Source: Candidatus Poribacteria bacterium
GTDB lineage: Bacteria > Poribacteria > WGA-4E > PCPOR2b
Reading direction: 5' to 3'
Assembly: GCA_965218095.1 (NCBI GenBank)
Contig: OZ244587.1
Location: forward strand, 448,001-512,000
DNA: 64,000 nucleotides
The position numbers were made by a program, and so were the translations under genes. Shown here piece by piece: positions 1-64,000 of this stretch (positions are counted from its first letter, which is position 1; each line of letters opens with the position of its first letter). The notes below the pieces were generated by a model, which ran no database searches, had not been told where the DNA came from, and saw nothing but the letters and a program-made list of their open reading frames with translations.

Positions 1-50
1 TGCTTTGGATCAGGCGGTCGAGGCATAGTACTTTTGAGGAGGGATGTCGA

Positions 51-272
51 ATGTGGGATGAGCAAAAGCGAGGACGATTTCAGTTTTTACGCTAACGTGA
101 ATTAGATGGCGCGCTCACGCAAGCAGAGCAAACGGAACTGTTGCAGATGGTTCGGGAGATTGAGCATGCGGAATCCGCCTCTCTTCACCTCGCGATGGAG
201 CGGTTGCGCGGCAACAGGGAAGAGACGGTTATATCGTCGCTAGGTCTGGTGCGAGCCGACGCCACAACCTGA
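51..272 (+). pseudogene. Small helical hypothetical protein, interrupted by an in-frame TAA
   Basis: RBS GAGGAGG (36-42) and ATG at 51. Reads MWDEQKRGRFQFLR*RELDGALTQAEQTELLQMVREIEHAE; the TAA at 93-95 lies in an otherwise coding-like frame. Confidence 0.5.
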
Positions 273-504
273 TAGCCGGTAACATCTGTCGCGAGCTCAG
301 CCTGCAACTGAAGGGGCAACCTTCAGCGATATGCGCGTTAAAGTCAGCCCAACGAGGCTTTACACATAATGCGATCCTATCTGGAGTGCAAATCGGATTT
401 CCAACAGCTTATCGAATCGGAGGATACGCTTCGGTAGAAACACAATGGTAATCAGAAGTTCCTAACGAAAGGAGTGACAGCGCCACATTGCGCTACGAAG
501 GCTT

Positions 505-1893
505 ATGGCAAAACACCCGAACATTGTCCTGATGGGAGTCGATTCCCTGCTCGCAACCCACATGAGTTGTTACGGTTATCATCGCCTGACGACGCCGCAC
601 ATTGATCGATTCGCACAAGGGGGAACACTCTTTGAACGCACCTACAGCGCCCACATTCCAACGACCAGCGCGTATGCTTCGATGCTCACGGGCATGGACG
701 TTTTTAGTACGCAGGTCGTCGCGTTGCGGCACAAGGGGCCGCTCAGACCGGAAGTCAAAACGCTCGCCGAGATTCTTCGTGAGGTGGGTTACGATACCAC
801 CTGCGTCGGTTTCACCGGCAACCCCAGTTCGCGTGGATTTGATAGCTATCTGGACTACTCAAGTTGGGGCAGTTGGGAGGAGAGACCGAGCCCGAAAGCC
901 CAGAATTTGAATGAAGTTACAATCCCTGAACTCAACCGCCTCGTCGATCAAGGCAAGCCCTTCCTCCTGTTCCTGCGACACATGGACCCGCATTCCCCCT
1001 ATCTGCCTCCGTCTCCTTACGAGCGGATGTTCTACCACGGCGACGAATGCGATCCGGCCAATAAATCAATGGAGCCGGTGATGAACTTCAAGCCGTTCTG
1101 CGACTACTTTGCGAGGTGGATGCCGTCCGGTATCACGGACAAGGATTACATTATCGCCCAATACGACGGCGCCGTCGCCTACATGGATGCTTGTATCCAG
1201 ACAATCTTTAACGCGCTGGAAGCACACGGCATCCTCGACGAAACCATCGTCATCGTCAACGGCGACCACGGGGAAACGCTCTACGACCATGAGTGCTGGT
1301 TTGACCACCATGGAATTTATGATGTTACCCTGCATGTGCCGCTGATTATCCGGCACCCTGGAAAAGTCCCCACCGGAAAACGGATCGGCGGCTTTAACCA
1401 GCATAAAGATTTGGTGCCGACGATTCTTGAACTAGCAGAAATCGAAACAAACATCGAGTTTGACGGCAAGAACTTGATGCCATTGGTCACAGGTGAAGCC
1501 GCTTCTTATGAGAGCGAATTTTACATTACAGAATGCACCTGGATGCGGAAACATGGCTGGCGCACCCCAGAGTGGAAGTTGATTACCGCGCTGGAACCGG
1601 ATTTCCATTTCAAGCCATCGGTCGAACTTTACAACCTGATTCAAGACCCAGGCGAAAATAACAATCTCGCGGAAGCGCATCCGGATATCGTTGCGATGTT
1701 AGAGACACGAATGCAGAACTGGATCGCCAAACGTGAGGCAGAAACCGGCTTGGAAAACCCGATCATGACGCAAGGCGATTGGCACGGGGATGAGGGGGTT
1801 GGGCCGTTTAAAACGGCTCAACAGGCTTACGATACGCTGCACCTCGGCGATCCGGGGCAGGCGGCGAAGTTGCAAGCGGAAGCAAGAAAGTAA
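505..1893 (+). CDS. Sulfatase-like hydrolase (alkaline phosphatase superfamily), non-canonical active-site motif
   Basis: PNIVLMGVDSL, ASMLTG, DPHSPY, GDHGE, VPLIIRHP and ELYNL..DPGE motifs; 462 aa. Confidence 0.9.
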   Translation: MAKHPNIVLMGVDSLLATHMSCYGYHRLTTPHIDRFAQGGTLFERTYSAHIPTTSAYASMLTGMDVFSTQVVALRHKGPLRPEVKTLAEILREVGYDTTCVGFTGNPSSRGFDSYLDYSSWGSWEERPSPKAQNLNEVTIPELNRLVDQGKPFLLFLRHMDPHSPYLPPSPYERMFYHGDECDPANKSMEPVMNFKPFCDYFARWMPSGITDKDYIIAQYDGAVAYMDACIQTIFNALEAHGILDETIVIVNGDHGETLYDHECWFDHHGIYDVTLHVPLIIRHPGKVPTGKRIGGFNQHKDLVPTILELAEIETNIEFDGKNLMPLVTGEAASYESEFYITECTWMRKHGWRTPEWKLITALEPDFHFKPSVELYNLIQDPGENNNLAEAHPDIVAMLETRMQNWIAKREAETGLENPIMTQGDWHGDEGVGPFKTAQQAYDTLHLGDPGQAAKLQAEARK

Positions 1894-1924
1894 CCTTGCG
1901 AAGATTTCAAACCTTCGCAAAGTT
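1892..1924. repeat. REP-like imperfect palindrome
   Basis: aaccttgcgaag-atttcaaac-cttcgcaaagtt directly after the sulfatase stop codon. Confidence 0.5.
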
Positions 1925-1969
1925 TACGTTTCACGCATTACCAATTCGTTTTAATAGAGAGCACTTCCC

Positions 1970-2797
1970 ATGTATCTTACCGAACAACAACTCAACTTTT
2001 TCCACACCTTCGGCTTTATTCACATACCACAACTTTTCAGCCCGGGAGAAACCGCTTGGATCATTGAGGAGTTTGAGTATGTTCTCCAAATTTTCGGGAG
2101 AGGTAAGGAACACAACGGCGCAAAGCGCACGATGATTGTCCCGACGATCGATCACAGCGAGCAGCTCTGCACACTGCTTGACAACGACCACGTTGTTGGC
2201 ATCGCCTCTGATATTCTGGGCGATGACTTTAGCTACGCCTCCGGCGATGGGAACTACTATAGCAGCGACACCGGCTGGCACTCTGATGGCGGGTATCCTG
2301 AGCTTTTCGCAATTAAAGTGGCTTACTACCTTGACCCGTTGACCCGCGACACAGGTTGCTTGCGCGTGCTACCTGGCAGCCATCGGAAAGATTCCTTCTG
2401 GCGAACCGGGAACATGTCGCCCAGGGATTCACAAGCGTTATGGGGCATCCCGCCCTCAGAGATTCCGGGGAATGTCGCCTTAGAGACGAATCCAGGCGAT
2501 CTGGCAATCTTCTATCACGATACCTTCCACGCCTCCTTCGGTGGCAGCAAACGGCGGCGCATGTTCACGATGAACCTGATTAAGCACGGCAAAACTGAGG
2601 AGGAGTTGGCTCGCGTTGACGGATACCTTCGCAGTCACTGCCCTGTGGCTCACGGGTTCAAAATCGGTGGCATGTATACCGACCTGATGCTGGACACCGC
2701 TGATTCGGAGCGGCTGCGGCATTTGGCTCAGTTGCACGAGCGTCATGCACTGGTCCATCCTCAAGATACGTGTCCACGACCACTGCCAAATGTGTAA
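1970..2797 (+). CDS. Phytanoyl-CoA dioxygenase (PhyH) family Fe(II)/2OG oxygenase
   Basis: LTEQQLNFFHTFGF start, WHSD (HxD), GCLRVLPGSH, PGDLAIF..TFHAS. Confidence 0.9.
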   Translation: MYLTEQQLNFFHTFGFIHIPQLFSPGETAWIIEEFEYVLQIFGRGKEHNGAKRTMIVPTIDHSEQLCTLLDNDHVVGIASDILGDDFSYASGDGNYYSSDTGWHSDGGYPELFAIKVAYYLDPLTRDTGCLRVLPGSHRKDSFWRTGNMSPRDSQALWGIPPSEIPGNVALETNPGDLAIFYHDTFHASFGGSKRRRMFTMNLIKHGKTEEELARVDGYLRSHCPVAHGFKIGGMYTDLMLDTADSERLRHLAQLHERHALVHPQDTCPRPLPNV

Positions 2798-2984
2798 ATA
2801 GGGGTTCATGGGTTCAGGAATTCATAGGTTCATTAAATGCCTGTACTTCTGAACGCTTGAACTCACACATTCGATCCATTCTTACAGGGAGATAATATTG
2901 GCAACATCCATCTTTCTCACCGGAATTGATCAAGTCGCTGGAACAATTCAACTCGGCGACCGGATCGCATGGCTCTGACGATCC

Positions 2985-3430
2985 GGTGCATATAAGAATC
3001 TGCTTGTTGCAGCGATTATTGGGGCGGCAGTCTTCCTGATCTGGTACGCTTTGCGCCGGGAGTATTGGCGAAATGCTGCGCGACAGGTCTGCGGGTGTCG
3101 GCTGGCGGTGATTTCCCTCGCCATACTGTCAATCTACATCTTAATTGGACTGCTGGATAGCATCGGCTGGTGTGATCCGGCCTTCGATGTTGATGGAAAA
3201 CTGGTTCGCAACGAAGCGGGCTGGTCTACACCCCAAGGTCGTTGAGCCTGCTGGATCGACTCTATTCACCATTGCTAGAGCGAACGGAAAAAACCTACTC
3301 TGCCTCCTTTGCAATGCACCTCTACACCAAGACAATCGTCCAACAACCTGACGGACAGGTGACTCGAGCTCACTCACCGCTTCAGCCCCCACGCGTACAC
3401 ATCTTCGGACAGACAAAGCAGGAAATGAAA
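2985..3430 (+). pseudogene. Peptide ABC transporter permease (DppC/OppC-like) N-terminal remnant
   Basis: Joining frames gives LLVAAIIGAAVFLIWYALRREYWRNAARQV..LAVISLAILSIYILIGLLDSIGW..SLLDRLY..EKTYSA..HIFGQTK, resembling the HxLGTD motif. Frameshift near 3242; truncated. Confidence 0.6.
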
Positions 3431-3464
3431 AAAAACAGAGTGTGGTGCCCAACATGACGCTACT

Positions 3465-3739
3465 CTACGATAATGCTGCACCCCACCACCAAAAAGCAGG
3501 CCATTTGCAAAAGCGATCAGAAAGGTGGACAATGGGGCAGCGACACTCTGAAGGATCATGATGAGGACAGAAATAATCGGGGCGAGTGGACCGTAGGAGG
3601 CGATGTATTCTCACATCGCCTGTGGGTCTTTGAAGAGATTGAAGATGCTCACGATCCAATCGTGGAAGGAAGGCAGCATGAAAAACAGGCAGATTAGGAG
3701 AAACGCGGTCGTAACAATAATCAGGAATTGAATTCTCAT
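3465..3739 (-). pseudogene. TVP38/TMEM64 (DedA/SNARE-associated) membrane protein remnant
   Basis: MRIQFLIIVTTAFLLICLFF..DPQAM*EYIASYGPLA, then a shifted frame ..IMILQSVAAPLSTFLIAFANGLLFG; one stop plus frameshifts. Confidence 0.65.
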
Positions 3740-4033
3740 CGGCCTAGAATTTGTTCAAAGGTTCATAAGTTGAGGAGCCCGCTAAATAATCCCACATAAG
3801 TTTTTTCCTTTTCAACAACTCGTTCACCGCACGAGGCAGCGAGGGGCGAGAACGGGTGATTTAACCCTGTGACTTAATCGTGCCACTGCACCGCTTTTCG
3901 GGGATTTTTGTGGTCGAGAAATTGCCTCGAACCGCCACCAATGTTGCAAAGTGTAAAAAACATCAGAGTAACTATTTAGATGGGATGAACCACTGAACCC
4001 AGTGAACTCACAATACACAATATAGCCAGTATA

Positions 4034-5134
4034 TTATTTCTCATCGTGGTAGGGTTCATCTGCTGGCAGGGGGATGACATCTTCCGCGCTTACCCATAAA
4101 GTTAGTGCATCCCCCACGTTTTTACCTTGTGTTCCCAGATTATATAGAACCGCTTTGGCCGTCAACTGATCGGTGAGGGCAAGCTGATATTCCTCGATAC
4201 GTCCCAGGTAGGTAACGCCGAGAACCTTCGCACGAAGCTGATTCGATGTTTCTGACTGAACCGCATCTCCGATATGGATGGATTCGGGCCGAATTGAACA
4301 GGTCACTTTTTCACCATCCGTAAAATCGTGATAAACTGTGGTCGAATGAAGCATACCGATTTCCGTCTCAATCCCTGCGGTCCCATTGAACAACGATTGG
4401 ATCTTACCGCTAATAAAATTCGTCTCGCCGATGAAACTGGCAACGAATGGATTGATGGGGAACCGATAAACTTCACGGGGTGCGCCGGACTGGACGATCA
4501 TCCCGTCTTTCATAATTGCCATCCGATCCGCAAGGGAGAGGGCTTCATGCTGATCGTGCGTCACATAGATTGCTGTGGCGCCGGCTTGCGAGTGAATTCG
4601 CTTAATCTCCTGACGCATTTCAAGCCGCAACTTCGCGTCAAGGTTGCTCAACGGTTCATCAAGCAGCAACACATCTGGTTCAACCACCAATGCGCGCGCC
4701 AAAGCAATCCGCTGCTGCTGCCCGCCAGATAGCTTATTGACGGGGCGATCGGCGTATTCCGGCATCTGCACGACCTCCAGGACTTCGCTGACTTTCTGTT
4801 TGCGGATGTCCTTATCAATTTTGCGAAGTGATAGACCATATTCGACGTTCTCGAAAACGGTCATGTGTGGCCAAAGCGCGTAATTCTGGAACACCATCCC
4901 CGTATTCCGCTTATGCGGCGGCACTTTGCTCATCCGCCGATCACCGAACATCAATTCTCCGCTATCGGGCTCGTAGAATCCTGCGATAATGCGCAGGCAG
5001 GTCGTCTTTCCGCACCCCGATGGGCCGAGCAGGAAAAAGAGTTCGCCTTCCTGAATTTCAAGGCTGACATCATTCACAGCGATTGTCGTATCAAATGCTT
5101 TAATGATGTGGTCTAAACGGACTTCGACGGACAA
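4034..5134 (-). CDS. ABC transporter ATP-binding protein (PotA/FbpC-like, TOBE C-terminus)
   Basis: Walker A GPSGCGKT, LSGGQQQR signature, LLLDEPLSNLD, VTHDQ. Confidence 0.93.
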   Translation of the reverse strand: MSVEVRLDHIIKAFDTTIAVNDVSLEIQEGELFFLLGPSGCGKTTCLRIIAGFYEPDSGELMFGDRRMSKVPPHKRNTGMVFQNYALWPHMTVFENVEYGLSLRKIDKDIRKQKVSEVLEVVQMPEYADRPVNKLSGGQQQRIALARALVVEPDVLLLDEPLSNLDAKLRLEMRQEIKRIHSQAGATAIYVTHDQHEALSLADRMAIMKDGMIVQSGAPREVYRFPINPFVASFIGETNFISGKIQSLFNGTAGIETEIGMLHSTTVYHDFTDGEKVTCSIRPESIHIGDAVQSETSNQLRAKVLGVTYLGRIEEYQLALTDQLTAKAVLYNLGTQGKNVGDALTLWVSAEDVIPLPADEPYHDEK

Positions 5135-5193
5135 TGGTCAACTTCCTTCCCTTTGTTGAAGATGTCTGCTGATGTCACAAACTAACAGTTTGG

Positions 5194-5991
5194 TCAATGC
5201 CCCCCATTAAACTCCGACCGAATCAACCTCCCGATTCTGGTAAATCGGATGTCACCGATAATCTTCCAAATCTCCCAAGGCTTTACGGGATTGAGCTGAT
5301 CGTGCGACCAATAGACCATGAAGGCTTGTCCTTTAATATCATCCATCGATACGGTCCCCCATGTACGGCTGTCGCTGCTCTGATCGCGATTATCCCCCAT
5401 TGCAAAAACATGCCCTTCTGGAACCACAAACGGCTTGCCTTCCGGAAACTTCATGCGGAACTGATTCGGTGAGAGCTTATAATCCACAAAAACTTCGCCA
5501 TCAGGCAAATAGTGAGGTTTGCGGAAGGGGGGGAAATCATACCGGTAACCAACGGGATGGGCAGCGTGCTTTGTATACGCGCTATCTTCGACTGCTACCC
5601 CGTTGACGTAGAGCTTGTCCTTCTTCGTTTCAATTGTGTCCCCTTCGACGGCAACGATGCGTTTGATAAAGTTTTTCGTTCGCTCGTGGGGTGGAACGAA
5701 CACGAACACATCTCCTTTCGCCGGTCTATGGAAGTCAAAAAATTTAATGTTCGTTCCCGGAATCCTAATCCCGTAGATAAACTTGCAGACGAGAATGCGA
5801 TCCCCGACGAGCAGGGTTTCTTCCATAGAACCGGACGGGATTTTGAATGCCTCAACGACAAAGGGGCGGATAAATCCAAAGACAAGAGCGAAAGCGACCA
5901 CGATGACCTGAAGATATTCCCATACCACGGTTCTTTGGAATTTCTGCCAGCGTGAAAGGTCTTCGCGTGTATCCACCGGCGTTTTACTCAT
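5194..5991 (-). CDS. lepB: Signal peptidase I
   Basis: TM segment, IPSGSM (catalytic Ser), FIKRIV (catalytic Lys), GDNRDQSSDSR; downstream of lepA. Confidence 0.95.
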   Translation of the reverse strand: MSKTPVDTREDLSRWQKFQRTVVWEYLQVIVVAFALVFGFIRPFVVEAFKIPSGSMEETLLVGDRILVCKFIYGIRIPGTNIKFFDFHRPAKGDVFVFVPPHERTKNFIKRIVAVEGDTIETKKDKLYVNGVAVEDSAYTKHAAHPVGYRYDFPPFRKPHYLPDGEVFVDYKLSPNQFRMKFPEGKPFVVPEGHVFAMGDNRDQSSDSRTWGTVSMDDIKGQAFMVYWSHDQLNPVKPWEIWKIIGDIRFTRIGRLIRSEFNGGH

Positions 5992-6253
5992 GAATGTGTT
6001 ACCTCCAATGTGAAATATAGAAAATAAGCACGAGAGACGTGCGTAACAGGTGAGATAATACCGTTTCTGAATAAAAGCGCAGTATTGGAGCAGAAAAAAG
6101 GTGCTTGCATCCCGATCGGAGATCAGGGAAGAACGGAAGGATGGTTTTCCTCCCTACTTCCTTTCCCTCCCTTCCTTCCAAAGGTTATGCTTGACTGTCG
6201 TTCAGAACTGGTATGACTTTTGCCCAGTGCTTTACTTTCTCCCCTTCTCTCTT

Positions 6254-8077
6254 TTATTCATCTATCGACAGAATCGCCATGAACGCCTCCTGGGGCACCT
6301 CGACGCTGCCAATCTGTTTCATGCGTTTTTTCCCTTCTTTCTGCTGCTCAAGCAACTTCCGTTTGCGGGTAACGTCACCGCCATAGCATTTTGCCGTTAC
6401 GTTCTTCCGGAAAGCGCGAACGATTTCACGTGCAATCACTTTATTCCCGATTGCCGCTTGAATCGGCACGGCAAACATCTGGCGAGGAATCACTTCGCCT
6501 AACTTCTCTGCCAACGCTTTTCCTCGGGCATAAGCCATGTCACGGTGAATAATCGTCGAGAGCGCATCAACCGGTTTTTCGTTGAGTAAAATATCCAGCT
6601 TCACGAGATCTGCGGGTTTGTATTCACCGATCTCATACTCAAGTGACCCATAGCCGCGTGTCGATGATTTGAGCCTGTCATAGAAATCGATGAGGATCTC
6701 GCTCAAGGGGAGCTCGTAGATAATCTGCACACGGGTTTCATCAAGCTGATTCATGCGAATGAAGCCGCCGCGTCGCTTTTGACACAGATCCATCACATTT
6801 CCGATGTAATCTCGCGGAACGATAATGTCAGCAGTAATGTGAGGTTCCTCAATGTGATCAATTCGGTCAATGGGAGGCATCTTCGCCGGGTTATCGACTT
6901 CGATGCACCCTCCAGCTTTTTGGATAACATGGTACTTAACGCTCGGCGAGGTGCGGATAAGGGAAAGGTCAAATTCGCGTTCGAGACGTTCCTGGATAAT
7001 CTCCATGTGCAGCAGGCCCAAGAAGCCGCACCGAAAGCCAAATCCGAGCGCCACAGAAGTTTCGGGCTCAAAACTGAAAGAAGCATCGTTAAGCATGAGT
7101 TTTTCCAATGCCTCTCTGAGCCCTGCAAACTCGCTGGTATCCGCTGGATATAGCCCGCAAAACACGAGGGGCTTCACTTCACGGTAACCGGGCATTGGCT
7201 CTGATGTCGGTCTTGCGTGGTCGGTAATTGTATCGCCAATCTTTGCATCTGCTCTATCTCGGACTCCGGCAATCAGATAACCGACTGAGCCGGTTGAGAG
7301 CTTGTCAACGGGTTTCATGTGTGGCAGGAAAACCCCGACTTCTTCGACTTTGTAAGCCTTCCCCGGCGCCATCAAACGAATCTTGTCGCCCTTCTTCACA
7401 TCCCCATCGAAAACACGCACGTACATGACGACCCCCCGATAGCTGTCGTACAGAGAGTCAATGACCAGTGTTTTGAGGGCTGCATCTGGATGTCCACGCG
7501 GTGGCGGAATGCACTTGACAATTGCCTCCAATACGCCCTGTGTGCCGATACCTTCCTTTGCGCTGATCAAGATGGCTTCGTCCGCGGGGATGCCGACGAC
7601 TTCTTCAATTTGTCGCCTAACCTCGTCAGGACGCGCTGTCGGGAGATCGATTTTGTTGATGACGGGAATAATCTCAAGGTCGTGGTTGATTGCGAGATAA
7701 GCGTTTGCCAACGTCTGCGCTTCGACGCCTTGCGCGGCATCGACGATTAGTATCGCCCCCTCACATGCTGCGAGACTCCTCGAAACCTCGTAGGCAAAGT
7801 CAACATGACCGGGGGTGTCGATCAGGTTCAGTTCATAGAAATTTCCATCTTTGGCAGAGTAGTTGAGCTTGACAACGGTGGCTTTAATGGTGATGCCGCG
7901 TTCCCGCTCAAGCTCCATCAAGTCGAGGACCTGATCGCGCATCTCACGTGGCGTTAGCGTACCGGTGTACTCCAAAAGACGGTCACTCAACGTGCTTTTG
8001 CCGTGATCGATATGTCCTAAGATGCAGTAGTTTCGTATGCTTTGTTGGTTGTTCATCGATAGATAATCATCCATCAA
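6254..8077 (-). CDS. lepA: Elongation factor 4 (start may be the third Met, ~8056)
   Basis: [51 protein letters not shown]. Confidence 0.98.
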
Positions 8078-8171
8078 ATTCTAACCGAATTGCCTTGCCA
8101 ATCCGGGTGAATCGAATGTTCTCGATCTGCTCCCAAATTCCTCCCGATTTTGCTTTGTCGTCTTCAGACGA

Positions 8172-8543
8172 CTAGTAAATCATGATAGCTTGACCTTTGA
8201 GATCATTGACTGATACAGTCCCCCATACACGGCTATCACTATTCCCATCCCACTTGTCGCCCATGACAAAAACGTGGCCTTTCGGAAACTTCATGCGGAA
8301 CTGACGCGGTAGGAGATTATAATTGGCAAAAGCCCGACCGCGAGGTATATAACGCGGATCGCTAAAGGGCGGAAAGTCGCGTTTGTAGAGGAGAGAATTC
8401 GGAACATGTTGGGTGTAGCGGCTATCATCGATTGCTTCGCCGTTGACGTAGAGCGTATTTTCCTTCGCTTCAATCGTGTCGCCTTCAAGGGCGGCGATTC
8501 TTTTGACAAGAATCTTATCCAGCTCGTGAGGCGGGATGAACAT
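8172..8543 (-). pseudogene. Truncated second signal peptidase I (paralogue of 5194-5991)
   Basis: ILVKRIAALEGDTIE..DFPPF..QFRMKFP..VMGDKWDGNSDSRVWG closely resembles the intact lepB, but the N-terminal TM and Ser motif are missing. Confidence 0.8.
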
Positions 8544-8712
8544 AGCAACCTCCCCGCGTAAGACGCACTGATACCACGGGAGATGGTAGAGAGAAAAACT
8601 GCCAACCGAGGTTTTCTAAAACTGTTTGATTCCATTTCTTCTCGTAAGGGGCTTCAACTTTTGAATGAAGTCAGGATTCACCAGATTCACCTCACTTTGA
8701 CGACCGGAGGCG

Positions 8713-9444
8713 TTATCTTGTTGATACATAGCTTTCTTTGATTTCTTGCAGTATTGTTCCTGCTGCCTCACATGGGTCATCTGACGCCGTGATGGGACGC
8801 CCGACCACGATGTAATCCGCGCTAGCGGCGATCGCTTCGGTAGGCGTCATGATCCGTCGTTGATCGTTTGACCTCGCCTGTGCCGGGCGAACGCCGGGCG
8901 TGACAATCAAAAAATCGTCGCCGCAGCCCGCCCGAATCAACTCAATCTCCAATGGCGAGGCAACCACACCATCTAAGCCTGCTTTTTGGGATAACTCTGC
9001 AAGATTAGCTACCCCATCCTTGAGCTTTCGCTGTGTGCCAAAATCGCGCTGAAGACTTGCTTCGTCAATGCTTGTGAGAACCGTTACGCCCAAGAGCGTT
9101 GGCTTGGGAATCCCAAGCTTGGTCGATTTTTCTTCTGCGGCTTCTCTTGCAGCGTGCATCATCTCAAACCCGCCCGAAGCATGCATGTTGATCATATTGG
9201 CGCCGATCATTGTTGCAGAGGCAACTGCGCCGGCGACGGTGTTAGGGATGTCGTGGAATTTGAGGTCCAGGAAAATTTCCTTGTTCGCGTCACGCACCAA
9301 CTTGACGGAGGCGGGACCGGTAGCGGTGAAAAGCTGCTTACCGATTTTGAACCACTTAACGTTGTCGGAGAGCGTTGTGATAAGTTGGTTTGCTGCATTC
9401 AAGTTATCGAAATCTAGGGCGACGATGAGTTTGTTTTTGGGCAT
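8713..9444 (-). CDS. pyrF: Orotidine-5'-phosphate decarboxylase
   Basis: LIVALD, DLKFHDIPNTV, VTPGVRP, VVGRPIT. Confidence 0.97.
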   Translation of the reverse strand: MPKNKLIVALDFDNLNAANQLITTLSDNVKWFKIGKQLFTATGPASVKLVRDANKEIFLDLKFHDIPNTVAGAVASATMIGANMINMHASGGFEMMHAAREAAEEKSTKLGIPKPTLLGVTVLTSIDEASLQRDFGTQRKLKDGVANLAELSQKAGLDGVVASPLEIELIRAGCGDDFLIVTPGVRPAQARSNDQRRIMTPTEAIAASADYIVVGRPITASDDPCEAAGTILQEIKESYVSTR

Positions 9445-9480
9445 ATTAAATCCTTTTTCATTACTTGGCCATATCCCGTC

Positions 9481-10206
9481 CTAATCAGCAGGCTTATCCG
9501 GCAACGGTGGCAGAATCTCCAGCCGAACCGGCGCCGTCCCTTTCAGCAGCATCCCAAGCTCAATTGCAGCTTTTCGAGACAGGTCGATAATCCGATCTTT
9601 GACGAACGGGCCCCGATCATTGATTCGCACGATGGTGGATTTTTTATTGTCCAGATTGGTGACGTAGACCTGTATGTTGAATGGGAGTAGTTTGTGCGCC
9701 GCCGTCATTTGGTTCATGTCGTAGATTTCGCCGTTTGCCGTTTTTCGCCCGTGGAATGGTTTACCGTACCACGATGCAATACCGATTTGCGTATTGAAGC
9801 GTCTGATTTCAACCTTTGCCACGCCACTTTCCAACATCTCAAGCATTTTCGCTGCACGCCATGAAACGAGAAGAAGACTATCACTCCTGTGCGAAATGCG
9901 ATCATTGATGCGGAGGACAGCCGTTTTCCCATTGGTGCGGTTCCGCACATGAACGTACGTACCAAATGGAAACGTCCGATGCGCACCGACAAGATTATTA
10001 TAATTGTGGGGTTCGCCGCTCGCTGTTGGTCTACCTTGAAACGATTTGCTTATCCATCTTGCTGCCCCTCGCTCGGTTTTCCCGGCTTGTCCACCGTTGG
10101 CGACGGAAGCCCACCCACAAAGCAGCCCACAGATGATAAGAAGAAAAGCCGGTTGAAACTTGCGTCTATCCATCAAAGGTATCCTCCGGAAGATTGAATT
10201 TGTCAA
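9481..10206 (-). CDS. rlpA: RlpA-family lytic transglycosylase with two DPBB domains
   Basis: Signal peptide; [27 protein letters not shown] and INDRGPF..RIIDLS, preceded by a more divergent first copy. Confidence 0.9.
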
Positions 10207-10403
10207 TGATGCCCTTCAGCATTGTCAAGGTAGTAGCGAGGAATTTTGGGATTCCTTCCATGAACTTTAAGTGGATAAGTGTGTTGACGTTGCGTACCTA
10301 GAATGAGCTCTTTAACTTTGAAAGGGTGTTTACCTCGCTTGGTATTTTCTACCTGAAGCCTATATGTTCTGAGGATTCTCCGTAGCCGATTTAATCTAAG
10401 CAT
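10203..10403 (-). CDS. Small basic HicA-like toxin candidate (possibly degraded)
   Basis: [37 protein letters not shown]; its ATG overlaps the end of the upstream HicB-like frame; a G-x-H motif is present. Confidence 0.45.
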
Positions 10404-10811
10404 ACTGCAGAGCGAGACCATTCCCTTCTTCGAGGAGTTGCAAAAAAGCTTGTTTTTCTTGATTGTAAACAGTTCGATTCTCTTTTTGCTTTGCTTGATA
10501 CCGTAATCCGTAGAACATCTGCCAATACTGCGGTGGAGAAGGGTTGAAAAACCCTTCTCCACCGGGCAAATCCTCCAGGTATATCAAACAGGTATATCAA
10601 ACAGGTATATCAAACAGGTATATCAAAATCGCCTCCTGAATATCTTCTTTGCATTCCTCCACAGTTTCTCCGGACAATATAATTCCTAAATCTAAACAAC
10701 GGATATAGAAGGCATCAGATTCAGAAGTAATCAGGAAATCGAGCCGAATACTTCTAATACCAGGAAAACTGAACCTGTTAAGGCTTCAATTGGTTTCACT
10801 GAAACGTCCAT
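10396..10811 (-). pseudogene. HicB-like antitoxin disrupted by a frameshift and a 13-bp repeat expansion
   Basis: ..DFLITSESDAFYIRCLDLGIILSGETVEECKEDIQEAILIYL[repeat]EDLPGGEGFFNPSPPQYW matches the HicB pattern GxTxEEAxxxxxEAIxxYL. Confidence 0.65.
10576..10627. repeat. Tandem repeat, 4 x 13 bp (caggtatatcaaa)
   Basis: Four perfect adjacent copies read directly from the sequence. Confidence 0.95.
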
Positions 10812-10846
10812 TGTTTTATCCTTTCAGAACTCTCGTAATACTGTTA

Positions 10847-12361
10847 TCAGAAATCAACTTCCGCAATCGCTTTACCCTCCAGCACCTGTTCGATAATCTG
10901 TAACGTCTTTTGGTGAGCGGCATCGATTTGCATTTGCTGCAATCTAATCTGCTCATCAATTTCGTTTAGTCTTGCCTCAAATTCGCCCATCATTCGCTTC
11001 ACCTCTGAGGGAGACGTGCCGCCAAGGCTTCGATTCTGGTGGAGGGCGAGGCTTGGATCGAGGATGCGTTGAAGTTGTGGTATGGATAGGTCAATTCCTC
11101 TTGACTGTAGCAGTTTTTGTGTGTCATCCCAATCCCGAAAGGTCTTGCCCATTTTCACCAGATCGACGACGACGCCACCGACGATTTCGTGGCATTTGCG
11201 GAACGGTAGATCATGTTCACAGACGAGGAAATTCGCCAACTCTGTTGCGGCTGCGAAGTTTGCGTTGGCGAGTTCGTCCATCCGATCTGTATTGAATTTG
11301 AGTGTTTCAAGGAGACCGGGCAAAATTTCGAGGCAAGATTGAACCACATCAAATGCCTCCCACAGCGGTGGCTTGTCCTCCTGGAGATCTCGATTATATC
11401 CCATCGGCAGCCCCTTGAGGTTCGTCAGGAGGCCCACGAGAGCTGCATAAACTCGTCCTGTCCGTCCGCGTGTGAGCTCCGCGATGTCAGGGTTCTTCTT
11501 CTGGGGCATGATTGAACTACCCGTCGCATAAGCGTCATCAAGCACTGCAATGTTAAACTCATAAGTCGTCCAGTAAACAAGCTCCTCACTAAGTCTTGAG
11601 AGGGTCGTCATCAGCAGCGCCAGCGCAAAAAGGGTCTCCGCGATAAAATCCCGGGAGCTAATAACGTCCAACGCATGTTCATGCGTTGCATTAAAGCCGA
11701 GCAGTTTGGTTGTCAAGCCTCGATCGATTGAGAAGGAGGTCCCCGCAAGGGCACACGCGCCAAGTGGATTTACGTTGGCAAGTTCGTAGGCTGCGTTCAA
11801 CCGTTTCTGATCACGGAGGAACATGCTCACGTAAGCTGTCGCCCAAAAGCCGAGGCTGATTGGCTGCGCGTGCTGTGTGTGCGTATAGCCCGGCATCACC
11901 GTCTCGGTGTGCGCTTGCGCAATCGAAAGAAAGGCACGGCACAAACCCGATAAGCCCAATTGCGTATTGAGGATCTGTTCGCGGATATAGAGATGCGCAT
12001 CAACAAGCACCTGATCATTTCGAGAGCGGGCAGTGTGAAGTTTTCCGCCATACTCACTCCCCGCGCCTTCGATGAGGTAAGACTCCACATTCATGTGAAC
12101 ATCTTCCTTCTCAGGCTTGAGGACAAACTTGCCATCGCGAAAATCCGCTTCAGCTTTGCCCAGCCAGGGCAAGATCTGCCGGAGGTCGTCGTCGGAGATG
12201 ATTCCTTGTCGCGTCAACATAATTGCGTGTGCTTGGCTTCCCCAGATGTCGTGTGCAACCATCCGGCAATCGACCACAATGGATTGTGTAAAGTCCTCAG
12301 TTTCAGTTGACAGCTCGGAGCGAAAACGTCCGCCCCAGAGTTTCGTAGGAGTTTTCAACAT
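10847..12361 (-). CDS. argH: Argininosuccinate lyase
   Basis: KLWGGRF, EDVHMNVE, LHTARSRNDQ, GSSIMPQKKNPD, YNRDLQEDK. Confidence 0.97.
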   Translation of the reverse strand: MLKTPTKLWGGRFRSELSTETEDFTQSIVVDCRMVAHDIWGSQAHAIMLTRQGIISDDDLRQILPWLGKAEADFRDGKFVLKPEKEDVHMNVESYLIEGAGSEYGGKLHTARSRNDQVLVDAHLYIREQILNTQLGLSGLCRAFLSIAQAHTETVMPGYTHTQHAQPISLGFWATAYVSMFLRDQKRLNAAYELANVNPLGACALAGTSFSIDRGLTTKLLGFNATHEHALDVISSRDFIAETLFALALLMTTLSRLSEELVYWTTYEFNIAVLDDAYATGSSIMPQKKNPDIAELTRGRTGRVYAALVGLLTNLKGLPMGYNRDLQEDKPPLWEAFDVVQSCLEILPGLLETLKFNTDRMDELANANFAAATELANFLVCEHDLPFRKCHEIVGGVVVDLVKMGKTFRDWDDTQKLLQSRGIDLSIPQLQRILDPSLALHQNRSLGGTSPSEVKRMMGEFEARLNEIDEQIRLQQMQIDAAHQKTLQIIEQVLEGKAIAEVDF

Positions 12362-12435
12362 TAGACAATTCCAGAAGGTGGGAAGTTTTGGAAATCCATA
12401 AAATCCTTTGCCTTCAAGGCATAAAATCAGGGTGT

Positions 12436-12465
12436 ATTATAGCACGAAGGGGTTTCGCTTGACAA
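12436..12465 (-). promoter_or_regulatory. Putative sigma70 promoter for the argH-rlpA-pyrF-lepA run
   Basis: Minus strand TTGTCA-N18-TATAAT with an extended -10 TG. Confidence 0.55.
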
Positions 12466-12505
12466 GTGGCGATTATACCCATTCCTTCGGGATAATCACG
12501 CTTGT

Positions 12506-12860
12506 CTAGTTAATGACGAAACGCCGAAAGGAATCAAGGCATGGCTGGAGCTGATTGCGGACTCATTGAACGATGAGATTGATGAAACGCGCTACAGATC
12601 GCCGATCTTCCACAGAGTCATTGATGCCATCGAACTAGATAACGTTTCTCCAGAGGAACTGTACCAGATTAAGGATGAAGCAGTTTAGGACGATGCCCTC
12701 AAAGAGGAGCGTGAGGAAGGACGCGAAGAAGGACTTCAACAAGGGAAAGCGCAGATTGCCCTCTCACTCCTGCAGAAAAGAGTGGACATTGACCCGATTT
12801 CAAGAACAACAGGGTTCAATCGAGAGGAGATAGATCAACTCCGGCAGGCAAGGATAACTA
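12506..12860 (+). pseudogene. Rpn/YhgA-like (PD-(D/E)XK nuclease-associated) C-terminal remnant
   Basis: ..IKAWLELIADSL..ELYQIKDEAV*DDALKEEREEGREEGLQQGKAQIALSLL..ISRTTGFNREEIDQL; EEGREEG repeats; TAG at 12686-12688. Confidence 0.65.
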
Positions 12861-13066
12861 ATCTCCGGTTCCCTATCCCGAAGGAAAATCTTTCTAGGAT
12901 GCTTGGGCACCAACGCCCGTTATTGGCCAGGTGGGTAGGTAACTGAACAAAATAAGCAACATGTTATTGGACAATATAAAAATGGGTAGAAATCAAAGGA
13001 ATCTTTCTGGCTTCTGCCCACCTGCTCACTTGCTCCCCCCGATAGATCGGGGCAGGCTCTGCCCAC

Positions 13067-13486
13067 TCACTTGAGCCTGCCTTCCTCCGCTTCGATGAGG
13101 TCAAACCACGAACGCAGATCCGGGCGATTCGGAGCAACCTTCTGTCGAACCTCCTCAAAGTAGGCGCGTTTTTCTTCATTGTCGGAACCAAGTTGGCTGA
13201 TTCGCTCATTAAATCCTCCAGCTTCAGCCGCATTGCGTGGTGTTTGATTGGCTTTGACCCACTCGATGACTCCATCATCAGTCACGTCGGGCTCGACAAA
13301 GGCAAGAAAATCCTCCGCGTTGATTTCCAAAAATTCAAATAGAACTTGATCTAGAGGGCAGTCGTAGATATATTCTCCAAGCGCGTTTTGGTGTTTGGCA
13401 CGCGCTTTGTCACTTGTCTTGCCCAACATCATGTATCCCCCAACTTTTTCATAGGGGCTGCGTGGATACTGTTTTGTTAAATCCAT
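13067..13486 (-). CDS. DUF5069-like protein
   Basis: MDLTKQYPRSP..GGY..LGK..DKARA..GEYIYDCPLD..WFDLIEAEEGR; RBS AGGAGG. Confidence 0.75.
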   Translation of the reverse strand: MDLTKQYPRSPYEKVGGYMMLGKTSDKARAKHQNALGEYIYDCPLDQVLFEFLEINAEDFLAFVEPDVTDDGVIEWVKANQTPRNAAEAGGFNERISQLGSDNEEKRAYFEEVRQKVAPNRPDLRSWFDLIEAEEGRLK

Positions 13487-13907
13487 TGCGTTCCCTCCTT
13501 AGATCAACGGTAGATGTTAGGTTACTACCAGTGCTTCTACTTACCTGAATTGCTCAGGGGCATTGTGGATAAATCTACGTGGCTTGATGCAGATGGGATA
13601 CCACCCACCACCTGTCTGTATTTACACTACCACACGCCACCGGTGGTAGATATACATTAACATGTGAATTGCAGAATTGAGCTTCCTTGTGATCCCCTTT
13701 TGGTAGCCAATCAAGACAAAAGGAGTGCCAAGATGGAAGCTCATCAGATATTTTGCCACAATTTACCCATCAGTTTATGTCTCAAGGTGTTATTTGGATA
13801 ATTCATATTCCTCCTTTATCGCGGGCGTTAATGCACTATCACGAAGCGTCCGTAGAATGGCTTCATGAGCTGTACGTTTTTGTTCGCTCATTATTTTTCT
13901 CTGAACG

Positions 13908-15455
13908 CTATTGATCATCAAGTTCCAGGATTTCATCCACCATGCCCTCCTCTCCGAGGCAGAACAGGTAATTCTTCGATCCAACATACAACTTTCCATT
14001 GGCGATAGCAGGCGAAGAGTAAATCGGTTCACCCTTAGCAATCCTGTCCGTATCGAACTGCCATATCACATTTCCGCCAGCAATGTCGATGCTGTAGATG
14101 ACGCCGTTATCTGCGCCGACATACACCGAATTCTCCGTGACGGCCGGTGAGGACACAATCGGATTTCCGATACGAGATTTCCAGTAGAGTTCACCGTTAA
14201 CGGCGTTTAGTACGTAAACATGTCCATCTCGCGATCCAAAATAGACAAACCTGTTCTGATAGGCAACCGCTGTGAGGACGGAATCTCCCGCTTCATACGT
14301 CCAAATCTGTTTGCCTGTTTTGGCATTAACCGCGATGACCCGTCCTTTCGGTTCGTCAGCACTCTGGACGAAATTCCCATTGCCAAGACCAAAATAGACT
14401 ATATTTTCGCTTGCGCTCGGACTTCCCCAGGCGGGATAATCCACCCGTTTTGACCAAATCTCTTTACCGTCATTCGCATCAAGCGCGTAGATGTGATACT
14501 TGCCATAACCGGCGCCGAAGTAGACAATTCCCTTCCATACGGCCGGCGACATGTCTACGTGAATCAATGGATAGTGCCAGACCTTCTTCCCCTCAAGTGC
14601 ATCAACACAGTAAACTCCATCGTTCCCTGCACCGAAGTAGACCTTCCCTTGACTGACAAAAGGACTCGATTCCACATGGCTAGCCGTTTGGAAATCCCAA
14701 ATCACGCTCCCATCACTAGCATTGAGACAATGGAGGCTACAACCGGCGTCTTGGTGAAATCCCTCGCCAACATAAACGCGTCCACCAACAACGGTCGGTG
14801 AGGAGAAGATCTGAACCGGCGTACGATACTGCCAGAGGACATTCCCACTGTTTGCGTCGAGACAGTAGACTGCACCGCTGCTGGAAAAGAAAGATCCTTG
14901 CGCGGAGGCAATATAAACCCGATCGCCGACGACAGCGGGCGAGGAAGAGAAGTCTACTACGACTTCGCCCGTCTCTTTGAAGAACCACGAGGCTTTGGCG
15001 CTCATCGGCCCAGGGAGATTATCGAGATGTCCCGTTCGCGTGATACCCCCTCGAAACGCGGACCAAGCATGCTGCGAGAGCTTGGAGGACATCGATTGCG
15101 TCGACGGACGGATGTTTGTCGAGGTCTTGACATATGGCTGACTTGACTGGACGACTTGATAGGCGATCCAGGCAAGCCCGCCGACAACGACGAGCACAAT
15201 TATCGATGCAATTGCCTTGTGGTGGGAAATGGATTCGCGGATACGGAAGATCAACGCCTTCAGAGAATCACGTGCAAACACAAACGCGGTTAAAATGGCA
15301 ATGCCGACAAACGCTAGAATCTGGGGAATAATACTGAGTAACGCCGAAAGCGGTCCTAAGAGTTGGGGGATAACAGCGTGGGCAGTTGTCGCTGTGTTGA
15401 AGGCGACACATAAAAATATCAGCACCAAAATTGAGGGATTTCCTTTTCTCATCAT
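13908..15455 (-). CDS. Membrane-anchored PQQ-like (BamB-type) beta-propeller repeat protein
   Basis: Signal peptide and TM helices, then about 8 repeats of SSPAV..G.VY.G..DG..YxLDA..G..W. Confidence 0.88.
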   Translation of the reverse strand: MMRKGNPSILVLIFLCVAFNTATTAHAVIPQLLGPLSALLSIIPQILAFVGIAILTAFVFARDSLKALIFRIRESISHHKAIASIIVLVVVGGLAWIAYQVVQSSQPYVKTSTNIRPSTQSMSSKLSQHAWSAFRGGITRTGHLDNLPGPMSAKASWFFKETGEVVVDFSSSPAVVGDRVYIASAQGSFFSSSGAVYCLDANSGNVLWQYRTPVQIFSSPTVVGGRVYVGEGFHQDAGCSLHCLNASDGSVIWDFQTASHVESSPFVSQGKVYFGAGNDGVYCVDALEGKKVWHYPLIHVDMSPAVWKGIVYFGAGYGKYHIYALDANDGKEIWSKRVDYPAWGSPSASENIVYFGLGNGNFVQSADEPKGRVIAVNAKTGKQIWTYEAGDSVLTAVAYQNRFVYFGSRDGHVYVLNAVNGELYWKSRIGNPIVSSPAVTENSVYVGADNGVIYSIDIAGGNVIWQFDTDRIAKGEPIYSSPAIANGKLYVGSKNYLFCLGEEGMVDEILELDDQ

Positions 15456-15503
15456 GACTTCCTCCTTAGCAAAACCGGTTGGGCGCTCCTTAATCTTGTT
15501 TTT

Positions 15504-16700
15504 CTACGATCTTTCATTCAGCCATTTGACGGCGAAATGGATCAGGTTCTCCATCATCGGGTGGTTGACAAAGACATTTGCGCTCGTTTTGTTTTGGAAA
15601 CTTGTGATGAGGTACATCCCTTTGCCGTGTTCCAACAGCGCGAAGGCAATCTCCTTTCCACCGTTTGTGGTGGCAAGAATTGTGTATCTATCGTTCCAAT
15701 CCGTCCATGTGTCATCGATGAAAACATCGCCGGATTGGATCTGATTCGGCTTGCTGAACAGTATGCCGGCTGCATGTGTTGGCTGGAAATCGCTGCGTCC
15801 CCATTGTTCCACACCCTTCATTGGCTCGGGAATCCAGCCGGTGGCACATGGCCGATCATCGTCGCTGTCTTGCCCTGAGACGATAACCACGCCGCCACGC
15901 CTAACAAAAGCTTTGATCTTGTTTTCCTGTTCGGTTGTCAGAAGATATTTCTCATCACTGATCGCCCCGTGTCCAATCCAAAGAATATCTGTGTGAGGGA
16001 GGTCCGGCAGGTTCCGATCTTTTGTCCTCTGGTAAATCACCTGGCGTTCCCTGACCTGATTAAAGGCAGAAAGAACGGAAAATTCGACATCGTGGCGATT
16101 ACGGGCAAGGATGAGAATACGCACCGCACCAGGCGGGGCTTGCGCGAGGATTTGTGCCTTTGAGGATTTTATATTTATGGGACTGGTTTTTTCGGCGAGG
16201 GTATTCCGCAAGAGCCTCTGAAAGTCGGGCGTTGAACCATTGTAGGTTCGGTGCATATAGATCTCAATATGGGTAAAATTCCACCAAACCTTGCTCTTGT
16301 CCTGTTGATCGTGCGCATGGGTTTGAAACCAGGCCCCGTTAACGTGTCCAAGACTATTAATCCGGGGCCCCTGTTTTGCGTAAAAGATAACAATCGGTAG
16401 ACTCATCTCAAACCGCTTAATCATCTTTTGCGGGAAATTGCCCTGCCCAAAAGCGAGGTTGATTTTGATCTCCTGGAAGTCGCTTTTGCCTTTGAGGTTT
16501 TCCTCGACTTTCACTTTGACGGTCAAACGCTTTTGATTGACCGAAGTCACGATGCCGAAGACAACGTTGGTGCATTCATTTAGAACCTCTTGCAAAGTAT
16601 AACGTTTCTCGATGAATGCTTGGGCGTGAAAGCTGGAAATCAATAGACAGCAAGGGCAAAATAGTCCAATAAAAGAATACAGCGAAGTCATTTTTCTCAT
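15504..16700 (-). CDS. Exported two-domain hypothetical protein (C-terminal GATase-like/ThuA-like fold candidate)
   Basis: Signal peptide ending AQA; C-terminal half DILWIGHG..IKAFVRRGGVVIVSGQ..GKGMYLIT..MENLIHFA. Confidence 0.75.
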   Translation of the reverse strand: MRKMTSLYSFIGLFCPCCLLISSFHAQAFIEKRYTLQEVLNECTNVVFGIVTSVNQKRLTVKVKVEENLKGKSDFQEIKINLAFGQGNFPQKMIKRFEMSLPIVIFYAKQGPRINSLGHVNGAWFQTHAHDQQDKSKVWWNFTHIEIYMHRTYNGSTPDFQRLLRNTLAEKTSPINIKSSKAQILAQAPPGAVRILILARNRHDVEFSVLSAFNQVRERQVIYQRTKDRNLPDLPHTDILWIGHGAISDEKYLLTTEQENKIKAFVRRGGVVIVSGQDSDDDRPCATGWIPEPMKGVEQWGRSDFQPTHAAGILFSKPNQIQSGDVFIDDTWTDWNDRYTILATTNGGKEIAFALLEHGKGMYLITSFQNKTSANVFVNHPMMENLIHFAVKWLNERS

Positions 16701-16759
16701 AGACCATCAACTCCTTAACATGAAAGGTGCCGAACCTTTCAAAGGTTTCAGCCGACTAC

Positions 16760-17520
16760 TTAGTTGTTTAAGATTTCCAAAACAAGGGAGTGCAGATTCT
16801 TAGTTGCAGCGACACAAGAATCTCCTCGCGAGGCGTCACCACCATCCCAGGAAGTAATGATCCCACTTGCACCTTGAATAATCGGAATAACAGGAAGGAT
16901 ATCCCACGGATTCATGACCGGGTCCAACATGATGTCCGCCCAGCCAGATGCAAGCAACAAGTAACCGTAACAATCTCCCCATGTACGAAACAGTTTCGTT
17001 TCCCGAAGCAAATTCTCAAATCCCTCTCTTTCTTGGTATTTGGCAATAGCCGAAATATCTGTTGCCAACAAGGTCGCCTCAGAGAGCCTGTCCATTTCCC
17101 GCATCTGCACTAGATCTCCGTTGACGGTGGTTTGATTGTTATCCCCGATGCATAATAGATCTAAGATGGGTTGATTAATCGCGCCCAGGATGGGTTGTCC
17201 TTCATGAAGCAAACAGATCAGCGTACCAAAAACGGACATCCACTTGCGAACGATATTGTGCCGTCTATCGGATCAAGCACCCAAACAAACTCGGCGACCT
17301 CATTTTCGATCCCAAACTCCTCTCCGATGATGCCGTGGCTCGGAAATTCTTTTCGGATCAGACGACGCATTACTTCTTCCGCACCTCGATCTGCCAGGGT
17401 TACAGGTGTGCCATCCGCCTTCGCTTCAACTTCAAGGTTGACGGCAGCGAAATAAGGCTTAATCACTTGAGCGCTTTCATCCGCAAGTTTGCGCATAAAG
17501 GTGATAAATTCTCCTTTCAC
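16760..17520 (-). pseudogene. Inositol monophosphatase family / HisN-type histidinol-phosphatase, split by a 1-nt frameshift
   Basis: KADGTPVTLADR..IIGEEFG..WVLDPIDGT..SGCP / FGTLI..WGDCYGY..PWDI. The frameshift lies in a T5 run near 17228-17232 and may be a sequencing error. Confidence 0.85.
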
Positions 17521-17533
17521 GACTATCACCCTT

Positions 17534-18538
17534 TCAAAACCTAATCTCAAAGGAGGTATATTCCCCGCCAAGTGGACGTTCTTTGACTTTGACATCTTTG
17601 ACTTTGGCAGCGGAGGGACCTTTCCGCAGGATGGTCACAAACTGGTCGAGTATCGCTTTATCCCCTTCGGCGACAACCTCAACTTTACCGTTGAGCAGGT
17701 TCTTCGCATAACCGTGAATGCCCAATTTCGTCGCATTTTGTTGGGTGAAATAACGGAATCCAACCCCCTGGACTTTTCCGCTGATGAGAATATAGCGTTG
17801 CATCTTCTGGTTTACCTCAATCGTAACTTTTACAGGAGTACCGAGTGGTGGGAGCAACTGTTCGTTCCTCTTATAGATGTTTTCTTTGGCAGAAAGTGGG
17901 TTTTGAAATAACGCGCTGCCGTCGACATAGTTGAGGGCAATGATGTCGTTACCCACGAATGCCTGGGGAATCATCGCCTCCTCATCCTCGCTGTCAAGAT
18001 CGGGAATCTCTCGCGATCCGGAAAAGACCCACGCGACATGTTGCATTGGCTTTTGGGTCTGCTTGTCGTAGAGGAGATCTTCACCCCGGACTCTTTTCGT
18101 TTCACCGCTTGCCTCCCATTCGACGAACACTACGACGCTTGTCCCTGTCGCGCCAATCATTTCATCCTTCTCTTCGTCATACATGGGGGGTATCCCCCTT
18201 TCGACGCCGAGTTTGAGTATTGCGTCGTGAATTTCCTTGGCGGGACTATCGACGACGATAATGCTTTCGTATTCTTTTCCCCCTCGCCCACAAAGGAGGT
18301 ATTCCACAGCGCCCTGTAGATGCTCATCATAGGCGCCGAGGGCTTTGGAGATCTCTCCGGTCACCACAATCTTTTTTTCCCCTTCAAGGACTTGGAGGGC
18401 TTCCTCTGCCTGGCATGTCGCCACGAAAATGAAACTTACCACGATTAGACGGATGAAAAGGGAAATGTGTTGAAACCTGAGTATCATCAGTTTTTCCTCC
18501 TGCTGGTTTGAAAATCGTAACACACAGATATTGTACAT
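17534..18538 (-). CDS. Exported YdjY-like domain fused to a C-terminal acylphosphatase (likely start ~18487)
   Basis: Signal-like N-terminus; VEYLLCGRGGKEYES..IHDAILKLG..WVFSGSR; C-terminal ISGKVQGVGFRYF..GYAKNLLNGKVEVVAEG..KGPSAAKV..FEIRF acylphosphatase signature. Confidence 0.82.
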   Translation of the reverse strand: MYNICVLRFSNQQEEKLMILRFQHISLFIRLIVVSFIFVATCQAEEALQVLEGEKKIVVTGEISKALGAYDEHLQGAVEYLLCGRGGKEYESIIVVDSPAKEIHDAILKLGVERGIPPMYDEEKDEMIGATGTSVVVFVEWEASGETKRVRGEDLLYDKQTQKPMQHVAWVFSGSREIPDLDSEDEEAMIPQAFVGNDIIALNYVDGSALFQNPLSAKENIYKRNEQLLPPLGTPVKVTIEVNQKMQRYILISGKVQGVGFRYFTQQNATKLGIHGYAKNLLNGKVEVVAEGDKAILDQFVTILRKGPSAAKVKDVKVKERPLGGEYTSFEIRF

Positions 18539-18570
18539 CTGTTAAGATTCTGTTAATTTTTGACGGGTTC

Positions 18571-19206
18571 CTACTGCTTTTCGATTACCGCTCGCAGCAT
18601 CTCTTTTGCGCCTGATAAAATCGGCGAACCGTGCGAGACGAAGATCTGATCAAAGTCGTGATTAAGCAATTTTCGATAGGATTGGGCGGCAAGTTTTTTA
18701 TCTTTCATGACCCATTTGTGCATGGTACCAAGACCTTCGGGGAATCCGAGCAGCCGCGTGAGAAGCCCACGTTGGCGCGGCTGTAAATTCATCAGGGCGT
18801 CGCCGACAATCAACACGCCCCGCTCATGCCAGAAAATTGTTTCTCCTGTTGTTGTCCCGGGCATTCCAATGGTTGTCAGTTTGCCCGGCAATGTTTCACC
18901 ATCACCAAAAGCGTCATCAACAGCGATGCCGAATTTGGGGATGCCTTCACGATTCGCAAGGATCTTCGCGTTGTATCGCTTGCGATAATCCTCTGAATCT
19001 CTGACATGGTTCTCTCCGGCGATGAGAATATATGTCGGCGTCCCGAGCACTTCAAGCTCCTGAGTTTGCGATTCAGGCAAAGCAAAGGGATCGATTAGCA
19101 CGATTTCGTCCTCCGCTTTGATGATGTGCATTGCACTTGTTAGCTTCAGGGGAGTCAATTTAGTTGTGGCCTGGTAGATATTGGGGAGTAGTTCTTTCAT
19201 CGTCAT
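18571..19206 (-). CDS. Metallo-beta-lactamase-fold protein with a degenerate metal motif
   Basis: VLIDP, ILIAGENHVRD, PGTTTGE, LIVGDAL, VSHG. Confidence 0.75.
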   Translation of the reverse strand: MTMKELLPNIYQATTKLTPLKLTSAMHIIKAEDEIVLIDPFALPESQTQELEVLGTPTYILIAGENHVRDSEDYRKRYNAKILANREGIPKFGIAVDDAFGDGETLPGKLTTIGMPGTTTGETIFWHERGVLIVGDALMNLQPRQRGLLTRLLGFPEGLGTMHKWVMKDKKLAAQSYRKLLNHDFDQIFVSHGSPILSGAKEMLRAVIEKQ

Positions 19207-19270
19207 GTCTTCTTACTTCAACTTAGTTGAGTGACTTGGGAGTTAACGCTTGATGGTAGCATGGGTTCCA

Positions 19271-20500
19271 TTATTTCGCCCTAACTAACGCGTGCGCCAC
19301 CTTGTTAATCGCCCTGGCAATGTCCCGGATGTCGTCCTCGCTCATGTGTTCGTGGATGCCACGGACGACGACTGTTCTCAAGCCTTCGACTGCGCCGGGG
19401 ACGCCCTCGGGACCATAGTGGTATTCGCGGCTGACGTACGCGCTGTTAAACGGGAATTTGCTGCTGCCGTAGGTATTTCCCTCTGTCAGGAATTTACCCC
19501 GCATATAGATTGGGTCTTCAATGTAGTGAGCGCTCATTGAGACGCCTTCGACGGAGACAGCTTTACAGAATTGATCGGGGTCGTGACCGGTGACATGAAA
19601 GATGTAGTTCCACCAAGAAACTTCGCGGTCATCAGGCATTGGAACGACCTCGATTCCGGGCGCGTCAGCAATCAACTCGGTGAGCAATTTTCCAAGATCA
19701 ATACGGCGCTTGACCACCCACCGAAGTTTTTCCAACTGCGCCAAACCGACAGCCCCCTGCATCTCCGTCATGCGGTAATTGGGAGCGAGGAAGGCGTGAT
19801 CTCGTTCTCCCATGTATTGATAGTCCCAGCCTTTGTCCGAAAAGAGTTTCAGACGGATATAGGTTTCTTCGTCATTGGTCAGAATCATACCGCCATCGCC
19901 GGTAGTCATGTGCTTCGATTGCTGGAAGCTGAAGCAACCGATATGACCAAACGTTCCGGCGTAGCGTCCCTTATATTTCGTCGCGTGGGTCTGGCAGCAG
20001 TCCTCGATCAGGATGAGGTTGTATTTTTCGGCGATCTCCAGGGCTTCATTGATGTCACAAGGATGACCAAAAAGATGGACCAGGATAATTGCCCTGGTGC
20101 GGTCTGTGATGTTGGCCTCAATTGATTCCGGGGTCATGTTCAGCGTCTTCGGATCAACATCGGCAAAGACCGGCACAGCGTTCTGCATGAGGATAGGCAT
20201 GACGCTGCCGGGGTCAGTAATCGGTGCGGTGATGATCTCATCGCCGGGGTTCGGATTGACTGCACCAACCGCTGTGTGGATGGCGGCGGTGCCGCTAGTC
20301 GATGCCTGTGCGTAGTTTGCGCCGAAAAACTCAGCGAATTTCTTTTCCAGTTCTTTGACGAATGTCCCACTTTTGCCGAAAAGGTTTTGGCTGCGCACCG
20401 CCTGAAGCAGAAGTTCCTCTTCACGTTTGCCAAATGGGGCGCGTTCCGGAAAGGGTTCGGTTCGTACTTTTGGTCCGCCGTGGATGGCGAGTTTTTCCAT
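19271..20500 (-). CDS. DegT/DnrJ/EryC1/StrS PLP-dependent aminotransferase
   Basis: KLAIHGG, SGTAA, PGDEII, IEDCCQ, FSFQQSKHMTTGDGG, NYRMTE; RBS AAGGAG before MEKL. Confidence 0.93.
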   Translation of the reverse strand: MEKLAIHGGPKVRTEPFPERAPFGKREEELLLQAVRSQNLFGKSGTFVKELEKKFAEFFGANYAQASTSGTAAIHTAVGAVNPNPGDEIITAPITDPGSVMPILMQNAVPVFADVDPKTLNMTPESIEANITDRTRAIILVHLFGHPCDINEALEIAEKYNLILIEDCCQTHATKYKGRYAGTFGHIGCFSFQQSKHMTTGDGGMILTNDEETYIRLKLFSDKGWDYQYMGERDHAFLAPNYRMTEMQGAVGLAQLEKLRWVVKRRIDLGKLLTELIADAPGIEVVPMPDDREVSWWNYIFHVTGHDPDQFCKAVSVEGVSMSAHYIEDPIYMRGKFLTEGNTYGSSKFPFNSAYVSREYHYGPEGVPGAVEGLRTVVVRGIHEHMSEDDIRDIARAINKVAHALVRAK

Positions 20501-20511
20501 TTTTGTCTCCT

Positions 20512-20781
20512 TCAACTAACTGTTATTAAACCCAGTCTACGACCGACTTCTTCATTTTCCACTTCAATCCCCGCCTTGTTTTCCATATAGTATTCCAACG
20601 CTTCTTCTACTGTCTCAATGGGTAAGTCAAAGCCTTCAGCCGTTTCCTAGATAGTAAATTGGTTCGCTCGCATCGTTGCAACGAGATTCCAAGCCGGCAT
20701 GTTTCGATCTTTCACACCGAGAAATTTGGTCTTTTTATAGGGCTTTGGTTCAAGATAGCGATAGTGATTCTCTTGACTCAT
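20512..20781 (-). pseudogene. DUF433-like small HTH/antitoxin-type gene (3' exon of the intron) with an in-frame TAG
   Basis: MSQENHYRYLEPKPYKKTKFLGVKDRNMPAWNLVATMRANQFTI*ETAEGFDLPIETVEEALEYYMENK..; TAG at 20647-20649. Confidence 0.65.
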
Positions 20782-20784
20782 TTC

Positions 20785-21559
20785 GTATGGATAGGTAGAA
20801 CCCTTGCGGGTTTTCCCCCCATCTAAACCGTGCGTGTGACTTTCACCGCACACGGCTTGCTCTGTCAATTACTGATTATCCAAAATAAGTGGTTAGAAAA
20901 CCTTTAGGCTGTCTGGGTTTATTTCTAACGAAATTGGATAATCTCAGCCATACTTATTCTGTATCATTTAGAACATTGAGGACGAGTTGCCAAGTATGTT
21001 TTCACAGTGACTTGATTTTGCGCTCATTTTCCTTTAATCTATTTATGTTCCTTTAATCTATTTATGATACATTTCTGTATGTTGACACTAGGCAGGCTTG
21101 GCATAAATGCCTATCTGCCTTCCTCTCCCATATTTCTTTATAGAAACTTAGGGACTTTCCTGTTCTCACATAATGCACGTTATGAACGATTTAGGCTCTG
21201 ACTGTACCCCGAAGCTGTATAGCTTACTAGTAGTATGATAAAATAACATACCATCTTTGATTTTGCAATGTTTAAGCATTATCACTTAGCTCGTACTTTT
21301 TAGTTATAGGCTGTTTATTGCAGATGCACCTATTCAAAGGTGACGAGGCTTCAATCATCAGTTCAACTTTTGCTTTAGCCATTTCGTTCTTAGCCTGACG
21401 TATCAGTTTATGGGGTCTGCATTCCCCACAGGATATGCGCCTTTTCCCTTTGCTTTCCACATTGTCTTTTCAAACAATGCAGTTAAGGTAAGGCTTGTGG
21501 ATGTAAGCTACCACTGATGGATTTTCACCATCATTACATTATGCTACACAGAAACGCAC
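20785..21559 (-). mobile_element. ORF-less group II intron (IIB, class-B-like), 775 nt
   Basis: 5' end GTGCG at 21559. 34-nt DV AAGCCGTGTGCGGTGAAAGTCACACGCACGGTTT (20825-20858) with AGC triad and GAAA loop. DVI GGGGGGAAAACCCGCAAGGGTTCTACCTATCC with bulged A at -8; 3' end ..ATAC. EBS1-like ATTTTA (21239-21244) pairs with the 5' exon TGAAAT. AT-rich, no RT ORF. Confidence 0.92.
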
Positions 21560-21562
21560 ATT

Positions 21563-23290
21563 TCACTCCTTTCTATTTTCACCGAAACGCTCCAGCATTT
21601 CCTTTGCCTCATGCCCTTCCTCTGAGTTGGGATATTTTTCTGCAAGGTTTCGCAAAAGTTCCAACACGCCGCTCTGCTTGAGTTCCTGCGCCAACTCCAA
21701 CTGATAGTGGGCTATGCGCAGCATCGCTGACGGGGCTCTCGGCCCCTCCGGTGCAACCACTAAGATCTGGTTCACCTGATCCAATGCCTTATCAAACTCC
21801 CCTTTGGCTTTGTAACATTCAGCGAGACGTTCACGGGCTTCGAGTGTGGTGAGGAGATCATTGTAATCTTCGATGAGTTGCGTATTGACGCTGATCGCCT
21901 CATCTCAATTCTCCATCCATTGTGCAATTGCAGCCAAACCACGCAGTGAGGGTAATGCGGCGGCAGGGCTAACAGCTTTATCTGCGGCTTGACGAAACAT
22001 CTTCGCAAGTTCGGGGAGCTTGCCCCTCACCTCCAACTCGGCGATCACGTCTTCTTCATGCGAGGCTTCGATGAAACGGCAGATAGCTTGACGACGCAGA
22101 TAAGGATTCGGGTTAGCAAGGAGAGAACTCAAAAAATCAATTGCTTTCTCGCGTTGATTCGTCCGCCAGTACATCTCTAGGAGTTGCATCATGGCTTCAT
22201 GGGCATGCTCGGTTTGCGGAGAGGATTCGACAAGGTCTTTGAGGATAGACTCCGCGCGATCGTAATCGAAGTTTTCAGCATAAACTTCGGCGAGATTTCT
22301 TAACACTACCACATTGAATCTGTCGGGATATCCCTGGGAAAGTCGGGTAAGGAGTTCGATCGCTGGATCCGATTTCCCAAATTGTTGGTAAAGTTGGGCC
22401 GCCCGACGGAGCGCCCATTGCGCCTGGTCAGTTCCACGAAACTCGACGGCAGTGAGAAACGCTTTGAGGGCAGCCTGCAAATCGCCTTTCTCCTGGTGCA
22501 TACCACCCATTATTGACCACACATGAACGATACTCCAATGTGCGGGAAAGGTTTCAATCGCTGCATTGCACGCCTTGATTGCTTGATCTAGCTCTCCCAT
22601 CTCCCAATAGGTTTCAGCAAGTTGGACGAAGGCTTCAACACGGTCTGGATGGTTCTTCTGGATTTTCTGAAATAGCTCGATTGCCTGTTGATGCCCTCCA
22701 CGTTCCCGGTAGTGTTCGCCTAGCCGCAACGTCAGCCAGAACGTGTTTTCTTGAAAGGGATACTGCTGGATCATCTGATCAATCCGTCGACGCGCATCTT
22801 CAAGCCAACCGTGTTCCAAATCTGACTCAATAATGACCTCCATCGCCTCAAATACCTGATAATCGCCGATGAATTTTGTTGTAATCTCATCAACGAGTTT
22901 GCGTGCATTATCCAGATCTTCTTTCTCAACCGCATGGCAAAGCTGCCACATCAAGATTTCAGCCTTCTCTCGCGGGTGGGAAATCGCAGCTTCCGCTTCC
23001 GCTAAAATCGACTGTGCTTTCTCAGGTTGTCCGAGCGCGGCATAGCACTCGCTCAGTTTCATGCGTGCCCACTTCGCTTCCCAACGCCATGGGTCATAGG
23101 CAAGTAGGCGTTTGCACTCCTTGATGACGACTTGATACTGTCTCTGGTGGAACAGTTTCTCGATTTCTTCGATGGGTCTAGCAACGAAATCATCTGGGAC
23201 TTCCTCTTCGTCAACAGGATTCTCAATTTGTGCCCCTAAAATCGGTATCACTGCAAACAAGAAAATCAAGCAAATCAGTGGTATTTTCAT
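21563..23290 (-). pseudogene. Exported TPR-repeat protein interrupted by one in-frame TGA
   Basis: Signal peptide and many TPR helices. After the TGA at 21905-21907 (probably TGG) the same frame continues DEAISVNTQLIEDY..KGEFDKALDQV into ORF 21563-21784. Confidence 0.85.
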
Positions 23291-23381
23291 TGAAACACCT
23301 CGTGTTGTGGGAAAGCGGTTTAAGGGACAAGATTCAGATTAGGGTTTCCCCATTTTTAATCTCCGGTTTCACCCATTTATC

Positions 23382-23663
23382 CTATTGTGTCTGCACAGAG
23401 CGTATCTTGATGACGAAGCGGATGTTGCCAAAGAGGAACTCGTTGTCTTGTACAAGCACAGGAACGGTCGAGTCGAAGCACAGTTAGTCGTCACGAATTT
23501 CAGCCATAGGTTCCATGACCTTTGCTGCACGTTTTGTCAGAAATTCTTGGAGGGCACTCAGGAAGGTGGCCGGGTTGATGGGGTCGTCAGAGCGTGTGAT
23601 GAAACCCTCTATTAAGTGGTCAAATTCTTAGTCGTTCAATTCATCTAAAGGTTTGTCGTTCAT
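23382..23663 (-). pseudogene. Small hypothetical protein with two in-frame TAA stops
   Basis: RBS AGGAG; MNDKPLDELND*EFDHLIEGF..EIRDD*LCFDSTVPVLVQDNEFLFGNIRFVIKI; stops at 23628-23630 and 23484-23486. Confidence 0.55.
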
Positions 23664-23756
23664 GGTGTTGTTTCTCCTAACATCTGTTGCTAAGAAAGAA
23701 TCATGGTTTTCTAGTGGCCGTAATCGATAACGAACCTGAAGGTTTATTCCATCTCA

Positions 23757-23845
23757 CTACTTCATCAAAATCATCTTCCGCGCGGCGTCATAATCCTCCA
23801 CCCGAAACCGGTAGAAATAGACGCCGCTGGCGGCGGGCTCGCCCA
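23757..23845 (-). pseudogene. Orphan remnant of a FlgD/T9SS-like C-terminal sorting domain
   Basis: GEPAASGVYFYRFRVEDYDAARKMILMK* matches the tail at 55880-55967 (GEPVSSGIYFYHLQAGDFAATKKLIILK*). Confidence 0.6.
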
Positions 23846-23937
23846 ATAAGGTGCTTCCGGGGCGGACTTCCTCGCGGATTACCATCGTTTTAAGTGCTCC
23901 AGGCTTAGCTGATTAAGTGGTTTCTGCGAATCTTGCG

Positions 23938-24102
23938 CTAATCATTCATTTTTGCGACTTCCCGATTCATTTCGTCAAAGGATAAAACTTTACCCTCGTC
24001 AAATTCTCAATGGGATTTTTGTATAATCTCCAGAAATTCAGGATGTGTGCTCAAAGCGAATGACTCCAGATCCACTTCAGCAAATTTGTTTGTGTAAGCC
24101 AT
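23938..24102 (-). pseudogene. Small antitoxin-like protein with an in-frame TGA
   Basis: MAYTNKFAEVDLESFALSTHPEFLEIIQKSH*EFDEGKVLSFDEMNREV; TGA at 24007-24009. Confidence 0.5.
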
Positions 24103-24114
24103 GTTTTTGCTCTC

Positions 24115-25545
24115 TCACAACGTATGCACCGACAACGCCCCTGCAACTGTCAACCGCCGCTGCTGGGTGAAAGTGCGTGGACGGGTATACCCTTCGCCGG
24201 TGGGTCCGGCAATTGTCATTGCCAGAAAACCTTCACCATCAATCCCGGTGCAGGCGTAGGAGGGGGCATTCACGACAACGACGTTACAGTTCATTGCTTG
24301 CGTAAACTGGGTGATTCGCGCACTGTTGTTAGTGTGAAGCATCGCGGTGTGCCCACGTCCGCCATCCGCCGCAAAGGCGCCTTTCACAGCCTCATCAAAA
24401 TCACGGATTCGCACGACGGGGAGAATCGGTATCAGATATTCATCAATGACGAAGGTGTGATCGCTGGCGACCTCAACGACGACAGATACGCTATCCGCCG
24501 GCACCCTGATTCCCGCGGCTTCAAGAATAACCTGTGCGTCTTTACCGATATAATCTAGATTGGGAGCGCCATCTTTGATAACAACCTTTTCAACTGCCTG
24601 TCGCTCACCTGGAGTGGTTAAATAACCCCCATTTTTTTCCAGTTCACGGATGACTTCATTGGCAACAGATTCAACGACAAAGAGGGCTTTTTCACCGATG
24701 CAGAGCAAGTTGTTGTCGAAGCTGTTTCCAAGTATGACATCTTTCGCCGCTTTCTTCAAATCGGCGGTTTCGTCGATGACCGCTGGTGGATTACCGGGCC
24801 CTGCGGCGATCGCCTTCTTCCCACTGGAGAGTGCGGCTTTCACAACGCTGCCACTGCCTGTCGCAACGACCATTGCTATATCAGGATGGCTCATGATTTC
24901 TTTCGCCGTCCGCAATGTCGCTTCCGAAATAGCTGTGAGCATATTGGGCGGTCCCCCTACCTCGGTGATTGCTTCATTGATGACCTTTATTGTTTCCTGT
25001 GTGCATTTCTGTGCATTCGGGTGCGGGCTGAATACGATCGCGTTTCCCGCCGCAAGCATTATGATGGCGTGGTTGATGACCGTTGATGTCGGGTTCGTGG
25101 TCGGGGTGATTGAATTGATCACGCCAAAAGGGAGGTACTCCACAAGCAGTAGCCCTGTATCTCCAGTGGTCGTTTCCGATTGCAGATCTTCCACACCGAG
25201 AGAGAGATTGACGGCTTCTTCATTTTTCGTCACCTTATGCTCGACAACCCCCATCTTTGTGTCTTCGACTGCAATCTCCGCAAGGCGTCTCGCGTTCTCA
25301 AGCGAGACGCCTTTGATGGCTTCGATGAGCTCCATTCGTTTGGCAAATCCGAGCTTCACGAATTCCGCCTGGGCAGCTTTGGCGGCGGCAACCGCCTGAT
25401 CAACGTTAGGGAAAATCCCCGACGGTGTTCTGCTAAGAGTGAAGGGTTGGATTGTTGTCGTTGATAAGGTTTCCCCATCGTTTTGAAGATTCCTGATGAC
25501 CTGTGCAACAATCTCTTCAATTTGTGTTTCATTGATTTCTGCCAT
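24115..25545 (-). CDS. BMC-associated CoA-acylating aldehyde dehydrogenase (EutE/PduP family) with N-terminal encapsulation peptide
   Basis: RBS AAGGAGG; MAEINETQIEEIVAQVIRNL amphipathic peptide; PTTNPT, AGPGNPP, SFDNNLLCIGEK, TIAGPTGEG. Confidence 0.93.
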   Translation of the reverse strand: MAEINETQIEEIVAQVIRNLQNDGETLSTTTIQPFTLSRTPSGIFPNVDQAVAAAKAAQAEFVKLGFAKRMELIEAIKGVSLENARRLAEIAVEDTKMGVVEHKVTKNEEAVNLSLGVEDLQSETTTGDTGLLLVEYLPFGVINSITPTTNPTSTVINHAIIMLAAGNAIVFSPHPNAQKCTQETIKVINEAITEVGGPPNMLTAISEATLRTAKEIMSHPDIAMVVATGSGSVVKAALSSGKKAIAAGPGNPPAVIDETADLKKAAKDVILGNSFDNNLLCIGEKALFVVESVANEVIRELEKNGGYLTTPGERQAVEKVVIKDGAPNLDYIGKDAQVILEAAGIRVPADSVSVVVEVASDHTFVIDEYLIPILPVVRIRDFDEAVKGAFAADGGRGHTAMLHTNNSARITQFTQAMNCNVVVVNAPSYACTGIDGEGFLAMTIAGPTGEGYTRPRTFTQQRRLTVAGALSVHTL

Positions 25546-25655
25546 ATGTACCTCCTTCAGATTGGGCTCAACTGCATGAAATCCGGTGCAACGGAAGATA
25601 CAGAGATCCAGACAGCCCAATGTATCCTTGTTTCACGCATCACGTTTCGTCGTTT

Positions 25656-25931
25656 TTATCCGCGACTCAACATATTCTCAACTTCTGCATGTGGACGTGG
25701 GATAACGTGCACCGAAACCAGTTCTCCAACAGCTTTTGCGGCTTCAGCGCCTGTTTCCGTTGCGGCTTGAACTGCACCGACATCACCACGAACTATGACG
25801 GTGACGAAACCACCGCCAATATCTTCTTTGCCGATGAGTGTTACATTGGCAGCTTTGACCATGGCATCTGCTGCTTCAATAGCGCCGACGAGCCCTCGCG
25901 TTTCAATCAGTCCCAATGCCTCACTAGCCAT
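25656..25931 (-). CDS. Bacterial microcompartment hexameric shell protein (EutM/PduA-like)
   Basis: [35 protein letters not shown]. Confidence 0.96.
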
Positions 25932-26265
25932 CCTATTTATTCACCTCCTTGATTAAACTGACTCTTTGGACTGCCCTCATTGTATCAAGATCTACGATTC
26001 TAATCAAGGGAAAAATCCGTTCTCTTGTCGTCGGGCTTCAAACTTATCGTCCCATTAAAAACTCTTGACAAGGATCTGTTGAGATGCTATCCTTTGTCTC
26101 GGAATTTTCCCAGAGAGATTGGCAGGAAAGATTCAATTTGGACATTTTGTTTCTAACACTTGATGGCCGATGTAAACCAGATTGTGATCGAATGGTACTT
26201 GACGTGGGGGAGTGGGTATGGATTGGCGCCCGCCCAAACCCCCAATCAAACCATTGGTTATTACA

Positions 26266-26376
26266 ATTATGATGGCTGCTTCCGCTAGTTTTGCGACACT
26301 CCCCGGTTATCAAACGAACCTGATGGTCTATGGGCCGGGGGGTTACCGCTTCACCGATTACTTGCGGATTGGTTAA
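26266..26376 (+). pseudogene. SLC13/DASS permease C-terminal remnant
   Basis: [36 protein letters not shown]. Confidence 0.75.
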
Positions 26377-26380
26377 ACAG

Positions 26381-27230
26381 TTTGGTGAGAAGCGAGATGA
26401 GCGTGCAGTTCGGTTGTTGAAGGTGTTAGCCCTTCTCGATGACCCCTAGGCCGCCGAAGCAGCGGGCTCTTATCTTGGGAAAGTTAAGAGCCCGTTGACG
26501 CTATCCGCATTAGACGATATCCTGGCGGAAACACAGGATGCCGCACGCAGGAAGGCAGCGGAAAAATCAGCGCAACGGCTGAAGCTTATGGAAATTCAGG
26601 CTCTCCCGCCAACTATCAAACAGCTCGGCGGCGACATTTACAAGGTTGTCCTATCATTCTTTGACGGTACAGGCAGTCGCCTCCTTTGGTTTTCACGATA
26701 CATCGGTAAGGACAAAGCAAACGTTGAATTGGTGAACCTCATGCTGAGAACTGGCGTGGGAGCCGTTGATTGTTACGGTTCAAAGCCTGTACCTGTTGTT
26801 GAATTCAATGAGATGATTGAAGAATTGTAGGAAGAAGTAGGCGGCGGTGAAGTCAGCTATGAGTCTGGATGAATTTATAGGCTGGTTTGATCAGTCCGAC
26901 AAAACTTACGATTATTATGAGTAACTCGAATGCCTTATGGACAGATACAAGGAACGACGGTTGGAAAGGGAAATCGACCGTTTATTCAAAAGGTATGCCA
27001 ACGAAATTTTTGAACCACAACGCGATTGCATCCGTCGGAATCTGGAATATTCAGCCGATTTCTTGTTTCGACAACCTAGCAAAACGGTCAAGGCAGAGGT
27101 CATTTTGGCGGCAGCGTTGCACCTCAATAACCGGTCCACTGTTCCGCTGGAAGCACACCCTTTCATTTTGAGAATGATGGAAGAGAGCCTTGAGCGAATC
27201 GCGCTGAATAACTTTGAATCCCCAGATTGA
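26381..27230 (+). pseudogene. Fragmented hypothetical protein (HEAT-like N-terminal part)
   Basis: The frame of ORF 26495-26830 extends upstream through a TAG at 26447 and downstream through a TAG at 26828; ORF 26937-27230 looks like the C-terminal part. Confidence 0.5.
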
Positions 27231-27267
27231 CAACCATTAATTAACCCCCAGAGGGCACTGACGAACC

Positions 27268-27621
27268 ATGTCTAAAGAACCAATCAACCCTGCAGATGTC
27301 GAGGTGTTAGAGAAGCAGATTCGTCAAAATCGAGAAGAAATAGATCGGCTCAAACAAGAGGTAGATCGGTTACGCGCCGAGCTTGGTTTATCGGAAACTG
27401 ATGAATTTGAAGCACAGTTTAATAGGGACGAGGTACTCGAATTCGGGACGCTTGGCAATAGTGTGGTCAAGGGCAGGATTAACTGGATGAATCCGTACGT
27501 CATTAGCATTACGACCTCTGAAGAAGACCGCTCCGCTGAAGTCTTAATCTTCAAGCACGCGCTCGCCTATATTCGCAAACCTGAGGAAAAATCAACTCCG
27601 CGTAGGGGCATGTACATTTGA
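27268..27621 (+). CDS. Divergent Hfq/Sm-like protein with an N-terminal coiled coil
   Basis: LEKQIRQNREEIDRLKQEVDRLRAEL heptads, then VVKGRINWMNPYVISI (Sm1-like) and VLIFKHALAYI (Hfq Sm2 [YF]KHA). Confidence 0.7.
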   Translation: MSKEPINPADVEVLEKQIRQNREEIDRLKQEVDRLRAELGLSETDEFEAQFNRDEVLEFGTLGNSVVKGRINWMNPYVISITTSEEDRSAEVLIFKHALAYIRKPEEKSTPRRGMYI

Positions 27622-27632
27622 GAATCTGACTG

Positions 27633-27839
27633 ATGAGGCAATTAATGCGGGACTCTATTTCAGATCAACCTTTAATCAATTTTGACCAAGCCCTCATTGA
27701 TTCTGCTAAGTTTACAGAATACTCGTTGAATCCTCATCATCCTCAAAATCAAGGAAAAACAGCGGCATTCAAACAGCTTGGCTATGATATAGAAACGTCT
27801 CAGGAAAGAACCGCCACTGCGCGGGATTTAGTAAGATGA
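27633..27839 (+). pseudogene. DUF6883-like fragment
   Basis: LINFDQALIDSAKFTEYSLNPHHPQNQGKTAAFKQLGYD; truncated. Confidence 0.55.
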
Positions 27840-28044
27840 TGATCGCGATCGGAAATTTAAGATTTATCAGGAGTAAAAGTTTCACATTATTGGATTATCG
27901 ATCCGGCAGCCCAAGCATTAGAGGAATACGTTTGGCAACCTGAAGGGTATCATCAATATACATTTCATGCCCGAAATGATGAATTTCATCCATCATTGTT
28001 TCCGGGATTGGTCATTCTTCTTGAAGATTTATAGAATTAAAGCA

Positions 28045-28899
28045 ATGGAGATGATGCCTGTGTTAGACTTCCGCTCAATCGATTCACTCATAGAACTCGC
28101 CCTCGCAGAAGATATCGGCATCGGCGACATTACCACCGAATCTGCGGTTTCACCGTTGCAGCAAGGGCGTGGCATAATCATCGCTAATACCGATGGCGTG
28201 ATTGCTGGAGCGCTGATTGCTCAACGCGTTTTTGAAAAAATCGATCCATCGCTCGATTTTCGGGAACTTGTCGCCGAGGGCGATTACGTTGGAAGCATGA
28301 CCCGGATTGCCGTAGTAGAAGGACGCGCGAAATCCATCCTCACCGGTGAGCGTACCGCCCTTAACTTTCTTCAACGCCTTTCTGGTACAGCCACATTGAC
28401 TGCACAGTTCGTTGCTGCCATAGCCACATACGATGTCGAGATCATCGATACCCGCAAAACCACCGCGGGTTGGCGAGCAATCCAAAAGTACGCTGTCCGT
28501 ATTGGGGGCGGACATAACCACCGCTTTGGGCTTTACGATGGCGTCCTGATTAAGGATAACCACATCATTGCCGCCGGGGGCATCGCCAAAGCTATCGAGA
28601 AGGCGAGATCGACTGTACCTCATACGATGAAGATCGAGATCGAAGTGGAGACCCTCGATCAGGTCGAAGAAGCGCTTGCGGCTAGCGCTGACATCTTACT
28701 GCTTGACAACATGTCCGTTGATTTCATGAGAGCTGCAGTCGAAAGGATCGCCGGTAGAGCCATCATCGAAGCGTCAGGAGGGATCACATTAGATCAGATA
28801 GAAGCGGTTGCCGCAACAGGGGTGGATCTAGTCTCCGTTGGCGCGTTGACACATTCGGCGATGCCGTTGGATATGAGTTTGGATTTGGAACTGATTTAG
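28045..28899 (+). CDS. nadC: Nicotinate-nucleotide pyrophosphorylase (quinolinate phosphoribosyltransferase)
   Basis: ALAEDIGIGDITT, ERTALNFLQRLSG, DTRKT, HRFGLYDGVLIKDNH, LLDN, EASGG; start position uncertain. Confidence 0.97.
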   Translation: MEMMPVLDFRSIDSLIELALAEDIGIGDITTESAVSPLQQGRGIIIANTDGVIAGALIAQRVFEKIDPSLDFRELVAEGDYVGSMTRIAVVEGRAKSILTGERTALNFLQRLSGTATLTAQFVAAIATYDVEIIDTRKTTAGWRAIQKYAVRIGGGHNHRFGLYDGVLIKDNHIIAAGGIAKAIEKARSTVPHTMKIEIEVETLDQVEEALAASADILLLDNMSVDFMRAAVERIAGRAIIEASGGITLDQIEAVAATGVDLVSVGALTHSAMPLDMSLDLELI

Positions 28900-28932
28900 A
28901 GAGTCAGATAAGGAGATTATCAATAAATACCA

Positions 28933-29985
28933 ATGGAAGAATTCTTTAGCAGGTCATTGAATCGGAAAAATTGTGTTCGCGGAACACTGTTTTTCATTCT
29001 CTGTACGATTATCGGATTATTTATCAGTTTTTTATGGAGTGGTACAGACAATATAGGGCTTGTCCTGCGTTCGATACGTGGGAAGCTCCTCATTCTTGCA
29101 ACCCTTTGCATGTTCTCAGATTGGCTATGCGGTGCTGCGCGTCTCCACATTTTTGCACGACAGATGTCACCACAAGTTACCTTCCTTGATAGCATTCGTG
29201 CCAGTCTGACAGCCATCTGTATAGGAGGAATCACACCATTTCAAACGGGAGGGGTTGCGCATATCTATATCTTTAATCGGGTGGGAGTACCGATATCGGG
29301 TGGCATGACTATTGGTATTATTACCTTCATTGGTACGCTGACGTTCCTGATTTTTTCAACGGGATATGTTGTCTGGCAGTCGCCAGACTTTCTTCCCAAA
29401 GGAATCACGTTTGTTAGTCAATATAGTCTGTTGATGTTTGTCGCTGTCCTTTTCTTATTTCTTCTCATGGTAATCAAGCCTGAAGTCCTTCTGTTTCCTT
29501 TGACCCGGATTCAATTACCAAGACAGTCCGGCTTTCGGTTGGCGGCAAAGGTTGTGGATCGCTTGATTCTCACCCTTGAGAAAGTGATTTTGGAGCACAA
29601 AGCATTTACACGTATGTTCATCACCGAACACAAGATTGTCTGTGTTTTGAACTTTGTCTTTACGGCTGGCATCTACATGAGTCGGTTTGTTGGCGGCTAT
29701 GCCGTTGTTCGCGCCCTGGGCGGAGATGTCCCCTTTTGGTATGTCATCGCTGCTCAAGTCCTACTCAGTTTCGTGACGTTATTTGCACCAAGTCCGGGGG
29801 CAAGTGGAATCGCAGAATTCTTAACCGTAGTCCTAATGAAACCGTTACTGATGTCGGACGCAATTGGTCTGTATGCCCTGCTCACGCGCTTCTTCACAAC
29901 TTACTGTGGCGTCGCTGTTGGAGGAACTGTCCTGGTGTCGCAATTGACGAGGGATCTCAATCAACAATCGACAATTGACACTTGA
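28933..29985 (+). CDS. Lysylphosphatidylglycerol-synthase-TM (flippase-like, YbhN) membrane protein
   Basis: Multiple TM helices; GGITPFQTGG and APSPGASGIAE motifs. Confidence 0.85.
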   Translation: MEEFFSRSLNRKNCVRGTLFFILCTIIGLFISFLWSGTDNIGLVLRSIRGKLLILATLCMFSDWLCGAARLHIFARQMSPQVTFLDSIRASLTAICIGGITPFQTGGVAHIYIFNRVGVPISGGMTIGIITFIGTLTFLIFSTGYVVWQSPDFLPKGITFVSQYSLLMFVAVLFLFLLMVIKPEVLLFPLTRIQLPRQSGFRLAAKVVDRLILTLEKVILEHKAFTRMFITEHKIVCVLNFVFTAGIYMSRFVGGYAVVRALGGDVPFWYVIAAQVLLSFVTLFAPSPGASGIAEFLTVVLMKPLLMSDAIGLYALLTRFFTTYCGVAVGGTVLVSQLTRDLNQQSTIDT

Positions 29986-30143
29986 CACTTGCATCGAGTG
30001 CAGCGTGCAAAGTGTTGATGCGTTCACAGGTTCGGGCGGAAATGGGTGAATGAGGGAATGAATCTTTACGTTTTACATTTCACGCTTTACGGATTACGTT
30101 TTCGTTTCACATTTACAACCTAAAACCGACAAGGAGACAAATT

Positions 30144-31052
30144 ATGGCTATAACAATTGATCCAGCGACGACGAAAATCGGCTGGGTTGGGATAGGTGTC
30201 ATGGGACGTTGGATGTGCCAACACGTTATGGATCTCGGGTATTCGGCAACCGTCTACAACCGCACGAAGGCGAAGGCGCAACCGTTGCTTGATGCAGGTG
30301 CAGCTTGGGCAGATTCTTCCCGCGAAGTTGCTGCGGCGTCAGAGGTAATCTTCACTATCGTCGGTTTCCCGCCGGATGTGCGTGAAGTCTACCTCGGCGG
30401 GGATGGCCTCCTGAAAGGCGCGAAGTCCGGCAGCATTACCGTCGATATGACCACGACCGAGCCTTCATTGGCACAAGAGATTTATGACGAAGCCAGGGCG
30501 CAGGGTATATCCGCTATTGATGCGCCGGTCTCAGGGGGTGATGTCGGCGCACGAGAGGCGCGACTTTCGATTATGGTTGGCGGCGATGCCGAAGCCGTTG
30601 AAGCGGTTATGCCACTTTTTGAAGCGATGGGGAAAAACATCGTTCATCAAGGCGGTGCAGGCGCAGGGCAGCACACCAAAATGTGCAATCAGATCACGAT
30701 TGCTGGAACAATGTGCGGTGTCTGTGAAGCATTGCTCTACGGGTACAAGGCGGGCTTGGATCTGGAGACGATGCTCTCGTCGATTAGCGGAGGGGCGGCA
30801 GCCTGCTGGTCGCTTGACAATCTCGCACCGCGCATTCTCCAGCGCAATTTCGATCCCGGCTTCTTCGTCGAACACTTCATCAAAGACATGGGCATTGCGC
30901 TTGACGAAGCAAAGAAGATGAATCTCAGCCTACCCGGACTCGCACTGGTGCATCAGCTTTACCTGGCTGTCGAGGCCCAAGGTCATGGGCGTTTAGGCAC
31001 GCAGGCGCTCATGCTTGCCCTGGAGCAGATGGCTGATACAGAAATTGGTTAA
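30144..31052 (+). CDS. NAD(P)-dependent beta-hydroxyacid dehydrogenase (3-hydroxyisobutyrate DH/GarR family)
   Basis: [38 protein letters not shown]. Confidence 0.93.
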
Positions 31053-31077
31053 TCTCTCAGGTGTAAAACTTGAAAGT

Positions 31078-31113
31078 AAAAAGGGCCTCCCGATCAAAAG
31101 GAGGCCCTTTTTT
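31078..31113. terminator. Bidirectional intrinsic terminator
   Basis: aaaaagggcctcc-cgatcaaaa-ggaggccctttttt between convergent genes. Confidence 0.85.
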
Positions 31114-31225
31114 GTGTCAATGTTATCCGAATTTCGCGGGTCATCATGTCTTTTCTCAGAGGTTAGCATAAAGCATTTTTCAAACCCCTTTCCAATGAAC
31201 CCCGGTACAATACGACTATTCCTTA

Positions 31226-32230
31226 TCAAATCGATACCCGACGCTCTCGATTTGGAATCGGTGGGCAGACAGCAACGCCGCCTTGCAAGTGCGATTCATA
31301 AATACCGAAGCCGATCTCTGTGCTCAGCATTGTTGCATGCAGATTACTGACCCCCGGTTTGCCGGTTTTGATGGACGCTGCCAGTCCACGGATTTTGCGC
31401 TCGGTGCCGCTCCAGGGACCCACCGGTTTGACTTCAATAGAGTCGTAGACGCGCTGGCTTTCATCACTTTTACGGACATAGAGAGACTCGCCATCGTTCT
31501 GAATGCGGATGATACCCCCCTCGCAAACCAGTTCATACTCACGACTCGCCCCCGTCGCCGCTGCGTGCAGGATGGCACCGTTGTCGAATTCGACGAACGC
31601 CGACTGGATGGGCGTGTCCTTGACGAACCGCATATTGGAAGTATCCCCTTCGGCAGGGAAGAGTTCGCCCAATGTTCCGCGAATGGAAATCGGCTCCGGA
31701 TCGCCTAACAGGTATAGCAGCGTGTCGAGGAAGTGCCCGCCGATGCTGCTGCCCTTAAAGCCAAGCACAGATTTGATGGCGCCTAACTTGCCGCTTTGGG
31801 CAATCTCGTGCGCCTGCCGATAGACTACCCAGTTGCGCCGCATGGGACCGAATTCTAAGAAGACACCGTTGCGTTCAAAGGCATCTTTGATGGCGTCGGC
31901 TTCGACGAGCGAACAACAGAGCGGCTTCTCGGCATACATCCCCTTAACACCGTGCTCTGCGCCATAAATCATTGCTTCTGCGTGCTGCTCTGGACGGGTG
32001 GTGATACTAAGGATATCCGGTTGCTCCCTGTCAATCAACTCGCGGAAATTGGTGTAACCTCACGGAACATTCCAGCGTTTCTGAAACGCCGCCAGTTTCT
32101 CCTCTACAACGTCGCATGCAGCAACCATCTCCGTTTCATCAATCACCGCATAGCCACCCACGTGGCAGTATGGCAACACCCCCCCACGGTAGGGGCTTTG
32201 TTTCCTTCTCGCTATCTGTTCATCTTCATT
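31226..32230 (-). pseudogene. Gfo/Idh/MocA oxidoreductase, frameshifted and lacking its N-terminus
   Basis: PDILSITTRPEQH, YAEKP. The upstream part LPYCHVGGYAVIDETEMVAACDVVEEKL..RWNVP is in another frame (shift near 32055). Confidence 0.8.
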
Positions 32231-32475
32231 TAAGGCGTAGAATCATGAGGATGGTTCATTTTCTGTGTTTTATCACTAAACCTTTGAGAATCAGCATCGG
32301 AACTAGGAAATTCACGTCGCAAAAGTGCAGAGCCTGCCCCAATCTATCGAAGAGTTCACGAGTTGATGGGTTTATTGAACCCTTGAACTCAAATCCCCGG
32401 TCGTCTTCTCAATACGCCAACCAGAGCAGATTTTCTCACGGATTTAGTGATAGCACACCATCCCTGACATTCTCA

Positions 32476-32519
32476 ACAAAAAAGCCTGTTACAGATACTT
32501 ACCTGTAACGGGCCTTTTC
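32476..32519 (-). terminator. Intrinsic terminator after the small membrane protein gene
   Basis: Minus strand GGCCCGTTACAG-GTAAGTAT-CTGTAACAGGC-TTTTTT. Confidence 0.7.
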
Positions 32520-32521
32520 TG

Positions 32522-32794
32522 TTAGCTTTTCCGCTTCATTAGCACAACAACAATGATAACGACGAGGATAGCGACAATCCACCAATTATGCCTGACCCAG
32601 CTCCAAAAGATATTGAACGCGATCCAGCTTAAAACCTCAATGGCGAGAATAATCCCTGCTTTATTCCACGGAAATTCCGCGTACCGTTCACGATATTTCG
32701 TGGATAGCCACCATGATAACCCCACCGTACCAAGTACGATAATCAAAAACAGAAAATTAACCAGTGATTGAGCCGCGCCTAAAATCGATTCCAT
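32522..32794 (-). CDS. Small three-TM membrane protein
   Basis: RBS AAGGAG; three hydrophobic helices and a basic C-terminus. Confidence 0.75.
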   Translation of the reverse strand: MESILGAAQSLVNFLFLIIVLGTVGLSWWLSTKYRERYAEFPWNKAGIILAIEVLSWIAFNIFWSWVRHNWWIVAILVVIIVVVLMKRKS

Positions 32795-32814
32795 TCAGAA
32801 TAATCTCCTTTCCC

Positions 32815-32878
32815 ATGCACTACATATCATATGCACTACATATCATATGCACTACATATCATATGCACTACATATCAT
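32815..32878. repeat. Tandem repeat, 4 x 16 bp (atgcactacatatcat)
   Basis: Four perfect adjacent copies immediately upstream of the RBS of 32522-32794. Confidence 0.95.
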
Positions 32879-32925
32879 ATGGATGTGTCTATTTAGCTAT
32901 AACTTTATTGCTATTTTACAGATGT

Positions 32926-33741
32926 TCAACGAATTCGATCCGGACGGCTATAAACGGTCATGTCCTTGCCTCGCATAAACCCAATCAGCGTCATTTCACC
33001 CTCTTGCGCCAATTCGACAGCGAGACTTGATGCGGCCGAAACCGCCACAATCACTGGTATACGGGCGAATAACGCTTTTTGAATAATCTCGAAACTGGCG
33101 CGACCACTCACCATCAAAATGTGTCGATCTAGAGGAAACTGCTCAGTCAGCAATGTTTCTCCAATCACTTTATCTACTGCATTGTGTCTCCCGATATCCT
33201 CACGTATGATTTGCAGTTTACCCCGTGCATCAAATAAGCCAGCGGCGTGGAGTCCACCAGTTGCTTCAAAGACAGATTGGGCGGATCGAAGCTGATCATC
33301 GAGCCGGTGAAAAACAGCTAGATCTATTTGAATCTGCGAGTCAATCGGCGGCACCTCTTGTTTAACGGATTCGATGGTCATTTTGCCGCACAATCCACAA
33401 CTGGCATTGGCGTGGAAGTTCCGCTGCCATCCTTCCTGTTTTTCGATTGCTTGTCCATTCGTGAGGTGAACGTTAATGATATTTTGCAGGTTGGCTTGCT
33501 CAACATCGTCGCAATAGGCAATCGCTCCGATGTCGTCAGATGATGCAATGAGTCCTTCTGTGTAGAGAAATCCTGCGGCGAGATCGAAGTCATGTCCTGG
33601 TGTCCGCATCACAACAACGAGACTCTGCCCACCTACCCGAATTTCGAGCGGCTCTTCAACCACAAGAGAGTCTTCATCCGGCGACAGTTGAAAATTACGC
33701 CAGCGTGTAACCTGTTTCGTGAGAGTTGGTTTTGGCTGCAT
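32926..33741 (-). CDS. fdhD: Formate dehydrogenase accessory sulfurtransferase
   Basis: VEEPLEI, MRTPG.D..LAAGFL, SCGLCG, TGGLHAA, EDIGRHNAVDK, SGRASFE. Confidence 0.96.
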   Translation of the reverse strand: MQPKPTLTKQVTRWRNFQLSPDEDSLVVEEPLEIRVGGQSLVVVMRTPGHDFDLAAGFLYTEGLIASSDDIGAIAYCDDVEQANLQNIINVHLTNGQAIEKQEGWQRNFHANASCGLCGKMTIESVKQEVPPIDSQIQIDLAVFHRLDDQLRSAQSVFEATGGLHAAGLFDARGKLQIIREDIGRHNAVDKVIGETLLTEQFPLDRHILMVSGRASFEIIQKALFARIPVIVAVSAASSLAVELAQEGEMTLIGFMRGKDMTVYSRPDRIR

Positions 33742-34206
33742 AGTGAATTGGGAATCAAAAGGGTGACGTGTCTGAGAACCGACAGAATTTTTGATATTGT
33801 ACCATATTCCCGGTATCTTGTATAGGGAAATTTAGAATCTACGATGCCTTCCCTTTTAGTGAGAAAAACGAAAATCATGTTGAGTATGATGTGTATTGCG
33901 TGAAACACGATATGCGATCAGGGGAATTATAAATTTGTTCCTTGACGAATCTGGGGTTTCTGTGTAATAATTTGAAGCTAATTCTGGGAAGGTTCATTTC
34001 TCCGTGCTATCATTAAATTGTTGAGAAAATCTGTTTTGCCGTAACTTGAAGCTCTGCAGCGTCTCACAACGATGCAAGATTCAAGATGCAATGAACCCTG
34101 TATCTTGTTTTCCTTATGCGCCATTTTCCAGTCACCACACGGCTTCTCAAATATTTAGTGTAGTATACACAGTCGTCAAAAGGCAACCTCTGGGAGTATT
34201 GGGAAA

Positions 34207-34965
34207 ATGAGGACACCAATCATTGCCGGTAATTGGAAACTCAACAAAACCATCGGTGAATCCGTAGATCTCGTCATCGCACTGCGAACTCTGATAGTTG
34301 ATGTCACCAATGTTGAAATTATTGTTGCTCCGGTTTTCACAGCACTCTCTGCAGTTGCACAGGTGCTGGAAGGCAGCAATATTTGTCTTGCCGCACAGGA
34401 TGTGTTCTGGGAAGAGAGTGGCGCATTCACAGGCGAAGTGTCGCCGACGATGCTCAAGGATGCTGGATGTGATTACGTGATCATCGGTCACTCGGAACGC
34501 CGGCAATATTTCGGTGAAACAAACGAGAGCGTTAACCGCAAAGTGAAGGCAGCACACGCGCACGGCTTGACGCCGATTATCTGCGTTGGTGAACAGCTTG
34601 CAGACCGGGAGGCTGGCAGAACCGAATCGGTAGTCGAGTACCACGTCATTAACGGGCTCGCGGAGTTATCTGCCGATCAGATCTTGTCCACCGTCATCGC
34701 TTATGAACCTGTCTGGGCGATCGGTACTGGCAAAACTGCGACCCCAAATCAAGCGCAAGAAGTCCATGCGTTCATCAGATCGCTGTTATCAAAAATTTGT
34801 ACGGCTGATGTCGCATCACAGGTTCGGATTCAGTATGGCGGGAGCGTCAAGCCGGACAACGCTGACGAGTTGATGGCGCAGCCGGATGTAGATGGCGCGT
34901 TGGTCGGTGGGGCAAGCCTGGAATCGGAATTGTTTGCACAAATTGTGAAGGCTGTGGAAAGATAG
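34207..34965 (+). CDS. tpiA: Triosephosphate isomerase
   Basis: AGNWK, GAFTGE, IIGHSERR, AYEPVWAIGTG, YGGSVK, LVGGASL. Confidence 0.98.
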   Translation: MRTPIIAGNWKLNKTIGESVDLVIALRTLIVDVTNVEIIVAPVFTALSAVAQVLEGSNICLAAQDVFWEESGAFTGEVSPTMLKDAGCDYVIIGHSERRQYFGETNESVNRKVKAAHAHGLTPIICVGEQLADREAGRTESVVEYHVINGLAELSADQILSTVIAYEPVWAIGTGKTATPNQAQEVHAFIRSLLSKICTADVASQVRIQYGGSVKPDNADELMAQPDVDGALVGGASLESELFAQIVKAVER

Positions 34966-35162
34966 CTAGTTGAAGAAAGGGGTTGCGCCCCAATCGAAGA
35001 TCAGGGTTGGAAACGAGAGATTTTAGCAATCGTAACTTTGAGTACGAAAGTCGTGGTCTGGCGGTCCGAATGTGCTCGGGGTCGCTTTTCAGGATCCAAT
35101 CAAGAATCGAGAACACTCGAAAAAATAGCACACCCTATCAACAAGTAAAGTGAGGAACTATC

Positions 35163-35552
35163 ATGGAAATTATCGTTGGCTTTATTCTTGTGCTGTTTCT
35201 GCCCACCTGCTTTTTATTGCCGATTATTATCTTGTTACAAGATAGCAAAGGTGAAGGGCTTTCGACAGGCGCATTTGGTGGAGCGGGCAGCAGCATGCAA
35301 TCAATTTTGGGCGGGCAAGGCGCCGCAACCTTCCTTTCCAAGTTCACAACATGGCTTGCTATCGGATTCATGGTAATGGCGCTCTTCCTGATGCGCTTCT
35401 ACGGTGAGAAAGACGATCAACAACTATCACTACCTCCACAGGAAGCAGCACAATCAGCAGGAGTAATTACTCCTGTTGATGAAACGGAGGAATCAACAGC
35501 CGATTCGGAAGTGGGCGAGGCATCTGACGCTAGTGATACCGAAGCAAACTAG
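35163..35552 (+). CDS. secG: Preprotein translocase subunit SecG with an acidic tail
   Basis: ILLQDSKGEGLSTGAFGG..FLSKFT; conserved tpiA-secG gene order. Confidence 0.92.
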   Translation: MEIIVGFILVLFLPTCFLLPIIILLQDSKGEGLSTGAFGGAGSSMQSILGGQGAATFLSKFTTWLAIGFMVMALFLMRFYGEKDDQQLSLPPQEAAQSAGVITPVDETEESTADSEVGEASDASDTEAN

Positions 35553-35703
35553 TCAACATCTGATAGTTCAGAAGACGCTGGGAAGTGAAAACGTGAGGAG
35601 TGATGAGTGAAGCCAAAGCCTGATGTGCATCTTCACTTATCACTTGTCATTGGTCACTTCAGCCGCAAAATGAATAATCTCGATCCGTGCCGCAAATCCA
35701 CCA

Positions 35704-36126
35704 ATGTCCGATCAGCCTATCCCTCAACAGGCGTGGGTTGTGCACCCGTTGCGTGAAAACTGGATGCGCTCAACCCTGCTCTTACTCTTTCTTACCCTCT
35801 TTTTCTCAGGCGTTTACTGGCTTTTCCAGTCCGTTGCCGTTACCTTCCTTTCAGCGATCTTTTTAATCGCGTCCTTATACCGCTATTTCGTGCCTTTTCG
35901 ATACGAATTCTACGAGCATCAGCTTGTCGTCACGGCGCCATTTTATCGACAAACAAAGCCCTGGTCCGCCTTTCGCAGCTTTTACGTTGATAGCAACGGT
36001 GTGCTCTTGAGCCCATTCGCGAAACCCTCTCGGCTTGAGAACTTTCGGGGCATCTATGTGCGTTTTGGCGCAAATCAATCCGAAGTAGTTGATTTTATCA
36101 AAGAAGTCATATTGAGTAAAATATAA
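35704..36126 (+). CDS. Hypothetical membrane protein (two TM helices plus a PH-like domain)
   Basis: WVVHPL, two TM helices, LLSPF.KPSRLENFRGIY. Confidence 0.75.
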   Translation: MSDQPIPQQAWVVHPLRENWMRSTLLLLFLTLFFSGVYWLFQSVAVTFLSAIFLIASLYRYFVPFRYEFYEHQLVVTAPFYRQTKPWSAFRSFYVDSNGVLLSPFAKPSRLENFRGIYVRFGANQSEVVDFIKEVILSKI

Positions 36127-36408
36127 AGATGTGGTAAAATAGAGGAAGGGAGATAATTTATGTCCCCAAATTTTCGCTTCGGATACCCATTCACTTTATG
36201 AAAGCATTGAAACGGTTTCGGATGCGAAAAACTGTGAGGAACTGTACTACCTCGTTCCTGATTGTGCGGAGCTGGCCCATAAGGGGCCTGACTGAAAATG
36301 TGATGCAGATGGCGGTCATCCATCTTGGAACCGGGCAATCCGCTGGCATTGGCTCATGTTAAGACTCCGTGTAAAGGCAAAATTCACACCAATGATTTCG
36401 CGGCTTCT

Positions 36409-36572
36409 CTAGGTTCTGTTGACATTTGACAAATTGAACCAATCTCCGTTCCGAGAGTCTTCGACCTGATGCACTTGAGGCGATTTCGGACAACCGCCTC
36501 GGTTTTTGGCGGATCGCCCGATGATTACAGCATTTCTCGAATTGGCGACAGCAAAATGTCAACACACCCTAG
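36409..36572. mobile_element. IS5-related MITE, copy 1
   Basis: Ends ctagGTTCTGTTGACATTT ... AAATGTCAACACACCctag; internal sequence highly similar to copies at 41169 and 41537. Confidence 0.9.
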
Positions 36573-36661
36573 ACATTTACCATGTAATCATCTCTTTGGA
36601 AAGATGGAAGATTCGGTGCAAATAACGCAATTGCGTTCCTTGTGCTGTTCTTCGGATTTTA

Positions 36662-37487
36662 CTAGGTTCTGTTGACATTTCAAGGGAGCCATATAAGAGT
36701 GGAGACAAAGCTGAGAAATCCCAAATAACGGACAGCTAGCTTCTCAAACCGAGAGAAGATACGACGATACCATTTTATCTTGTTGATGAAACATTCAACC
36801 TGATGTCTCTCTTTGTATAAGCGTTTGTCATACGTTCTTTGGTCAACACGATGACTTTTTGGCGGTATCACCGCAATCGCTCCATTCGCCTCAATAACCG
36901 CGATAAAAGCGTCCGAATCGTACCCCTTGTCTCCAATCACATATTCACTGTTATATCCGATTATCAACCCTTCCGCCTCAGCTATGTCATGTCTCTGACC
37001 GGGGGTCAGATGAATTCTTAGCGGATTGCCTAGTCCGTCAACTGTGATGTGATTTTTTGTACTGAAACCGCCCCGAGACCGACCTAATGCTTGGTTTTCA
37101 GTTCCCCCCTTTTTTTTAAGGCGCCCGCCGCAGACGGGTGAGCGCGGCAGATGGTACTGTCCACAATAAGCGACTCGATATCGGGGTCAGAGGCGAAGTG
37201 GGGGTGCATCTGTGTGAAGATACCTTTGTCGCACCATCGAGCAAAACGCTTGTAGCGGGTGTTCCATTTGCCATAGGTGTCTGGTAGAAGTCTCCATTGA
37301 GCGCCGCTACGAGTCACCCACAGGACGGCTTCGACGAAGCGGCGTGTAGCAGCTTCGTCGCCAACATAGATGGTGGGACAGCTTAGAAGAAACTGGTATA
37401 TCTTATTCCATTGTTCATCAGGTAAGGTTATTGGCGTCATTCTTCTATTATGCCACAACCTTATACTCAAATATCAACAGAACCTAA
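36662..37487 (-). mobile_element. IS5-family insertion sequence (two-ORF, frameshift type), apparently intact
   Basis: TIRs TAGGTTCTGTTGACATTT / AAATATCAACAGAACCTA. OrfA (RSGAQWRLLP..W..YKRFARW, DSTICRAH) and OrfB (GRSRGGFSTK..VDGLGNP..GDKGYD..YKERHQVECFINKIK) joined by an A8G6 slippery run near 37104-37117. Confidence 0.93.
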
Positions 37488-37685
37488 TTGCTGCATTATA
37501 GTGGGCAAAGCGGTCTGGGTCATCATTGGGCGGTAGGCTAAAAAATGCCCCAATCAGCGTCGATAGACGCCGTGGGAGATTGCCGCAACCCGTTCATCGG
37601 ATTCGGCGTGGATTGCTTGAAGATGAGTAATGAAGTTTCCAGCGTCAGTGAAGACGGTTATTGTCCCAAAAATTCTGCACGCCGC

Positions 37686-38441
37686 TTATTTAGATATATG
37701 GAGTTGATTGATCAATGACGCACTGTATCCGCCTCCGAATCCATTGTCAATATTGACAACGGTTACGCCTGAAGCGCAACTATTCAGCATGCTCAACAAT
37801 GCTGCGACGCCACCAAAACTGGCGCCATAACCCACGCTCGTGGGCACGGCGATGACGGGCTTATCGATCAACCCACCGACAACGCTCGCAAGTGCACCTT
37901 CCATTCCTGCCACAACGACGAGCACACGGGCTTGGATCAGCTTCTCGTGATTGTTGAGCAGGCGATGCAACCCAGCAACGCCGACATCGTACAATCGCTC
38001 CACACGGTTGCCCATAATCTGTGCGGTTTCCACTGCTTCTTCAGCGACAGGAATATCAGAGGTGCCAGCGGATACGACCAGGATGCCATCGTGCAGATCG
38101 CCGGCAGATCGCCCGATCGTGATTGTGCGTCCGAGTTGATTGAAATGGGCCGATGGATCGAGGGCAACTAACGCTTCGTAAATTTCCGGGGTCGCACGGG
38201 TGGCGAGCAGGAGATGATTGGCAGTGAGAATCCGTTCGCTTATTTCTTTCACCTGATTAACGGTTTTTCCTTCGCAAAAAATGACCTCCGGGAAACCTTG
38301 TCGTAGTTGCCGATGGTGGTCCACTTTGGAAAACCCAAGATCTTCAAACGGTAAGTGACGTAAAGATTGAATTGCCTTTTCAACTTCAACTTCGCCGTGC
38401 TTAACCTGTTCAAAGAGCACACGTAATCTGTCGAGATTCAT
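37686..38441 (-). CDS. larB: Nickel-pincer cofactor biosynthesis protein LarB (AIR-carboxylase-like)
   Basis: [68 protein letters not shown]. Confidence 0.93.
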
Positions 38442-38462
38442 TTAATTTTTGGCTCCAGATAA

Positions 38463-38500
38463 AGAAACCACAGGCATCCGATGCTTCCACCTGTGGTTTC
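38463..38500 (-). terminator. Stem-loop between the ytxH-like gene and larB
   Basis: gaaaccacagg..cctgtggtttc inverted repeat followed by U-rich sequence on the minus strand. Confidence 0.5.
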
Positions 38501-38530
38501 GGTTTCTAAAGAATATGCAATGTGTGAATC

Positions 38531-38911
38531 TTAACTAACCGATTCCCCTTCGTCGGCTTCGACCTCTGCCTCTTCGCTATCATTCGAGATGATAGTGGCA
38601 AGGTCTGCCTTCTTCTCGACGAAAGCAGCTTTTCCAGCCTCAACTGCCGCTTTCATACCCTCCGCTGCTTCGTCAATGCGCGTTCTCCCCTGATCGACCA
38701 GGGCAGTTACCCTTTCCTTTGTCACTTCTCTTGCTCTATGGGCAGTTCCAACGGTTCGTGCTTTCGCATCCATGGAAGCATCGCGGATTTTTTCTCGTGT
38801 CTCTCTGCCGGGCATTGGCGCGAAGAGTAAACTGAGAATTGCACCGACTATCCCGCCCAGAAAGAAAGCAAACACAACGGCAAGCCCATTGCCTTGTTTT
38901 TCGTTATCCAT
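38531..38911 (-). CDS. YtxH-domain protein
   Basis: FFLGGIVGAILSLLFAPMPGRETREKI. Confidence 0.9.
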   Translation of the reverse strand: MDNEKQGNGLAVVFAFFLGGIVGAILSLLFAPMPGRETREKIRDASMDAKARTVGTAHRAREVTKERVTALVDQGRTRIDEAAEGMKAAVEAGKAAFVEKKADLATIISNDSEEAEVEADEGESVS

Positions 38912-39189
38912 TTGAATGACCTCCTTCGCTGTTATGATTGATTATTTTTCCAAAATTTCGCTAATCCGCTCTATCCCCTGATTAACGAAATCACCGACCG
39001 CTTCTTTCGCTTTGTGAGTCGCTTCAACCGTTCGTTCTTTGGCATCAATAGAGGCTCTGCGAATCTGCTGTCTCGTTTTCCTGCCTAGCTGTGGCGCCAG
39101 CAGTAAACTGAGGGTCGCACCGACCAGGGGCTGCCTATGGACAAACCGACCACAAACCAGAGCGCGCTATTTCCTCTTTCGTTATCCAT
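38904..39189 (-). pseudogene. Second tandem YtxH-domain gene with a 1-nt frameshift
   Basis: RBS AAAGGAG; MDNERGNSALWFVVGLSIG / LVGATLSLLLAPQLGRKTRQQIRRASIDAKERTV; shift in the G4 run near 39127-39130. Confidence 0.75.
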
Positions 39190-39258
39190 TTCGATTACTC
39201 CTTTCGCCAACAGGGTATAGTTTGCTTGCACTCGTTCTTAACATGAGCCAATAGCGAT

Positions 39259-39828
39259 TTACTCGCTTTGTTCCTGTTGGGTTGTATCTTCCGAATCTGA
39301 TGTGCGTGACTTCCGAAACTGATGGAATACCTCCCAGCCCGCTTTAATCCCGCTCCATCCACTGATAATGTCTGTGACAGGGACGGAAAGTTGATCGCGA
39401 TAGTATTTCGCACGCTTAACTGTTGTTTGCGAAAAATCCGTTAAGACGTTGATCAATTCGTCAATTTTCGCAACGTTTCGGTTTATCGTTTCCGTCATTT
39501 CCTGGATGCTATGCGTCGTCGGTTGGATCTCGGATTCGCTAATCTGCTGGATGGAAGCCGTGATACCATTAACATTCTCAAGCAACTGTGGAAGTTCGCG
39601 GTTCAATTCCGTAACCGTTTGATCCAAAGATTCGAGTAAGGTGCTGACCTCTTTATGTACACCTACCAGGTTTTCGGTAGATTTGAGTAAGTTGCTGACC
39701 TCTTTGTCTACCAGATTCTCTATGGACTTCAAAGCTCTTCCAATACTATACGCCAGCGACACAAACAACCAAGCTAGTACTAATAGCGCCAAAGCTAAAG
39801 GAATTTGCCATAAAAGCGAAGTATCCAT
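39259..39828 (-). CDS. DUF948/YoxC-like TM plus coiled-coil protein
   Basis: N-terminal TM helix and long amphipathic heptads; adjacent to ytxH-like genes. Confidence 0.75.
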   Translation of the reverse strand: MDTSLLWQIPLALALLVLAWLFVSLAYSIGRALKSIENLVDKEVSNLLKSTENLVGVHKEVSTLLESLDQTVTELNRELPQLLENVNGITASIQQISESEIQPTTHSIQEMTETINRNVAKIDELINVLTDFSQTTVKRAKYYRDQLSVPVTDIISGWSGIKAGWEVFHQFRKSRTSDSEDTTQQEQSE

Positions 39829-39958
39829 ATTTCATTCCTTGCTACGAAGGGTTAGTTTGTAAAACGTAATAAGAAGAGTCGTAAAACGTGAAGCGTCAGA
39901 AGACGCCTTACGTTTTACGAACTCTCTGTAACACCATTAGTTTTCACGCTTCTTCCAT

Positions 39959-41143
39959 TTAGAAGACGCGGTAGTTGAGTACAACGGTAAAATCGCTGAT
40001 GATGTCTTCTTCAGGCACCTTTGTGATTTGTTCCGTTACCACTAGGTTGAGATTATTCTCAATGTAGTAGATGAACGAAGCTCCCAATGAATGACTGGTC
40101 TTTGTATCCTCTGCTTCGAGTTTTTCCAACCGAAGCAGATGTCGAAAGCGAACGTCAATACGGTTGGACAACTCGTAAGAAATATCGGTTGATAACGACG
40201 ACGAGAATGCTGTCCCGAAGTTATCAAAAGGTGTGTTCATTGAGATGCGCTCACTGACCTGCCACTGCCAAGCTATTGGACGGGCATAACTCGCACTCAC
40301 ATCTAAATTCGCAGGTGAACGGTCCTGGTCTGTATATGGTAGGGTAATATCGAACTTGGAGCCAAGGGTCACGTCCCAGCCATAAAACCGATCTGCGATA
40401 TCCTCACGTTCAAGAACCTCCTCAATGCGAAGGATTCCGATTGCACCGAGCCCACCTTCTTTGAGAAGATTTGACTCACGCATAATCGTTTCCATGTCTT
40501 TATACCATTCCTTTTCGTAGGTCTCGCCATATCTGTCTCTATATTCCCCTTCGCGATTGATAATCTTGCTAATTTCAAGAAGGGCTTCCTTGGGCAAATG
40601 ATCGCTAAGTTCTCCCTCCTTAATGAGAAACTCTTCAATTCGAACGGCTTTTGCCAGATCTGTTGCTTCAATAAACCGTCCATATCCCACACCGACAGTG
40701 AGAGCGGAAGCGGGTTGATCGTACTCCTTGAACATGTTTGAACTGGCACGGACGGAACCGAAGAGATCTTTAAGTGCCGCACTATTTTGCATAAGATACT
40801 TTTTGACCCCTGCATCTCCGTTCACTTGATAATTCGTGTTGTACTCGTCGGTCTCTATGTTTTTATCCACTAAACCAGAGCCAATAATGTCAATGGAATA
40901 ACCAAATGGCAAGGAATCATAAAACCTTTTGTAAACACCGCCGATGTTTCCTTTGCTGGTTGTCGCATCCGATCCTGCCGTCGCGTGGTTCATGGAAAAA
41001 TCAATGAGGAGGCGGTCCGCAGCACTGACTGGAACCTGATAATCGGTAACAGATACGTTTTGTGCAGACACATTGCTCGAGATAAACTCTCCAAACAACA
41101 CGAGTGTTGCCCCTAGAAGTGCATACACACATTTCTTCAACAT
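39959..41143 (-). CDS. Exported protein, probable outer-membrane beta-barrel
   Basis: RBS AAAGGAG, MLKKCVYALLG signal peptide (VSA|Q), alternating beta-strand pattern, C-terminal NYRVF. The longer ORF start lies inside a MITE. Confidence 0.78.
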   Translation of the reverse strand: MLKKCVYALLGATLVLFGEFISSNVSAQNVSVTDYQVPVSAADRLLIDFSMNHATAGSDATTSKGNIGGVYKRFYDSLPFGYSIDIIGSGLVDKNIETDEYNTNYQVNGDAGVKKYLMQNSAALKDLFGSVRASSNMFKEYDQPASALTVGVGYGRFIEATDLAKAVRIEEFLIKEGELSDHLPKEALLEISKIINREGEYRDRYGETYEKEWYKDMETIMRESNLLKEGGLGAIGILRIEEVLEREDIADRFYGWDVTLGSKFDITLPYTDQDRSPANLDVSASYARPIAWQWQVSERISMNTPFDNFGTAFSSSLSTDISYELSNRIDVRFRHLLRLEKLEAEDTKTSHSLGASFIYYIENNLNLVVTEQITKVPEEDIISDFTVVLNYRVF

Positions 41144-41168
41144 AGCAAATCTCCTTTTTCTAAGTGTT

Positions 41169-41333
41169 CTAGGTTCTGTTGACATTTGACGGATTGAACC
41201 AATCTCCGTTCCGAGAGTCTTCGACCTGATGCACCTTGAGGCGATTTCGGATAACCGCCTGGGTTTTTGGCGGGTTGCATGATGATTACAGCGTTTGCCG
41301 AATTCGCGATGGCGAAATGTCAACAGAACCTAG
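41169..41333. mobile_element. IS5-related MITE, copy 2
   Basis: Perfect TIRs ctagGTTCTGTTGACATTT / AAATGTCAACAGAACctag. Confidence 0.93.
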
Positions 41334-41536
41334 TAGTCAAATTTGAGTTTTACAAACCCGTGAAATTACCCTAAAAATAATCGTATATATAGGCCACATT
41401 TGTCAAGGAAAAACTAAACTCTAAGCCACCATCTGCTTATTACGTTAGTTTTTGTCAGAAAACATGGTTTCGAGACATCGGGGAAGATTCGATACAAAAA
41501 GCCGGTTTCTCTAACGGTAGGGCAAAACCTCAGTTA

Positions 41537-41701
41537 TTAGGTTCTGTTGACATTTGATGGATTGAACCAATCTCCGTTCCGAGAGTCTTCGACCTGATGC
41601 ACCTTGAGGCGATTTCGGATAACCGCCTGGGTTTTTGGCGGGTAGCGCGATGATTACAGCGTTTCCCGAATTCGCGATGGCGAAATGTCAACAGAACCTA
41701 A
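41537..41701. mobile_element. IS5-related MITE, copy 3
   Basis: ttagGTTCTGTTGACATTT / AAATGTCAACAGAACctaa; differs from copy 2 by only a few substitutions. Confidence 0.93.
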
Positions 41702-41792
41702 CACTTTTGCACCTTCTTTTGACATAAGCCCAGGGATTAAATCCTCACCAACGGTGAAGTTTAATCCTGCAAAGGTAATGCATGCGCTGTCT

Positions 41793-42560
41793 TCAAACGG
41801 TTACATTGCACGTATCAAAAGCCGCTTTCATCGCCGTGAGTGGACGGACTTTCGGAACAAATTCATGTCCAACATAAAGATCATAGTCCGTCTCGGCGAT
41901 GGCACGCATGACAGGCGGATAGTAGATTTCCTGCTCATCGTCGAGGTCTTTGCGTCCCGGATTACCTGCTGTGTGGAAATGACCAATGTAATTGATGTTT
42001 TCCTCGATCGTGCGGATAAGATCGCCTTCCATAATTTGCATGTGATAAATGTCGTAAAGTAGCTTGACACACGGCGAATTTACGCCTTTGCAAACCTCCA
42101 CGCCCCAAGGGGTACGATCGCACTGATAGTCAGGGTGGTTCACTTTGCTGTTGAGCAATTCAATGCAAAGGTTGACGCCTCTCTCCTCGGCGGTCTTAGC
42201 AACGCGCTGGAGTCCCTCAATGGTATTATCGCGCCCCTCCTCATCCGATTTGCCTTCTCGGTTCCCTGAAAAACAGATTAGACCGGGGATGTCGTTAGCG
42301 GCGGCGATTTCGAGATTTTCCAGCAACTCCTGCTCAATCCGGTCGTGATTCTCGCGCTTATTGAGTCCATCGGGCAGAGACTCGTGCCCAACGATGATCG
42401 CAACGCACATCCCCTGCTCACGCACCAAGGGCCAGTATTCTTGGGGGAGCATTTCGACAGATTTATAGCCGATTTTCGTCGCCTCACGGATGACCTGTTC
42501 AGGAGAGGCATCACCGCGAGTAAAGCAACCGAAGCAAATTGATTGATTGATTGAACTCAT
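41793..42560 (-). CDS. Hydroxypyruvate-isomerase-like TIM-barrel protein
   Basis: LICFSGNR, IELLNSKVNHPDYQCD, LLYDIYHMQIMEGD, HFHTAGNPGR, GHEF. Confidence 0.9.
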   Translation of the reverse strand: MSSINQSICFGCFTRGDASPEQVIREATKIGYKSVEMLPQEYWPLVREQGMCVAIIVGHESLPDGLNKRENHDRIEQELLENLEIAAANDIPGLICFSGNREGKSDEEGRDNTIEGLQRVAKTAEERGVNLCIELLNSKVNHPDYQCDRTPWGVEVCKGVNSPCVKLLYDIYHMQIMEGDLIRTIEENINYIGHFHTAGNPGRKDLDDEQEIYYPPVMRAIAETDYDLYVGHEFVPKVRPLTAMKAAFDTCNVTV

Positions 42561-42700
42561 CCTTTCTCCTTCTTCTTGTGTGATGGGTGTTTTTTCTTGA
42601 GATTAATCTGGATATTATGAGGCAGAAAGTGTGTATCTTCTCCACACCCTGTACCCAGAGCTCCAGGCGTGGGAAAACGGGTGAAAGAAGGAGACTGAGC

Positions 42701-43010
42701 ATGCGATTGTCTGTTCCTCACTACCGCCAAGAACAGAAAGCTACTTGCCTTCCTTCCGGTTTTCGCATGGTGCTGTCTTATCTGGGGATTGAGTTCGACG
42801 AACTCTCGCTGAGTCGGCTTCTCAAGACCCACGCTGGTGGAACTCCTGTTGATAGTTTTGCCGCTGTAGAGATACCGGGCATAAGCATCGTTGCTGAACA
42901 TATGAACGTAGATCTTGTTCGGAAGAACCTCCGACAGCAGCAGCCAGTCATAGTTTATATCTACACTGAACCCCTGCCCTACTAGGATACGCCCAGCGCC
43001 CATTTTTTCA
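42701..43010 (+). pseudogene. C39-like cysteine peptidase remnant
   Basis: RBS GGAG; MRLSVPHYRQEQKATCLP..MVLSYLG..PVIVYIYTEPLPY*DTPSAH; TAG where Trp is expected; truncated. Confidence 0.7.
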
Positions 43011-43715
43011 ATCAGGCTCTTTCCCCGCAATCACGATGGTGAACTCTCCGCGCGGCGGCGTTGATTGAAATTTTTCGATAGGTTCACTCACAACGCCGCG
43101 AAAAATCTCCTCAAATTTCTTCGTCAACTCGCGTGCGACGACAACCCGCCGATTGCCGAAAATCTCCAGAACATCCCGCAAGAATGCAATCAGCCGATGG
43201 GGAGATTCGTAGAAAATCAAGGTCCGTGTTTCGTCGGACAAATCTGCAAGCCGGCGTTTCCGCCGCCCCGACTTTGGCGAGAGGTAGCCTTCAAATACGA
43301 AATTGTGCAACGGCAATCCCGCGACCGACGCCGCTGTGATGCAAGCCGAAACACCGGGTATTGGAACGATCGGGATGTCCCCTTCGATGCACCGCACCAC
43401 GAGGCGATATCCTGGATCTGAAATTGTCGGCGTACCCGCATCAGAAACAAGTGCGATGGCCTCCCCCGCCTTTAGCTGCGCAATCAGCTTTTCGCCCTTC
43501 TTGATCTCGTTGCCTTCAAAGTAACTAGTGATCGGCGTATGAATCTCGTAGTGTGCAAGTAGCTGACGTGTATGACGGGTGTCCTCCGCGGCAATGAGAT
43601 CGACTTCCTTGAGTGTCCGTAGCGCCCGCAACGTGATGTCTTCCAAGTTGCCAATTGGCGTGCTCACAATGTAAAGCTCGCCACTTTTTGTGTCGGTATC
43701 GGCAGGTTTTGACAT
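43008..43715 (-). CDS. rsmI: 16S rRNA (cytidine1402-2'-O)-methyltransferase
   Basis: LYIVSTPIGNLEDITLRA, AEDTR, VSDAGTPTISDPG, YESPHR, RELTKKFEE. Confidence 0.96.
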   Translation of the reverse strand: MSKPADTDTKSGELYIVSTPIGNLEDITLRALRTLKEVDLIAAEDTRHTRQLLAHYEIHTPITSYFEGNEIKKGEKLIAQLKAGEAIALVSDAGTPTISDPGYRLVVRCIEGDIPIVPIPGVSACITAASVAGLPLHNFVFEGYLSPKSGRRKRRLADLSDETRTLIFYESPHRLIAFLRDVLEIFGNRRVVVARELTKKFEEIFRGVVSEPIEKFQSTPPRGEFTIVIAGKEPD

Positions 43716-43891
43716 TTTCAGTCCTTATAAATAACGTCTATTCGTTCCGTTCGTAGTTTCTTCGGATAGCCATTCCTTCTCATCTTCCTTCAGACTTTCT
43801 AGGTGTTTATTTTGGGAATCTCATCTCAAATGATAACAAGTTTCTCAGAAAAGATCTACTTAAAAAATGGGTGTACTTTGCTTTCTCTTAC

Positions 43892-43920
43892 TTGACACGT
43901 TTGTGGCAATGTGTTATCTT
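43892..43920 (+). promoter_or_regulatory. Putative sigma70 promoter
   Basis: TTGACA-N17-TATCTT with an extended TG, upstream of the FGE-family gene. Confidence 0.6.
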
Positions 43921-43951
43921 TCCCTTGACAGATAGAAAGGCGGGAAATACG

Positions 43952-44854
43952 TTGGCGGAATTAATAAAACTGAAAACGCCGGGTGAGCAGGGAGGTACAG
44001 ATTGGCGCAAAGCCAGGATCGCACTCGCACAGCGCGATGATCCGGCAGCATTGCAGCAACTGCTCGATCAATACTGGACGTGGCAGTCCGACGAATCATT
44101 GACGGAAGCCGCTCGGCTGCTGTTAGCGACAAATCTGGGCTGGGAGGGGGTGCAAGCCTTCACAACCCCGCCGGTCGGAGAGGTGATTTCGCCTCTTGGA
44201 TACGCGCTTGATCACGCAGATGAAACTGTCCGCGATGCGGCTCGCCAAGTATTGGATACTATGGTTGACATCCCAGCCGGAGAGGTGCTAATCGGCGAGG
44301 AGTTGACCCCGCTGTGGGTGGAAGGATTCCAGATGGCCCGCTATCCGGTTACGAATGCGCAGTACCAGCAGTTTATTCAGGAAACGGAGCATCGGCCGCC
44401 TCAGTTTTGGGAAGAAGGGACATTTCCAGAAAAGAAAGGCGATCACCCTGTCGTGGAGGTGAGTTGTGAAGACGCAGAAGCTTATGCGGAATGGGCAGGT
44501 TGTCGCCTACCTTCTTTCGAGGAGTGGGCGCGAGCAGCCCGTGGCGATGATGGACGTCTATTTCCGTGGGGAGACGAGATCGATAAGCCACGCTGTAACA
44601 CCGTGGAGCTTGGCACCGGCGGCACAACTCCTGTGGGCGCCCTCCCCGATGGGGTCAGCCCCTTCGGTTGTTACGATATGGTCGGCAATGTGTGGGAGTG
44701 GACAAGCACATGGTACGACGAAGCAGAGGAGCACTTTCGCATAGTGCGCGGTGGGGCATGGTACTATAACCACGATTACAGCACCTGCATCAGTTACGAT
44801 TTTTTCAGCAAGGAATACACGGAATTCATCATCGGATTTCGTCTCGTTCGCTAG
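43952..44854 (+). CDS. Formylglycine-generating-enzyme (SUMF1/FGE-sulfatase) family protein with a helical N-terminal domain
   Basis: YPVTNAQY, HPVVEVS, RLPSFEEW..AARG, FPWG, DMVGNVWEW, RGGAW, IGFR. Confidence 0.9.
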   Translation: MAELIKLKTPGEQGGTDWRKARIALAQRDDPAALQQLLDQYWTWQSDESLTEAARLLLATNLGWEGVQAFTTPPVGEVISPLGYALDHADETVRDAARQVLDTMVDIPAGEVLIGEELTPLWVEGFQMARYPVTNAQYQQFIQETEHRPPQFWEEGTFPEKKGDHPVVEVSCEDAEAYAEWAGCRLPSFEEWARAARGDDGRLFPWGDEIDKPRCNTVELGTGGTTPVGALPDGVSPFGCYDMVGNVWEWTSTWYDEAEEHFRIVRGGAWYYNHDYSTCISYDFFSKEYTEFIIGFRLVR

Positions 44855-45328
44855 TTCTCGTCCATTGGTCATAAGCCTTCCTCTTCCTATATTGGCGCGA
44901 CATATTTTCAACAAGTCTAGGCGTTCACGAAAACACTCGAAAGCGGTATGATTTAGGGGTAACGGGCAGACCAATGACAGGCAGAATAAATGGACGAAGT
45001 GCCATAACATACATCAATTCTGAGTTTCTTGATCATCGGAAGGATCCACCCGGATTCGGAATGGAATTTTAGCAACATCTTTCCATTTGTTTCCAAATTT
45101 ATTTGGCATTTTAAATGCCAAATAAAAGGGGGTTTTGCACTAAAAAACGCCTTTATTTCGCCGGTAAATGGCACTATTCGATATAATTCCCTAAAAGTTA
45201 GTCATGTAATTCAGGACACGAAGCGCCATAAAATCGTCAACCGTTGACTGAAACTCGATGAGGATGTAGATATAAACCTCAATTCCATTGGCAGGATCTA
45301 TAATCTTTGATATACTGAAATGGTTTGC

Positions 45329-45362
45329 AGACCTGAACGGGTTTTCAAAACCTGCCAGGTCT
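45329..45362. repeat. REP-like palindrome
   Basis: agacctgaacgggttttcaaaacctgccaggtct. Confidence 0.55.
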
Positions 45363-45432
45363 ATCCTATACGGACTTACGAAATGAACTACTAAGTTGTG
45401 GACTCTGTAATTACTTTGCAAGGAGTGACATC

Positions 45433-46287
45433 ATGGCAGATTTCCCAATTGTGGATACCCACATTCATCTATGGCATCCAGACATTTTGAGATATCCGTG
45501 GCTTGAAGATATCCCCTTTCTGAGCAAACCCTATGTTTTAGATGACTATCGAAAGGCTTGTGGGGCAGTTGATGTCGAAGCGATGGTTTTTGTGCAATGC
45601 GACGCCCAGCCTAAAAACGGCTTGACAGAGGCGGAGTGGGTAACATCTCTGGCGGAAGAAGATCCCAGGATCAAAGGGATTGTGGCATGGGCCCCCCTTG
45701 AGGAAGGAGAGGGCGCGCGATCTCACCTTGAAAAACTGGCTGAAAATCAGTTGGTCAAAGGGATTCGTCGCCTCATTCAATCGGAAAGTCTAGAATTCTG
45801 CGTGCAGCCCAGCTTCATTAGAGGGGTACAGATGCTTGAGGAATTCGGCTTGAACTTCGACATCTGTATTTACCACCCGCACCTTGCCAACACGATTCAG
45901 TTTGTCAAACAGTGTCCGGATGTCCAATTTATACTGGATCATATTGGAAAGCCCAACATCAAGAACCAGGCCTTTGAGCCATGGAAACGCGAGATCAAAA
46001 CCCTGTCAGAATTCCCCAATGTGTTTTGTAAAGTTTCCGGTCTTGTCACTGAAGCCGATTTTGAAAAATGGACGCCGGAAGATCTGAAACCTTACATAGA
46101 CCACGTGATCGGATGTTTTGGTTTTGATCGCGTGATCTATGGCAGCGATTGGCCCGTCGCAGCACAGGCAACCGAATATCCAAGATGGGTCGATACTCTA
46201 AAGTGGGCGGTAAGTGGCTGTTCTGACGACGAGTTGAAAAAATTGTTTCATGACAACGCGATTCACTTTTACAAGCTATCAGTTTGA
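45433..46287 (+). CDS. Amidohydrolase_2 family protein (L-fuconolactonase-like)
   Basis: DTHIHLW, ILDHIGKP, CKVSGL, YGSDWPV. Confidence 0.92.
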   Translation: MADFPIVDTHIHLWHPDILRYPWLEDIPFLSKPYVLDDYRKACGAVDVEAMVFVQCDAQPKNGLTEAEWVTSLAEEDPRIKGIVAWAPLEEGEGARSHLEKLAENQLVKGIRRLIQSESLEFCVQPSFIRGVQMLEEFGLNFDICIYHPHLANTIQFVKQCPDVQFILDHIGKPNIKNQAFEPWKREIKTLSEFPNVFCKVSGLVTEADFEKWTPEDLKPYIDHVIGCFGFDRVIYGSDWPVAAQATEYPRWVDTLKWAVSGCSDDELKKLFHDNAIHFYKLSV

Positions 46288-46315
46288 AATATTACCGATT
46301 CAAGGAGCATAAACC

Positions 46316-47410
46316 ATGGGAACGCCCCATCAATTCCAAGCAAGTTATCTGCACGCGATAACGCGCCAACTGTTTATAGCCGCGGACACACCTCGTCACA
46401 TCGCCGACATCGTGGCGGAAATTCTGGTCAACGCAAACCTTGCCGGACATGACTCGCACGGCGTGATTCGCATTCCTACCTATCTGCAGCGCATCTCAGA
46501 TGGTGAAACTCAGCCTGCCGCTGAACCAGAGTTTATCAACGAAACCACAAACACGGTGCGTGTTGACGGCGGTCACGGTTTTGGGCACTACACCGCTCGA
46601 CGGGCGATGGAACGGGCAATTGAGAAGGCAAAGGAGGCAGACGTCTGCAGCGTGAGCCTCGTCCGTACCGGGCATATCGGCCGGCTCGGGGAGTACGCAG
46701 AGGCGGCAGCGCGTGCGAGGTGTATCGGTATCATCACCGTCGGCGGCGGTGGGAGGAATCTCGGAAGCACTGTGCCTTTCGGCGGTGCGAGCAGAGCACT
46801 TAGCACCAATCCTATCTCTGTTGGCGTTCCAACCGGCGATGACGCCCCGTTTATCATCGATTTCGCTACGAGTATGATTGCCAACGGCAAAATTCTGTTT
46901 GCTCAAAGCAGAGGGGCGGACCTGCCCGAGGGTTGCATCGTGGATAAGCACGGCAACCCGAGCGTCAAAACAGCGGACTTTTACGATGGCGGATCTCTGT
47001 TAGCGTTCGGCGGGCACAAGGGTTACGCACTTTCGCTGCTAACCTGTTTACTTGGCGGGCTGTCTGGAAACTTTGATGTTGAGGGCGGCACGATGCGGGG
47101 AATTTTTATGCAGGTGATGAACGTCAACGCATTCACGCCACTCAAGGCATATCAGCAGGGCGTGCGCGCGTTCTTAGACGGTATTAAGTCAATACCCCCC
47201 GCACCCGGCTTTGACGAAGTGCTGGTTCCCGGCGATTATGAACACCGTTCCCGCGTCCAGCGCCTAACTCACGGCATCGAAGTACCTAATACCACTTACC
47301 AACAGATTCGGGAATGGGCGGAGAAATTGAACGTTTCCTTGAGCGAAGAGATCGTCGAAGCCACCGATGTGGAACGATACCAACCGAGGGGTGAGAGTAC
47401 TGTTAATTGA
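46316..47410 (+). CDS. Ldh_2 family NAD(P)-dependent oxidoreductase
   Basis: GHDSHGV, HIGRLGEY, TNPI, DFATS, GHKGYAL, VLVPG. Confidence 0.93.
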   Translation: MGTPHQFQASYLHAITRQLFIAADTPRHIADIVAEILVNANLAGHDSHGVIRIPTYLQRISDGETQPAAEPEFINETTNTVRVDGGHGFGHYTARRAMERAIEKAKEADVCSVSLVRTGHIGRLGEYAEAAARARCIGIITVGGGGRNLGSTVPFGGASRALSTNPISVGVPTGDDAPFIIDFATSMIANGKILFAQSRGADLPEGCIVDKHGNPSVKTADFYDGGSLLAFGGHKGYALSLLTCLLGGLSGNFDVEGGTMRGIFMQVMNVNAFTPLKAYQQGVRAFLDGIKSIPPAPGFDEVLVPGDYEHRSRVQRLTHGIEVPNTTYQQIREWAEKLNVSLSEEIVEATDVERYQPRGESTVN

Positions 47411-47562
47411 GGAGTGGTCATAATTCGTCAGGGACTTTGGTGACTGGTGGTTGGTGAGTGTCAAGCGGTTTCACCACCCACCTCATCTCCACAAAGCGTG
47501 AAAAACCCAGCCTTGATTTATGACTAGGCTCACCGAATGCAAAGAGAGGAATCATTTGCACG

Positions 47563-48156
47563 ATGCTTAACAACTCACAAATTGCAACATTTGAGGAAGA
47601 AGGTTATCTGGTCATCGAAAACCTTTTTACCGAAGATGACTTCCGTGCGGTGAAGGACGAGTTCAGTGCTGTAGTCGAACAGCAGGCAAGAAAACTCTAC
47701 CAAGCGGGGAGAATCAGCGCCCTGTACGGAGATGAGACGTTGGTTGTGGCGTGCTTGATACCACTCATTGATACCACGCTGGAGAACGGGTGCTTATGGG
47801 TTGCACCGCGTCGGCATAAAGAAGGGGTTCTGACCCATTTCTGGGGCGAGGGTGGGCTGAATATCCCTCTCGAAGATGTCTCAGAGGCAGAGCGGCTGCC
47901 GATGCCGATGAAGGCAGGCAGTATCGTGATGTTCAGCAGCATGCTGCCACACGGTTCGCTGGCCAATCGCACGGATACCATCCGTTGGAGTATGGATCTG
48001 CGCTATCAGGCGATAGGGAAACCGACAGGACGCTGGTACGTTCCCGGCTTCGTTGCCCGCAGTTGTTCACATCTAGAATTGGAGACGCCCAACTGCGAGG
48101 CGTGGGTTGCCGAAGTCGAGCGGGTCGCGCAACACGCGAACAAATATCCCGAATAA
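47563..48156 (+). pseudogene. PhyH-family dioxygenase with an internal in-frame deletion
   Basis: FEEEGYLV start and ENGCLWVAP..PHGSLAN..RWSMDLRY are present, but the central region with the HxD iron motif is missing (junction ..LYGDE|TLVVAC). Confidence 0.75.
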
Positions 48157-48435
48157 CGCCGCTTCCGCTGGCCTCAGACGTCATAAGCACATCGTTATAC
48201 GAATTATTTTGACAATGTTAAATTACCGCGTAAACCCTGATTTCATCAGAGTTTGAAGTCAAACAACCGAACTTGAGAAGCCGCGTCATAACTGGATCTG
48301 CTGTCTAACTTAACATTCGCGAAAGCATTAAGAAGACCTACGATTGCTGAATTGGTAAAACAATCTGAGTCAAGAAGCGTCAAGTGGACGAGGAATTGAT
48401 TAACCGAGGTGCTTTCTCTTGCCGGGAGGTATTTG

Positions 48436-48831
48436 ATGAAAAAGGTGTTTACTTTTCGCATTGGCGATGCCACAATTGGACAATTCAAGGGGATGCTCGA
48501 AGAATCAGGTATCGCTTGTGTCGTCCGAAATGAACTGCTCGTGACGGCAATCGGAGAGATTCCGGTTTCGGAATGCTATCCCGAACTCTGGGTTGTAAAC
48601 GACAACGATTATGCGTCAGCCCAAGCTTCAATTGATGAATGGAAGAAGATGGAAAGCGATGCACACCACTCATGGCCGTGTCCAAACTACGGACAGCATA
48701 TTGAGAAGCAATTTACCGCATGTTGGAAATGTGGGACGGAGGCGTTGCGTTTGACGCCGGATAGTGACGCCGATGATCTGGAAGATCGAATCATTGAGGC
48801 GGTGCGTAATCTGCCAACCCGTTTGCATTGA
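48436..48831 (+). CDS. DUF2007-like protein with a C-terminal zinc ribbon
   Basis: MLEESGIACVVRNE..GEIP..PELWV; WPCPNY..FTACWKCG, with one Cys replaced. Confidence 0.75.
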   Translation: MKKVFTFRIGDATIGQFKGMLEESGIACVVRNELLVTAIGEIPVSECYPELWVVNDNDYASAQASIDEWKKMESDAHHSWPCPNYGQHIEKQFTACWKCGTEALRLTPDSDADDLEDRIIEAVRNLPTRLH

Positions 48832-48967
48832 AAATTAACGTCCGGCGATTTTGCCGTTGATTCGCTCTGTATGGTTGTGGTAGGATACGAAAAAGAGTTA
48901 GGCGACTGTTCAGTGCTATATTGACAATGGCAGGAATAAGATCACCATCAAAGTATTAGGAAAAAAG

Positions 48968-49921
48968 ATGTCCACCAATATCCTACAACACTATGTCCAA
49001 AAGATGAAACACTTGCGGATAGACAGAGCACACAAAGATGCTCCTCACAAACCGCTCCTCCTGTTAGCAATCATCGAACTGATCGAGCAAGGACAGATTC
49101 GCGAAAATAGGATTTACTTCTCCCCAGCCTTGGCAGAGACTGTCATGAAATATTGGGTAGAGGTAACAGATCGGAGATTCAATATTGCCATGCCATTTTT
49201 TCACTTAAAAAGTGATAAATTTTGGCATCTCCATCCAAACCCTAGATATAAAAAAGTATTGGAGGGTGCTCGTCAAATAAGAAGCATTTCTGGTATCCAA
49301 GAAGTTATTGCGTATGCTAGTTTGGATGATGACTTTTTTGTTTTACTCACTGATGCCGATAATCGAGAGATAATCCGTCAAACCCTTATTCGCACCTATT
49401 TCTCAAATTTCCAGCAGGCGATTGAAAGTCTCATTGCAGAAAGACAACAGATTGGAGAGTACGGACAGTTACTAATCCACGAAGTGGAACACCCCTTTTC
49501 ATTTCAGAGACCGACAGCACCAACCTCAAAAGAAGAACCAATTCGTAGTGCAGGTTTCCGTAAAGCAATCATGCGATTATACAAGTACACCTGCGCTATC
49601 TGTCGGTTGTGTATTATTACAACGGATGGAGAAAGTGCGACTGAGGCTGCTCATATCATCCCATTTTGTATTTCGCAGAATGACGATGTACGGAATGGGA
49701 TTTCTCTTTGCAAATTGCACCATTGGGCTTTTGATACAGGGTTAATCTCCCTGAACACGACCTATCGGGTTATTGTTTCACGGCTTATAGTCGAGCAGGG
49801 CCCAATGGAGTGGAGACTAACCAAACTGCGTGGTAAATCCATACTGTTACCCGAACACGATCAACTTTACCCGGCCCAAGATGCGTTGGATTGGCATCGT
49901 GAGAAAATGCTCAGACGGTAA
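48968..49921 (+). CDS. SBD-HNH endonuclease (phosphorothioate-dependent restriction endonuclease type)
   Basis: APHKPLLLLAII and MPFFHLKSDKFWHL (SBD-like); FRKAIMRLYKYTCAIC..EAAHIIP..RNGISLCKLHHWAFDTG (HNH). Confidence 0.88.
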   Translation: MSTNILQHYVQKMKHLRIDRAHKDAPHKPLLLLAIIELIEQGQIRENRIYFSPALAETVMKYWVEVTDRRFNIAMPFFHLKSDKFWHLHPNPRYKKVLEGARQIRSISGIQEVIAYASLDDDFFVLLTDADNREIIRQTLIRTYFSNFQQAIESLIAERQQIGEYGQLLIHEVEHPFSFQRPTAPTSKEEPIRSAGFRKAIMRLYKYTCAICRLCIITTDGESATEAAHIIPFCISQNDDVRNGISLCKLHHWAFDTGLISLNTTYRVIVSRLIVEQGPMEWRLTKLRGKSILLPEHDQLYPAQDALDWHREKMLRR

Positions 49922-49937
49922 CTTAACGTGGTGCCTA

Positions 49938-51992
49938 TTACTCCTCTGAATTTTTTATTTTCCAGAAGTAACGTTTTTCTACATTGGTGCCTCCTTCAAT
50001 CGGGTCATACACCAAATGATACGCATGTGAAACGTGTGGACTTAACATCTCAAAGTTCTGTTTATCGAGTTCCGTATCCGTTGACAATACAACCACCTGA
50101 TGACTGGCGTATGGAAAGTAATGCTCAATCAGGCGGTGTTGATGGTCACTGTCCAAGCGACCGAGTGGTGTATCAATAATCATTGGCAGTGGACGGCCGG
50201 ACGTTTTCGCCAACCCCCACAGCATCGAGATAGCGTAGATCTGCTTTTCGCCTGCCGACAGCTCTTCCTTGGGAATCAATCGGTCTTGCTGGTCATAAAG
50301 GGTGACAGCAAAGGTTTGCGGATCAATCTTGATTCGCTTCACCAGACCGTATTTGCGGCACAGTTGGTTGAAGCAATCCACAACGGCGTCCTTTAACGCT
50401 TCGACTTTCGCATGCGTTAATTGACAGGTATACGCATCCAACACCGATTGGACATCCGCCACCAACTGAGCGCGTCGCAGATCGGCTTGTCTGTCCCGCT
50501 GTGATTCGCTCAATTGGCTCAACCGCCGTTCAACCTCATCGCGACGATACATCAGCGACTGAATATTTGCCGCCTCATCTTGTTCCTGTTTCTGCAATGC
50601 ACCAAACTGTTGATGAAGATTCTTAAGCTCAAGCATTAGTGGTTGTAAAACCTCATCGGACGGTATCCGTCCCAAAGCGGTTTCAACCCGTTGTAACTGG
50701 CGGTTGCTTTCCTCTAACTTCCGATTCAGTTTATGAAATCCCTCTGGAATCTCGGAGAGGCACGAATCAATCCAACTCAGCAACTGTTGAGATTCGGGTG
50801 GCGAAAGAGAGTGAATCCGGTACACATCTTTGAGTGCTTCGGGTGGCTGAAGCTGTTTTGTGAGCAGGTTGGCAATCCTGCTGTGGATGGAATCACGAAG
50901 GGATGGCTTGGGTGGAAGCCCCAGCACCGATTCCCAAAATTCATTCCCTTCTAATTGTGCAAGCAGTTCTCGATTTCTCTCCTTCAGTGCTTTATGTGCT
51001 GAATCCCACGCCTCAATTTCTGCCTCCTTAATCAATCGGGTTCGCAATTGCTCACACAGTGAAGCCGCCAACGCAAACGGAAGTAGCCCGCCGCACGCAT
51101 CCTGAATCTGTTTCTCCAAATCAGATATGCTCTGATTCAATTTCGCCTGCTCTGTTTTCAGCTTTTCACGCTGGCGAGCGTAACCACCTCCCTCTTTTGC
51201 GATCTGTTCCTCTTGATGGGTAATCTGTGTTTCAATCTCGTCAATTTGCGCGTCAAGAACCGCTATCTTCTCAGTCGCACAACTTAATTGCGTTTCAAAG
51301 TCTCGTAGTTCTTTTTCAGCGGAATTGATAGCTTGGGAGAGTTGGTCGGGGTCAGTATCCTTCTTCGACCGATTCAGGTAAATCTTGAGGTCAGAATGTA
51401 GCCGTTCAACGAGGTCAACACCAAGCAAAGATTTAATCGAATCGGCAAGGAAGGTATGGCTAGAGGCATCATCCGCCAACCCTTGAATCTTTTCACCATC
51501 AAAGAAGAATAGCTGAGAGAGTCCAATGGGAATCAATTCATTGAGAAAGTCCTGCCAATGCTCGGCTTCAAAATCAGAGAGCGGTTCGTTGTTCTTGTGG
51601 ATAATCAGCGATTCCTTGACCAGTTCTCTGATGCTTTGACGAATCTCCCATCGTCGCTCTACATAATAGTGGTCTTTTTCCCCACTGTGGACATGTTCAA
51701 ATCCGAGCGCAATAGAGGCCTGTTTCGGCTGAAGTAAAGTCACTTGGCTATGATGAATGGTTGAGGCGAGGTATTCATGATACGCATTCCGACTGATACG
51801 GTTGCCCAATGAGCGGGAGCCGTACAGGCAGAGACGCACGGCTTCGAGTATGGTTGTCTTGCCCGTTCCATTTTTGCCACCAATTAGGATGACAGGACGA
51901 CGTTTGTTGTATTTGATTCGCGGCGTCAGAGAAAATGTCTGCTCGCCACAAAAGAGTCCAAAATCCTTGAGTGTGAGTTGGTGGAAGATCAT
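49938..51992 (-). CDS. dndD: DNA phosphorothioation ATPase DndD (SMC-like)
   Basis: GGKNGTGKTT, LFFFDGEKI, long coiled coil, LSAGEKQIYAISMLWGLA, IIDTPLGRLDSDH, SHQVVVLSTDTE; overlaps the dndC stop. Confidence 0.93.
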   Translation of the reverse strand: MIFHQLTLKDFGLFCGEQTFSLTPRIKYNKRRPVILIGGKNGTGKTTILEAVRLCLYGSRSLGNRISRNAYHEYLASTIHHSQVTLLQPKQASIALGFEHVHSGEKDHYYVERRWEIRQSIRELVKESLIIHKNNEPLSDFEAEHWQDFLNELIPIGLSQLFFFDGEKIQGLADDASSHTFLADSIKSLLGVDLVERLHSDLKIYLNRSKKDTDPDQLSQAINSAEKELRDFETQLSCATEKIAVLDAQIDEIETQITHQEEQIAKEGGGYARQREKLKTEQAKLNQSISDLEKQIQDACGGLLPFALAASLCEQLRTRLIKEAEIEAWDSAHKALKERNRELLAQLEGNEFWESVLGLPPKPSLRDSIHSRIANLLTKQLQPPEALKDVYRIHSLSPPESQQLLSWIDSCLSEIPEGFHKLNRKLEESNRQLQRVETALGRIPSDEVLQPLMLELKNLHQQFGALQKQEQDEAANIQSLMYRRDEVERRLSQLSESQRDRQADLRRAQLVADVQSVLDAYTCQLTHAKVEALKDAVVDCFNQLCRKYGLVKRIKIDPQTFAVTLYDQQDRLIPKEELSAGEKQIYAISMLWGLAKTSGRPLPMIIDTPLGRLDSDHQHRLIEHYFPYASHQVVVLSTDTELDKQNFEMLSPHVSHAYHLVYDPIEGGTNVEKRYFWKIKNSEE

Positions 51993-53440
51993 CAGTTCGT
52001 ATTCTCCACACTGCGCGGAACTTCACTTTTCTCCCGTATCATTTCAAGATCAGCAAGCACGGTTTCTTCTGAACGCCAATCTTCGTGAAAAATTGCATTG
52101 ATTCGTTCATAAATCGCCGCCCGCCGACTCATGCCGTGGAACTGCCGCTCAGTGTCGAGCAACTTTGCCACAAGCGCAACAGGAATTCCTGTGTCATTAC
52201 ATAGCGATTCTAAAATCGCTTTATCAGACGCTGTGAATGTCCCAAGGTCATCTGTTGTCCAGTCGAGCCCTTCGCCGACGACCTCCCGGTAGATTTCCGG
52301 CACTGAATCTTCCCAATCTTGACGCTCTGTCTGCCAGATTTTACGAATCTCCTCAAGTTCTGCCGGAGTGATTAACTCAATGTTTGGCTCGGGGCCTTCC
52401 TGACGAACCTGCTGTTGAGTTTCCAGAAGCATTCGTAGAAGTTGTTTACAAAATTCCATTTTATAGGGGCCGCGAACCAACTGCCCATTTTTATCACTAA
52501 CAAATCCACCACGACGGCGGTGTTCTCGCAATTTCGGTTTGTTTTCCGGCTCCTGCGTCGAGGCGAGGAAGTCCCGAAACTCAAGTAGCGGCATCATCCA
52601 ATCCTCACCGTTGTCAATCATTGCTTCCATTGACTTGTCTTTCGCGACAACAGTACACGTCCAGCACCCAAATCGGCTGTTACCGCAAGAAGGTGTCGTC
52701 TCATCAACGACTAACGGACACTCCCCAGCATTTGCGTTGCGATATAGTGCAAATAACTGCTTGTTGTCATTTCCCCATGGCGAAGGGACTTGAAACAGGT
52801 AAATCCACACATCATTGAGACCGAAATCAACAATCGGCGTATATACAAAAGCGTTGGGTAGTGACGTATGGCGTGAAAGTAGAGAGTCCTTGATTTTGTG
52901 CAGGTTCAACACCTGATCGCGTGTTGTGCTCTCTCCCTTGCGAACACCGAGAATTAGAATGACTTCGCCATGGTCAGCCACTTTGTCAAGTATGAATTGA
53001 TTGGCTGGCTGAATCTTCATCCGGTCGGTACACCAACGAAATTTCGTGTACGGAGCCGGATAACCCTTGCCGATGAGGTTCACCCAAAATGTCTGGTCAA
53101 TTTTCGGTTTCACGACGTGGGTCCGAAACGGCATTCCAGTTTCCTTTGCCTTCTGCTCAATGCGCCCTAACGTGCTAGTGATGTAATCCACAATCACAGG
53201 CGTTTCGACCAGCGTGTCAGACGTAATGACGTAAACCGGCTTTTGGCGTTGCTCAGGTGGAAGTTCTTCGAGCGCGTACCAGATTAGTTGAAGTGCTGTC
53301 GTAGAATCTTTACCACCACTGTAGCCAACGACCCACGGACGGGAATCGCCGAGGTACACCTGTTGAATTTCTTGGTGAATTTCTGATGTTGTTCGGGTAT
53401 CAAAAATCGAATACGCTTTTTCGTCGGTTACTTTGGCCAT
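51992..53440 (-). CDS. dndC: DNA phosphorothioation sulfurtransferase DndC (PAPS-reductase family)
   Basis: PWVVGYSGGKDST, FWVNLIGKGYPAP, RWCTDRMKI, ECPLVVD..PSCGNSRFGCWTCTVV.KDKSM. Confidence 0.95.
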   Translation of the reverse strand: MAKVTDEKAYSIFDTRTTSEIHQEIQQVYLGDSRPWVVGYSGGKDSTTALQLIWYALEELPPEQRQKPVYVITSDTLVETPVIVDYITSTLGRIEQKAKETGMPFRTHVVKPKIDQTFWVNLIGKGYPAPYTKFRWCTDRMKIQPANQFILDKVADHGEVILILGVRKGESTTRDQVLNLHKIKDSLLSRHTSLPNAFVYTPIVDFGLNDVWIYLFQVPSPWGNDNKQLFALYRNANAGECPLVVDETTPSCGNSRFGCWTCTVVAKDKSMEAMIDNGEDWMMPLLEFRDFLASTQEPENKPKLREHRRRGGFVSDKNGQLVRGPYKMEFCKQLLRMLLETQQQVRQEGPEPNIELITPAELEEIRKIWQTERQDWEDSVPEIYREVVGEGLDWTTDDLGTFTASDKAILESLCNDTGIPVALVAKLLDTERQFHGMSRRAAIYERINAIFHEDWRSEETVLADLEMIREKSEVPRSVENTN

Positions 53441-53473
53441 TCAATAAACCTCCTTGGTGTTGATTCTCATTTC

Positions 53474-53502
53474 AGTATAGCAAAAAACAAAGAAGAGTTC
53501 AA
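53474..53502 (-). promoter_or_regulatory. Putative sigma70 promoter of dndCD
   Basis: Minus strand TTGAAC-N17-TATACT with an extended TG, followed by RBS AAGGAGG (53449-53455). Confidence 0.6.
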
Positions 53503-54000
53503 GAAAATTCATACCTCTGTATCTCTGCACCAATATAGAGATGCCAAAAGATGGGTATCGCACGGTGTCGAAATGGGCTCGCCGCAACAATCGCTTTGAA
53601 ACCGCCAATCAGGTCGGTTTCATCTCTCAAAATCTGAGCCTCACGCTTTTCAACGCCGGGTTTTTCAAAACGGGCTTGAAAATCTCCGTCAGATGGGTTG
53701 CCATGGGTATTGGATTCACTTGTTTGGGGTGATATTTTCCTTATCATAATACCTCCTTGAGGTTGTTCGGATAAAGCCTTGATTGTGCGAGGATTCCTTC
53801 ACAACAGCGGATTCAGAAATCGAGTTGAAAACAATCGAAAACATTCCCAAAATCCCGCCCCAAATAGCAAATTTTATCCCATACAGATAATTGGATTGAA
53901 ATTGAGATGACACCTGGTCCCACCAGCGAAACGATTGCCATAACAGTAGATAATGTTCATGCAACGACTGAAGAATTCCGACAGAAAGGAGTTTATATTA

Positions 54001-54790
54001 TTAGGTTCTGTTGACATTTCATCGTAACCAGATAATCGCAGCAACGAAACTCAGAAACCCCAAATAGCGACCCGCCAACTTATCAAAACAACTGAAGATA
54101 CGCCTATAGTGCTTGATTTTGTTGATGAAGCATTCAACCCGATGTCTCTCTCGGTACAGATGCGTATCATAGTCTCGTGACTCACGGCGGTTGATACGGG
54201 GACGAATCACTGGCTCTGCACCCATACGGGTTATCAACTGCACCAATGAATCCGCGTCATACGCTGAGTCAGCTATCACATACTCACTGCTATACCCCTC
54301 CACACAAGTCATGGCGTGGCGTTGTCCAGCCGTCAGCGCAAAACGTAATGGATTGCCTAAGCCATCAACCGTGATGTGAATTTTGGTTGAAAATCCACCC
54401 GCACTACGTCCGAGTGCCTGTGAGGCTTGACCGCCACTTGTTTTCAAAGCCCCTGCAGCACAGGGGTGAGCGCGGCAGATGGTACTGTCACCATATCTGG
54501 GTCGTTGACAAAGTGTTGATGCAGCCGTTGGAAGATGCCTTTATCGCACCAGCGAGCGAATCGTTTATAGACGCTGTTCCAACTGCCGTACTCTTTTGGT
54601 AGGAGTCGCCATTGACTACCACTACGAGTTATCCAAAGCACTGCTTGGACAAAACGTTTTAAGTTCGCTTGCTGTCCGGTGTAGACATCGGAACAGGTTT
54701 GCAGGAATGCTGCTATTTTTGACCATTGATTATCGGATAAGGTAAGTGTTGACATATCGTTATTATGCCATAAATGTCAACACGTCCTAA
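54001..54790 (-). mobile_element. IS5-family insertion sequence, degenerate
   Basis: TIRs TAGGTTCTGTTGACATTT / AAATGTCAACACGTCCTA; transposase homologous to 36662-37487 with small deletions (frameshift near 54490). Confidence 0.92.
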
Positions 54791-54990
54791 GTTGAACGAA
54801 ATTATTTTGGTAATTCGTGCAAAGCAGAGAGATGGGGAACTGGAATGGGGGCGGGGAAGCGAGGAAGAGTGACCCTCATTTGCCTCCCGCATACTCACAC
54901 ACTCCACCGCCTTACAGGGCTTCTGAGGGCATTTTAGGGGTATTTCTATCGCGGTTGGGCAGTCACGTTTGAAAAGCAGCATTTTTGATG

Positions 54991-55019
54991 GTGACAACAG
55001 TTTGATTTTCTGCTATAAT
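54991..55019 (+). promoter_or_regulatory. Putative sigma70 promoter
   Basis: GTGACA-N17-TATAAT with an extended TG, upstream of the FG-GAP gene and folB. Confidence 0.6.
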
Positions 55020-55085
55020 GGCTCTGTCAAACGGCAATCAAACTGACAGCAATTCTCCAACCTATCCACCACGAGAAGAGAACTC

Positions 55086-55967
55086 ATGAAAAAACGATTG
55101 ATGTTGTTTCTTGCCGTGCTGATGATTTGCCAAGCAACCACAACCCACGCCGCTGAAGTCAAACTGACTGCCAGCGACGCGGTGGTAGATGATAACTTCA
55201 GCACTTCGGTCTCCATCAGTGGAGACTGGGCCATCGTCAGTTCTCATCATGACAACCGCGGGGCAGGTTCAGCCTATATCTACCAGCGTGACGAGGAGCT
55301 TTGGAAAGAGCAGGGCAAAGTCAATGCCAAGGATGGGGACAAAAATGACAGTTTCGGCTTTTCCGTCGCTATCAGCGGGGACACTGTCATCGCCGGGATG
55401 CCTCAAGATGATGATGACGGAGCTGACTCCGGCGCGGCGTATGTCTTCGCGCGTAGCGGGAGTAGTTGGAAAGAGCAGGCAAAGCTCACTGCCAGCGACG
55501 CGGCGGCAGGGGACAGGTTCGGCGGTTCCGTCTCTATCAGCGGAAACTCCGCCATCATCGGGACGACTTTGGACGGTGATGCTGCCGGCTCAGCCTATGT
55601 CTATGATGCGACCGGTGATCTTGCCCTTGCTGTCGAGTTATCTGCATTGATGGCAACCACGTTAGGTCAGGTCAAACGGACGGCACTGCTTCAAAACTTT
55701 CCCAATCCGTTTAATCCCGAGACGTGGATTCCGTATCGGTTGGCAGAAGATGCTTCGGTCACGTTGACCATCTCTGACCTAACGGGTTAGGTTGTCCGCA
55801 CGTTCAAAGTCGGACATCAGCCTGCCGCTGTGTATGATTCCAAGGAGCAGGCGATTTACTGGGATGGTCGCAATGACACAGGTGAGCCGGTTTCCAGCGG
55901 AATCTATTTCTACCACCTACAAGCTGGGGACTTTGCCGCGACGAAGAAGCTAATCATTCTGAAGTAA
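55086..55967 (+). pseudogene. Secreted FG-GAP-repeat protein with a FlgD/T9SS-like C-terminal domain, one in-frame TAG
   Basis: KLTASD..FG.SV.ISG..GAAY repeats; LLQNFPNPFNPETWIPY..LTG*VVRT..YWDGRNDTGEPVSSGIYFY..KKLIILK*; TAG at 55788-55790. Confidence 0.85.
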
Positions 55968-56335
55968 TGGACAAAATCACTCTCAAGGGCATTCGATTTC
56001 ACGGCTATCACGGGGTCGCAGAAGCGGAGCGGCAGCTTGGGCAGAAGTATGAAGTGGACCTTGAACTGATGTGCGATCTCTCAGCCGCCGGCAAAACCGC
56101 TGATCTCGCCCACACAATTAACTACGCCCAAGTCGTTCGGCTGGTAGTTGAAATTGGGACACAGCAGTCATTTCAACTCATAGAAGCCCTCGCCGAAACG
56201 ATTGCAGGGGCGATTTTAGCTCGATTTCCAATTGAGGAAGTCCGAATCACTGCAAAGAAGTTATCTCCTCCCATTGAACAGCCTCTGACTTACGCAGCCG
56301 TTGAAATTCACAGAAAGCGGAACCCAAATGGATAA
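55967..56335 (+). CDS. folB: Dihydroneopterin aldolase
   Basis: FHGYHGVAEAERQLGQ, DLAHTINY, LIEALAE. Confidence 0.95.
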   Translation: MDKITLKGIRFHGYHGVAEAERQLGQKYEVDLELMCDLSAAGKTADLAHTINYAQVVRLVVEIGTQQSFQLIEALAETIAGAILARFPIEEVRITAKKLSPPIEQPLTYAAVEIHRKRNPNG

Positions 56336-57599
56336 CCACGTAAACCTATCCTTTCATCAAACATCACAGCCGGCCCCGACCTATCGGGGTTTCATATTTC
56401 ACGTTTCACGTTTCATTCTCAGCGTCTGCTTTCTTCTGATCACCGGTCGATCCGTCCAAGCAGTTGTTCATGGCACTGACCTGTTTCAAGAACTTCATCC
56501 GGGGCTGCGCATTTATCGGTATGATTGGCCTCAACAGGCGTGTATTCTTTATGTCGCCGAAATGGATCGCTCCCATCCCAACCTTCATTTTGAAGCGGCA
56601 ATTGCTAGGGATGCAATCTTGGGAAAGGAAACCGTCAGATCGATTGCGCATCGGCGATCGCAGCGTGATGATCGCCAGGTTTTGGTTGCTGTCAACGGGG
56701 GATTTGGTGTCTTGGGCGATATGAAAGGGTACGGCGGTGCGCTGGAAAATCTGCATATTCAGAATGGTGAGTTGATGACGCAACCCACCGATAAGGAAGC
56801 CTGTTTTGGAGTAACGGCGGACGGCGACTTTCTGATTGGGCCCGTCCAGATGAAAGCTACCGTGACCATAGGGACTCATGCGTTCCCAATCGAGTGCATC
56901 AACCAGAGATTTCTGGATGATTGTAAATCTATCCTTTATACCCCTCGCATGGGTTTCTCGACGCACACGAATCGTAAGCGAGCATACGAGATTATTTTGA
57001 CTGGGCTCAGGCTGCCGATTACGGGCAAATACAAGAATGCGTTCGTGGTCGATCGATTTGGAAAAGGTGGGAATAACCCGATTCCTGAAGAAGGCGCGGC
57101 GATCTCCTTCCGCTCACGGATTGATAAAAAATTGGCGGCTCAATTACACGAGGAAAATCGTGGAAAGATCGAAATTGCATTAGAACCGGCAATCTGGAAT
57201 CGCGTGGTTCACGCGATCGGTGGGCGACTACGACTCGTAAAAAATGGGAAAGTCAATGAACTGCTGGAAAAGAAACACCGCGCTGAAAAAGAACACACGC
57301 TTGGTGAACGAAAGCCTGACCTAGTGCTGAGTTATGAACCGCGGACGGCGCTCGGCTTTAACGATCAGAAGCTGATTCTGATTGTCGCTGATGGACGGCA
57401 GCCGGGGTATAGCACGGGGCTCTCTCTGTATCAGCTAGCAAGCCTTTTTATTGCGCTCGGCGCGATGGATGCTATCAATCTGGATGGCGGTTCATCGAGC
57501 ACTTTTGTTGTTGATGGGAAGGTCGTTAATCGCCCTTCTGGGCAAAGTGAGCGTGATGTCCTCAACGCGGTTTTTATCACTGTTGGTAAGGGGCGGTAA
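56328..57599 (+). CDS. Phosphodiester glycosidase (NAGPA-like) exported protein
   Basis: AVNGGF, PRTALG, VADGRQPGYS.G, AINLDGGSS, VNRPS. Confidence 0.9.
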   Translation: MDNHVNLSFHQTSQPAPTYRGFIFHVSRFILSVCFLLITGRSVQAVVHGTDLFQELHPGLRIYRYDWPQQACILYVAEMDRSHPNLHFEAAIARDAILGKETVRSIAHRRSQRDDRQVLVAVNGGFGVLGDMKGYGGALENLHIQNGELMTQPTDKEACFGVTADGDFLIGPVQMKATVTIGTHAFPIECINQRFLDDCKSILYTPRMGFSTHTNRKRAYEIILTGLRLPITGKYKNAFVVDRFGKGGNNPIPEEGAAISFRSRIDKKLAAQLHEENRGKIEIALEPAIWNRVVHAIGGRLRLVKNGKVNELLEKKHRAEKEHTLGERKPDLVLSYEPRTALGFNDQKLILIVADGRQPGYSTGLSLYQLASLFIALGAMDAINLDGGSSSTFVVDGKVVNRPSGQSERDVLNAVFITVGKGR

Positions 57600-57663
57600 A
57601 GCGTGTAAAGTGGTCGATAGTAGATAATAGGATGCAAAATACGGTGATGTAGGAGGGAACACA

Positions 57664-58719
57664 ATGTCAAATAGACAACGGCTATCAACAATCGCATTCA
57701 TCCTCTTTTCAATTTGCATGTTTGGACCAGGGAACTCCGTGAGTTTCGCGGAAAAACCGAGCATGATTTCCGCAACCACACTTTCCCAAACTGCCGTTGA
57801 GTTACGATTTGATCAAGTGCTAAATCGCAAATCGGCGGAGAATGTGTCAAATTACCGAATCGATCTGGGGGTTGAGATTGAATGGGCGTCGCTTGATCCA
57901 AGAACGAATATCCTGCGTCTATACACCACCCCGCTGGAGATTGATAAAAAATATACGTTGACCATTCAGGGGATAGTCGATCCAGTGAAAAACTTTCCCT
58001 TCACCCTTTCGGACCCAACGGAGATGACTTTCGGTGAAGGGGATGCGGTGACATTTTCGGGCATTTTGCAGGATACTTCTTTGATTGTTCATCCGAAAAA
58101 GAAGATGAAAAACCACAACGCCGGTGGAGAAGAATTCCTATTGTGTACGCCCATGGGGGGTGTCTTCTTCGTCGCTTTCGGGATTATGGAGGCGTTTGAG
58201 GAAATCGGCATCATGGGTACGGATGGGATTTTAGACGCGTCGATCAGTCTCTATGTAGGGTCAGTCGAAAATGATAAACCGCAGCAGCTCATTATTCGGC
58301 GCGTCCTGCTTCCCTGGAAGGAGGGGGTGCAGAAATCACAACCGGCGACGGAAAACGAACTGACTTATAATAGTGCGTTGCACCGAAATCTTCCCTGGAA
58401 TAAGCCGCCGGCGCAAGCCATGCTGGAAGGGATTAACGGCGATAAAGCAACTGATTACAACGGTTCTGAGGATGTCGCATATCGAATTGATAGCATGACA
58501 AAGATCCAGGGGGCTGGAGTACGATATGTTTGGAAGGGAGATTTGGTGACAGACGCTTTCCGCTTTTGGCTTGCCAACCCAGATTATAACTACGGCTACC
58601 TGTTTGCGCTGCGTGATGGGGCCGGATCGGTGCGTTTTACTTCTAAAGAGCATCCCGATGAAACCCGCCGCCCTGTGCTGACGATCCGGTATGCAACGCG
58701 TGTAAAACGTAATGAATAA
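57664..58719 (+). CDS. Exported Ig-like plus DNRLRE-like domain protein
   Basis: Signal peptide; VELRFDQ..SAENVSNY; WLANPDYNYG..FTSKEH..RPVLTIRY. Confidence 0.75.
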   Translation: MSNRQRLSTIAFILFSICMFGPGNSVSFAEKPSMISATTLSQTAVELRFDQVLNRKSAENVSNYRIDLGVEIEWASLDPRTNILRLYTTPLEIDKKYTLTIQGIVDPVKNFPFTLSDPTEMTFGEGDAVTFSGILQDTSLIVHPKKKMKNHNAGGEEFLLCTPMGGVFFVAFGIMEAFEEIGIMGTDGILDASISLYVGSVENDKPQQLIIRRVLLPWKEGVQKSQPATENELTYNSALHRNLPWNKPPAQAMLEGINGDKATDYNGSEDVAYRIDSMTKIQGAGVRYVWKGDLVTDAFRFWLANPDYNYGYLFALRDGAGSVRFTSKEHPDETRRPVLTIRYATRVKRNE

Positions 58720-58750
58720 AGCGTGATGCGTCAAATGCCCATCCTTGTTT

Positions 58751-60049
58751 TCATTGCGTTTCTCGCAGATAGGATCTAATGTGAATCAGTGTCCGCTCAG
58801 ATGCTCCTAAATTCTCCTCGATGACCTGTTTCCCGATTTGTCCCATTCGGGTACACCCCTCCGCATCTGAGAGCAGTGCTTTGAGAACATCTGTTATCTC
58901 TTGCGCGTTATTAACCAACTGAGCCGCCCCTCGCGTTTTCAGCAGGTAAGCCTCATAAGCGTTATGGATGGTGGGCCCGAATAAGATCGGTTTTGCCATC
59001 GCCGCTGGCTCCATCACGTTATGCACGCTCCCGTGAAAACTCCCACCGACAAAAGCAATATCTGCCGACCGATAGAGCTTTGCCAGAAGACCGACTGTGT
59101 CGATCACAATTACGTCAATTTGGCGCAGATCAATGCCCTCCTCAAGTTCCGAAAAACAGATCTGTGAAAATCTCCGGTGCGCTAACTGCGTCCGGATCTC
59201 GCTGATTCGTTCGTCTGTCGGTTCATGGGGAACGAGAATTAAATGAGGCAAGGGCTGCGGCGAATCTTCGCGCAGGCGGTGGCAGGCTTCAAGCAACACC
59301 CGTTCATCCTCCAAATAAGTGCTTCCTGCAATCAAGATTGGGCGTTGCAAGGTTGACTGTCCCGGGAAAAATTCAGCGTTTGCATCAACAGCGATCGCGC
59401 GTTGATAGACGCGATCAAAACGGGTATCCCCTGTGACTTGGATCTGCGCGTGGGGCGGGCAAATTTGGCGAAAGCGTTGCGCATCATCCTCTGAGATGAC
59501 GCAGTGCACCGCAATGTGCCGATGAACATCTTTGAAGAAGGATTGCGCAAAGGGCGCCAAACACCTGGACTTTGGGTGCAGGGTCCCCGCGATGAGAATG
59601 ATCGGAATCCCGTGCTCGGACGCACACCAGACCAAGTTGGGCCAGATGTCAAATTTGGAAAAGATCAGTAAAGATGGCTTGATGATTTCAAGAAGGCGTT
59701 CTGCGTTTCGGGAGGTATCCAATGGCAGATAAATGGCCGCGTCGCGATGGGGATATTTTACGACGTTGGGGTGGACGGAAGGTGAGAAGTAGGTTAAGAC
59801 GATACGCGTCTTGTCTTTGATGGATTCGATTAACGGCTTGGCTTGCTCGAATTCCCCGACGGAGGTGAAATGGAACCAGGCCGTTTGATTAAGCTTTCGT
59901 GCTGGATCCAACTGACTTTCGAGTGAATCGAAAACGCTTCGCCGCCCGGCAATCCCTTGGCGGATCTTGGGACTAAACCGGGCAGCAGTGTAAAATCCAG
60001 TGGCTAACGCGGGAATTGCAATCGTATTATAGAGCGTTTTCCAGATCAT
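58751..60049 (-). CDS. waaA: 3-deoxy-D-manno-octulosonic acid (Kdo) transferase
   Basis: WFHFTSVGEFEQAKP, YLPLD, TGDTRFD, AGST, LVPHE, AFVGGSF..HNVMEPA. Confidence 0.92.
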   Translation of the reverse strand: MIWKTLYNTIAIPALATGFYTAARFSPKIRQGIAGRRSVFDSLESQLDPARKLNQTAWFHFTSVGEFEQAKPLIESIKDKTRIVLTYFSPSVHPNVVKYPHRDAAIYLPLDTSRNAERLLEIIKPSLLIFSKFDIWPNLVWCASEHGIPIILIAGTLHPKSRCLAPFAQSFFKDVHRHIAVHCVISEDDAQRFRQICPPHAQIQVTGDTRFDRVYQRAIAVDANAEFFPGQSTLQRPILIAGSTYLEDERVLLEACHRLREDSPQPLPHLILVPHEPTDERISEIRTQLAHRRFSQICFSELEEGIDLRQIDVIVIDTVGLLAKLYRSADIAFVGGSFHGSVHNVMEPAAMAKPILFGPTIHNAYEAYLLKTRGAAQLVNNAQEITDVLKALLSDAEGCTRMGQIGKQVIEENLGASERTLIHIRSYLRETQ

Positions 60050-60050
60050 G

Positions 60051-60079
60051 GAACGTAAAACGTAAAACGTAAAACGTAA
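60051..60079. repeat. Heptamer tandem repeat (aacgtaa x4)
   Basis: gaacgtaaaacgtaaaacgtaaaacgtaa, followed by complementary tttcacg/ttttacg units. Confidence 0.85.
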
Positions 60080-60186
60080 GGCTTTCACGCATTCCGTTTT
60101 ACGCATCACGCTTACCTCAACTCTGAGAAGACCTCAGAAAATCTGTTATTTGGTGGAGGAATCAGTGACTTGATGATTCGCTTCTC

Positions 60187-60522
60187 TTAAAGCGCAGACA
60201 GGATCTTTGTCTTCAGCACATTTTTCGCGTTCCCTTGAGGGACGCCGGCAATCTGATCTGCAACTTCTCCATCCTTGAACACTAGCAGTGTCGGGATACT
60301 ACGAATGCCGTACTTCATTGCTGTTTCACGGTTGTCATCAACGTTGAGTTTACCCACCTTGAATTCGTCTACATGCTCATCAGCAAGCTGTTCCATGATT
60401 GGGGCAATCATTTTGCATGGGCTGCACCATTCCGCCCAAAAATCAACGACAATTGGAATATCTGAATTCATGACAGTATCTTCAAAATTAGTGTCAGTGA
60501 TTTCTAAAACATTTTCAGCCAT
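60187..60522 (-). CDS. trxA: Thioredoxin
   Basis: VDFWAEWCSPCK, YGIRSIPTLL. Confidence 0.95.
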   Translation of the reverse strand: MAENVLEITDTNFEDTVMNSDIPIVVDFWAEWCSPCKMIAPIMEQLADEHVDEFKVGKLNVDDNRETAMKYGIRSIPTLLVFKDGEVADQIAGVPQGNAKNVLKTKILSAL

Positions 60523-60842
60523 GAGTTTTCTTCTCCTTACAGCTAGTAAATTGATAGACTCAGTTTATTTTTATTCATTTGGCAACCCAAGCATAGGGAC
60601 AAGTTGCATGTCAGGCTTTATCCTGAGACAACTAAAATCGGAAATGAGGGAAATTGTTGCCAATTTTGATATTTGACAACCCTTTAGGCCGGTTCGTTGG
60701 AGGCCGGAATGACAGCCCACAATGGTTATGCGATGATTGCATGTCATTATGGCACATTTTGCTTTTGGGAGTATTGCTCAATTTCAAATTTTCACTCACT
60801 TCAGATAAGTGAACTTATAGCGAGTAAAACGTGCTCTTCTCC

Positions 60843-60911
60843 CGTCATCCTCAGCGAAGTGAAGGATCTCTTGCACCTTAAGAGGAGATTCTTCGCTGCA
60901 TTCTATTAGAC
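60843..60911. repeat. Degenerate palindromic extragenic element
   Basis: gtcatcctcagcgaagtgaaggatctc..gagattcttcgctgca, resembling the widespread GTCATCCTGAGCGAAG..AGATTCTTCGCT repeat type. Confidence 0.6.
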
Positions 60912-61038
60912 TTCCAAGAAACTACCCGCAATGGGTTCAGTGTAAAAAATGCTCACCCTATTGTCAAAAACAGGTTAATATGGTACCCTACAAAAGCGAG
61001 GGAGTCAATAATATTACTGTAAGTCCCCTGACAATCTG

Positions 61039-61875
61039 ATGATGCTCATTCGCTCCACATCAAATCCACAGATCAAGTACATTCATGAATTGCGCCAAAA
61101 ACGGAAGGTGCGTAAAGCCCACCGCGAATTTTTCGTTGAAGGCGTACAGGTGATTGCTGAAGCGTACAGCTACGGCTGGAATGTGAAGCGGTTGATCTAC
61201 TGTCCGTCTATGGTATGTTCTGATTGGGCGAAGAAAACGGTTGCAGAATCTGATCCGCACACCCATCTGCAAGTTGCGGAATACCTGCTTAACAGGCTCA
61301 GTGACCGCAACGATCCGGAGCTAATGGCGGTCGTCGTACAAGCGGAAGATGACCTCGTACGGGTTCCCATTGAAGCGGATCTGCTCGTTATTGCTGTAGA
61401 CCGTCCACAGAATCCGGGGAATTTGGGGACGATCATTCGCTCCGCCGACGCCATGGGCGCCCACGGGGCGTTGATCATTGAGCCCGCTGTTGATCTCTAC
61501 CATCCAAAGACCGTCCGGGCGACGATGGGGTCGCTGTTTGCGTTGCCGGTGCCTCGTGTCAGTGAGCCCGAACTTTTCCAGGATTGGCTGAATCAAGTCC
61601 GTGCGACGCTCGACAACGTACAAGTGGTCGGGACAAGCCCACACGCTCCAATGACGATAGACCAGCGCGATTTCACGCTTCCAACGGTCCTCATCATCGG
61701 GAATGAACAATCCGGACTCAGCGATTATTTTGAAGCGATGTGTGATGCGTTAGTCTCTATCCCTATGTCCGGTTCAGCGGAGTCTCTCAACAGCGCGGTA
61801 TCCGCTTCGATTGCACTCTATGAAGCACATCGCCAACGATTGGCACGCAAAACAGGCTCTCAGAAACGCCGATAA
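61039..61875 (+). CDS. TrmH/SpoU family RNA methyltransferase
   Basis: PQNPGNLGTIIRSADA, VRATMGS, IGNEQSG, IPMSGSAESLN. Confidence 0.93.
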   Translation: MMLIRSTSNPQIKYIHELRQKRKVRKAHREFFVEGVQVIAEAYSYGWNVKRLIYCPSMVCSDWAKKTVAESDPHTHLQVAEYLLNRLSDRNDPELMAVVVQAEDDLVRVPIEADLLVIAVDRPQNPGNLGTIIRSADAMGAHGALIIEPAVDLYHPKTVRATMGSLFALPVPRVSEPELFQDWLNQVRATLDNVQVVGTSPHAPMTIDQRDFTLPTVLIIGNEQSGLSDYFEAMCDALVSIPMSGSAESLNSAVSASIALYEAHRQRLARKTGSQKRR

Positions 61876-61901
61876 AATAGAGATCGGTTGTGTTTTAGAA
61901 C

Positions 61902-63032
61902 TCATTGCCCCTCCTCATTTTTTGTTACAGGAGTGGTGAGTTTTCCCGGATCGATGGCAATCCGGATAACATCTCCCTGCATCGCTCGATCAAAAGCGGC
62001 GTTGATTCCCTCTAGCGGATAGATCGCACCGATCAACGCCTCGAATGGATAACGATCGCGCGTTTCCTCAACAAACCGAAGCGCGTCGCCCAGAACAGAT
62101 GGATGGTAATTGTGATTCCCCCGCACCGTCAGGCATTTTGTCACAATTTTGTGCGCATCGACCGTGACATCGGAGTGCTGGAAGACAAAGCCGAGTGTCA
62201 GACACTGACCACCGACTCCCAACCAGTCGAGCGAGTTTACCAACGCCCCTCCCGCCCCGCTGACCTCAACAGTGAGATCTGCACCGCGTCCACCCGTCAA
62301 ATCATCCAGGGCTTCCCCGATCTCATCCACCGACTCTTCGGAAAGGTTGAAGGTATGCGTTGCGCCGAAGGCTTCCGCCATGCGGAGCCGCTCCACGAGG
62401 CAATCCACGGCAGCGATAATCTCGCACCCTCGCTCGCGCAAACAGCATACCGCATAGATGCCTAGCATACCAGCCCCCTGCACAATCGCACAGCCGCCCT
62501 CAGGGACGTGAACCAAATCGAGTCCGCCTAAAACGGTTGCGAGTGCGCAGTTGAGTGGTATGGCTTCAGCATCGCTGATAGCATCAGGAATGCGGTAGAT
62601 CGCCGTACCGGAACGGAGGCAAATATACTCTGCGAAACTGCCATTGAGGAAATATGAATCTTCACTACGCGCATGTCCATACTTGAACAATCGCTCGCAC
62701 TTCTGCGGCAGATTCCGCTCGTCACAGTAGTAACACGCTCCGCATGCCGCCATGATGCTCCAGGTTACGCGATCTCCCTCGCGCAAAGGCTGACCATACG
62801 CATCACGCACATTTGTCGGGGAAGAAATTCGCCCAACCGCCTCATGCCCTAACACACACGGCGTTGGCGCCATGCGCTGTCCCGTAACGGTGTGCAGATC
62901 TGAACCACAGATGGTCGCCAGTGAAACTTGCACAAGTACATCGTCTGGATGCGGCAGCGTAATTTCCCGCTCGCAGATCTCAAATGGTTGTCCTTCACCA
63001 TGATATAGAGCGACAGAAGCGAATCTCTGCAT
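61902..63032 (-). CDS. Zinc-dependent alcohol dehydrogenase (MDR family)
   Basis: ICGSDLHT, LGHE, CGACYYC..QKC, GAGMLG. Confidence 0.92.
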   Translation of the reverse strand: MQRFASVALYHGEGQPFEICEREITLPHPDDVLVQVSLATICGSDLHTVTGQRMAPTPCVLGHEAVGRISSPTNVRDAYGQPLREGDRVTWSIMAACGACYYCDERNLPQKCERLFKYGHARSEDSYFLNGSFAEYICLRSGTAIYRIPDAISDAEAIPLNCALATVLGGLDLVHVPEGGCAIVQGAGMLGIYAVCCLRERGCEIIAAVDCLVERLRMAEAFGATHTFNLSEESVDEIGEALDDLTGGRGADLTVEVSGAGGALVNSLDWLGVGGQCLTLGFVFQHSDVTVDAHKIVTKCLTVRGNHNYHPSVLGDALRFVEETRDRYPFEALIGAIYPLEGINAAFDRAMQGDVIRIAIDPGKLTTPVTKNEEGQ

Positions 63033-63109
63033 ACGAATATCCTTTCAAAGGCATCAACGCATTGGTGAATCAGCGAATGGGCAGAACTAGTTTTGCACCC
63101 CATCACGTT

Positions 63110-64000
63110 TCACACATCACGCTTCACTTTTCCACTCATCCAAAGCCGAAACGCGAGTATCGCCGAAATGACGACCAATCCGCCTGCTACAGCAAACGGT
63201 AGGGGTGCGTGCACTGATTCGAGTCTACCACTGACGACGTGACCTGAGAGGAAGCCTGAACTCCACGCGAGATGTGTAATCCCGACGCCACGCCCTTTCT
63301 CCTCTGTTGTAGAAAATTCATCAATAAAGCTGGGCATCGTAATCGAAATCGACCATGCGGCGCCCGCTCCAAAAACGCCCGCCGCATACAGGATAACTGT
63401 CGAACTGGTATATAGCGTAACCAGTATAACACTCAGTGCAACAAGACAGGTTGCCACAAGCGCGGTAATCCGAGCGCCAACGATGTCGCAAATACGCCCT
63501 GAAAGCAGTTGACAACAGGCGGCAAACAGATCTCTCGATGCACCATAGTATCCTGCTATCTTGATACCCGCCGTGCGCTTGATGAGCACCGGCAGAAGCA
63601 GACTGACGGTTCCCCAATAGTAAGTTGGCAGAAAACGCATGCCGAGCAGCAGGCGAATCTCTCGGCGTCGAAGCATTTTGCAGTACCCTGCCAGCGTTTG
63701 GACGAAAGATTTCCGTGCAGTGTCTTTCGTGCTTCTTGGCAAGCCGGGCAGGAGTATAAGCGCTGCCAGGATAAGCAAGAACATGACAAAGATCGCCCCA
63801 CCCCCTACGACGCCGTAGTTGAAACGAGCGATTAACTCGCCGCCAATCGCATTGCCAACTGAACCGCCGAATGTATACGTAAGAAAGTAGACCGCGGCTG
63901 CAAAGCCAAGCCAATTTGGATCGACGGCGCCGATGAGATACGATTGTCCGCCAGCCGTTCGGAATCCGGAAGCAACCCCCTGATAGCACAGAATGCCCAA
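63110..64000 (-). CDS. MFS transporter (5'-truncated by the window edge)
   Basis: Multiple TM helices; SGRICDIVGAR motif A. Confidence 0.85.
   Translation of the reverse strand: MGILCYQGVASGFRTAGGQSYLIGAVDPNWLGFAAAVYFLTYTFGGSVGNAIGGELIARFNYGVVGGGAIFVMFLLILAALILLPGLPRSTKDTARKSFVQTLAGYCKMLRRREIRLLLGMRFLPTYYWGTVSLLLPVLIKRTAGIKIAGYYGASRDLFAACCQLLSGRICDIVGARITALVATCLVALSVILVTLYTSSTVILYAAGVFGAGAAWSISITMPSFIDEFSTTEEKGRGVGITHLAWSSGFLSGHVVSGRLESVHAPLPFAVAGGLVVISAILAFRLWMSGKVKRDV

Follow-up and report, generated by a model that had tools for sequence, protein, structure and literature searches.

The position of an ORF-less group II intron between a Shine-Dalgarno (SD) sequence and its start codon is probably explained by SD-directed target recognition of the intron family, the copy here being an immobile member without an open frame. 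It lies in a window of 64,000 nucleotides (the whole stretch of DNA analysed) from a Candidatus Poribacteria bacterium. Beyond this locus, the balance tips slightly towards a broader reading of the family sequences, in which the EBS2 of the lineage became a copy of the anti-SD sequence and the introns would home to ribosome-binding sites generally, inserting between SD and start of many unrelated genes and making host initiation dependent on splicing. The locus itself looks like a decaying relic rather than a regulatory switch.

Position of the intron and its pairing with the 5' exon

On the minus strand, the TPR gene ends with ..AGA AAG GAG TGA, and its stop codon is followed by AAT (21562-21560) and then by the intron. 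On the other side, GAA (20784-20782) separates the intron from the ATG (20781-20779) of a small gene. The intron is placed 3 nt past the TPR stop and 3 nt ahead of the ATG, as the sequence-only reading had it, and the spacer between the two is only 6 nt long when the intron is set aside. The last codons of the TPR gene hold the SD sequence AAAGGAG (21572-21566), and ligation of the exons puts AGGAG (21570-21566) in front of the small gene as AGGAG-N9-ATG. This earlier prediction agrees with the coordinates, and the same junction is seen in a contig of the public run X7. In unspliced RNA no SD sequence was found in the 17 nt before the ATG, which are the pyrimidine-rich end of domain VI; on this point the sequence-only reading was also right.

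The element is a group II intron. Its domains V and VI match the Rfam family RF00029 with 54.3 bits, compared with a gathering score of 40, and the AGC triad, the bulged A in domain VI and the expected 5' and 3' ends are all present. When the window was scanned with Rfam, RF00029 was the only family above its gathering score, and the other matches were weak and at chance level (E up to 1). The intron has no open frame of at least 80 aa. Its features and those of the neighbouring genes are listed in Table 1.

Table 1. Features of the intron locus, with positions in the window
Feature	Position	Strand	Remarks
ORF-less group II intron, 775 nt	20785..21559	(-)	5' GTGCG (from 21559) ... 3' CCATAC (to 20785)
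IBS2 AAAGG, exon -13..-9	21568..21572	(-)	complementary to EBS2 loop; 5' part of SD AAAGGAG
IBS1 TGAAAT, exon -6..-1	21560..21565	(-)	includes TPR stop TGA (21565-21563)
EBS2 CCUUU, intron nt 220-224	21336..21340	(-)	terminal loop of domain I
9-nt loop of first hairpin (HP1)	21267..21275	(-)	not complementary to own exon; EBS1 in other copies
9-nt loop of second hairpin (HP2)	21238..21246	(-)	holds EBS1 AUUUUA (21244-21239)
19-nt tandem duplication	21026..21063	(-)	inside domain IV
Domains V and VI	20785..20860	(-)	RF00029; domain VI with bulged A and compensatory changes
TPR-repeat gene, 575 codons and stop	21563..23290	(-)	TPR families, E down to 2e-30
Small gene, 89 codons	20512..20781	(-)	in-frame TAG at 20649-20647
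DegT/DnrJ/EryC1-type aminotransferase, intact	19271..20500	(-)	E 1e-90; 87-90% identity to relatives

The EBS2 sequence CCUUU is part of the 16S rRNA 3' tail ..CACCUCCUUUCU, and the 16S 3' end in the same genome reads GGATCACCTCCTTTCT. IBS1 pairs with the AUUUUA of the HP2 loop through five Watson-Crick pairs and one G.U. The family has two adjacent 9-nt hairpin loops of this kind, and, judged from complementarity, either can presumably act as EBS1. With such dual loops a single intron might recognise two sites, and target switching could be faster. One unit of the 19-nt duplication is absent in the contigs of runs X4, X10 and X11.

EBS2 loops and insertion sites across the family

In the genome under study, the intron family is represented by 15 5' ends and 17 3' ends. 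It was also found in 12 of 24 further genomes from the same taxonomic family, and in none of 16 genomes from other families of the same order. Whole ORF-less copies are 715-803 nt long, with domains I-III in about 440 nt. Some members are located in IS-like or non-coding DNA. A metagenome scan with a 16-nt intron motif gave 117 stretches, from which 80 loci were retained; not one of these fits the family 5' profile, so they are chance matches.

The protein encoded by the family has RVT_N, RVT_1, GIIM and HNH domains, and the nearest proteins outside Poribacteria records share 30-44% identity with it. The genome under study has a single GIIM match, whose RT domain is divided between two reading frames and interrupted by a TGA. 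No intact family RT/maturase was found in this genome, and intact ones exist in relatives; the frameshifts could in principle be assembly errors. Four of the relatives' copies (L079, L080, L081 and L083) carry intact RT frames of 583-598 aa and stand ahead of intact genes.

The EBS2-IBS2 pairing covaries across about 35 related copies in the fixed register -13..-9. The SD-like EBS2/IBS2 pairs are CCUUU/AAAGG (B, F and L055), CCUUA/UAAGG (C and I), CUUCC/GGAAG (S), CCUCC/GGAGG (T), UCUCC/GGAGA (L071), UCUUC/GAAGA (L058) and UCCUU/AAGGA (L082). Covariation is also seen in pairs that are not SD-like, namely AUUUUA/UAAAAU (M), GGAUAG/CUAUCC (Q), UACGC/GCGUA (L063) and CUCCAG/CUGGAG (L084), and between L059 and L065 (UUGGG/CCCAA versus UUAGG/CCUAA). 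The EBS2 loop of most family branches consists of pyrimidines (CCUUU, CCUUA, CCUCC, CUCCU, CUUCC, UCUCC and others) and repeats part of the anti-SD tail. SD-type copies were found in deep branches of a midpoint-rooted FastTree tree built from intron nt 1-215, from which exons and EBS loops were excluded. As for EBS1, a 6-nt complement of exon positions -6..-1 with at most one G.U was present in 24 of 32 copies, and in five of six further copies.

These pairings suggest how the sites may be chosen. The 5' exon would be recognised twice, by EBS1 at -6..-1 and by EBS2 at -13..-9. Because the EBS2 loop repeats part of the 16S anti-SD tail, its preferred IBS2 would be an SD sequence, and because the splice site is 8 nt downstream of IBS2, about the usual distance from SD to start, the intron would end up on the start codon or in the spacer before it. 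Insertion is likely to occur by retrohoming or retrotransposition driven by the EBS pairings. By construction, a gene behind such an intron needs splicing to be translated, since splicing rejoins the SD sequence and the start codon, and in the precursor RNA the SD sequence is additionally held by EBS2.

Of the 15 sites with SD-like IBS2, nine independent ones, in at least six genomes, have the splice site at most 3 nt from a start codon. Three of the nine are in the genome under study, B (|gaaATG), F (|ATG) and T (A|TG), and the others in relatives, L075/L079 (|aagATG), L076 (|tATG), L077 (ATG|), L080 (|gaATG), L081 (|ttATG) and L083 (|ATG). Sister introns in SD-ATG spacers, which the sequence-only reading had proposed to look for, do exist both in this genome and in relatives. 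None of the six own-genome copies without SD-like IBS2, for which both ends are known, has this geometry. As background, 6.7% of the SD-like 5-mer positions of the genome are at such a start, a value from one genome only; an earlier criterion, any start opening at least 70 codons, was too lax (7.4% of random positions) and was replaced. The probability of at least nine of 15 is about 9e-8, and about 2e-5 for at least seven of 15 when B and F, which have broken ORFs, are left out, but these binomial values overstate the case because the copies are related and the sites not fully independent, and the SD-like group was defined by eye.

The remaining six SD-like sites (A/L058, C, I/H, S, L082 and L084) are not at a recognisable start: A/L058, C and I/H are ambiguous, S is 5 codons before a stop, L082 is in codon 6 and L084 lies upstream of an SD sequence. 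For three genes behind introns of relatives, intron-less orthologues with 82-86% amino acid identity were found in the genome under study, and these keep the native SD sequence and spacer. The matches to the L076 and L080 genes in this genome were rejected as empty-site orthologues, for their 43% identity marks them as paralogues, and a search there for an orthologue of the L083 gene gave no match.

The same pattern could arise if the introns inserted widely and persisted mainly in SD-start spacers, which are non-coding yet transcribed, with the SD-likeness as a by-product. That bacterial group II introns are mostly outside genes (excerpts of PMC2882425, PMC4424553 and PMC12584367) would agree with it, as would the members in IS-like or non-coding DNA. 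Nevertheless such filtering is unlikely to be the explanation, as the specificity resides within the intron, in anti-SD-like EBS2 loops that covary with the exon in a fixed register. Nor is an SD-start spacer a harmless place, because an unspliced intron there shuts off the gene behind it no less than an intron within that gene would.

Intron-less allele, RNA contigs and flanking genes

In one contig of run X7, position 20783 is joined to 21559, with exactly 775 nt skipped (20784/5..21558/9). The depth across the joint is 20.8, the same as in the flanks. The contig has precisely the ligated-exon junction which the sequence-only reading had expected of an intron-less allele. The joint suggests an empty site; whether the run is DNA or RNA is not on record, and the joint would be spliced mRNA if it is RNA, but contigs of 69.8 kb and the even depth suggest DNA. 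The intron site looks polymorphic, and X7 shows the form without the intron at full depth. In run X4, which belongs to another study, contigs extend from both exons into the intron. RNA contigs of two metatranscriptomes, X10 and X11, cover the intron interior (20829-21526) with 98-99% identity and break within the repeated intron ends. They are uninformative on spliced versus unspliced mRNA, since the exon flanks are without cover and no exon-exon or exon-intron joint is bridged.

Both flanking genes are interrupted, as the sequence-only reading had pointed out. In the TPR gene, an in-frame TGA (21907-21905) occupies codon 462, which is W in all eight relatives; the orthologues in relatives are intact, with 46-69% identity. 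X7 has TGG at this site and X4 has TGA. The TAG of the small gene, at codon 45, which is K or E in relatives, is also found in X4, an independent run with the intron, and probably in the intron-less X7, where one difference is unlisted. An alternative genetic code was rejected, because TGA, TAG and TAA all end many open frames (1763, 1170 and 1482, respectively, of 4415 open frames of at least 200 aa). Assembly error was rejected as well, since X4, from another study, has identical letters. The nonsense mutations in the two genes are real.

Homologues of the small gene in three other genera are intact (65-69% identity, open frames of 142-163 aa) and located elsewhere in the genome, and no TPR or DegT gene was found within 1.5 kb of the best of them. 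On this ground, a conserved neighbourhood of the small gene across genera was rejected; TPR and DegT genes are adjacent without the small gene in six loci. The earlier label "DUF433-like" holds only as a weak resemblance, since PF04255 of Pfam scored 13.5 bits (E = 0.065), below the gathering cut-off of 23.6. The SD sequence of the aminotransferase, GAAGGAG (20513-20507), overlaps the small-gene stop, as had been noticed from the sequence.

The intron itself also shows damage. Position 20837 is A in this copy and G in the other 16 of the 17 aligned copies, which gives the upper helix of domain V a C.A mismatch unique to this copy. The polymorphic site, the nonsense mutations in both flanking genes, this mismatch and the lack of an intact family maturase in the genome lead to the reading of the locus as a relic, which the sequence-only reading had mentioned as a caveat.

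The main proposal of that reading was a regulatory gate, in which modulated splicing controls the small gene and perhaps the aminotransferase. Unspliced RNA is indeed unlikely to support translation of the small ORF, and ligation restores SD-N9-ATG. Against this, two or three strains carry a nonsense codon in the gene so gated, and the junction is not needed by the aminotransferase, which starts from an SD and ATG of its own, so the supposed dependence of the latter on splicing falls away. In relatives intact genes do stand behind such introns, and their expression must pass through splicing; however, the same geometry recurs ahead of unrelated genes, and this recurrence speaks for targeting rather than for regulation specific to one locus. 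Among group I introns there is a precedent, a c-di-GMP-controlled ribozyme (excerpts of PMC9481103), whereas no aptamer or other Rfam family was found nearby within the window. The intron-interior RNA of the two metatranscriptomes, with exon flanks uncovered, would suit a gate, yet the site is polymorphic, domain V is mismatched and the only maturase of the genome is frameshifted. Taken together, a gate at this locus appears improbable. Chance landing in a short spacer, with a purine-rich 5' exon of no significance, could not be excluded from a single site with 6 nt between TPR stop and ATG, but is very hard to reconcile with nine independent sites of the same geometry against a 6.7% background and with an EBS1 and EBS2 that both match the exon of this copy.

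Relation to known introns and meaning of the site choice

A proteobacterial IIB1 clade, marked by a CL1-lineage RT and the IIB1 ribozyme structure, occupies the start and stop codons of genes (Michel et al. 2007, Biochimie, as cited in Gomes et al. 2025, PMC12584367). Like the present family, it has an endonuclease-bearing RT and sites at the translation start signals of protein genes, and splicing must restore the expression signals of the gene (PMC12584367). The location in or beside initiation or termination codons that characterises that clade is seen here in the nine sites within 3 nt of a start. In contrast, the 300-700 nt 5'-subterminal insertion (subdomain Ia) which defines the clade (PMC12584367) is absent here, as the 5' end aligns without insertion, and the hosts are sponge-associated Poribacteria-like bacteria with ordinary metabolic genes behind the introns. 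How the IIB1 introns colonise start or stop codons is stated as unknown in the excerpt of Gomes et al. 2025 (PMC12584367), whereas EBS2-SD pairing would offer an explicit mechanism for the family here.

The Thermosynechococcus elongatus families (Mohr et al. 2010, PMC2882425) resemble this one in having many diverged copies per genome, both ORF-less and ORF-bearing, in EBS/IBS sequences that have diverged so far that sub-families occupy different sites, IS elements and other introns among them, and in halves that suggest recombination between copies. In families of the T. elongatus type, ORF-less copies are spliced or mobilised in trans, with an intact family RT/maturase in the same genome. 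They differ in that SD-directed targeting is not described in the excerpt of that paper, and in that the T. elongatus genome keeps active RTs (PMC2882425), while the genome here has one broken RT and no intact one of the family. Subgroup IIC is similar in using a ubiquitous gene-boundary signal instead of one unique homing site: its members are located behind transcription terminators or in attC sites, recognise a DNA hairpin, and have no EBS2 and an EBS1 of 3-4 bp (excerpts of PMC4424553, PMC7923331 and PMC12584367). The present family has a covarying EBS2 of 5-6 bp, an EBS1 of 6 bp and sites at gene starts rather than gene ends, and does not show the features of IIC.

In the system of Lee and co-workers, splicing reportedly puts the ribosome-binding site beside the start codon. 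This c-di-GMP-II riboswitch with a group I ribozyme (Lee et al. 2010, via PMC9481103) likewise has a self-splicing intron in the 5' leader of a bacterial gene, and the intron must be removed before the downstream gene can be translated. That intron belongs to group I and is coupled to an allosteric sensor (PMC9481103), and no sensor was found here. In the literature searched, including excerpts of PMC4424553, PMC8919778, PMC7923331 and PMC2882425, no description of SD- or RBS-directed targeting by group II introns was found, although one may still be in print.

At the locus under study the result is the more modest one of an immobile relic in a decaying spot. For the family, the sequences suggest a simple rule, in which EBS2 would mimic the anti-SD tail and the spacing from EBS2 to EBS1 would match that from SD to start. 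Spliceosomal introns presumably descend from group II introns, whose choice of site decides the extent of the harm they do. A 2015 review lists three target strategies in its excerpted part (PMC4424553). If the rule is true, homing to ribosome-binding sites would be a fourth kind of target choice, beside unique homing sites, terminators and attC sites. Under this rule, many genes in these symbionts would be translatable only after splicing, which would provide a ready-made, though here unproven, control point.

Layout and boundaries of the intron locus

The sequence-only reading placed a group II intron (copy B) between a Shine-Dalgarno (SD) sequence and the ATG of a small gene, and every coordinate of this arrangement is correct. 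RF00029 is the only Rfam family passing its threshold in the window. Ligation of the exons of copy B gives AGGAG-N9-ATG, and in the unspliced RNA the pyrimidine-rich end of domain VI stands directly 5' of the small gene's ATG.

Features of the locus and family copies within 3 nt of a start codon (a slash marks the splice site; own, the bacterium's own genome)
Feature	Location	Strand	Remarks
TPR-repeat gene	23290..21563	-	3' end ..AGA AAG GAG TGA, then AAT
Group II intron, copy B	21559 (GTGCG) to 20785 (..CCATAC)	-	775 nt; ORF-less (no frame of at least 80 aa); own, /gaaATG
Domains V/VI of copy B	20860..20785	-	RF00029 match, 54.3 bits (gathering score 40)
Small gene	20512..20781	-	89 codons; GAA between intron and ATG (20781)
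DegT-type aminotransferase gene	ATG at 20500	-	intact; SD GAAGGAG overlapped by the small gene's stop
Copy F	G000:C1:1598536-1600607	+	own; /ATG of Gfo/Idh/MocA-like gene
Copy T			own; A/TG of 73-codon frame
L075/L079			relatives; /aagATG
L076	G022:C5:2205114 onward		relative; /tATG, short-chain dehydrogenase
L077			relative; ATG/, oligoendopeptidase-F-like gene, ~600 codons
L080			relative; /gaATG
L081			relative; /ttATG, P-loop protein
L083			relative; /ATG, protein with signal peptide

The boundaries were checked by aligning contigs of four public sequencing runs to 20300-22100. Run X4 has contigs that cross from both exons into the intron (20300-20815 and 21531-22100). One contig of run X7 joins 20783 to 21559 with exactly 775 nt missing and a single ambiguous base; it is covered as deeply as the flanks (20.8), and on the minus strand its joint spells the expected ligated-exon sequence. 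The run type of X7 (DNA or RNA) is absent from its record; its contigs reach 69.8 kb and keep an even depth across intergenic stretches, which suggests DNA. The contig therefore most probably represents a ~99% identical strain whose allele lacks the intron. Its junction is the one that the sequence-only reading expected of such an allele.

The intron family and its exon recognition

The 775-nt intron has 32 matches in the own genome (G000:C1, 6.35 Mb, one contig). A profile of the first 120 nt detects 15 complete 5' ends, and the family 3' motif ends 17 of the 23 RF00029 matches. Both ends are present in 13 copies, six of them ORF-less (715-803 nt) and the rest with decayed frames. Only one copy (598220-600671) has a maturase domain, and its RT domain is spread over two frames with a TGA inside. 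The intron family occurs in 12 of the 24 other genomes from this taxonomic family and in none of 16 from the order's other families. Sequences 49-100% identical to an intact RT of the intron family come only from records with the title Candidatus Poribacteria or 'uncultured bacterium', after which the best matches are 30-44% identical. The RNA runs containing the intron are labelled sponge metagenome.

Unpaired 5' parts lie in G000:C1 at 1927835(-) and 4272802(+), and unpaired 3' parts at 1393839(-), 1737320(+), 4579245(-) and 4935585(-); copies H and I have at least 45 nt of 5' flank in common, beside an IS-type transposase-like frame. The halves and the common flank suggest that intron copies have undergone rearrangement with one another or been carried by IS elements. 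Six further domain V matches (402693, 1767773, 3231221, 3716848, 5249721 and 5730142) have different 3' ends and thus belong to other group II intron families, for which no maturase domain was found in the own genome. Copy Q (4704109-4703363, -) carries one 14-nt sequence twice, at the 5' flank and spanning the 3' end; this 3' end deviates from the family motif, and its placement is uncertain.

The loop pairing with the distal part of the 5' exon (EBS2) was found by aligning the family copies, each with 20 nt of its exon attached. It lies at intron nt ~215-231 and in copy B contains CCUUU (21340-21336); it complements exon positions -13..-9 and covaries with them across copies. The SD-like EBS2/IBS2 pairs are CCUUU/AAAGG, CCUUA/UAAGG, CUUCC/GGAAG, CCUCC/GGAGG, UCUCC/GGAGA, UCUUC/GAAGA and UCCUU/AAGGA. 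Covarying pairs are also found with quite different exons (AUUUUA/UAAAAU, GGAUAG/CUAUCC, UACGC/GCGUA, CUCCAG/CUGGAG) and between the relatives G017 and G023 (UUGGG/CCCAA versus UUAGG/CCUAA). Judged from these alignments, the pairing is EBS2-IBS2. The 3' end of the own-genome 16S rRNA is GGATCACCTCCTTTCT; the anti-SD tail thus contains the common EBS2 variants letter for letter, and what these variants pair with is SD sequence. The second pairing, a 6-nt complement of exon -6..-1 (EBS1, at most one G.U), is present in 24/32 copies and in 5/6 further copies; in copy B it is AUUUUA (21244-21239) against UGAAAU.

The complement of exon -6..-1 can occupy the 9-nt loop of either of two adjacent hairpins on the minus strand, HP1 (loop 21275..21267) or HP2 (loop 21246..21238). 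It lies in HP2 in B, F, S, T, L079 and L082, and in HP1 in C, D, I, N, O, L071, L080 and L081. The hairpin regions are the same in copies K (G000:C1:3601485-3602927) and O (4514987-4516393), which occupy two different sites; the HP1 loop pairs with the exon of O and the HP2 loop with that of K. A few copies, such as N and Q, contain a single hairpin. A sub-family in G017 and G023 (L059-L061, L065-L070) consists of many near-identical copies after a common 15-nt site ending in AACCYAAGTTGCTAG, beyond which the upstream flanks differ. Another sub-family (G000:C1:4426125-4426839, +; L057, L062, L064) is inserted after a conserved site ending in CTACAAnCTnAAGTGCG; since this exon ends in GTGCG, a typical group II intron 5' end, these sites may be twintrons (intron within intron).

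Sister introns at gene starts

An SD-like IBS2 is found at 15 distinct sites, seven in the own genome and eight in relatives. As the sequence-only reading had raised for sister introns, these copies do occupy SD-ATG spacers, the splice site lying at most 3 nt from a start codon at 9/15; gene names in the table come from N-terminal motifs rather than database matches. In one genome, 6.7% of positions with an SD-like 5-mer at -13..-9 fall at such a start, taken as one of the first two starts in a frame of at least 60 codons. Against this background P is ~9e-8, or ~2e-5 for 7/15 when B and F, whose frames are broken, are dropped; both values overstate, as the copies are related, the SD-like group was chosen by eye and the background is from one genome. 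Among own-genome copies without SD-like IBS2 and with both ends known, 0/6 are at a start codon. In a midpoint-rooted tree of intron nt 1-215, SD-type copies appear on the deep branches; the other specificities arise one by one as isolated branches, together with a clade that has conserved sites of its own.

L079, L080, L081 and L083 have intact RT frames (583-598 aa) and intact downstream genes. Three of the genes behind relatives' introns have intron-less orthologues in the own genome (82-86% aa identity), which still carry an SD and spacer of this kind; at L075 the identity is complete over the 13 nt 5' of the splice site. It follows that the SD belonged to the gene from the outset rather than arriving with the intron.

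Copy F is inserted immediately after AAAGGAG-N6 and immediately before the ATG of a gene with an in-frame TAG at codon 18 followed by ~330 open codons, the second own-genome gene behind an intron with a nonsense codon. The L076 intron lies between TAAGGAG and the ATG of an intact dehydrogenase gene, and has two IS3-type transposase-like frames in place of the RT.

The pairings and the SD/start geometry are directly visible at these sites. IBS2 occupies -13..-9 and the splice site lies 8 nt further on, which matches the usual SD-to-start distance. Because the two spacings match, an intron with an anti-SD-like EBS2 would target mostly ribosome-binding sites and insert into the spacer or the start codon itself. 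EBS1 would then have to match the A/U-rich spacer of each gene, and a match is present. From established group II intron behaviour (PMC12584367), we infer insertion by reverse splicing driven by the EBS pairings. On the sequence comparisons, the anti-SD-like EBS2 would explain why the family lies between ribosome-binding sites and start codons.

A proteobacterial IIB1 clade, for which Gomes et al. 2025 cite Michel et al. 2007, likewise inserts at start and stop codons, and how it colonises them is 'currently unknown' according to Gomes et al. (PMC12584367). A 300-700 nt insertion near the 5' end is listed there among its defining features; the Poribacteria family lacks it, since its whole ORF-less copies are too short, and hosts and genes also differ. 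The Thermosynechococcus families resemble the Poribacteria family in proliferation, ORF-less derivatives and EBS divergence (PMC2882425). IIC introns also target a generic gene-boundary signal but differ in recognition mode. A 2015 review (PMC4424553) gives three kinds of target, namely homing sites, terminators and attC. A full-text literature search returned no description of SD-directed targeting, which may still exist in print.

Copy B and splicing-dependent translation

The sequence-only reading proposed that splicing of copy B gates translation of the small gene. A regulatory gate at this locus is not supported: there are nonsense codons on both sides, domain V carries a mismatch and no intact maturase of the family is found in the own genome. 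The small gene has a TAG at codon 45, where its three best homologues (65-69% identity; L032-L034, from three other genera) have K or E. These are open frames of 142-163 aa elsewhere in their genomes, and at six loci in other genera TPR and DegT genes are adjacent (gaps ~60-330 nt) with no small gene between. The homologues have an extra conserved N-terminal part of ~55 aa, the window copy starting at the equivalent of ~residue 57. X4 keeps the TAG, all three of its differences in that contig lying at other positions, and X7 probably keeps it too (one of its three differences is unlisted). The TPR gene has a TGA (21907..21905, -) at codon 462, a W in 8/8 relatives. This codon is TGG in the intron-less X7 and TGA in the intron-bearing X4, so nonsense allele and intron co-occur in the two strains seen. 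Stop-codon recoding was rejected, all three stop codons being in normal use in the own genome.

Position 20837 of domain V is A in copy B and G in the other 16 aligned copies, which creates a C.A mismatch in the upper helix. The assembly also has a 19-nt tandem duplication in domain IV, absent from X4 and from the public runs X10 and X11. On the other side of the argument, copy B retains an intact domain VI and both exon pairings. Metatranscriptome contigs 98-99% identical to copy B cover its interior (20829-21526; depths 16-31 and 3-6), with zero cover on the exon flanks and no junction bridged. Such cover fits a stable excised intron, but a copy of this intron located elsewhere in those strains could also be its source.

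In the precursor RNA the intron keeps the SD distant from the ATG, and EBS2 holds it as well; the downstream gene therefore requires splicing for its translation. This dependence is built in and does not in itself count as evidence of regulation. The proposed targeting of gene starts by the family is more interesting than a gate at this single locus.

Follow-up and report, generated by a model that had tools for sequence, protein, structure and literature searches.

The window, which is the whole 64-kb stretch of DNA that was analysed, carries on its minus strand a 775-nt segment (21559..20785) that starts with GTGCG and ends with CCTATCCATAC. It lies between the tail of a TPR gene and a small ORF of the DUF433 family. 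The segment is a group II intron, and its domains and the gene in its 3' exon are arranged as follows.

20785..21559, minus strand: whole ORF-less group II intron, 775 nt, GTGCG...CATAC
21157..21554, minus strand: domain I (DI; intron nt 6-403), closed by TTTCTGT/ACAGGAA in the RNAalifold consensus of 22 family sequences
21123..21155, minus strand: short domain II (DII; about intron nt 405-437), CCTAAG...TATGG, with compensatory changes in its inner hairpin
21089..21119, minus strand: domain III (DIII; about intron nt 441-471), GGCA/TGCC here against GGTA/TACC in the sibling I13
20864..21086, minus strand: domain IV (DIV; intron nt 474-696), closed by GTCAA/TTGAC
21029..21066, minus strand: 19-nt tandem duplication, 2.0 copies, 100% identical, in the remnant IEP start region (DIVa)
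20825..20858, minus strand: domain V (DV), 34 nt, with AGC triad, GAAA loop and AC bulge
20785..20822, minus strand: domain VI (DVI), with the bulged branch-point A at 20792 (-8, intron A768)
20513..20781, minus strand: DUF433-family ORF, the host gene in the 3' exon, starting 4 nt past the intron

Group II introns begin with GUGYG, end with AY and carry their branch point, a bulged A, 7-8 nt before the 3' terminus. The same terminal consensus was found here (GTGCG...CATAC, bulged A at -8). The Rfam model RF00029, which covers domains V-VI, matched 20860..20785 on the minus strand with 54.3 bits (gathering score 40, E 6.7e-08). The match spanned model positions 1-77 of 77, stopped on the proposed last base of the intron and was the sole gathering-level Rfam match within the window. 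The boundaries were concordant with the end of this match, with the 5' ends of 15 full-length family members and with the EBS/IBS register. The G+C content of the intron was 39.2%, compared to 50.0% in the genome. A preliminary description made from the letters alone had placed an AT-rich group II intron of 775 nt at 20785-21559, and the Infernal search that it proposed, together with the base composition, bore this out. Among the intron ORFs of at least 70 aa, none was RT-like. The element is ORF-less and non-autonomous, and protein-based annotation would miss it, as had been anticipated.

The same description had also proposed a search with the models for domains I-IV, and this search did not succeed: the best model, D1D4-7, reached 24.2 bits, below its gathering score of 34. 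Such sub-threshold matches were rejected for subclassification, and a mir-460 match alongside them was attributed to chance. What carries the assignment to IIB1 is consequently the EBS logic together with the nearest solved relative of the family IEP, not a phylogeny. The 5' exon of this intron base-pairs with EBS1 and EBS2, and position +1 of the 3' exon with EBS3, not through delta-delta'. The IIB type given in the preliminary description was upheld by the presence of EBS2 and of an EBS3 column, and by a family RT/maturase with an HNH domain whose closest solved relative is the T.el4h maturase. We conclude that the element is a genuine group II intron, ORF-less and of type IIB, probably CL/IIB1-like.

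The ribozyme fold is almost fully preserved. The whole intron had an MFE of -217.4 kcal/mol (z = -3.36), and 0 of 20 shuffles folded as well. The single-sequence MFE structure recovered all six domains and the same closure of DI as the consensus, with helices between nt 6-12 and 397-403 and between nt 16-25 and 383-392, and with no insertion at the base. The DI-DII consensus of the 22 sequences comprised 107 pairs, 85 of which showed compensatory double changes and 14 of which were invariant; this intron retains 105. The canonical fraction for DI-DII was 0.943, against 0.34-0.44 when the partners were shifted by 1-3 columns, and this copy scored 0.981 in a family range of 0.868-1.000. Four sequences were left out of the consensus fold because their anchor motif failed (I10, R08, R15 and R16), two because their intron sequence was identical to that of R04 (R05 and R06), and L032 and L038 were excluded for one incomplete intron end each. 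DIII to DVI were backed by the MFE fold and by compensations among siblings, such as CCC/GGG against TTCC/GGAA in DVI. Thus the proposed folding of DI-DVI succeeded, both in the MFE structure and in the covariation of DI-DII.

The catalytic core had been described as intact. The AGC triad, the GAAA loop and the AC bulge were indeed as stated, but the upper helix of DV contains a C.A mismatch (intron C712/A723, window 20848/20837), which was also flagged by Rfam. Its source is a G-to-A substitution at window 20837, private to this copy and present in 0 of 32 other family members. The bulged A at -8 in DVI and the 19-bp tandem duplication in DIV were both found where the preliminary description had put them. 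The duplication is private as well, being absent from I07, I13, I14 and S07 and from near-identical RNA-library contigs (runs X1 and X2). The few lesions of this copy lie outside the catalytic triad, the GAAA tetraloop, the AC bulge, the branch-point A and the EBSs.

The elements of exon recognition are as follows.

21568..21572, minus strand: IBS2 (exon -13..-9), AAAGG, within the SD-like AAAGGAG of the DUF433 gene
21560..21565, minus strand: IBS1 (exon -6..-1), TGAAAT, overlapping the TGA stop (21563-21565) at the tail of the upstream TPR gene
21336..21340, minus strand: EBS2 core CCTTT (intron nt 220-224), loop CACCTTTGAAT
21258..21284, minus strand: hairpin X, an alternative EBS1-type hairpin, loop TTAAACATT (intron nt 285-293)
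21232..21252, minus strand: hairpin Y, with EBS1 ATTTTA at 21239-21244
21204, minus strand: candidate for EBS3, a C (intron nt 356) that pairs with the 3'-exon +1 G at window 20784

EBS1 in the GGTATG/CATACT stem forms 6 of 6 pairs, one of them G-U, with TGAAAT in a fixed register. When cognate and non-cognate combinations of EBS1 and IBS1 were compared, 0 of 50000 permutations reached the cognate value, in agreement with the EBS1 that had been called at first sight. For EBS2, the cognate mean over 13 copies was 4.88 compared to 3.27 for non-cognate exons (0 of 20000 permutations). The EBS/IBS cognate test was also run on relatives, with R06 dropped since both its intron and its exon are identical to those of R05. 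At the EBS3 column each of the four bases is represented, and a Watson-Crick partner stands at exon +1 in 18 of 22 copies. The preliminary description did not contain EBS2, EBS3, the large sister family or the second EBS1-type hairpin.

Family members pair their exon with either of two tandem EBS1-type hairpins, X or Y. Both have a loop of 9 nt, with the 6-nt site for exon binding in an identical register. The clearest pair is I08 and I12, which are 98.9% identical over 653 nt with identical X and Y loops: the exon of I08 matches Y (6/6) and that of I12 matches X (6/6). This copy employs Y. Its hairpin X is unused at this site (1/6 pairs) and is decaying: a 2x2 internal loop breaks the stem. 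A different function of the idle loop was considered and rejected, since, in 11 copies, no exact complement turned up in 80 nt of exon on either side (0 found, 0.4 expected). A literature search for a dual or second EBS1, covering the running text of papers, returned nothing relevant, although a published secondary-structure drawing may show one; the 'EBS1a/b' of PMC3753933 are names of mutants. We regard it as an evenly balanced question whether X and Y are interchangeable EBS1 hairpins by which one intron RNA reads two target sites, with an SD-complementary EBS2 aiming the family at translation-initiation regions. If they are, the spare EBS1 loop would be free to drift toward new targets while splicing at the resident site was kept, and the complementarity of EBS2 to SD-type sequences would steer the family toward translation-initiation regions.

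The proposed blastn search for sister copies was productive. It gave 32 matches in the genome, where RF00029 gave 23. There were 15 full-length 5' ends and at least 13 two-ended copies, and further copies were present in related genomes. Siblings are heavily interrupted by IS insertions. Two stretches of ORF-bearing relatives have their counterpart in DIV of this intron: the start region of the IEP with some 20 codons, and the tail that follows the stop. The start region is mutated in the remnant. Because these are remnants of a lost RT/maturase gene, the intron is an internal-deletion derivative, in domain IV, of an RT/maturase-encoding intron, and it must have been mobilised in trans. I02, I07, I13, I14 and the fragment S07 are colinear with it through DIV, yet they lie at different sites. 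The same DIV deletion is shared by I07, I13, I14 and S07, and the EBS/IBS elements in the family match their own exons.

An RT-encoding parent, for which the preliminary description had proposed to search, was recognised in I03, but its gene is broken. The IEP of a sister copy has RVT_N, RVT_1, GIIM and HNH domains, and among solved structures the IEP comes closest to the T.el4h maturase (6ME0_C, E 2.5e-57). In a relative, the G014 copy encodes an intact IEP of 579 aa. The genome gave 1 GIIM match and 3 RVT_1 matches. Two of the latter are parts of the split I03 gene (G000:C1:598220-600671), where a TGA stands in frame and the frame switches near intron nt 1275-1281; the third is a Drt4 defence RT. 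Therefore the sole group II RT/maturase gene found in the genome is disrupted by a stop and a frameshift. The GIIM/RVT_1 search found no intact related IEP gene in this assembly, for which completeness was estimated at 93.87%. A search for related loci with the I03 IEP, over a collection of genome contigs, gave 136 pattern matches, of which none was confirmed. DNA missing from the assembly, or a co-resident strain, could harbour an intact maturase, and the lesions of I03 could partly be assembly errors.

The insertion point is 3 nt past the stop of the TPR gene and 4 nt ahead of the ATG of the DUF433 ORF, so that the intron separates the SD-like AAAGGAG from its start codon. In relatives belonging to genus g4, about 64 nt separate the two flanking genes, and the block of intron plus DUF433 is missing; for this reason the intron appears to be an insertion and not ancestral sequence. 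The only empty-site comparison was with the metagenome contig L058, a weak one as the contig starts 10 nt before the ATG of the homologue. The DUF433 homologues of G001 and G005 were rejected as empty sites because they are fused to a different upstream ORF and are not comparable. The DUF433 ORF has a premature TAG at 20647-20649, where the four closest aligned homologues have Q, and there is an in-frame TGA in the upstream TPR gene. The DUF433 host gene is a pseudogene.

Taken together, we consider it probable that this is a genuine ORF-less IIB intron, a DIV deletion derivative that was mobilised in trans to this site, has preserved its fold and is now stranded. It would have arrived by reverse splicing guided by three pairings (EBS2 with AAAGG, EBS1 of hairpin Y with TGAAAT, and EBS3, a C, with G+1), and a related intron would have provided the RT/maturase protein for the insertion in trans. 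Removal of the intron by forward splicing would bring the SD back to 9 nt from the ATG. In the unspliced state the SD would lie 775 nt from the ATG and would also be the pairing partner of EBS2. The stranding is partly shown and partly inferred, from the broken state of the sole group II RT/maturase gene, the private lesions in DV, DIVa and the spare hairpin, and the host pseudogene. With these defects, splicing is expected to be weak at most and independent of protein, and no autonomous mobility is expected. It is somewhat doubtful that splicing could be detected in vivo in this strain.

Four RNA-library runs were available as contigs, in which rare forms are dropped. Window 20829-21526 was covered by contigs from runs X1 and X2 that matched this copy at 98-99% identity. 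The intron RNA may thus be present, or even stable, and this would speak more for active splicing than our own low estimate grants. The ligated-exon junction (21560 to 20784) was represented by no contig in the four runs, where rare forms are not visible, and none of the RNA-library pieces listed crossed an exon-intron boundary. One joint across the locus was observed, from 20512 to 21606, in a single contig of run X3 with 30 nt on the shorter side. It was rejected as a splice product because it has the arrangement of relatives in which the intron and the DUF433 gene are both missing. Very high RNA-contig depth over domain V was due to short contigs of other copies. Contig gaps and relative depths, including the low or absent cover of the flanks in X1 and X2, carry no weight as evidence.

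The most serious alternative is that the intron is a dead relic, well preserved in structure, catalytically inactive and merely co-transcribed or carried along. Private lesions in DV, DIVa (the 19-nt duplication) and the stem of hairpin X, the broken family IEP, the in-frame stops in both neighbours (TGA in the TPR gene, TAG in DUF433) and siblings riddled with IS insertions all agree with such an end. However, the lesions are few, they leave the triad, bulge, tetraloop, branch A and EBSs alone, and the fold equals that of the best siblings. We take this possibility seriously, on balance still judging it the less probable one.

The opposite alternative is a functional intron that splices efficiently in vivo, either unaided or helped by a host factor or by a maturase encoded in a co-resident strain or on a replicon missing from the assembly, and whose excised RNA accumulates. 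The three EBS/IBS pairings are intact, nearly all DI-DII pairs are kept, the near-identical contigs were obtained from two runs, and the completeness estimate of the genome leaves part of it unassembled. There are also precedents in the literature: the ORF-less C.te.I1 is reported to self-splice robustly without an IEP gene in its genome (PMC4424553), and self-splicing in vitro is reported for the IIB1 intron Avi.groEL (PMC12584367). On the other hand, no junction contig was found, albeit in data that drop rare forms, the single group II RT/maturase gene has two lesions, and DV has its private C.A mismatch. The host gene is already broken, and so there is no obvious selection for splicing. Efficient splicing therefore seems to us unlikely, slightly more so than the dead relic.

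A regulatory role is very improbable. The intron would in that case be a splicing-dependent translational switch on DUF433, with the SD sequestered or separated until removal, and it would be kept for regulation and not as selfish DNA. Its position between AAAGGAG and the ATG, with IBS2 overlapping the SD-like motif, is suggestive, and an SD-like motif plus ATG at the junction occurs in 6 of 26 distinct family sites compared to a baseline of 1.4%. Some bacterial introns modulate the expression of their host genes, according to PMC12584367. However, the gene to be regulated has a premature stop, the whole block of intron and gene is lacking in the genus g4 relatives, and an ancestrally inherited SD-complementary EBS2 explains the pattern of sites equally well. 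Finally, a chance domain V-like hairpin in AT-rich DNA, for which one could cite that the Rfam threshold was passed by the DV-DVI model only and not by the D1-D4 models, is refuted by the covariation across the family, the EBS/IBS cognate tests, the sister copies with RT/maturase genes and the exact agreement of the boundaries.

With 23 DV-VI matches against one recognisable, broken intron protein gene, protein-based pipelines would see almost nothing of this family. Its members occupy many loci, split ribosome-binding sites from start codons and provide a landing pad for IS elements. If its last maturase is indeed gone, the family illustrates in nature how elements of this kind die out or come to rely on other factors. 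If recognition by two hairpins is real, it would be a new route by which group II introns diversify their target specificity, and it would have practical interest for intron-based gene targeting.

The closest known counterparts are the CL/IIB1 introns of Thermosynechococcus elongatus, i.e. the ORF-less TeI3 introns and their ORF-bearing TeI4 parents (Mohr, Ghanem and Lambowitz 2010, PMC2882425). The two systems share numerous related copies in a single bacterial genome, loss of the ORF by deletion in DIV with N- and C-terminal remnants (TeI3), diverged EBS sequences that fit their own exons, and copies that landed inside IS elements or inside other introns. A further link is the T.el4h maturase, which among solved proteins is nearest to our family IEP. 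They differ in that six potentially active IEPs are reported there while no intact driver IEP was found here, and in the host, which in our case is apparently sponge-associated and non-cyanobacterial; a cyanobacterial origin was rejected, as the genome gave no match to phycobilisome proteins. In addition, two alternatively used EBS1-type hairpins are present here and are not mentioned in the available text of that paper.

Three other systems resemble this intron in part. The ORF-less dnaN introns of Trichodesmium erythraeum are spliced by the maturase of the RIR intron (Gomes et al. 2025, PMC12584367), and they likewise rely on the RT of a related intron as a general maturase. They are within essential coding sequence and demonstrably spliced, whereas ours occupies the intergenic translation-initiation region of a gene that is broken, and the genome yielded no working maturase gene for it. 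The IIB1 lineage that inserts at start and stop codons (Michel et al. 2007, via PMC12584367) has a similar IIB1-like ribozyme, an IEP lineage with an En domain and sites a few nt from a stop and a start codon. However, according to that text it carries a 5'-subterminal insertion of 300-700 nt at the base of domain I, which our intron lacks, and its hosts are housekeeping genes and not the tail of a TPR gene and a DUF433 pseudogene. C.te.I1 of Clostridium tetani is reported as a lone ORF-less self-splicing intron (Zimmerly and Semper 2015, PMC4424553); as in our case, its genome has no usable IEP gene, although our intron belongs to a family of at least 13 copies whose broken parent can be recognised. 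The intron thus belongs to a known kind of element, in which the variant of target recognition is possibly new.

The element on the minus strand is a real and structurally well-preserved group II intron of IIB type that lacks an ORF:

Window 20785-21559, minus strand: group II intron of 775 nt, GTGCG...CCTATCCATAC, recognized from sequence

Its G+C content is 39.2%, compared to 50.0% for the genome. The Rfam model of group II domains V-VI (RF00029) matched at 20860..20785 with 54.3 bits (gathering threshold 40, E 6.7e-08), and the terminus of the match is exactly the proposed last intron base. This was the sole RNA family match at gathering level within the 64-kb window in the Rfam scan; in a permissive scan, a D1-D4 match stayed below threshold (24.2 vs 34) and the rest were chance matches only. 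The minimum free energy fold of the single intron sequence contained six domains (-217.4 kcal/mol, z = -3.36), and none of 20 shuffles was equally stable. The Infernal match and this fold bear out the intron placed here by the preliminary description.

A consensus of domains I and II was obtained with RNAalifold from 22 sequences, 12 from the genome of the window (G000) and 10 from relatives. It comprises 107 pairs: compensatory double changes occur in 85 and no variation in 14. The canonical fraction over these pairs is 0.943, and it falls to 0.34-0.44 after a displacement of the 3' partners by 1-3 columns. All but two of the 107 pairs (105; 0.981, family range 0.868-1.000) are present in our copy, and compensations relative to its siblings occur in domain III and in the inner hairpin of domain II. 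Domain II also includes CCTAAG...TATGG, a putative GAAA-tetraloop receptor motif. The catalytic core, previously described as intact, is so in the triad, bulge and tetraloop of domain V and in the branch A, but a G-to-A change at window position 20837 leaves a private C.A mismatch in the upper helix of domain V, present in 0 of 32 other copies from G000 and relatives.

Three IIB-type exon contacts, EBS1, EBS2 and EBS3, are all intact in our copy. The EBS1 read earlier from the sequence (ATTTTA, 21239-21244) does pair 6/6 with exon positions -6..-1. The EBS2 loop (CACCTTTGAAT at intron nt 218-228 of our copy) varies between copies and, over 13 of them, follows each copy's own exon at about -13..-9: the cognate mean is 4.88/6 and that of non-cognate pairs 3.27, none of 20000 permutations was as high, and the cognate exon ranked top in 10 of the 13; our EBS2-IBS2 pairing is CCTTT with AAAGG. 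A candidate EBS3 column in domain I (our C356) is Watson-Crick with the 3'-exon +1 base in 18 of 22 sequences, in which all four bases are used, and in our copy the pair is C with G.

Domain I of this family carries two tandem EBS1-type hairpins, X (window 21258-21284) and Y (window 21232-21252), each with a 9-nt loop. In a fixed register, with loop positions 3-8 scored against exon -6..-1, X pairs 6/6 with the own exon in the G000 copies I03, I04, I07, I11 and I12, and 5/6 in I01, I10 and I13, while Y pairs 6/6 in I05, I08, I14, I15 and our copy, I02. Best-window scores of at least 5.5 were found in 1.9% (X) and 2.7% (Y) of non-cognate pairs and the cognate mean was reached in 0 of 50000 permutations, and in 14 distinct instances from relatives the cognate mean was 5.54 compared to 4.35 (again 0 of 50000); kinship among copies makes them non-independent, so that the EBS1 support is weaker than these figures for the family and the relatives suggest. 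I08 and I12 share 98.9% identity over 653 nt and the same X and Y loops, yet the exon of I08 fits Y and that of I12 fits X. Both hairpins are present in a copy from genome G040, where X is used (6/6). The evidence from these pairings allows that the family may recognize its targets through either hairpin. A search of full-text literature, with figures and supplements outside its reach, found no description of a two-hairpin EBS1 arrangement.

The 6.35-Mb genome consists of a single contig and is estimated to be 93.87% complete. Sister copies, for which a genome search had been proposed, are indeed there: blastn with the intron gave 32 matches, and pairing of ends yielded 13 copies with both ends (715-2452 nt), along with fragments of the 5' or the 3' end. 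RF00029 exceeded its threshold at 23 places, six of which are more divergent in domain V-VI (near 402.7, 1767.7, 3231.1, 3716.7, 5249.6 and 5730.1 kb), and 15 of the family's 5' ends are full-length. IS elements are inserted in antisense in four mid-sized copies:

G000 contig C1, 707444-709174: IS-carrying intron copy
G000 contig C1, 4389514-4391036: IS-carrying intron copy
G000 contig C1, 5526113-5528121: IS-carrying intron copy
G000 contig C1, 5863431-5865187: IS-carrying intron copy

Pfam identified rve in I14 and a DDE transposase in I04 and I10, and the ORFs of I15 are closely similar to those of I04. High-copy repeats adjoin several copies: 39 blastn hits of ~99% identity begin 4-9 nt past the intron end in the downstream flank of I12 (C1, 4516394 onward), the upstream flank of I07 occurs in three more places at 99% identity, one of them with a truncated intron (F06), and I15 likewise has a flank abutting such repeats. 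A twintron-like case occurs at locus L052 (G017 contig C1, 2980700-2982050), where a family intron with its 5' end at locus nt 407 lies inside another family copy, just 3' of a conserved GGTGAATCTGC that itself follows the EBS2 loop; hairpin Y of the inner intron matches the insertion site 6/6.

Only one G000 copy, I03 (598220-600671), has a gene for the intron-encoded RT/maturase (IEP; RVT_N, RVT_1, GIIM, HNH), and one copy retains an HNH remnant only. The intron family also occurs in relatives within the same bacterial family, where some copies have intact IEPs of 579-591 aa. Domain IV of our copy (intron nt 474-696) aligns with the IEP-start region of ORF-bearing relatives, our AATAGATTAAAGG against AATGGATTTAACC in the related copy R13 and then about 20 codons, and also with the tail past the IEP stop. 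Since I02, I07, I13, I14 (IS removed) and the fragment S07 are colinear through domain IV at different sites, the simplest reading of the alignments would be a single deletion followed by spread in trans. The 19-nt tandem duplication noticed earlier (21029-21066, 2.0 copies, 100% identical) repeats the mutated IEP start region. It is missing from I07, I13, I14 and S07, and from RNA-library contigs (runs X1 and X2) otherwise 98-99% identical to our copy; because of these contigs, we regard it as a strain-level polymorphism or as very recent.

In a search of the genome for reverse transcriptases, GIIM gave one hit and RVT_1 three. An RT-encoding parent, for which the preliminary description proposed a search, exists in I03, but its gene is broken: two RVT_1 hits are its halves, and it carries an in-frame TGA as well as a frame switch near intron nt 1275-1281. 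The third is the only other reverse transcriptase of the genome, a defence enzyme:

G000 contig C1, 1094736-1096259 (locus L053, 537-2060): Drt4-type antiviral reverse transcriptase, 507 aa (NCBIfam 505 bits, cut-off 450; PADLOC Drt4, E 2.9e-161)

Most likely, the intron is stranded in this genome. The splice competence put forward in the preliminary description is only putative, in view of the domain V mismatch, the broken I03 gene, the RNA results that follow and the in-frame stops in both flanking genes. RNA was checked in four sponge-metatranscriptome runs as contigs, from which rare forms escape. Contig pieces with 1-4 mismatches span 20829-21526 in X1 and X2, and thus intron sequence is present in the RNA libraries. 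In the four runs, none of the listed pieces crossed an exon-intron boundary and no contig contained the ligated-exon junction.

A TPR-gene tail has its TGA 3 nt upstream of the intron, and the ATG of a DUF433-family ORF follows 4 nt downstream; this ORF has 38 homologues (the closest 77-83% identical, 88-92 aa). IBS2 overlaps AAAGGAG, and splicing would place this motif 9 nt from the ATG:

Window 21560-21572: stretch with the SD-like motif at our site
Window 20779-20781: ATG piece of our copy

An SD-like motif at -16..-5 was found in 11 of 26 distinct sites in G000 and relatives (baseline 9.9%), and together with an ATG within -3..+9 in 6 of 26 (baseline 1.4%), the sites being non-independent. 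The ATG is directly 3' of the intron in I05 and the related copy R15, and spans the junction in I03 and I15. In four genomes of the related genus g4 (G014, G017, G003, G015; loci L022-L029), about 64 nt separate the end of the TPR gene from the start of a DegT aminotransferase gene, so that both the intron and the DUF433 gene are additional sequence in the window; this block (20513-21583, ~1 kb) is missing in those relatives. The contig of a metagenomic DUF433 homologue is intron-free through the equivalent junction, but begins just 10 nt before the ATG. Three closely examined genes contain in-frame stops: TGA in the TPR gene (21905-21907, with TPR sequence continuing to 21563), TAG in the DUF433 ORF (20647-20649, where the four closest aligned homologues carry Q) and TGA in the I03 IEP gene (near 599.4 kb). 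The stop codons differ among the three, which argues against recoding and points to pseudogenes or assembly errors.

A IIB1 lineage that inserts at start and stop codons has been described, and its defining feature is an insertion of 300-700 nt at the domain I base (PMC12584367); our family differs in being without such an insertion. Bacterial ORF-less introns are termed rare in PMC4424553, where they are said to have a related IEP alongside in nearly all cases, and therefore a family with its only IEP gene broken is moderately unusual. The closest parallel is the TeI3/TeI4 system of T. elongatus: T.el4h is the best solved relative of the family IEP (E 2.5e-57), and for the TeI3 introns PMC2882425 reports deletion and spread in trans, the same reading that we suggest for our family.
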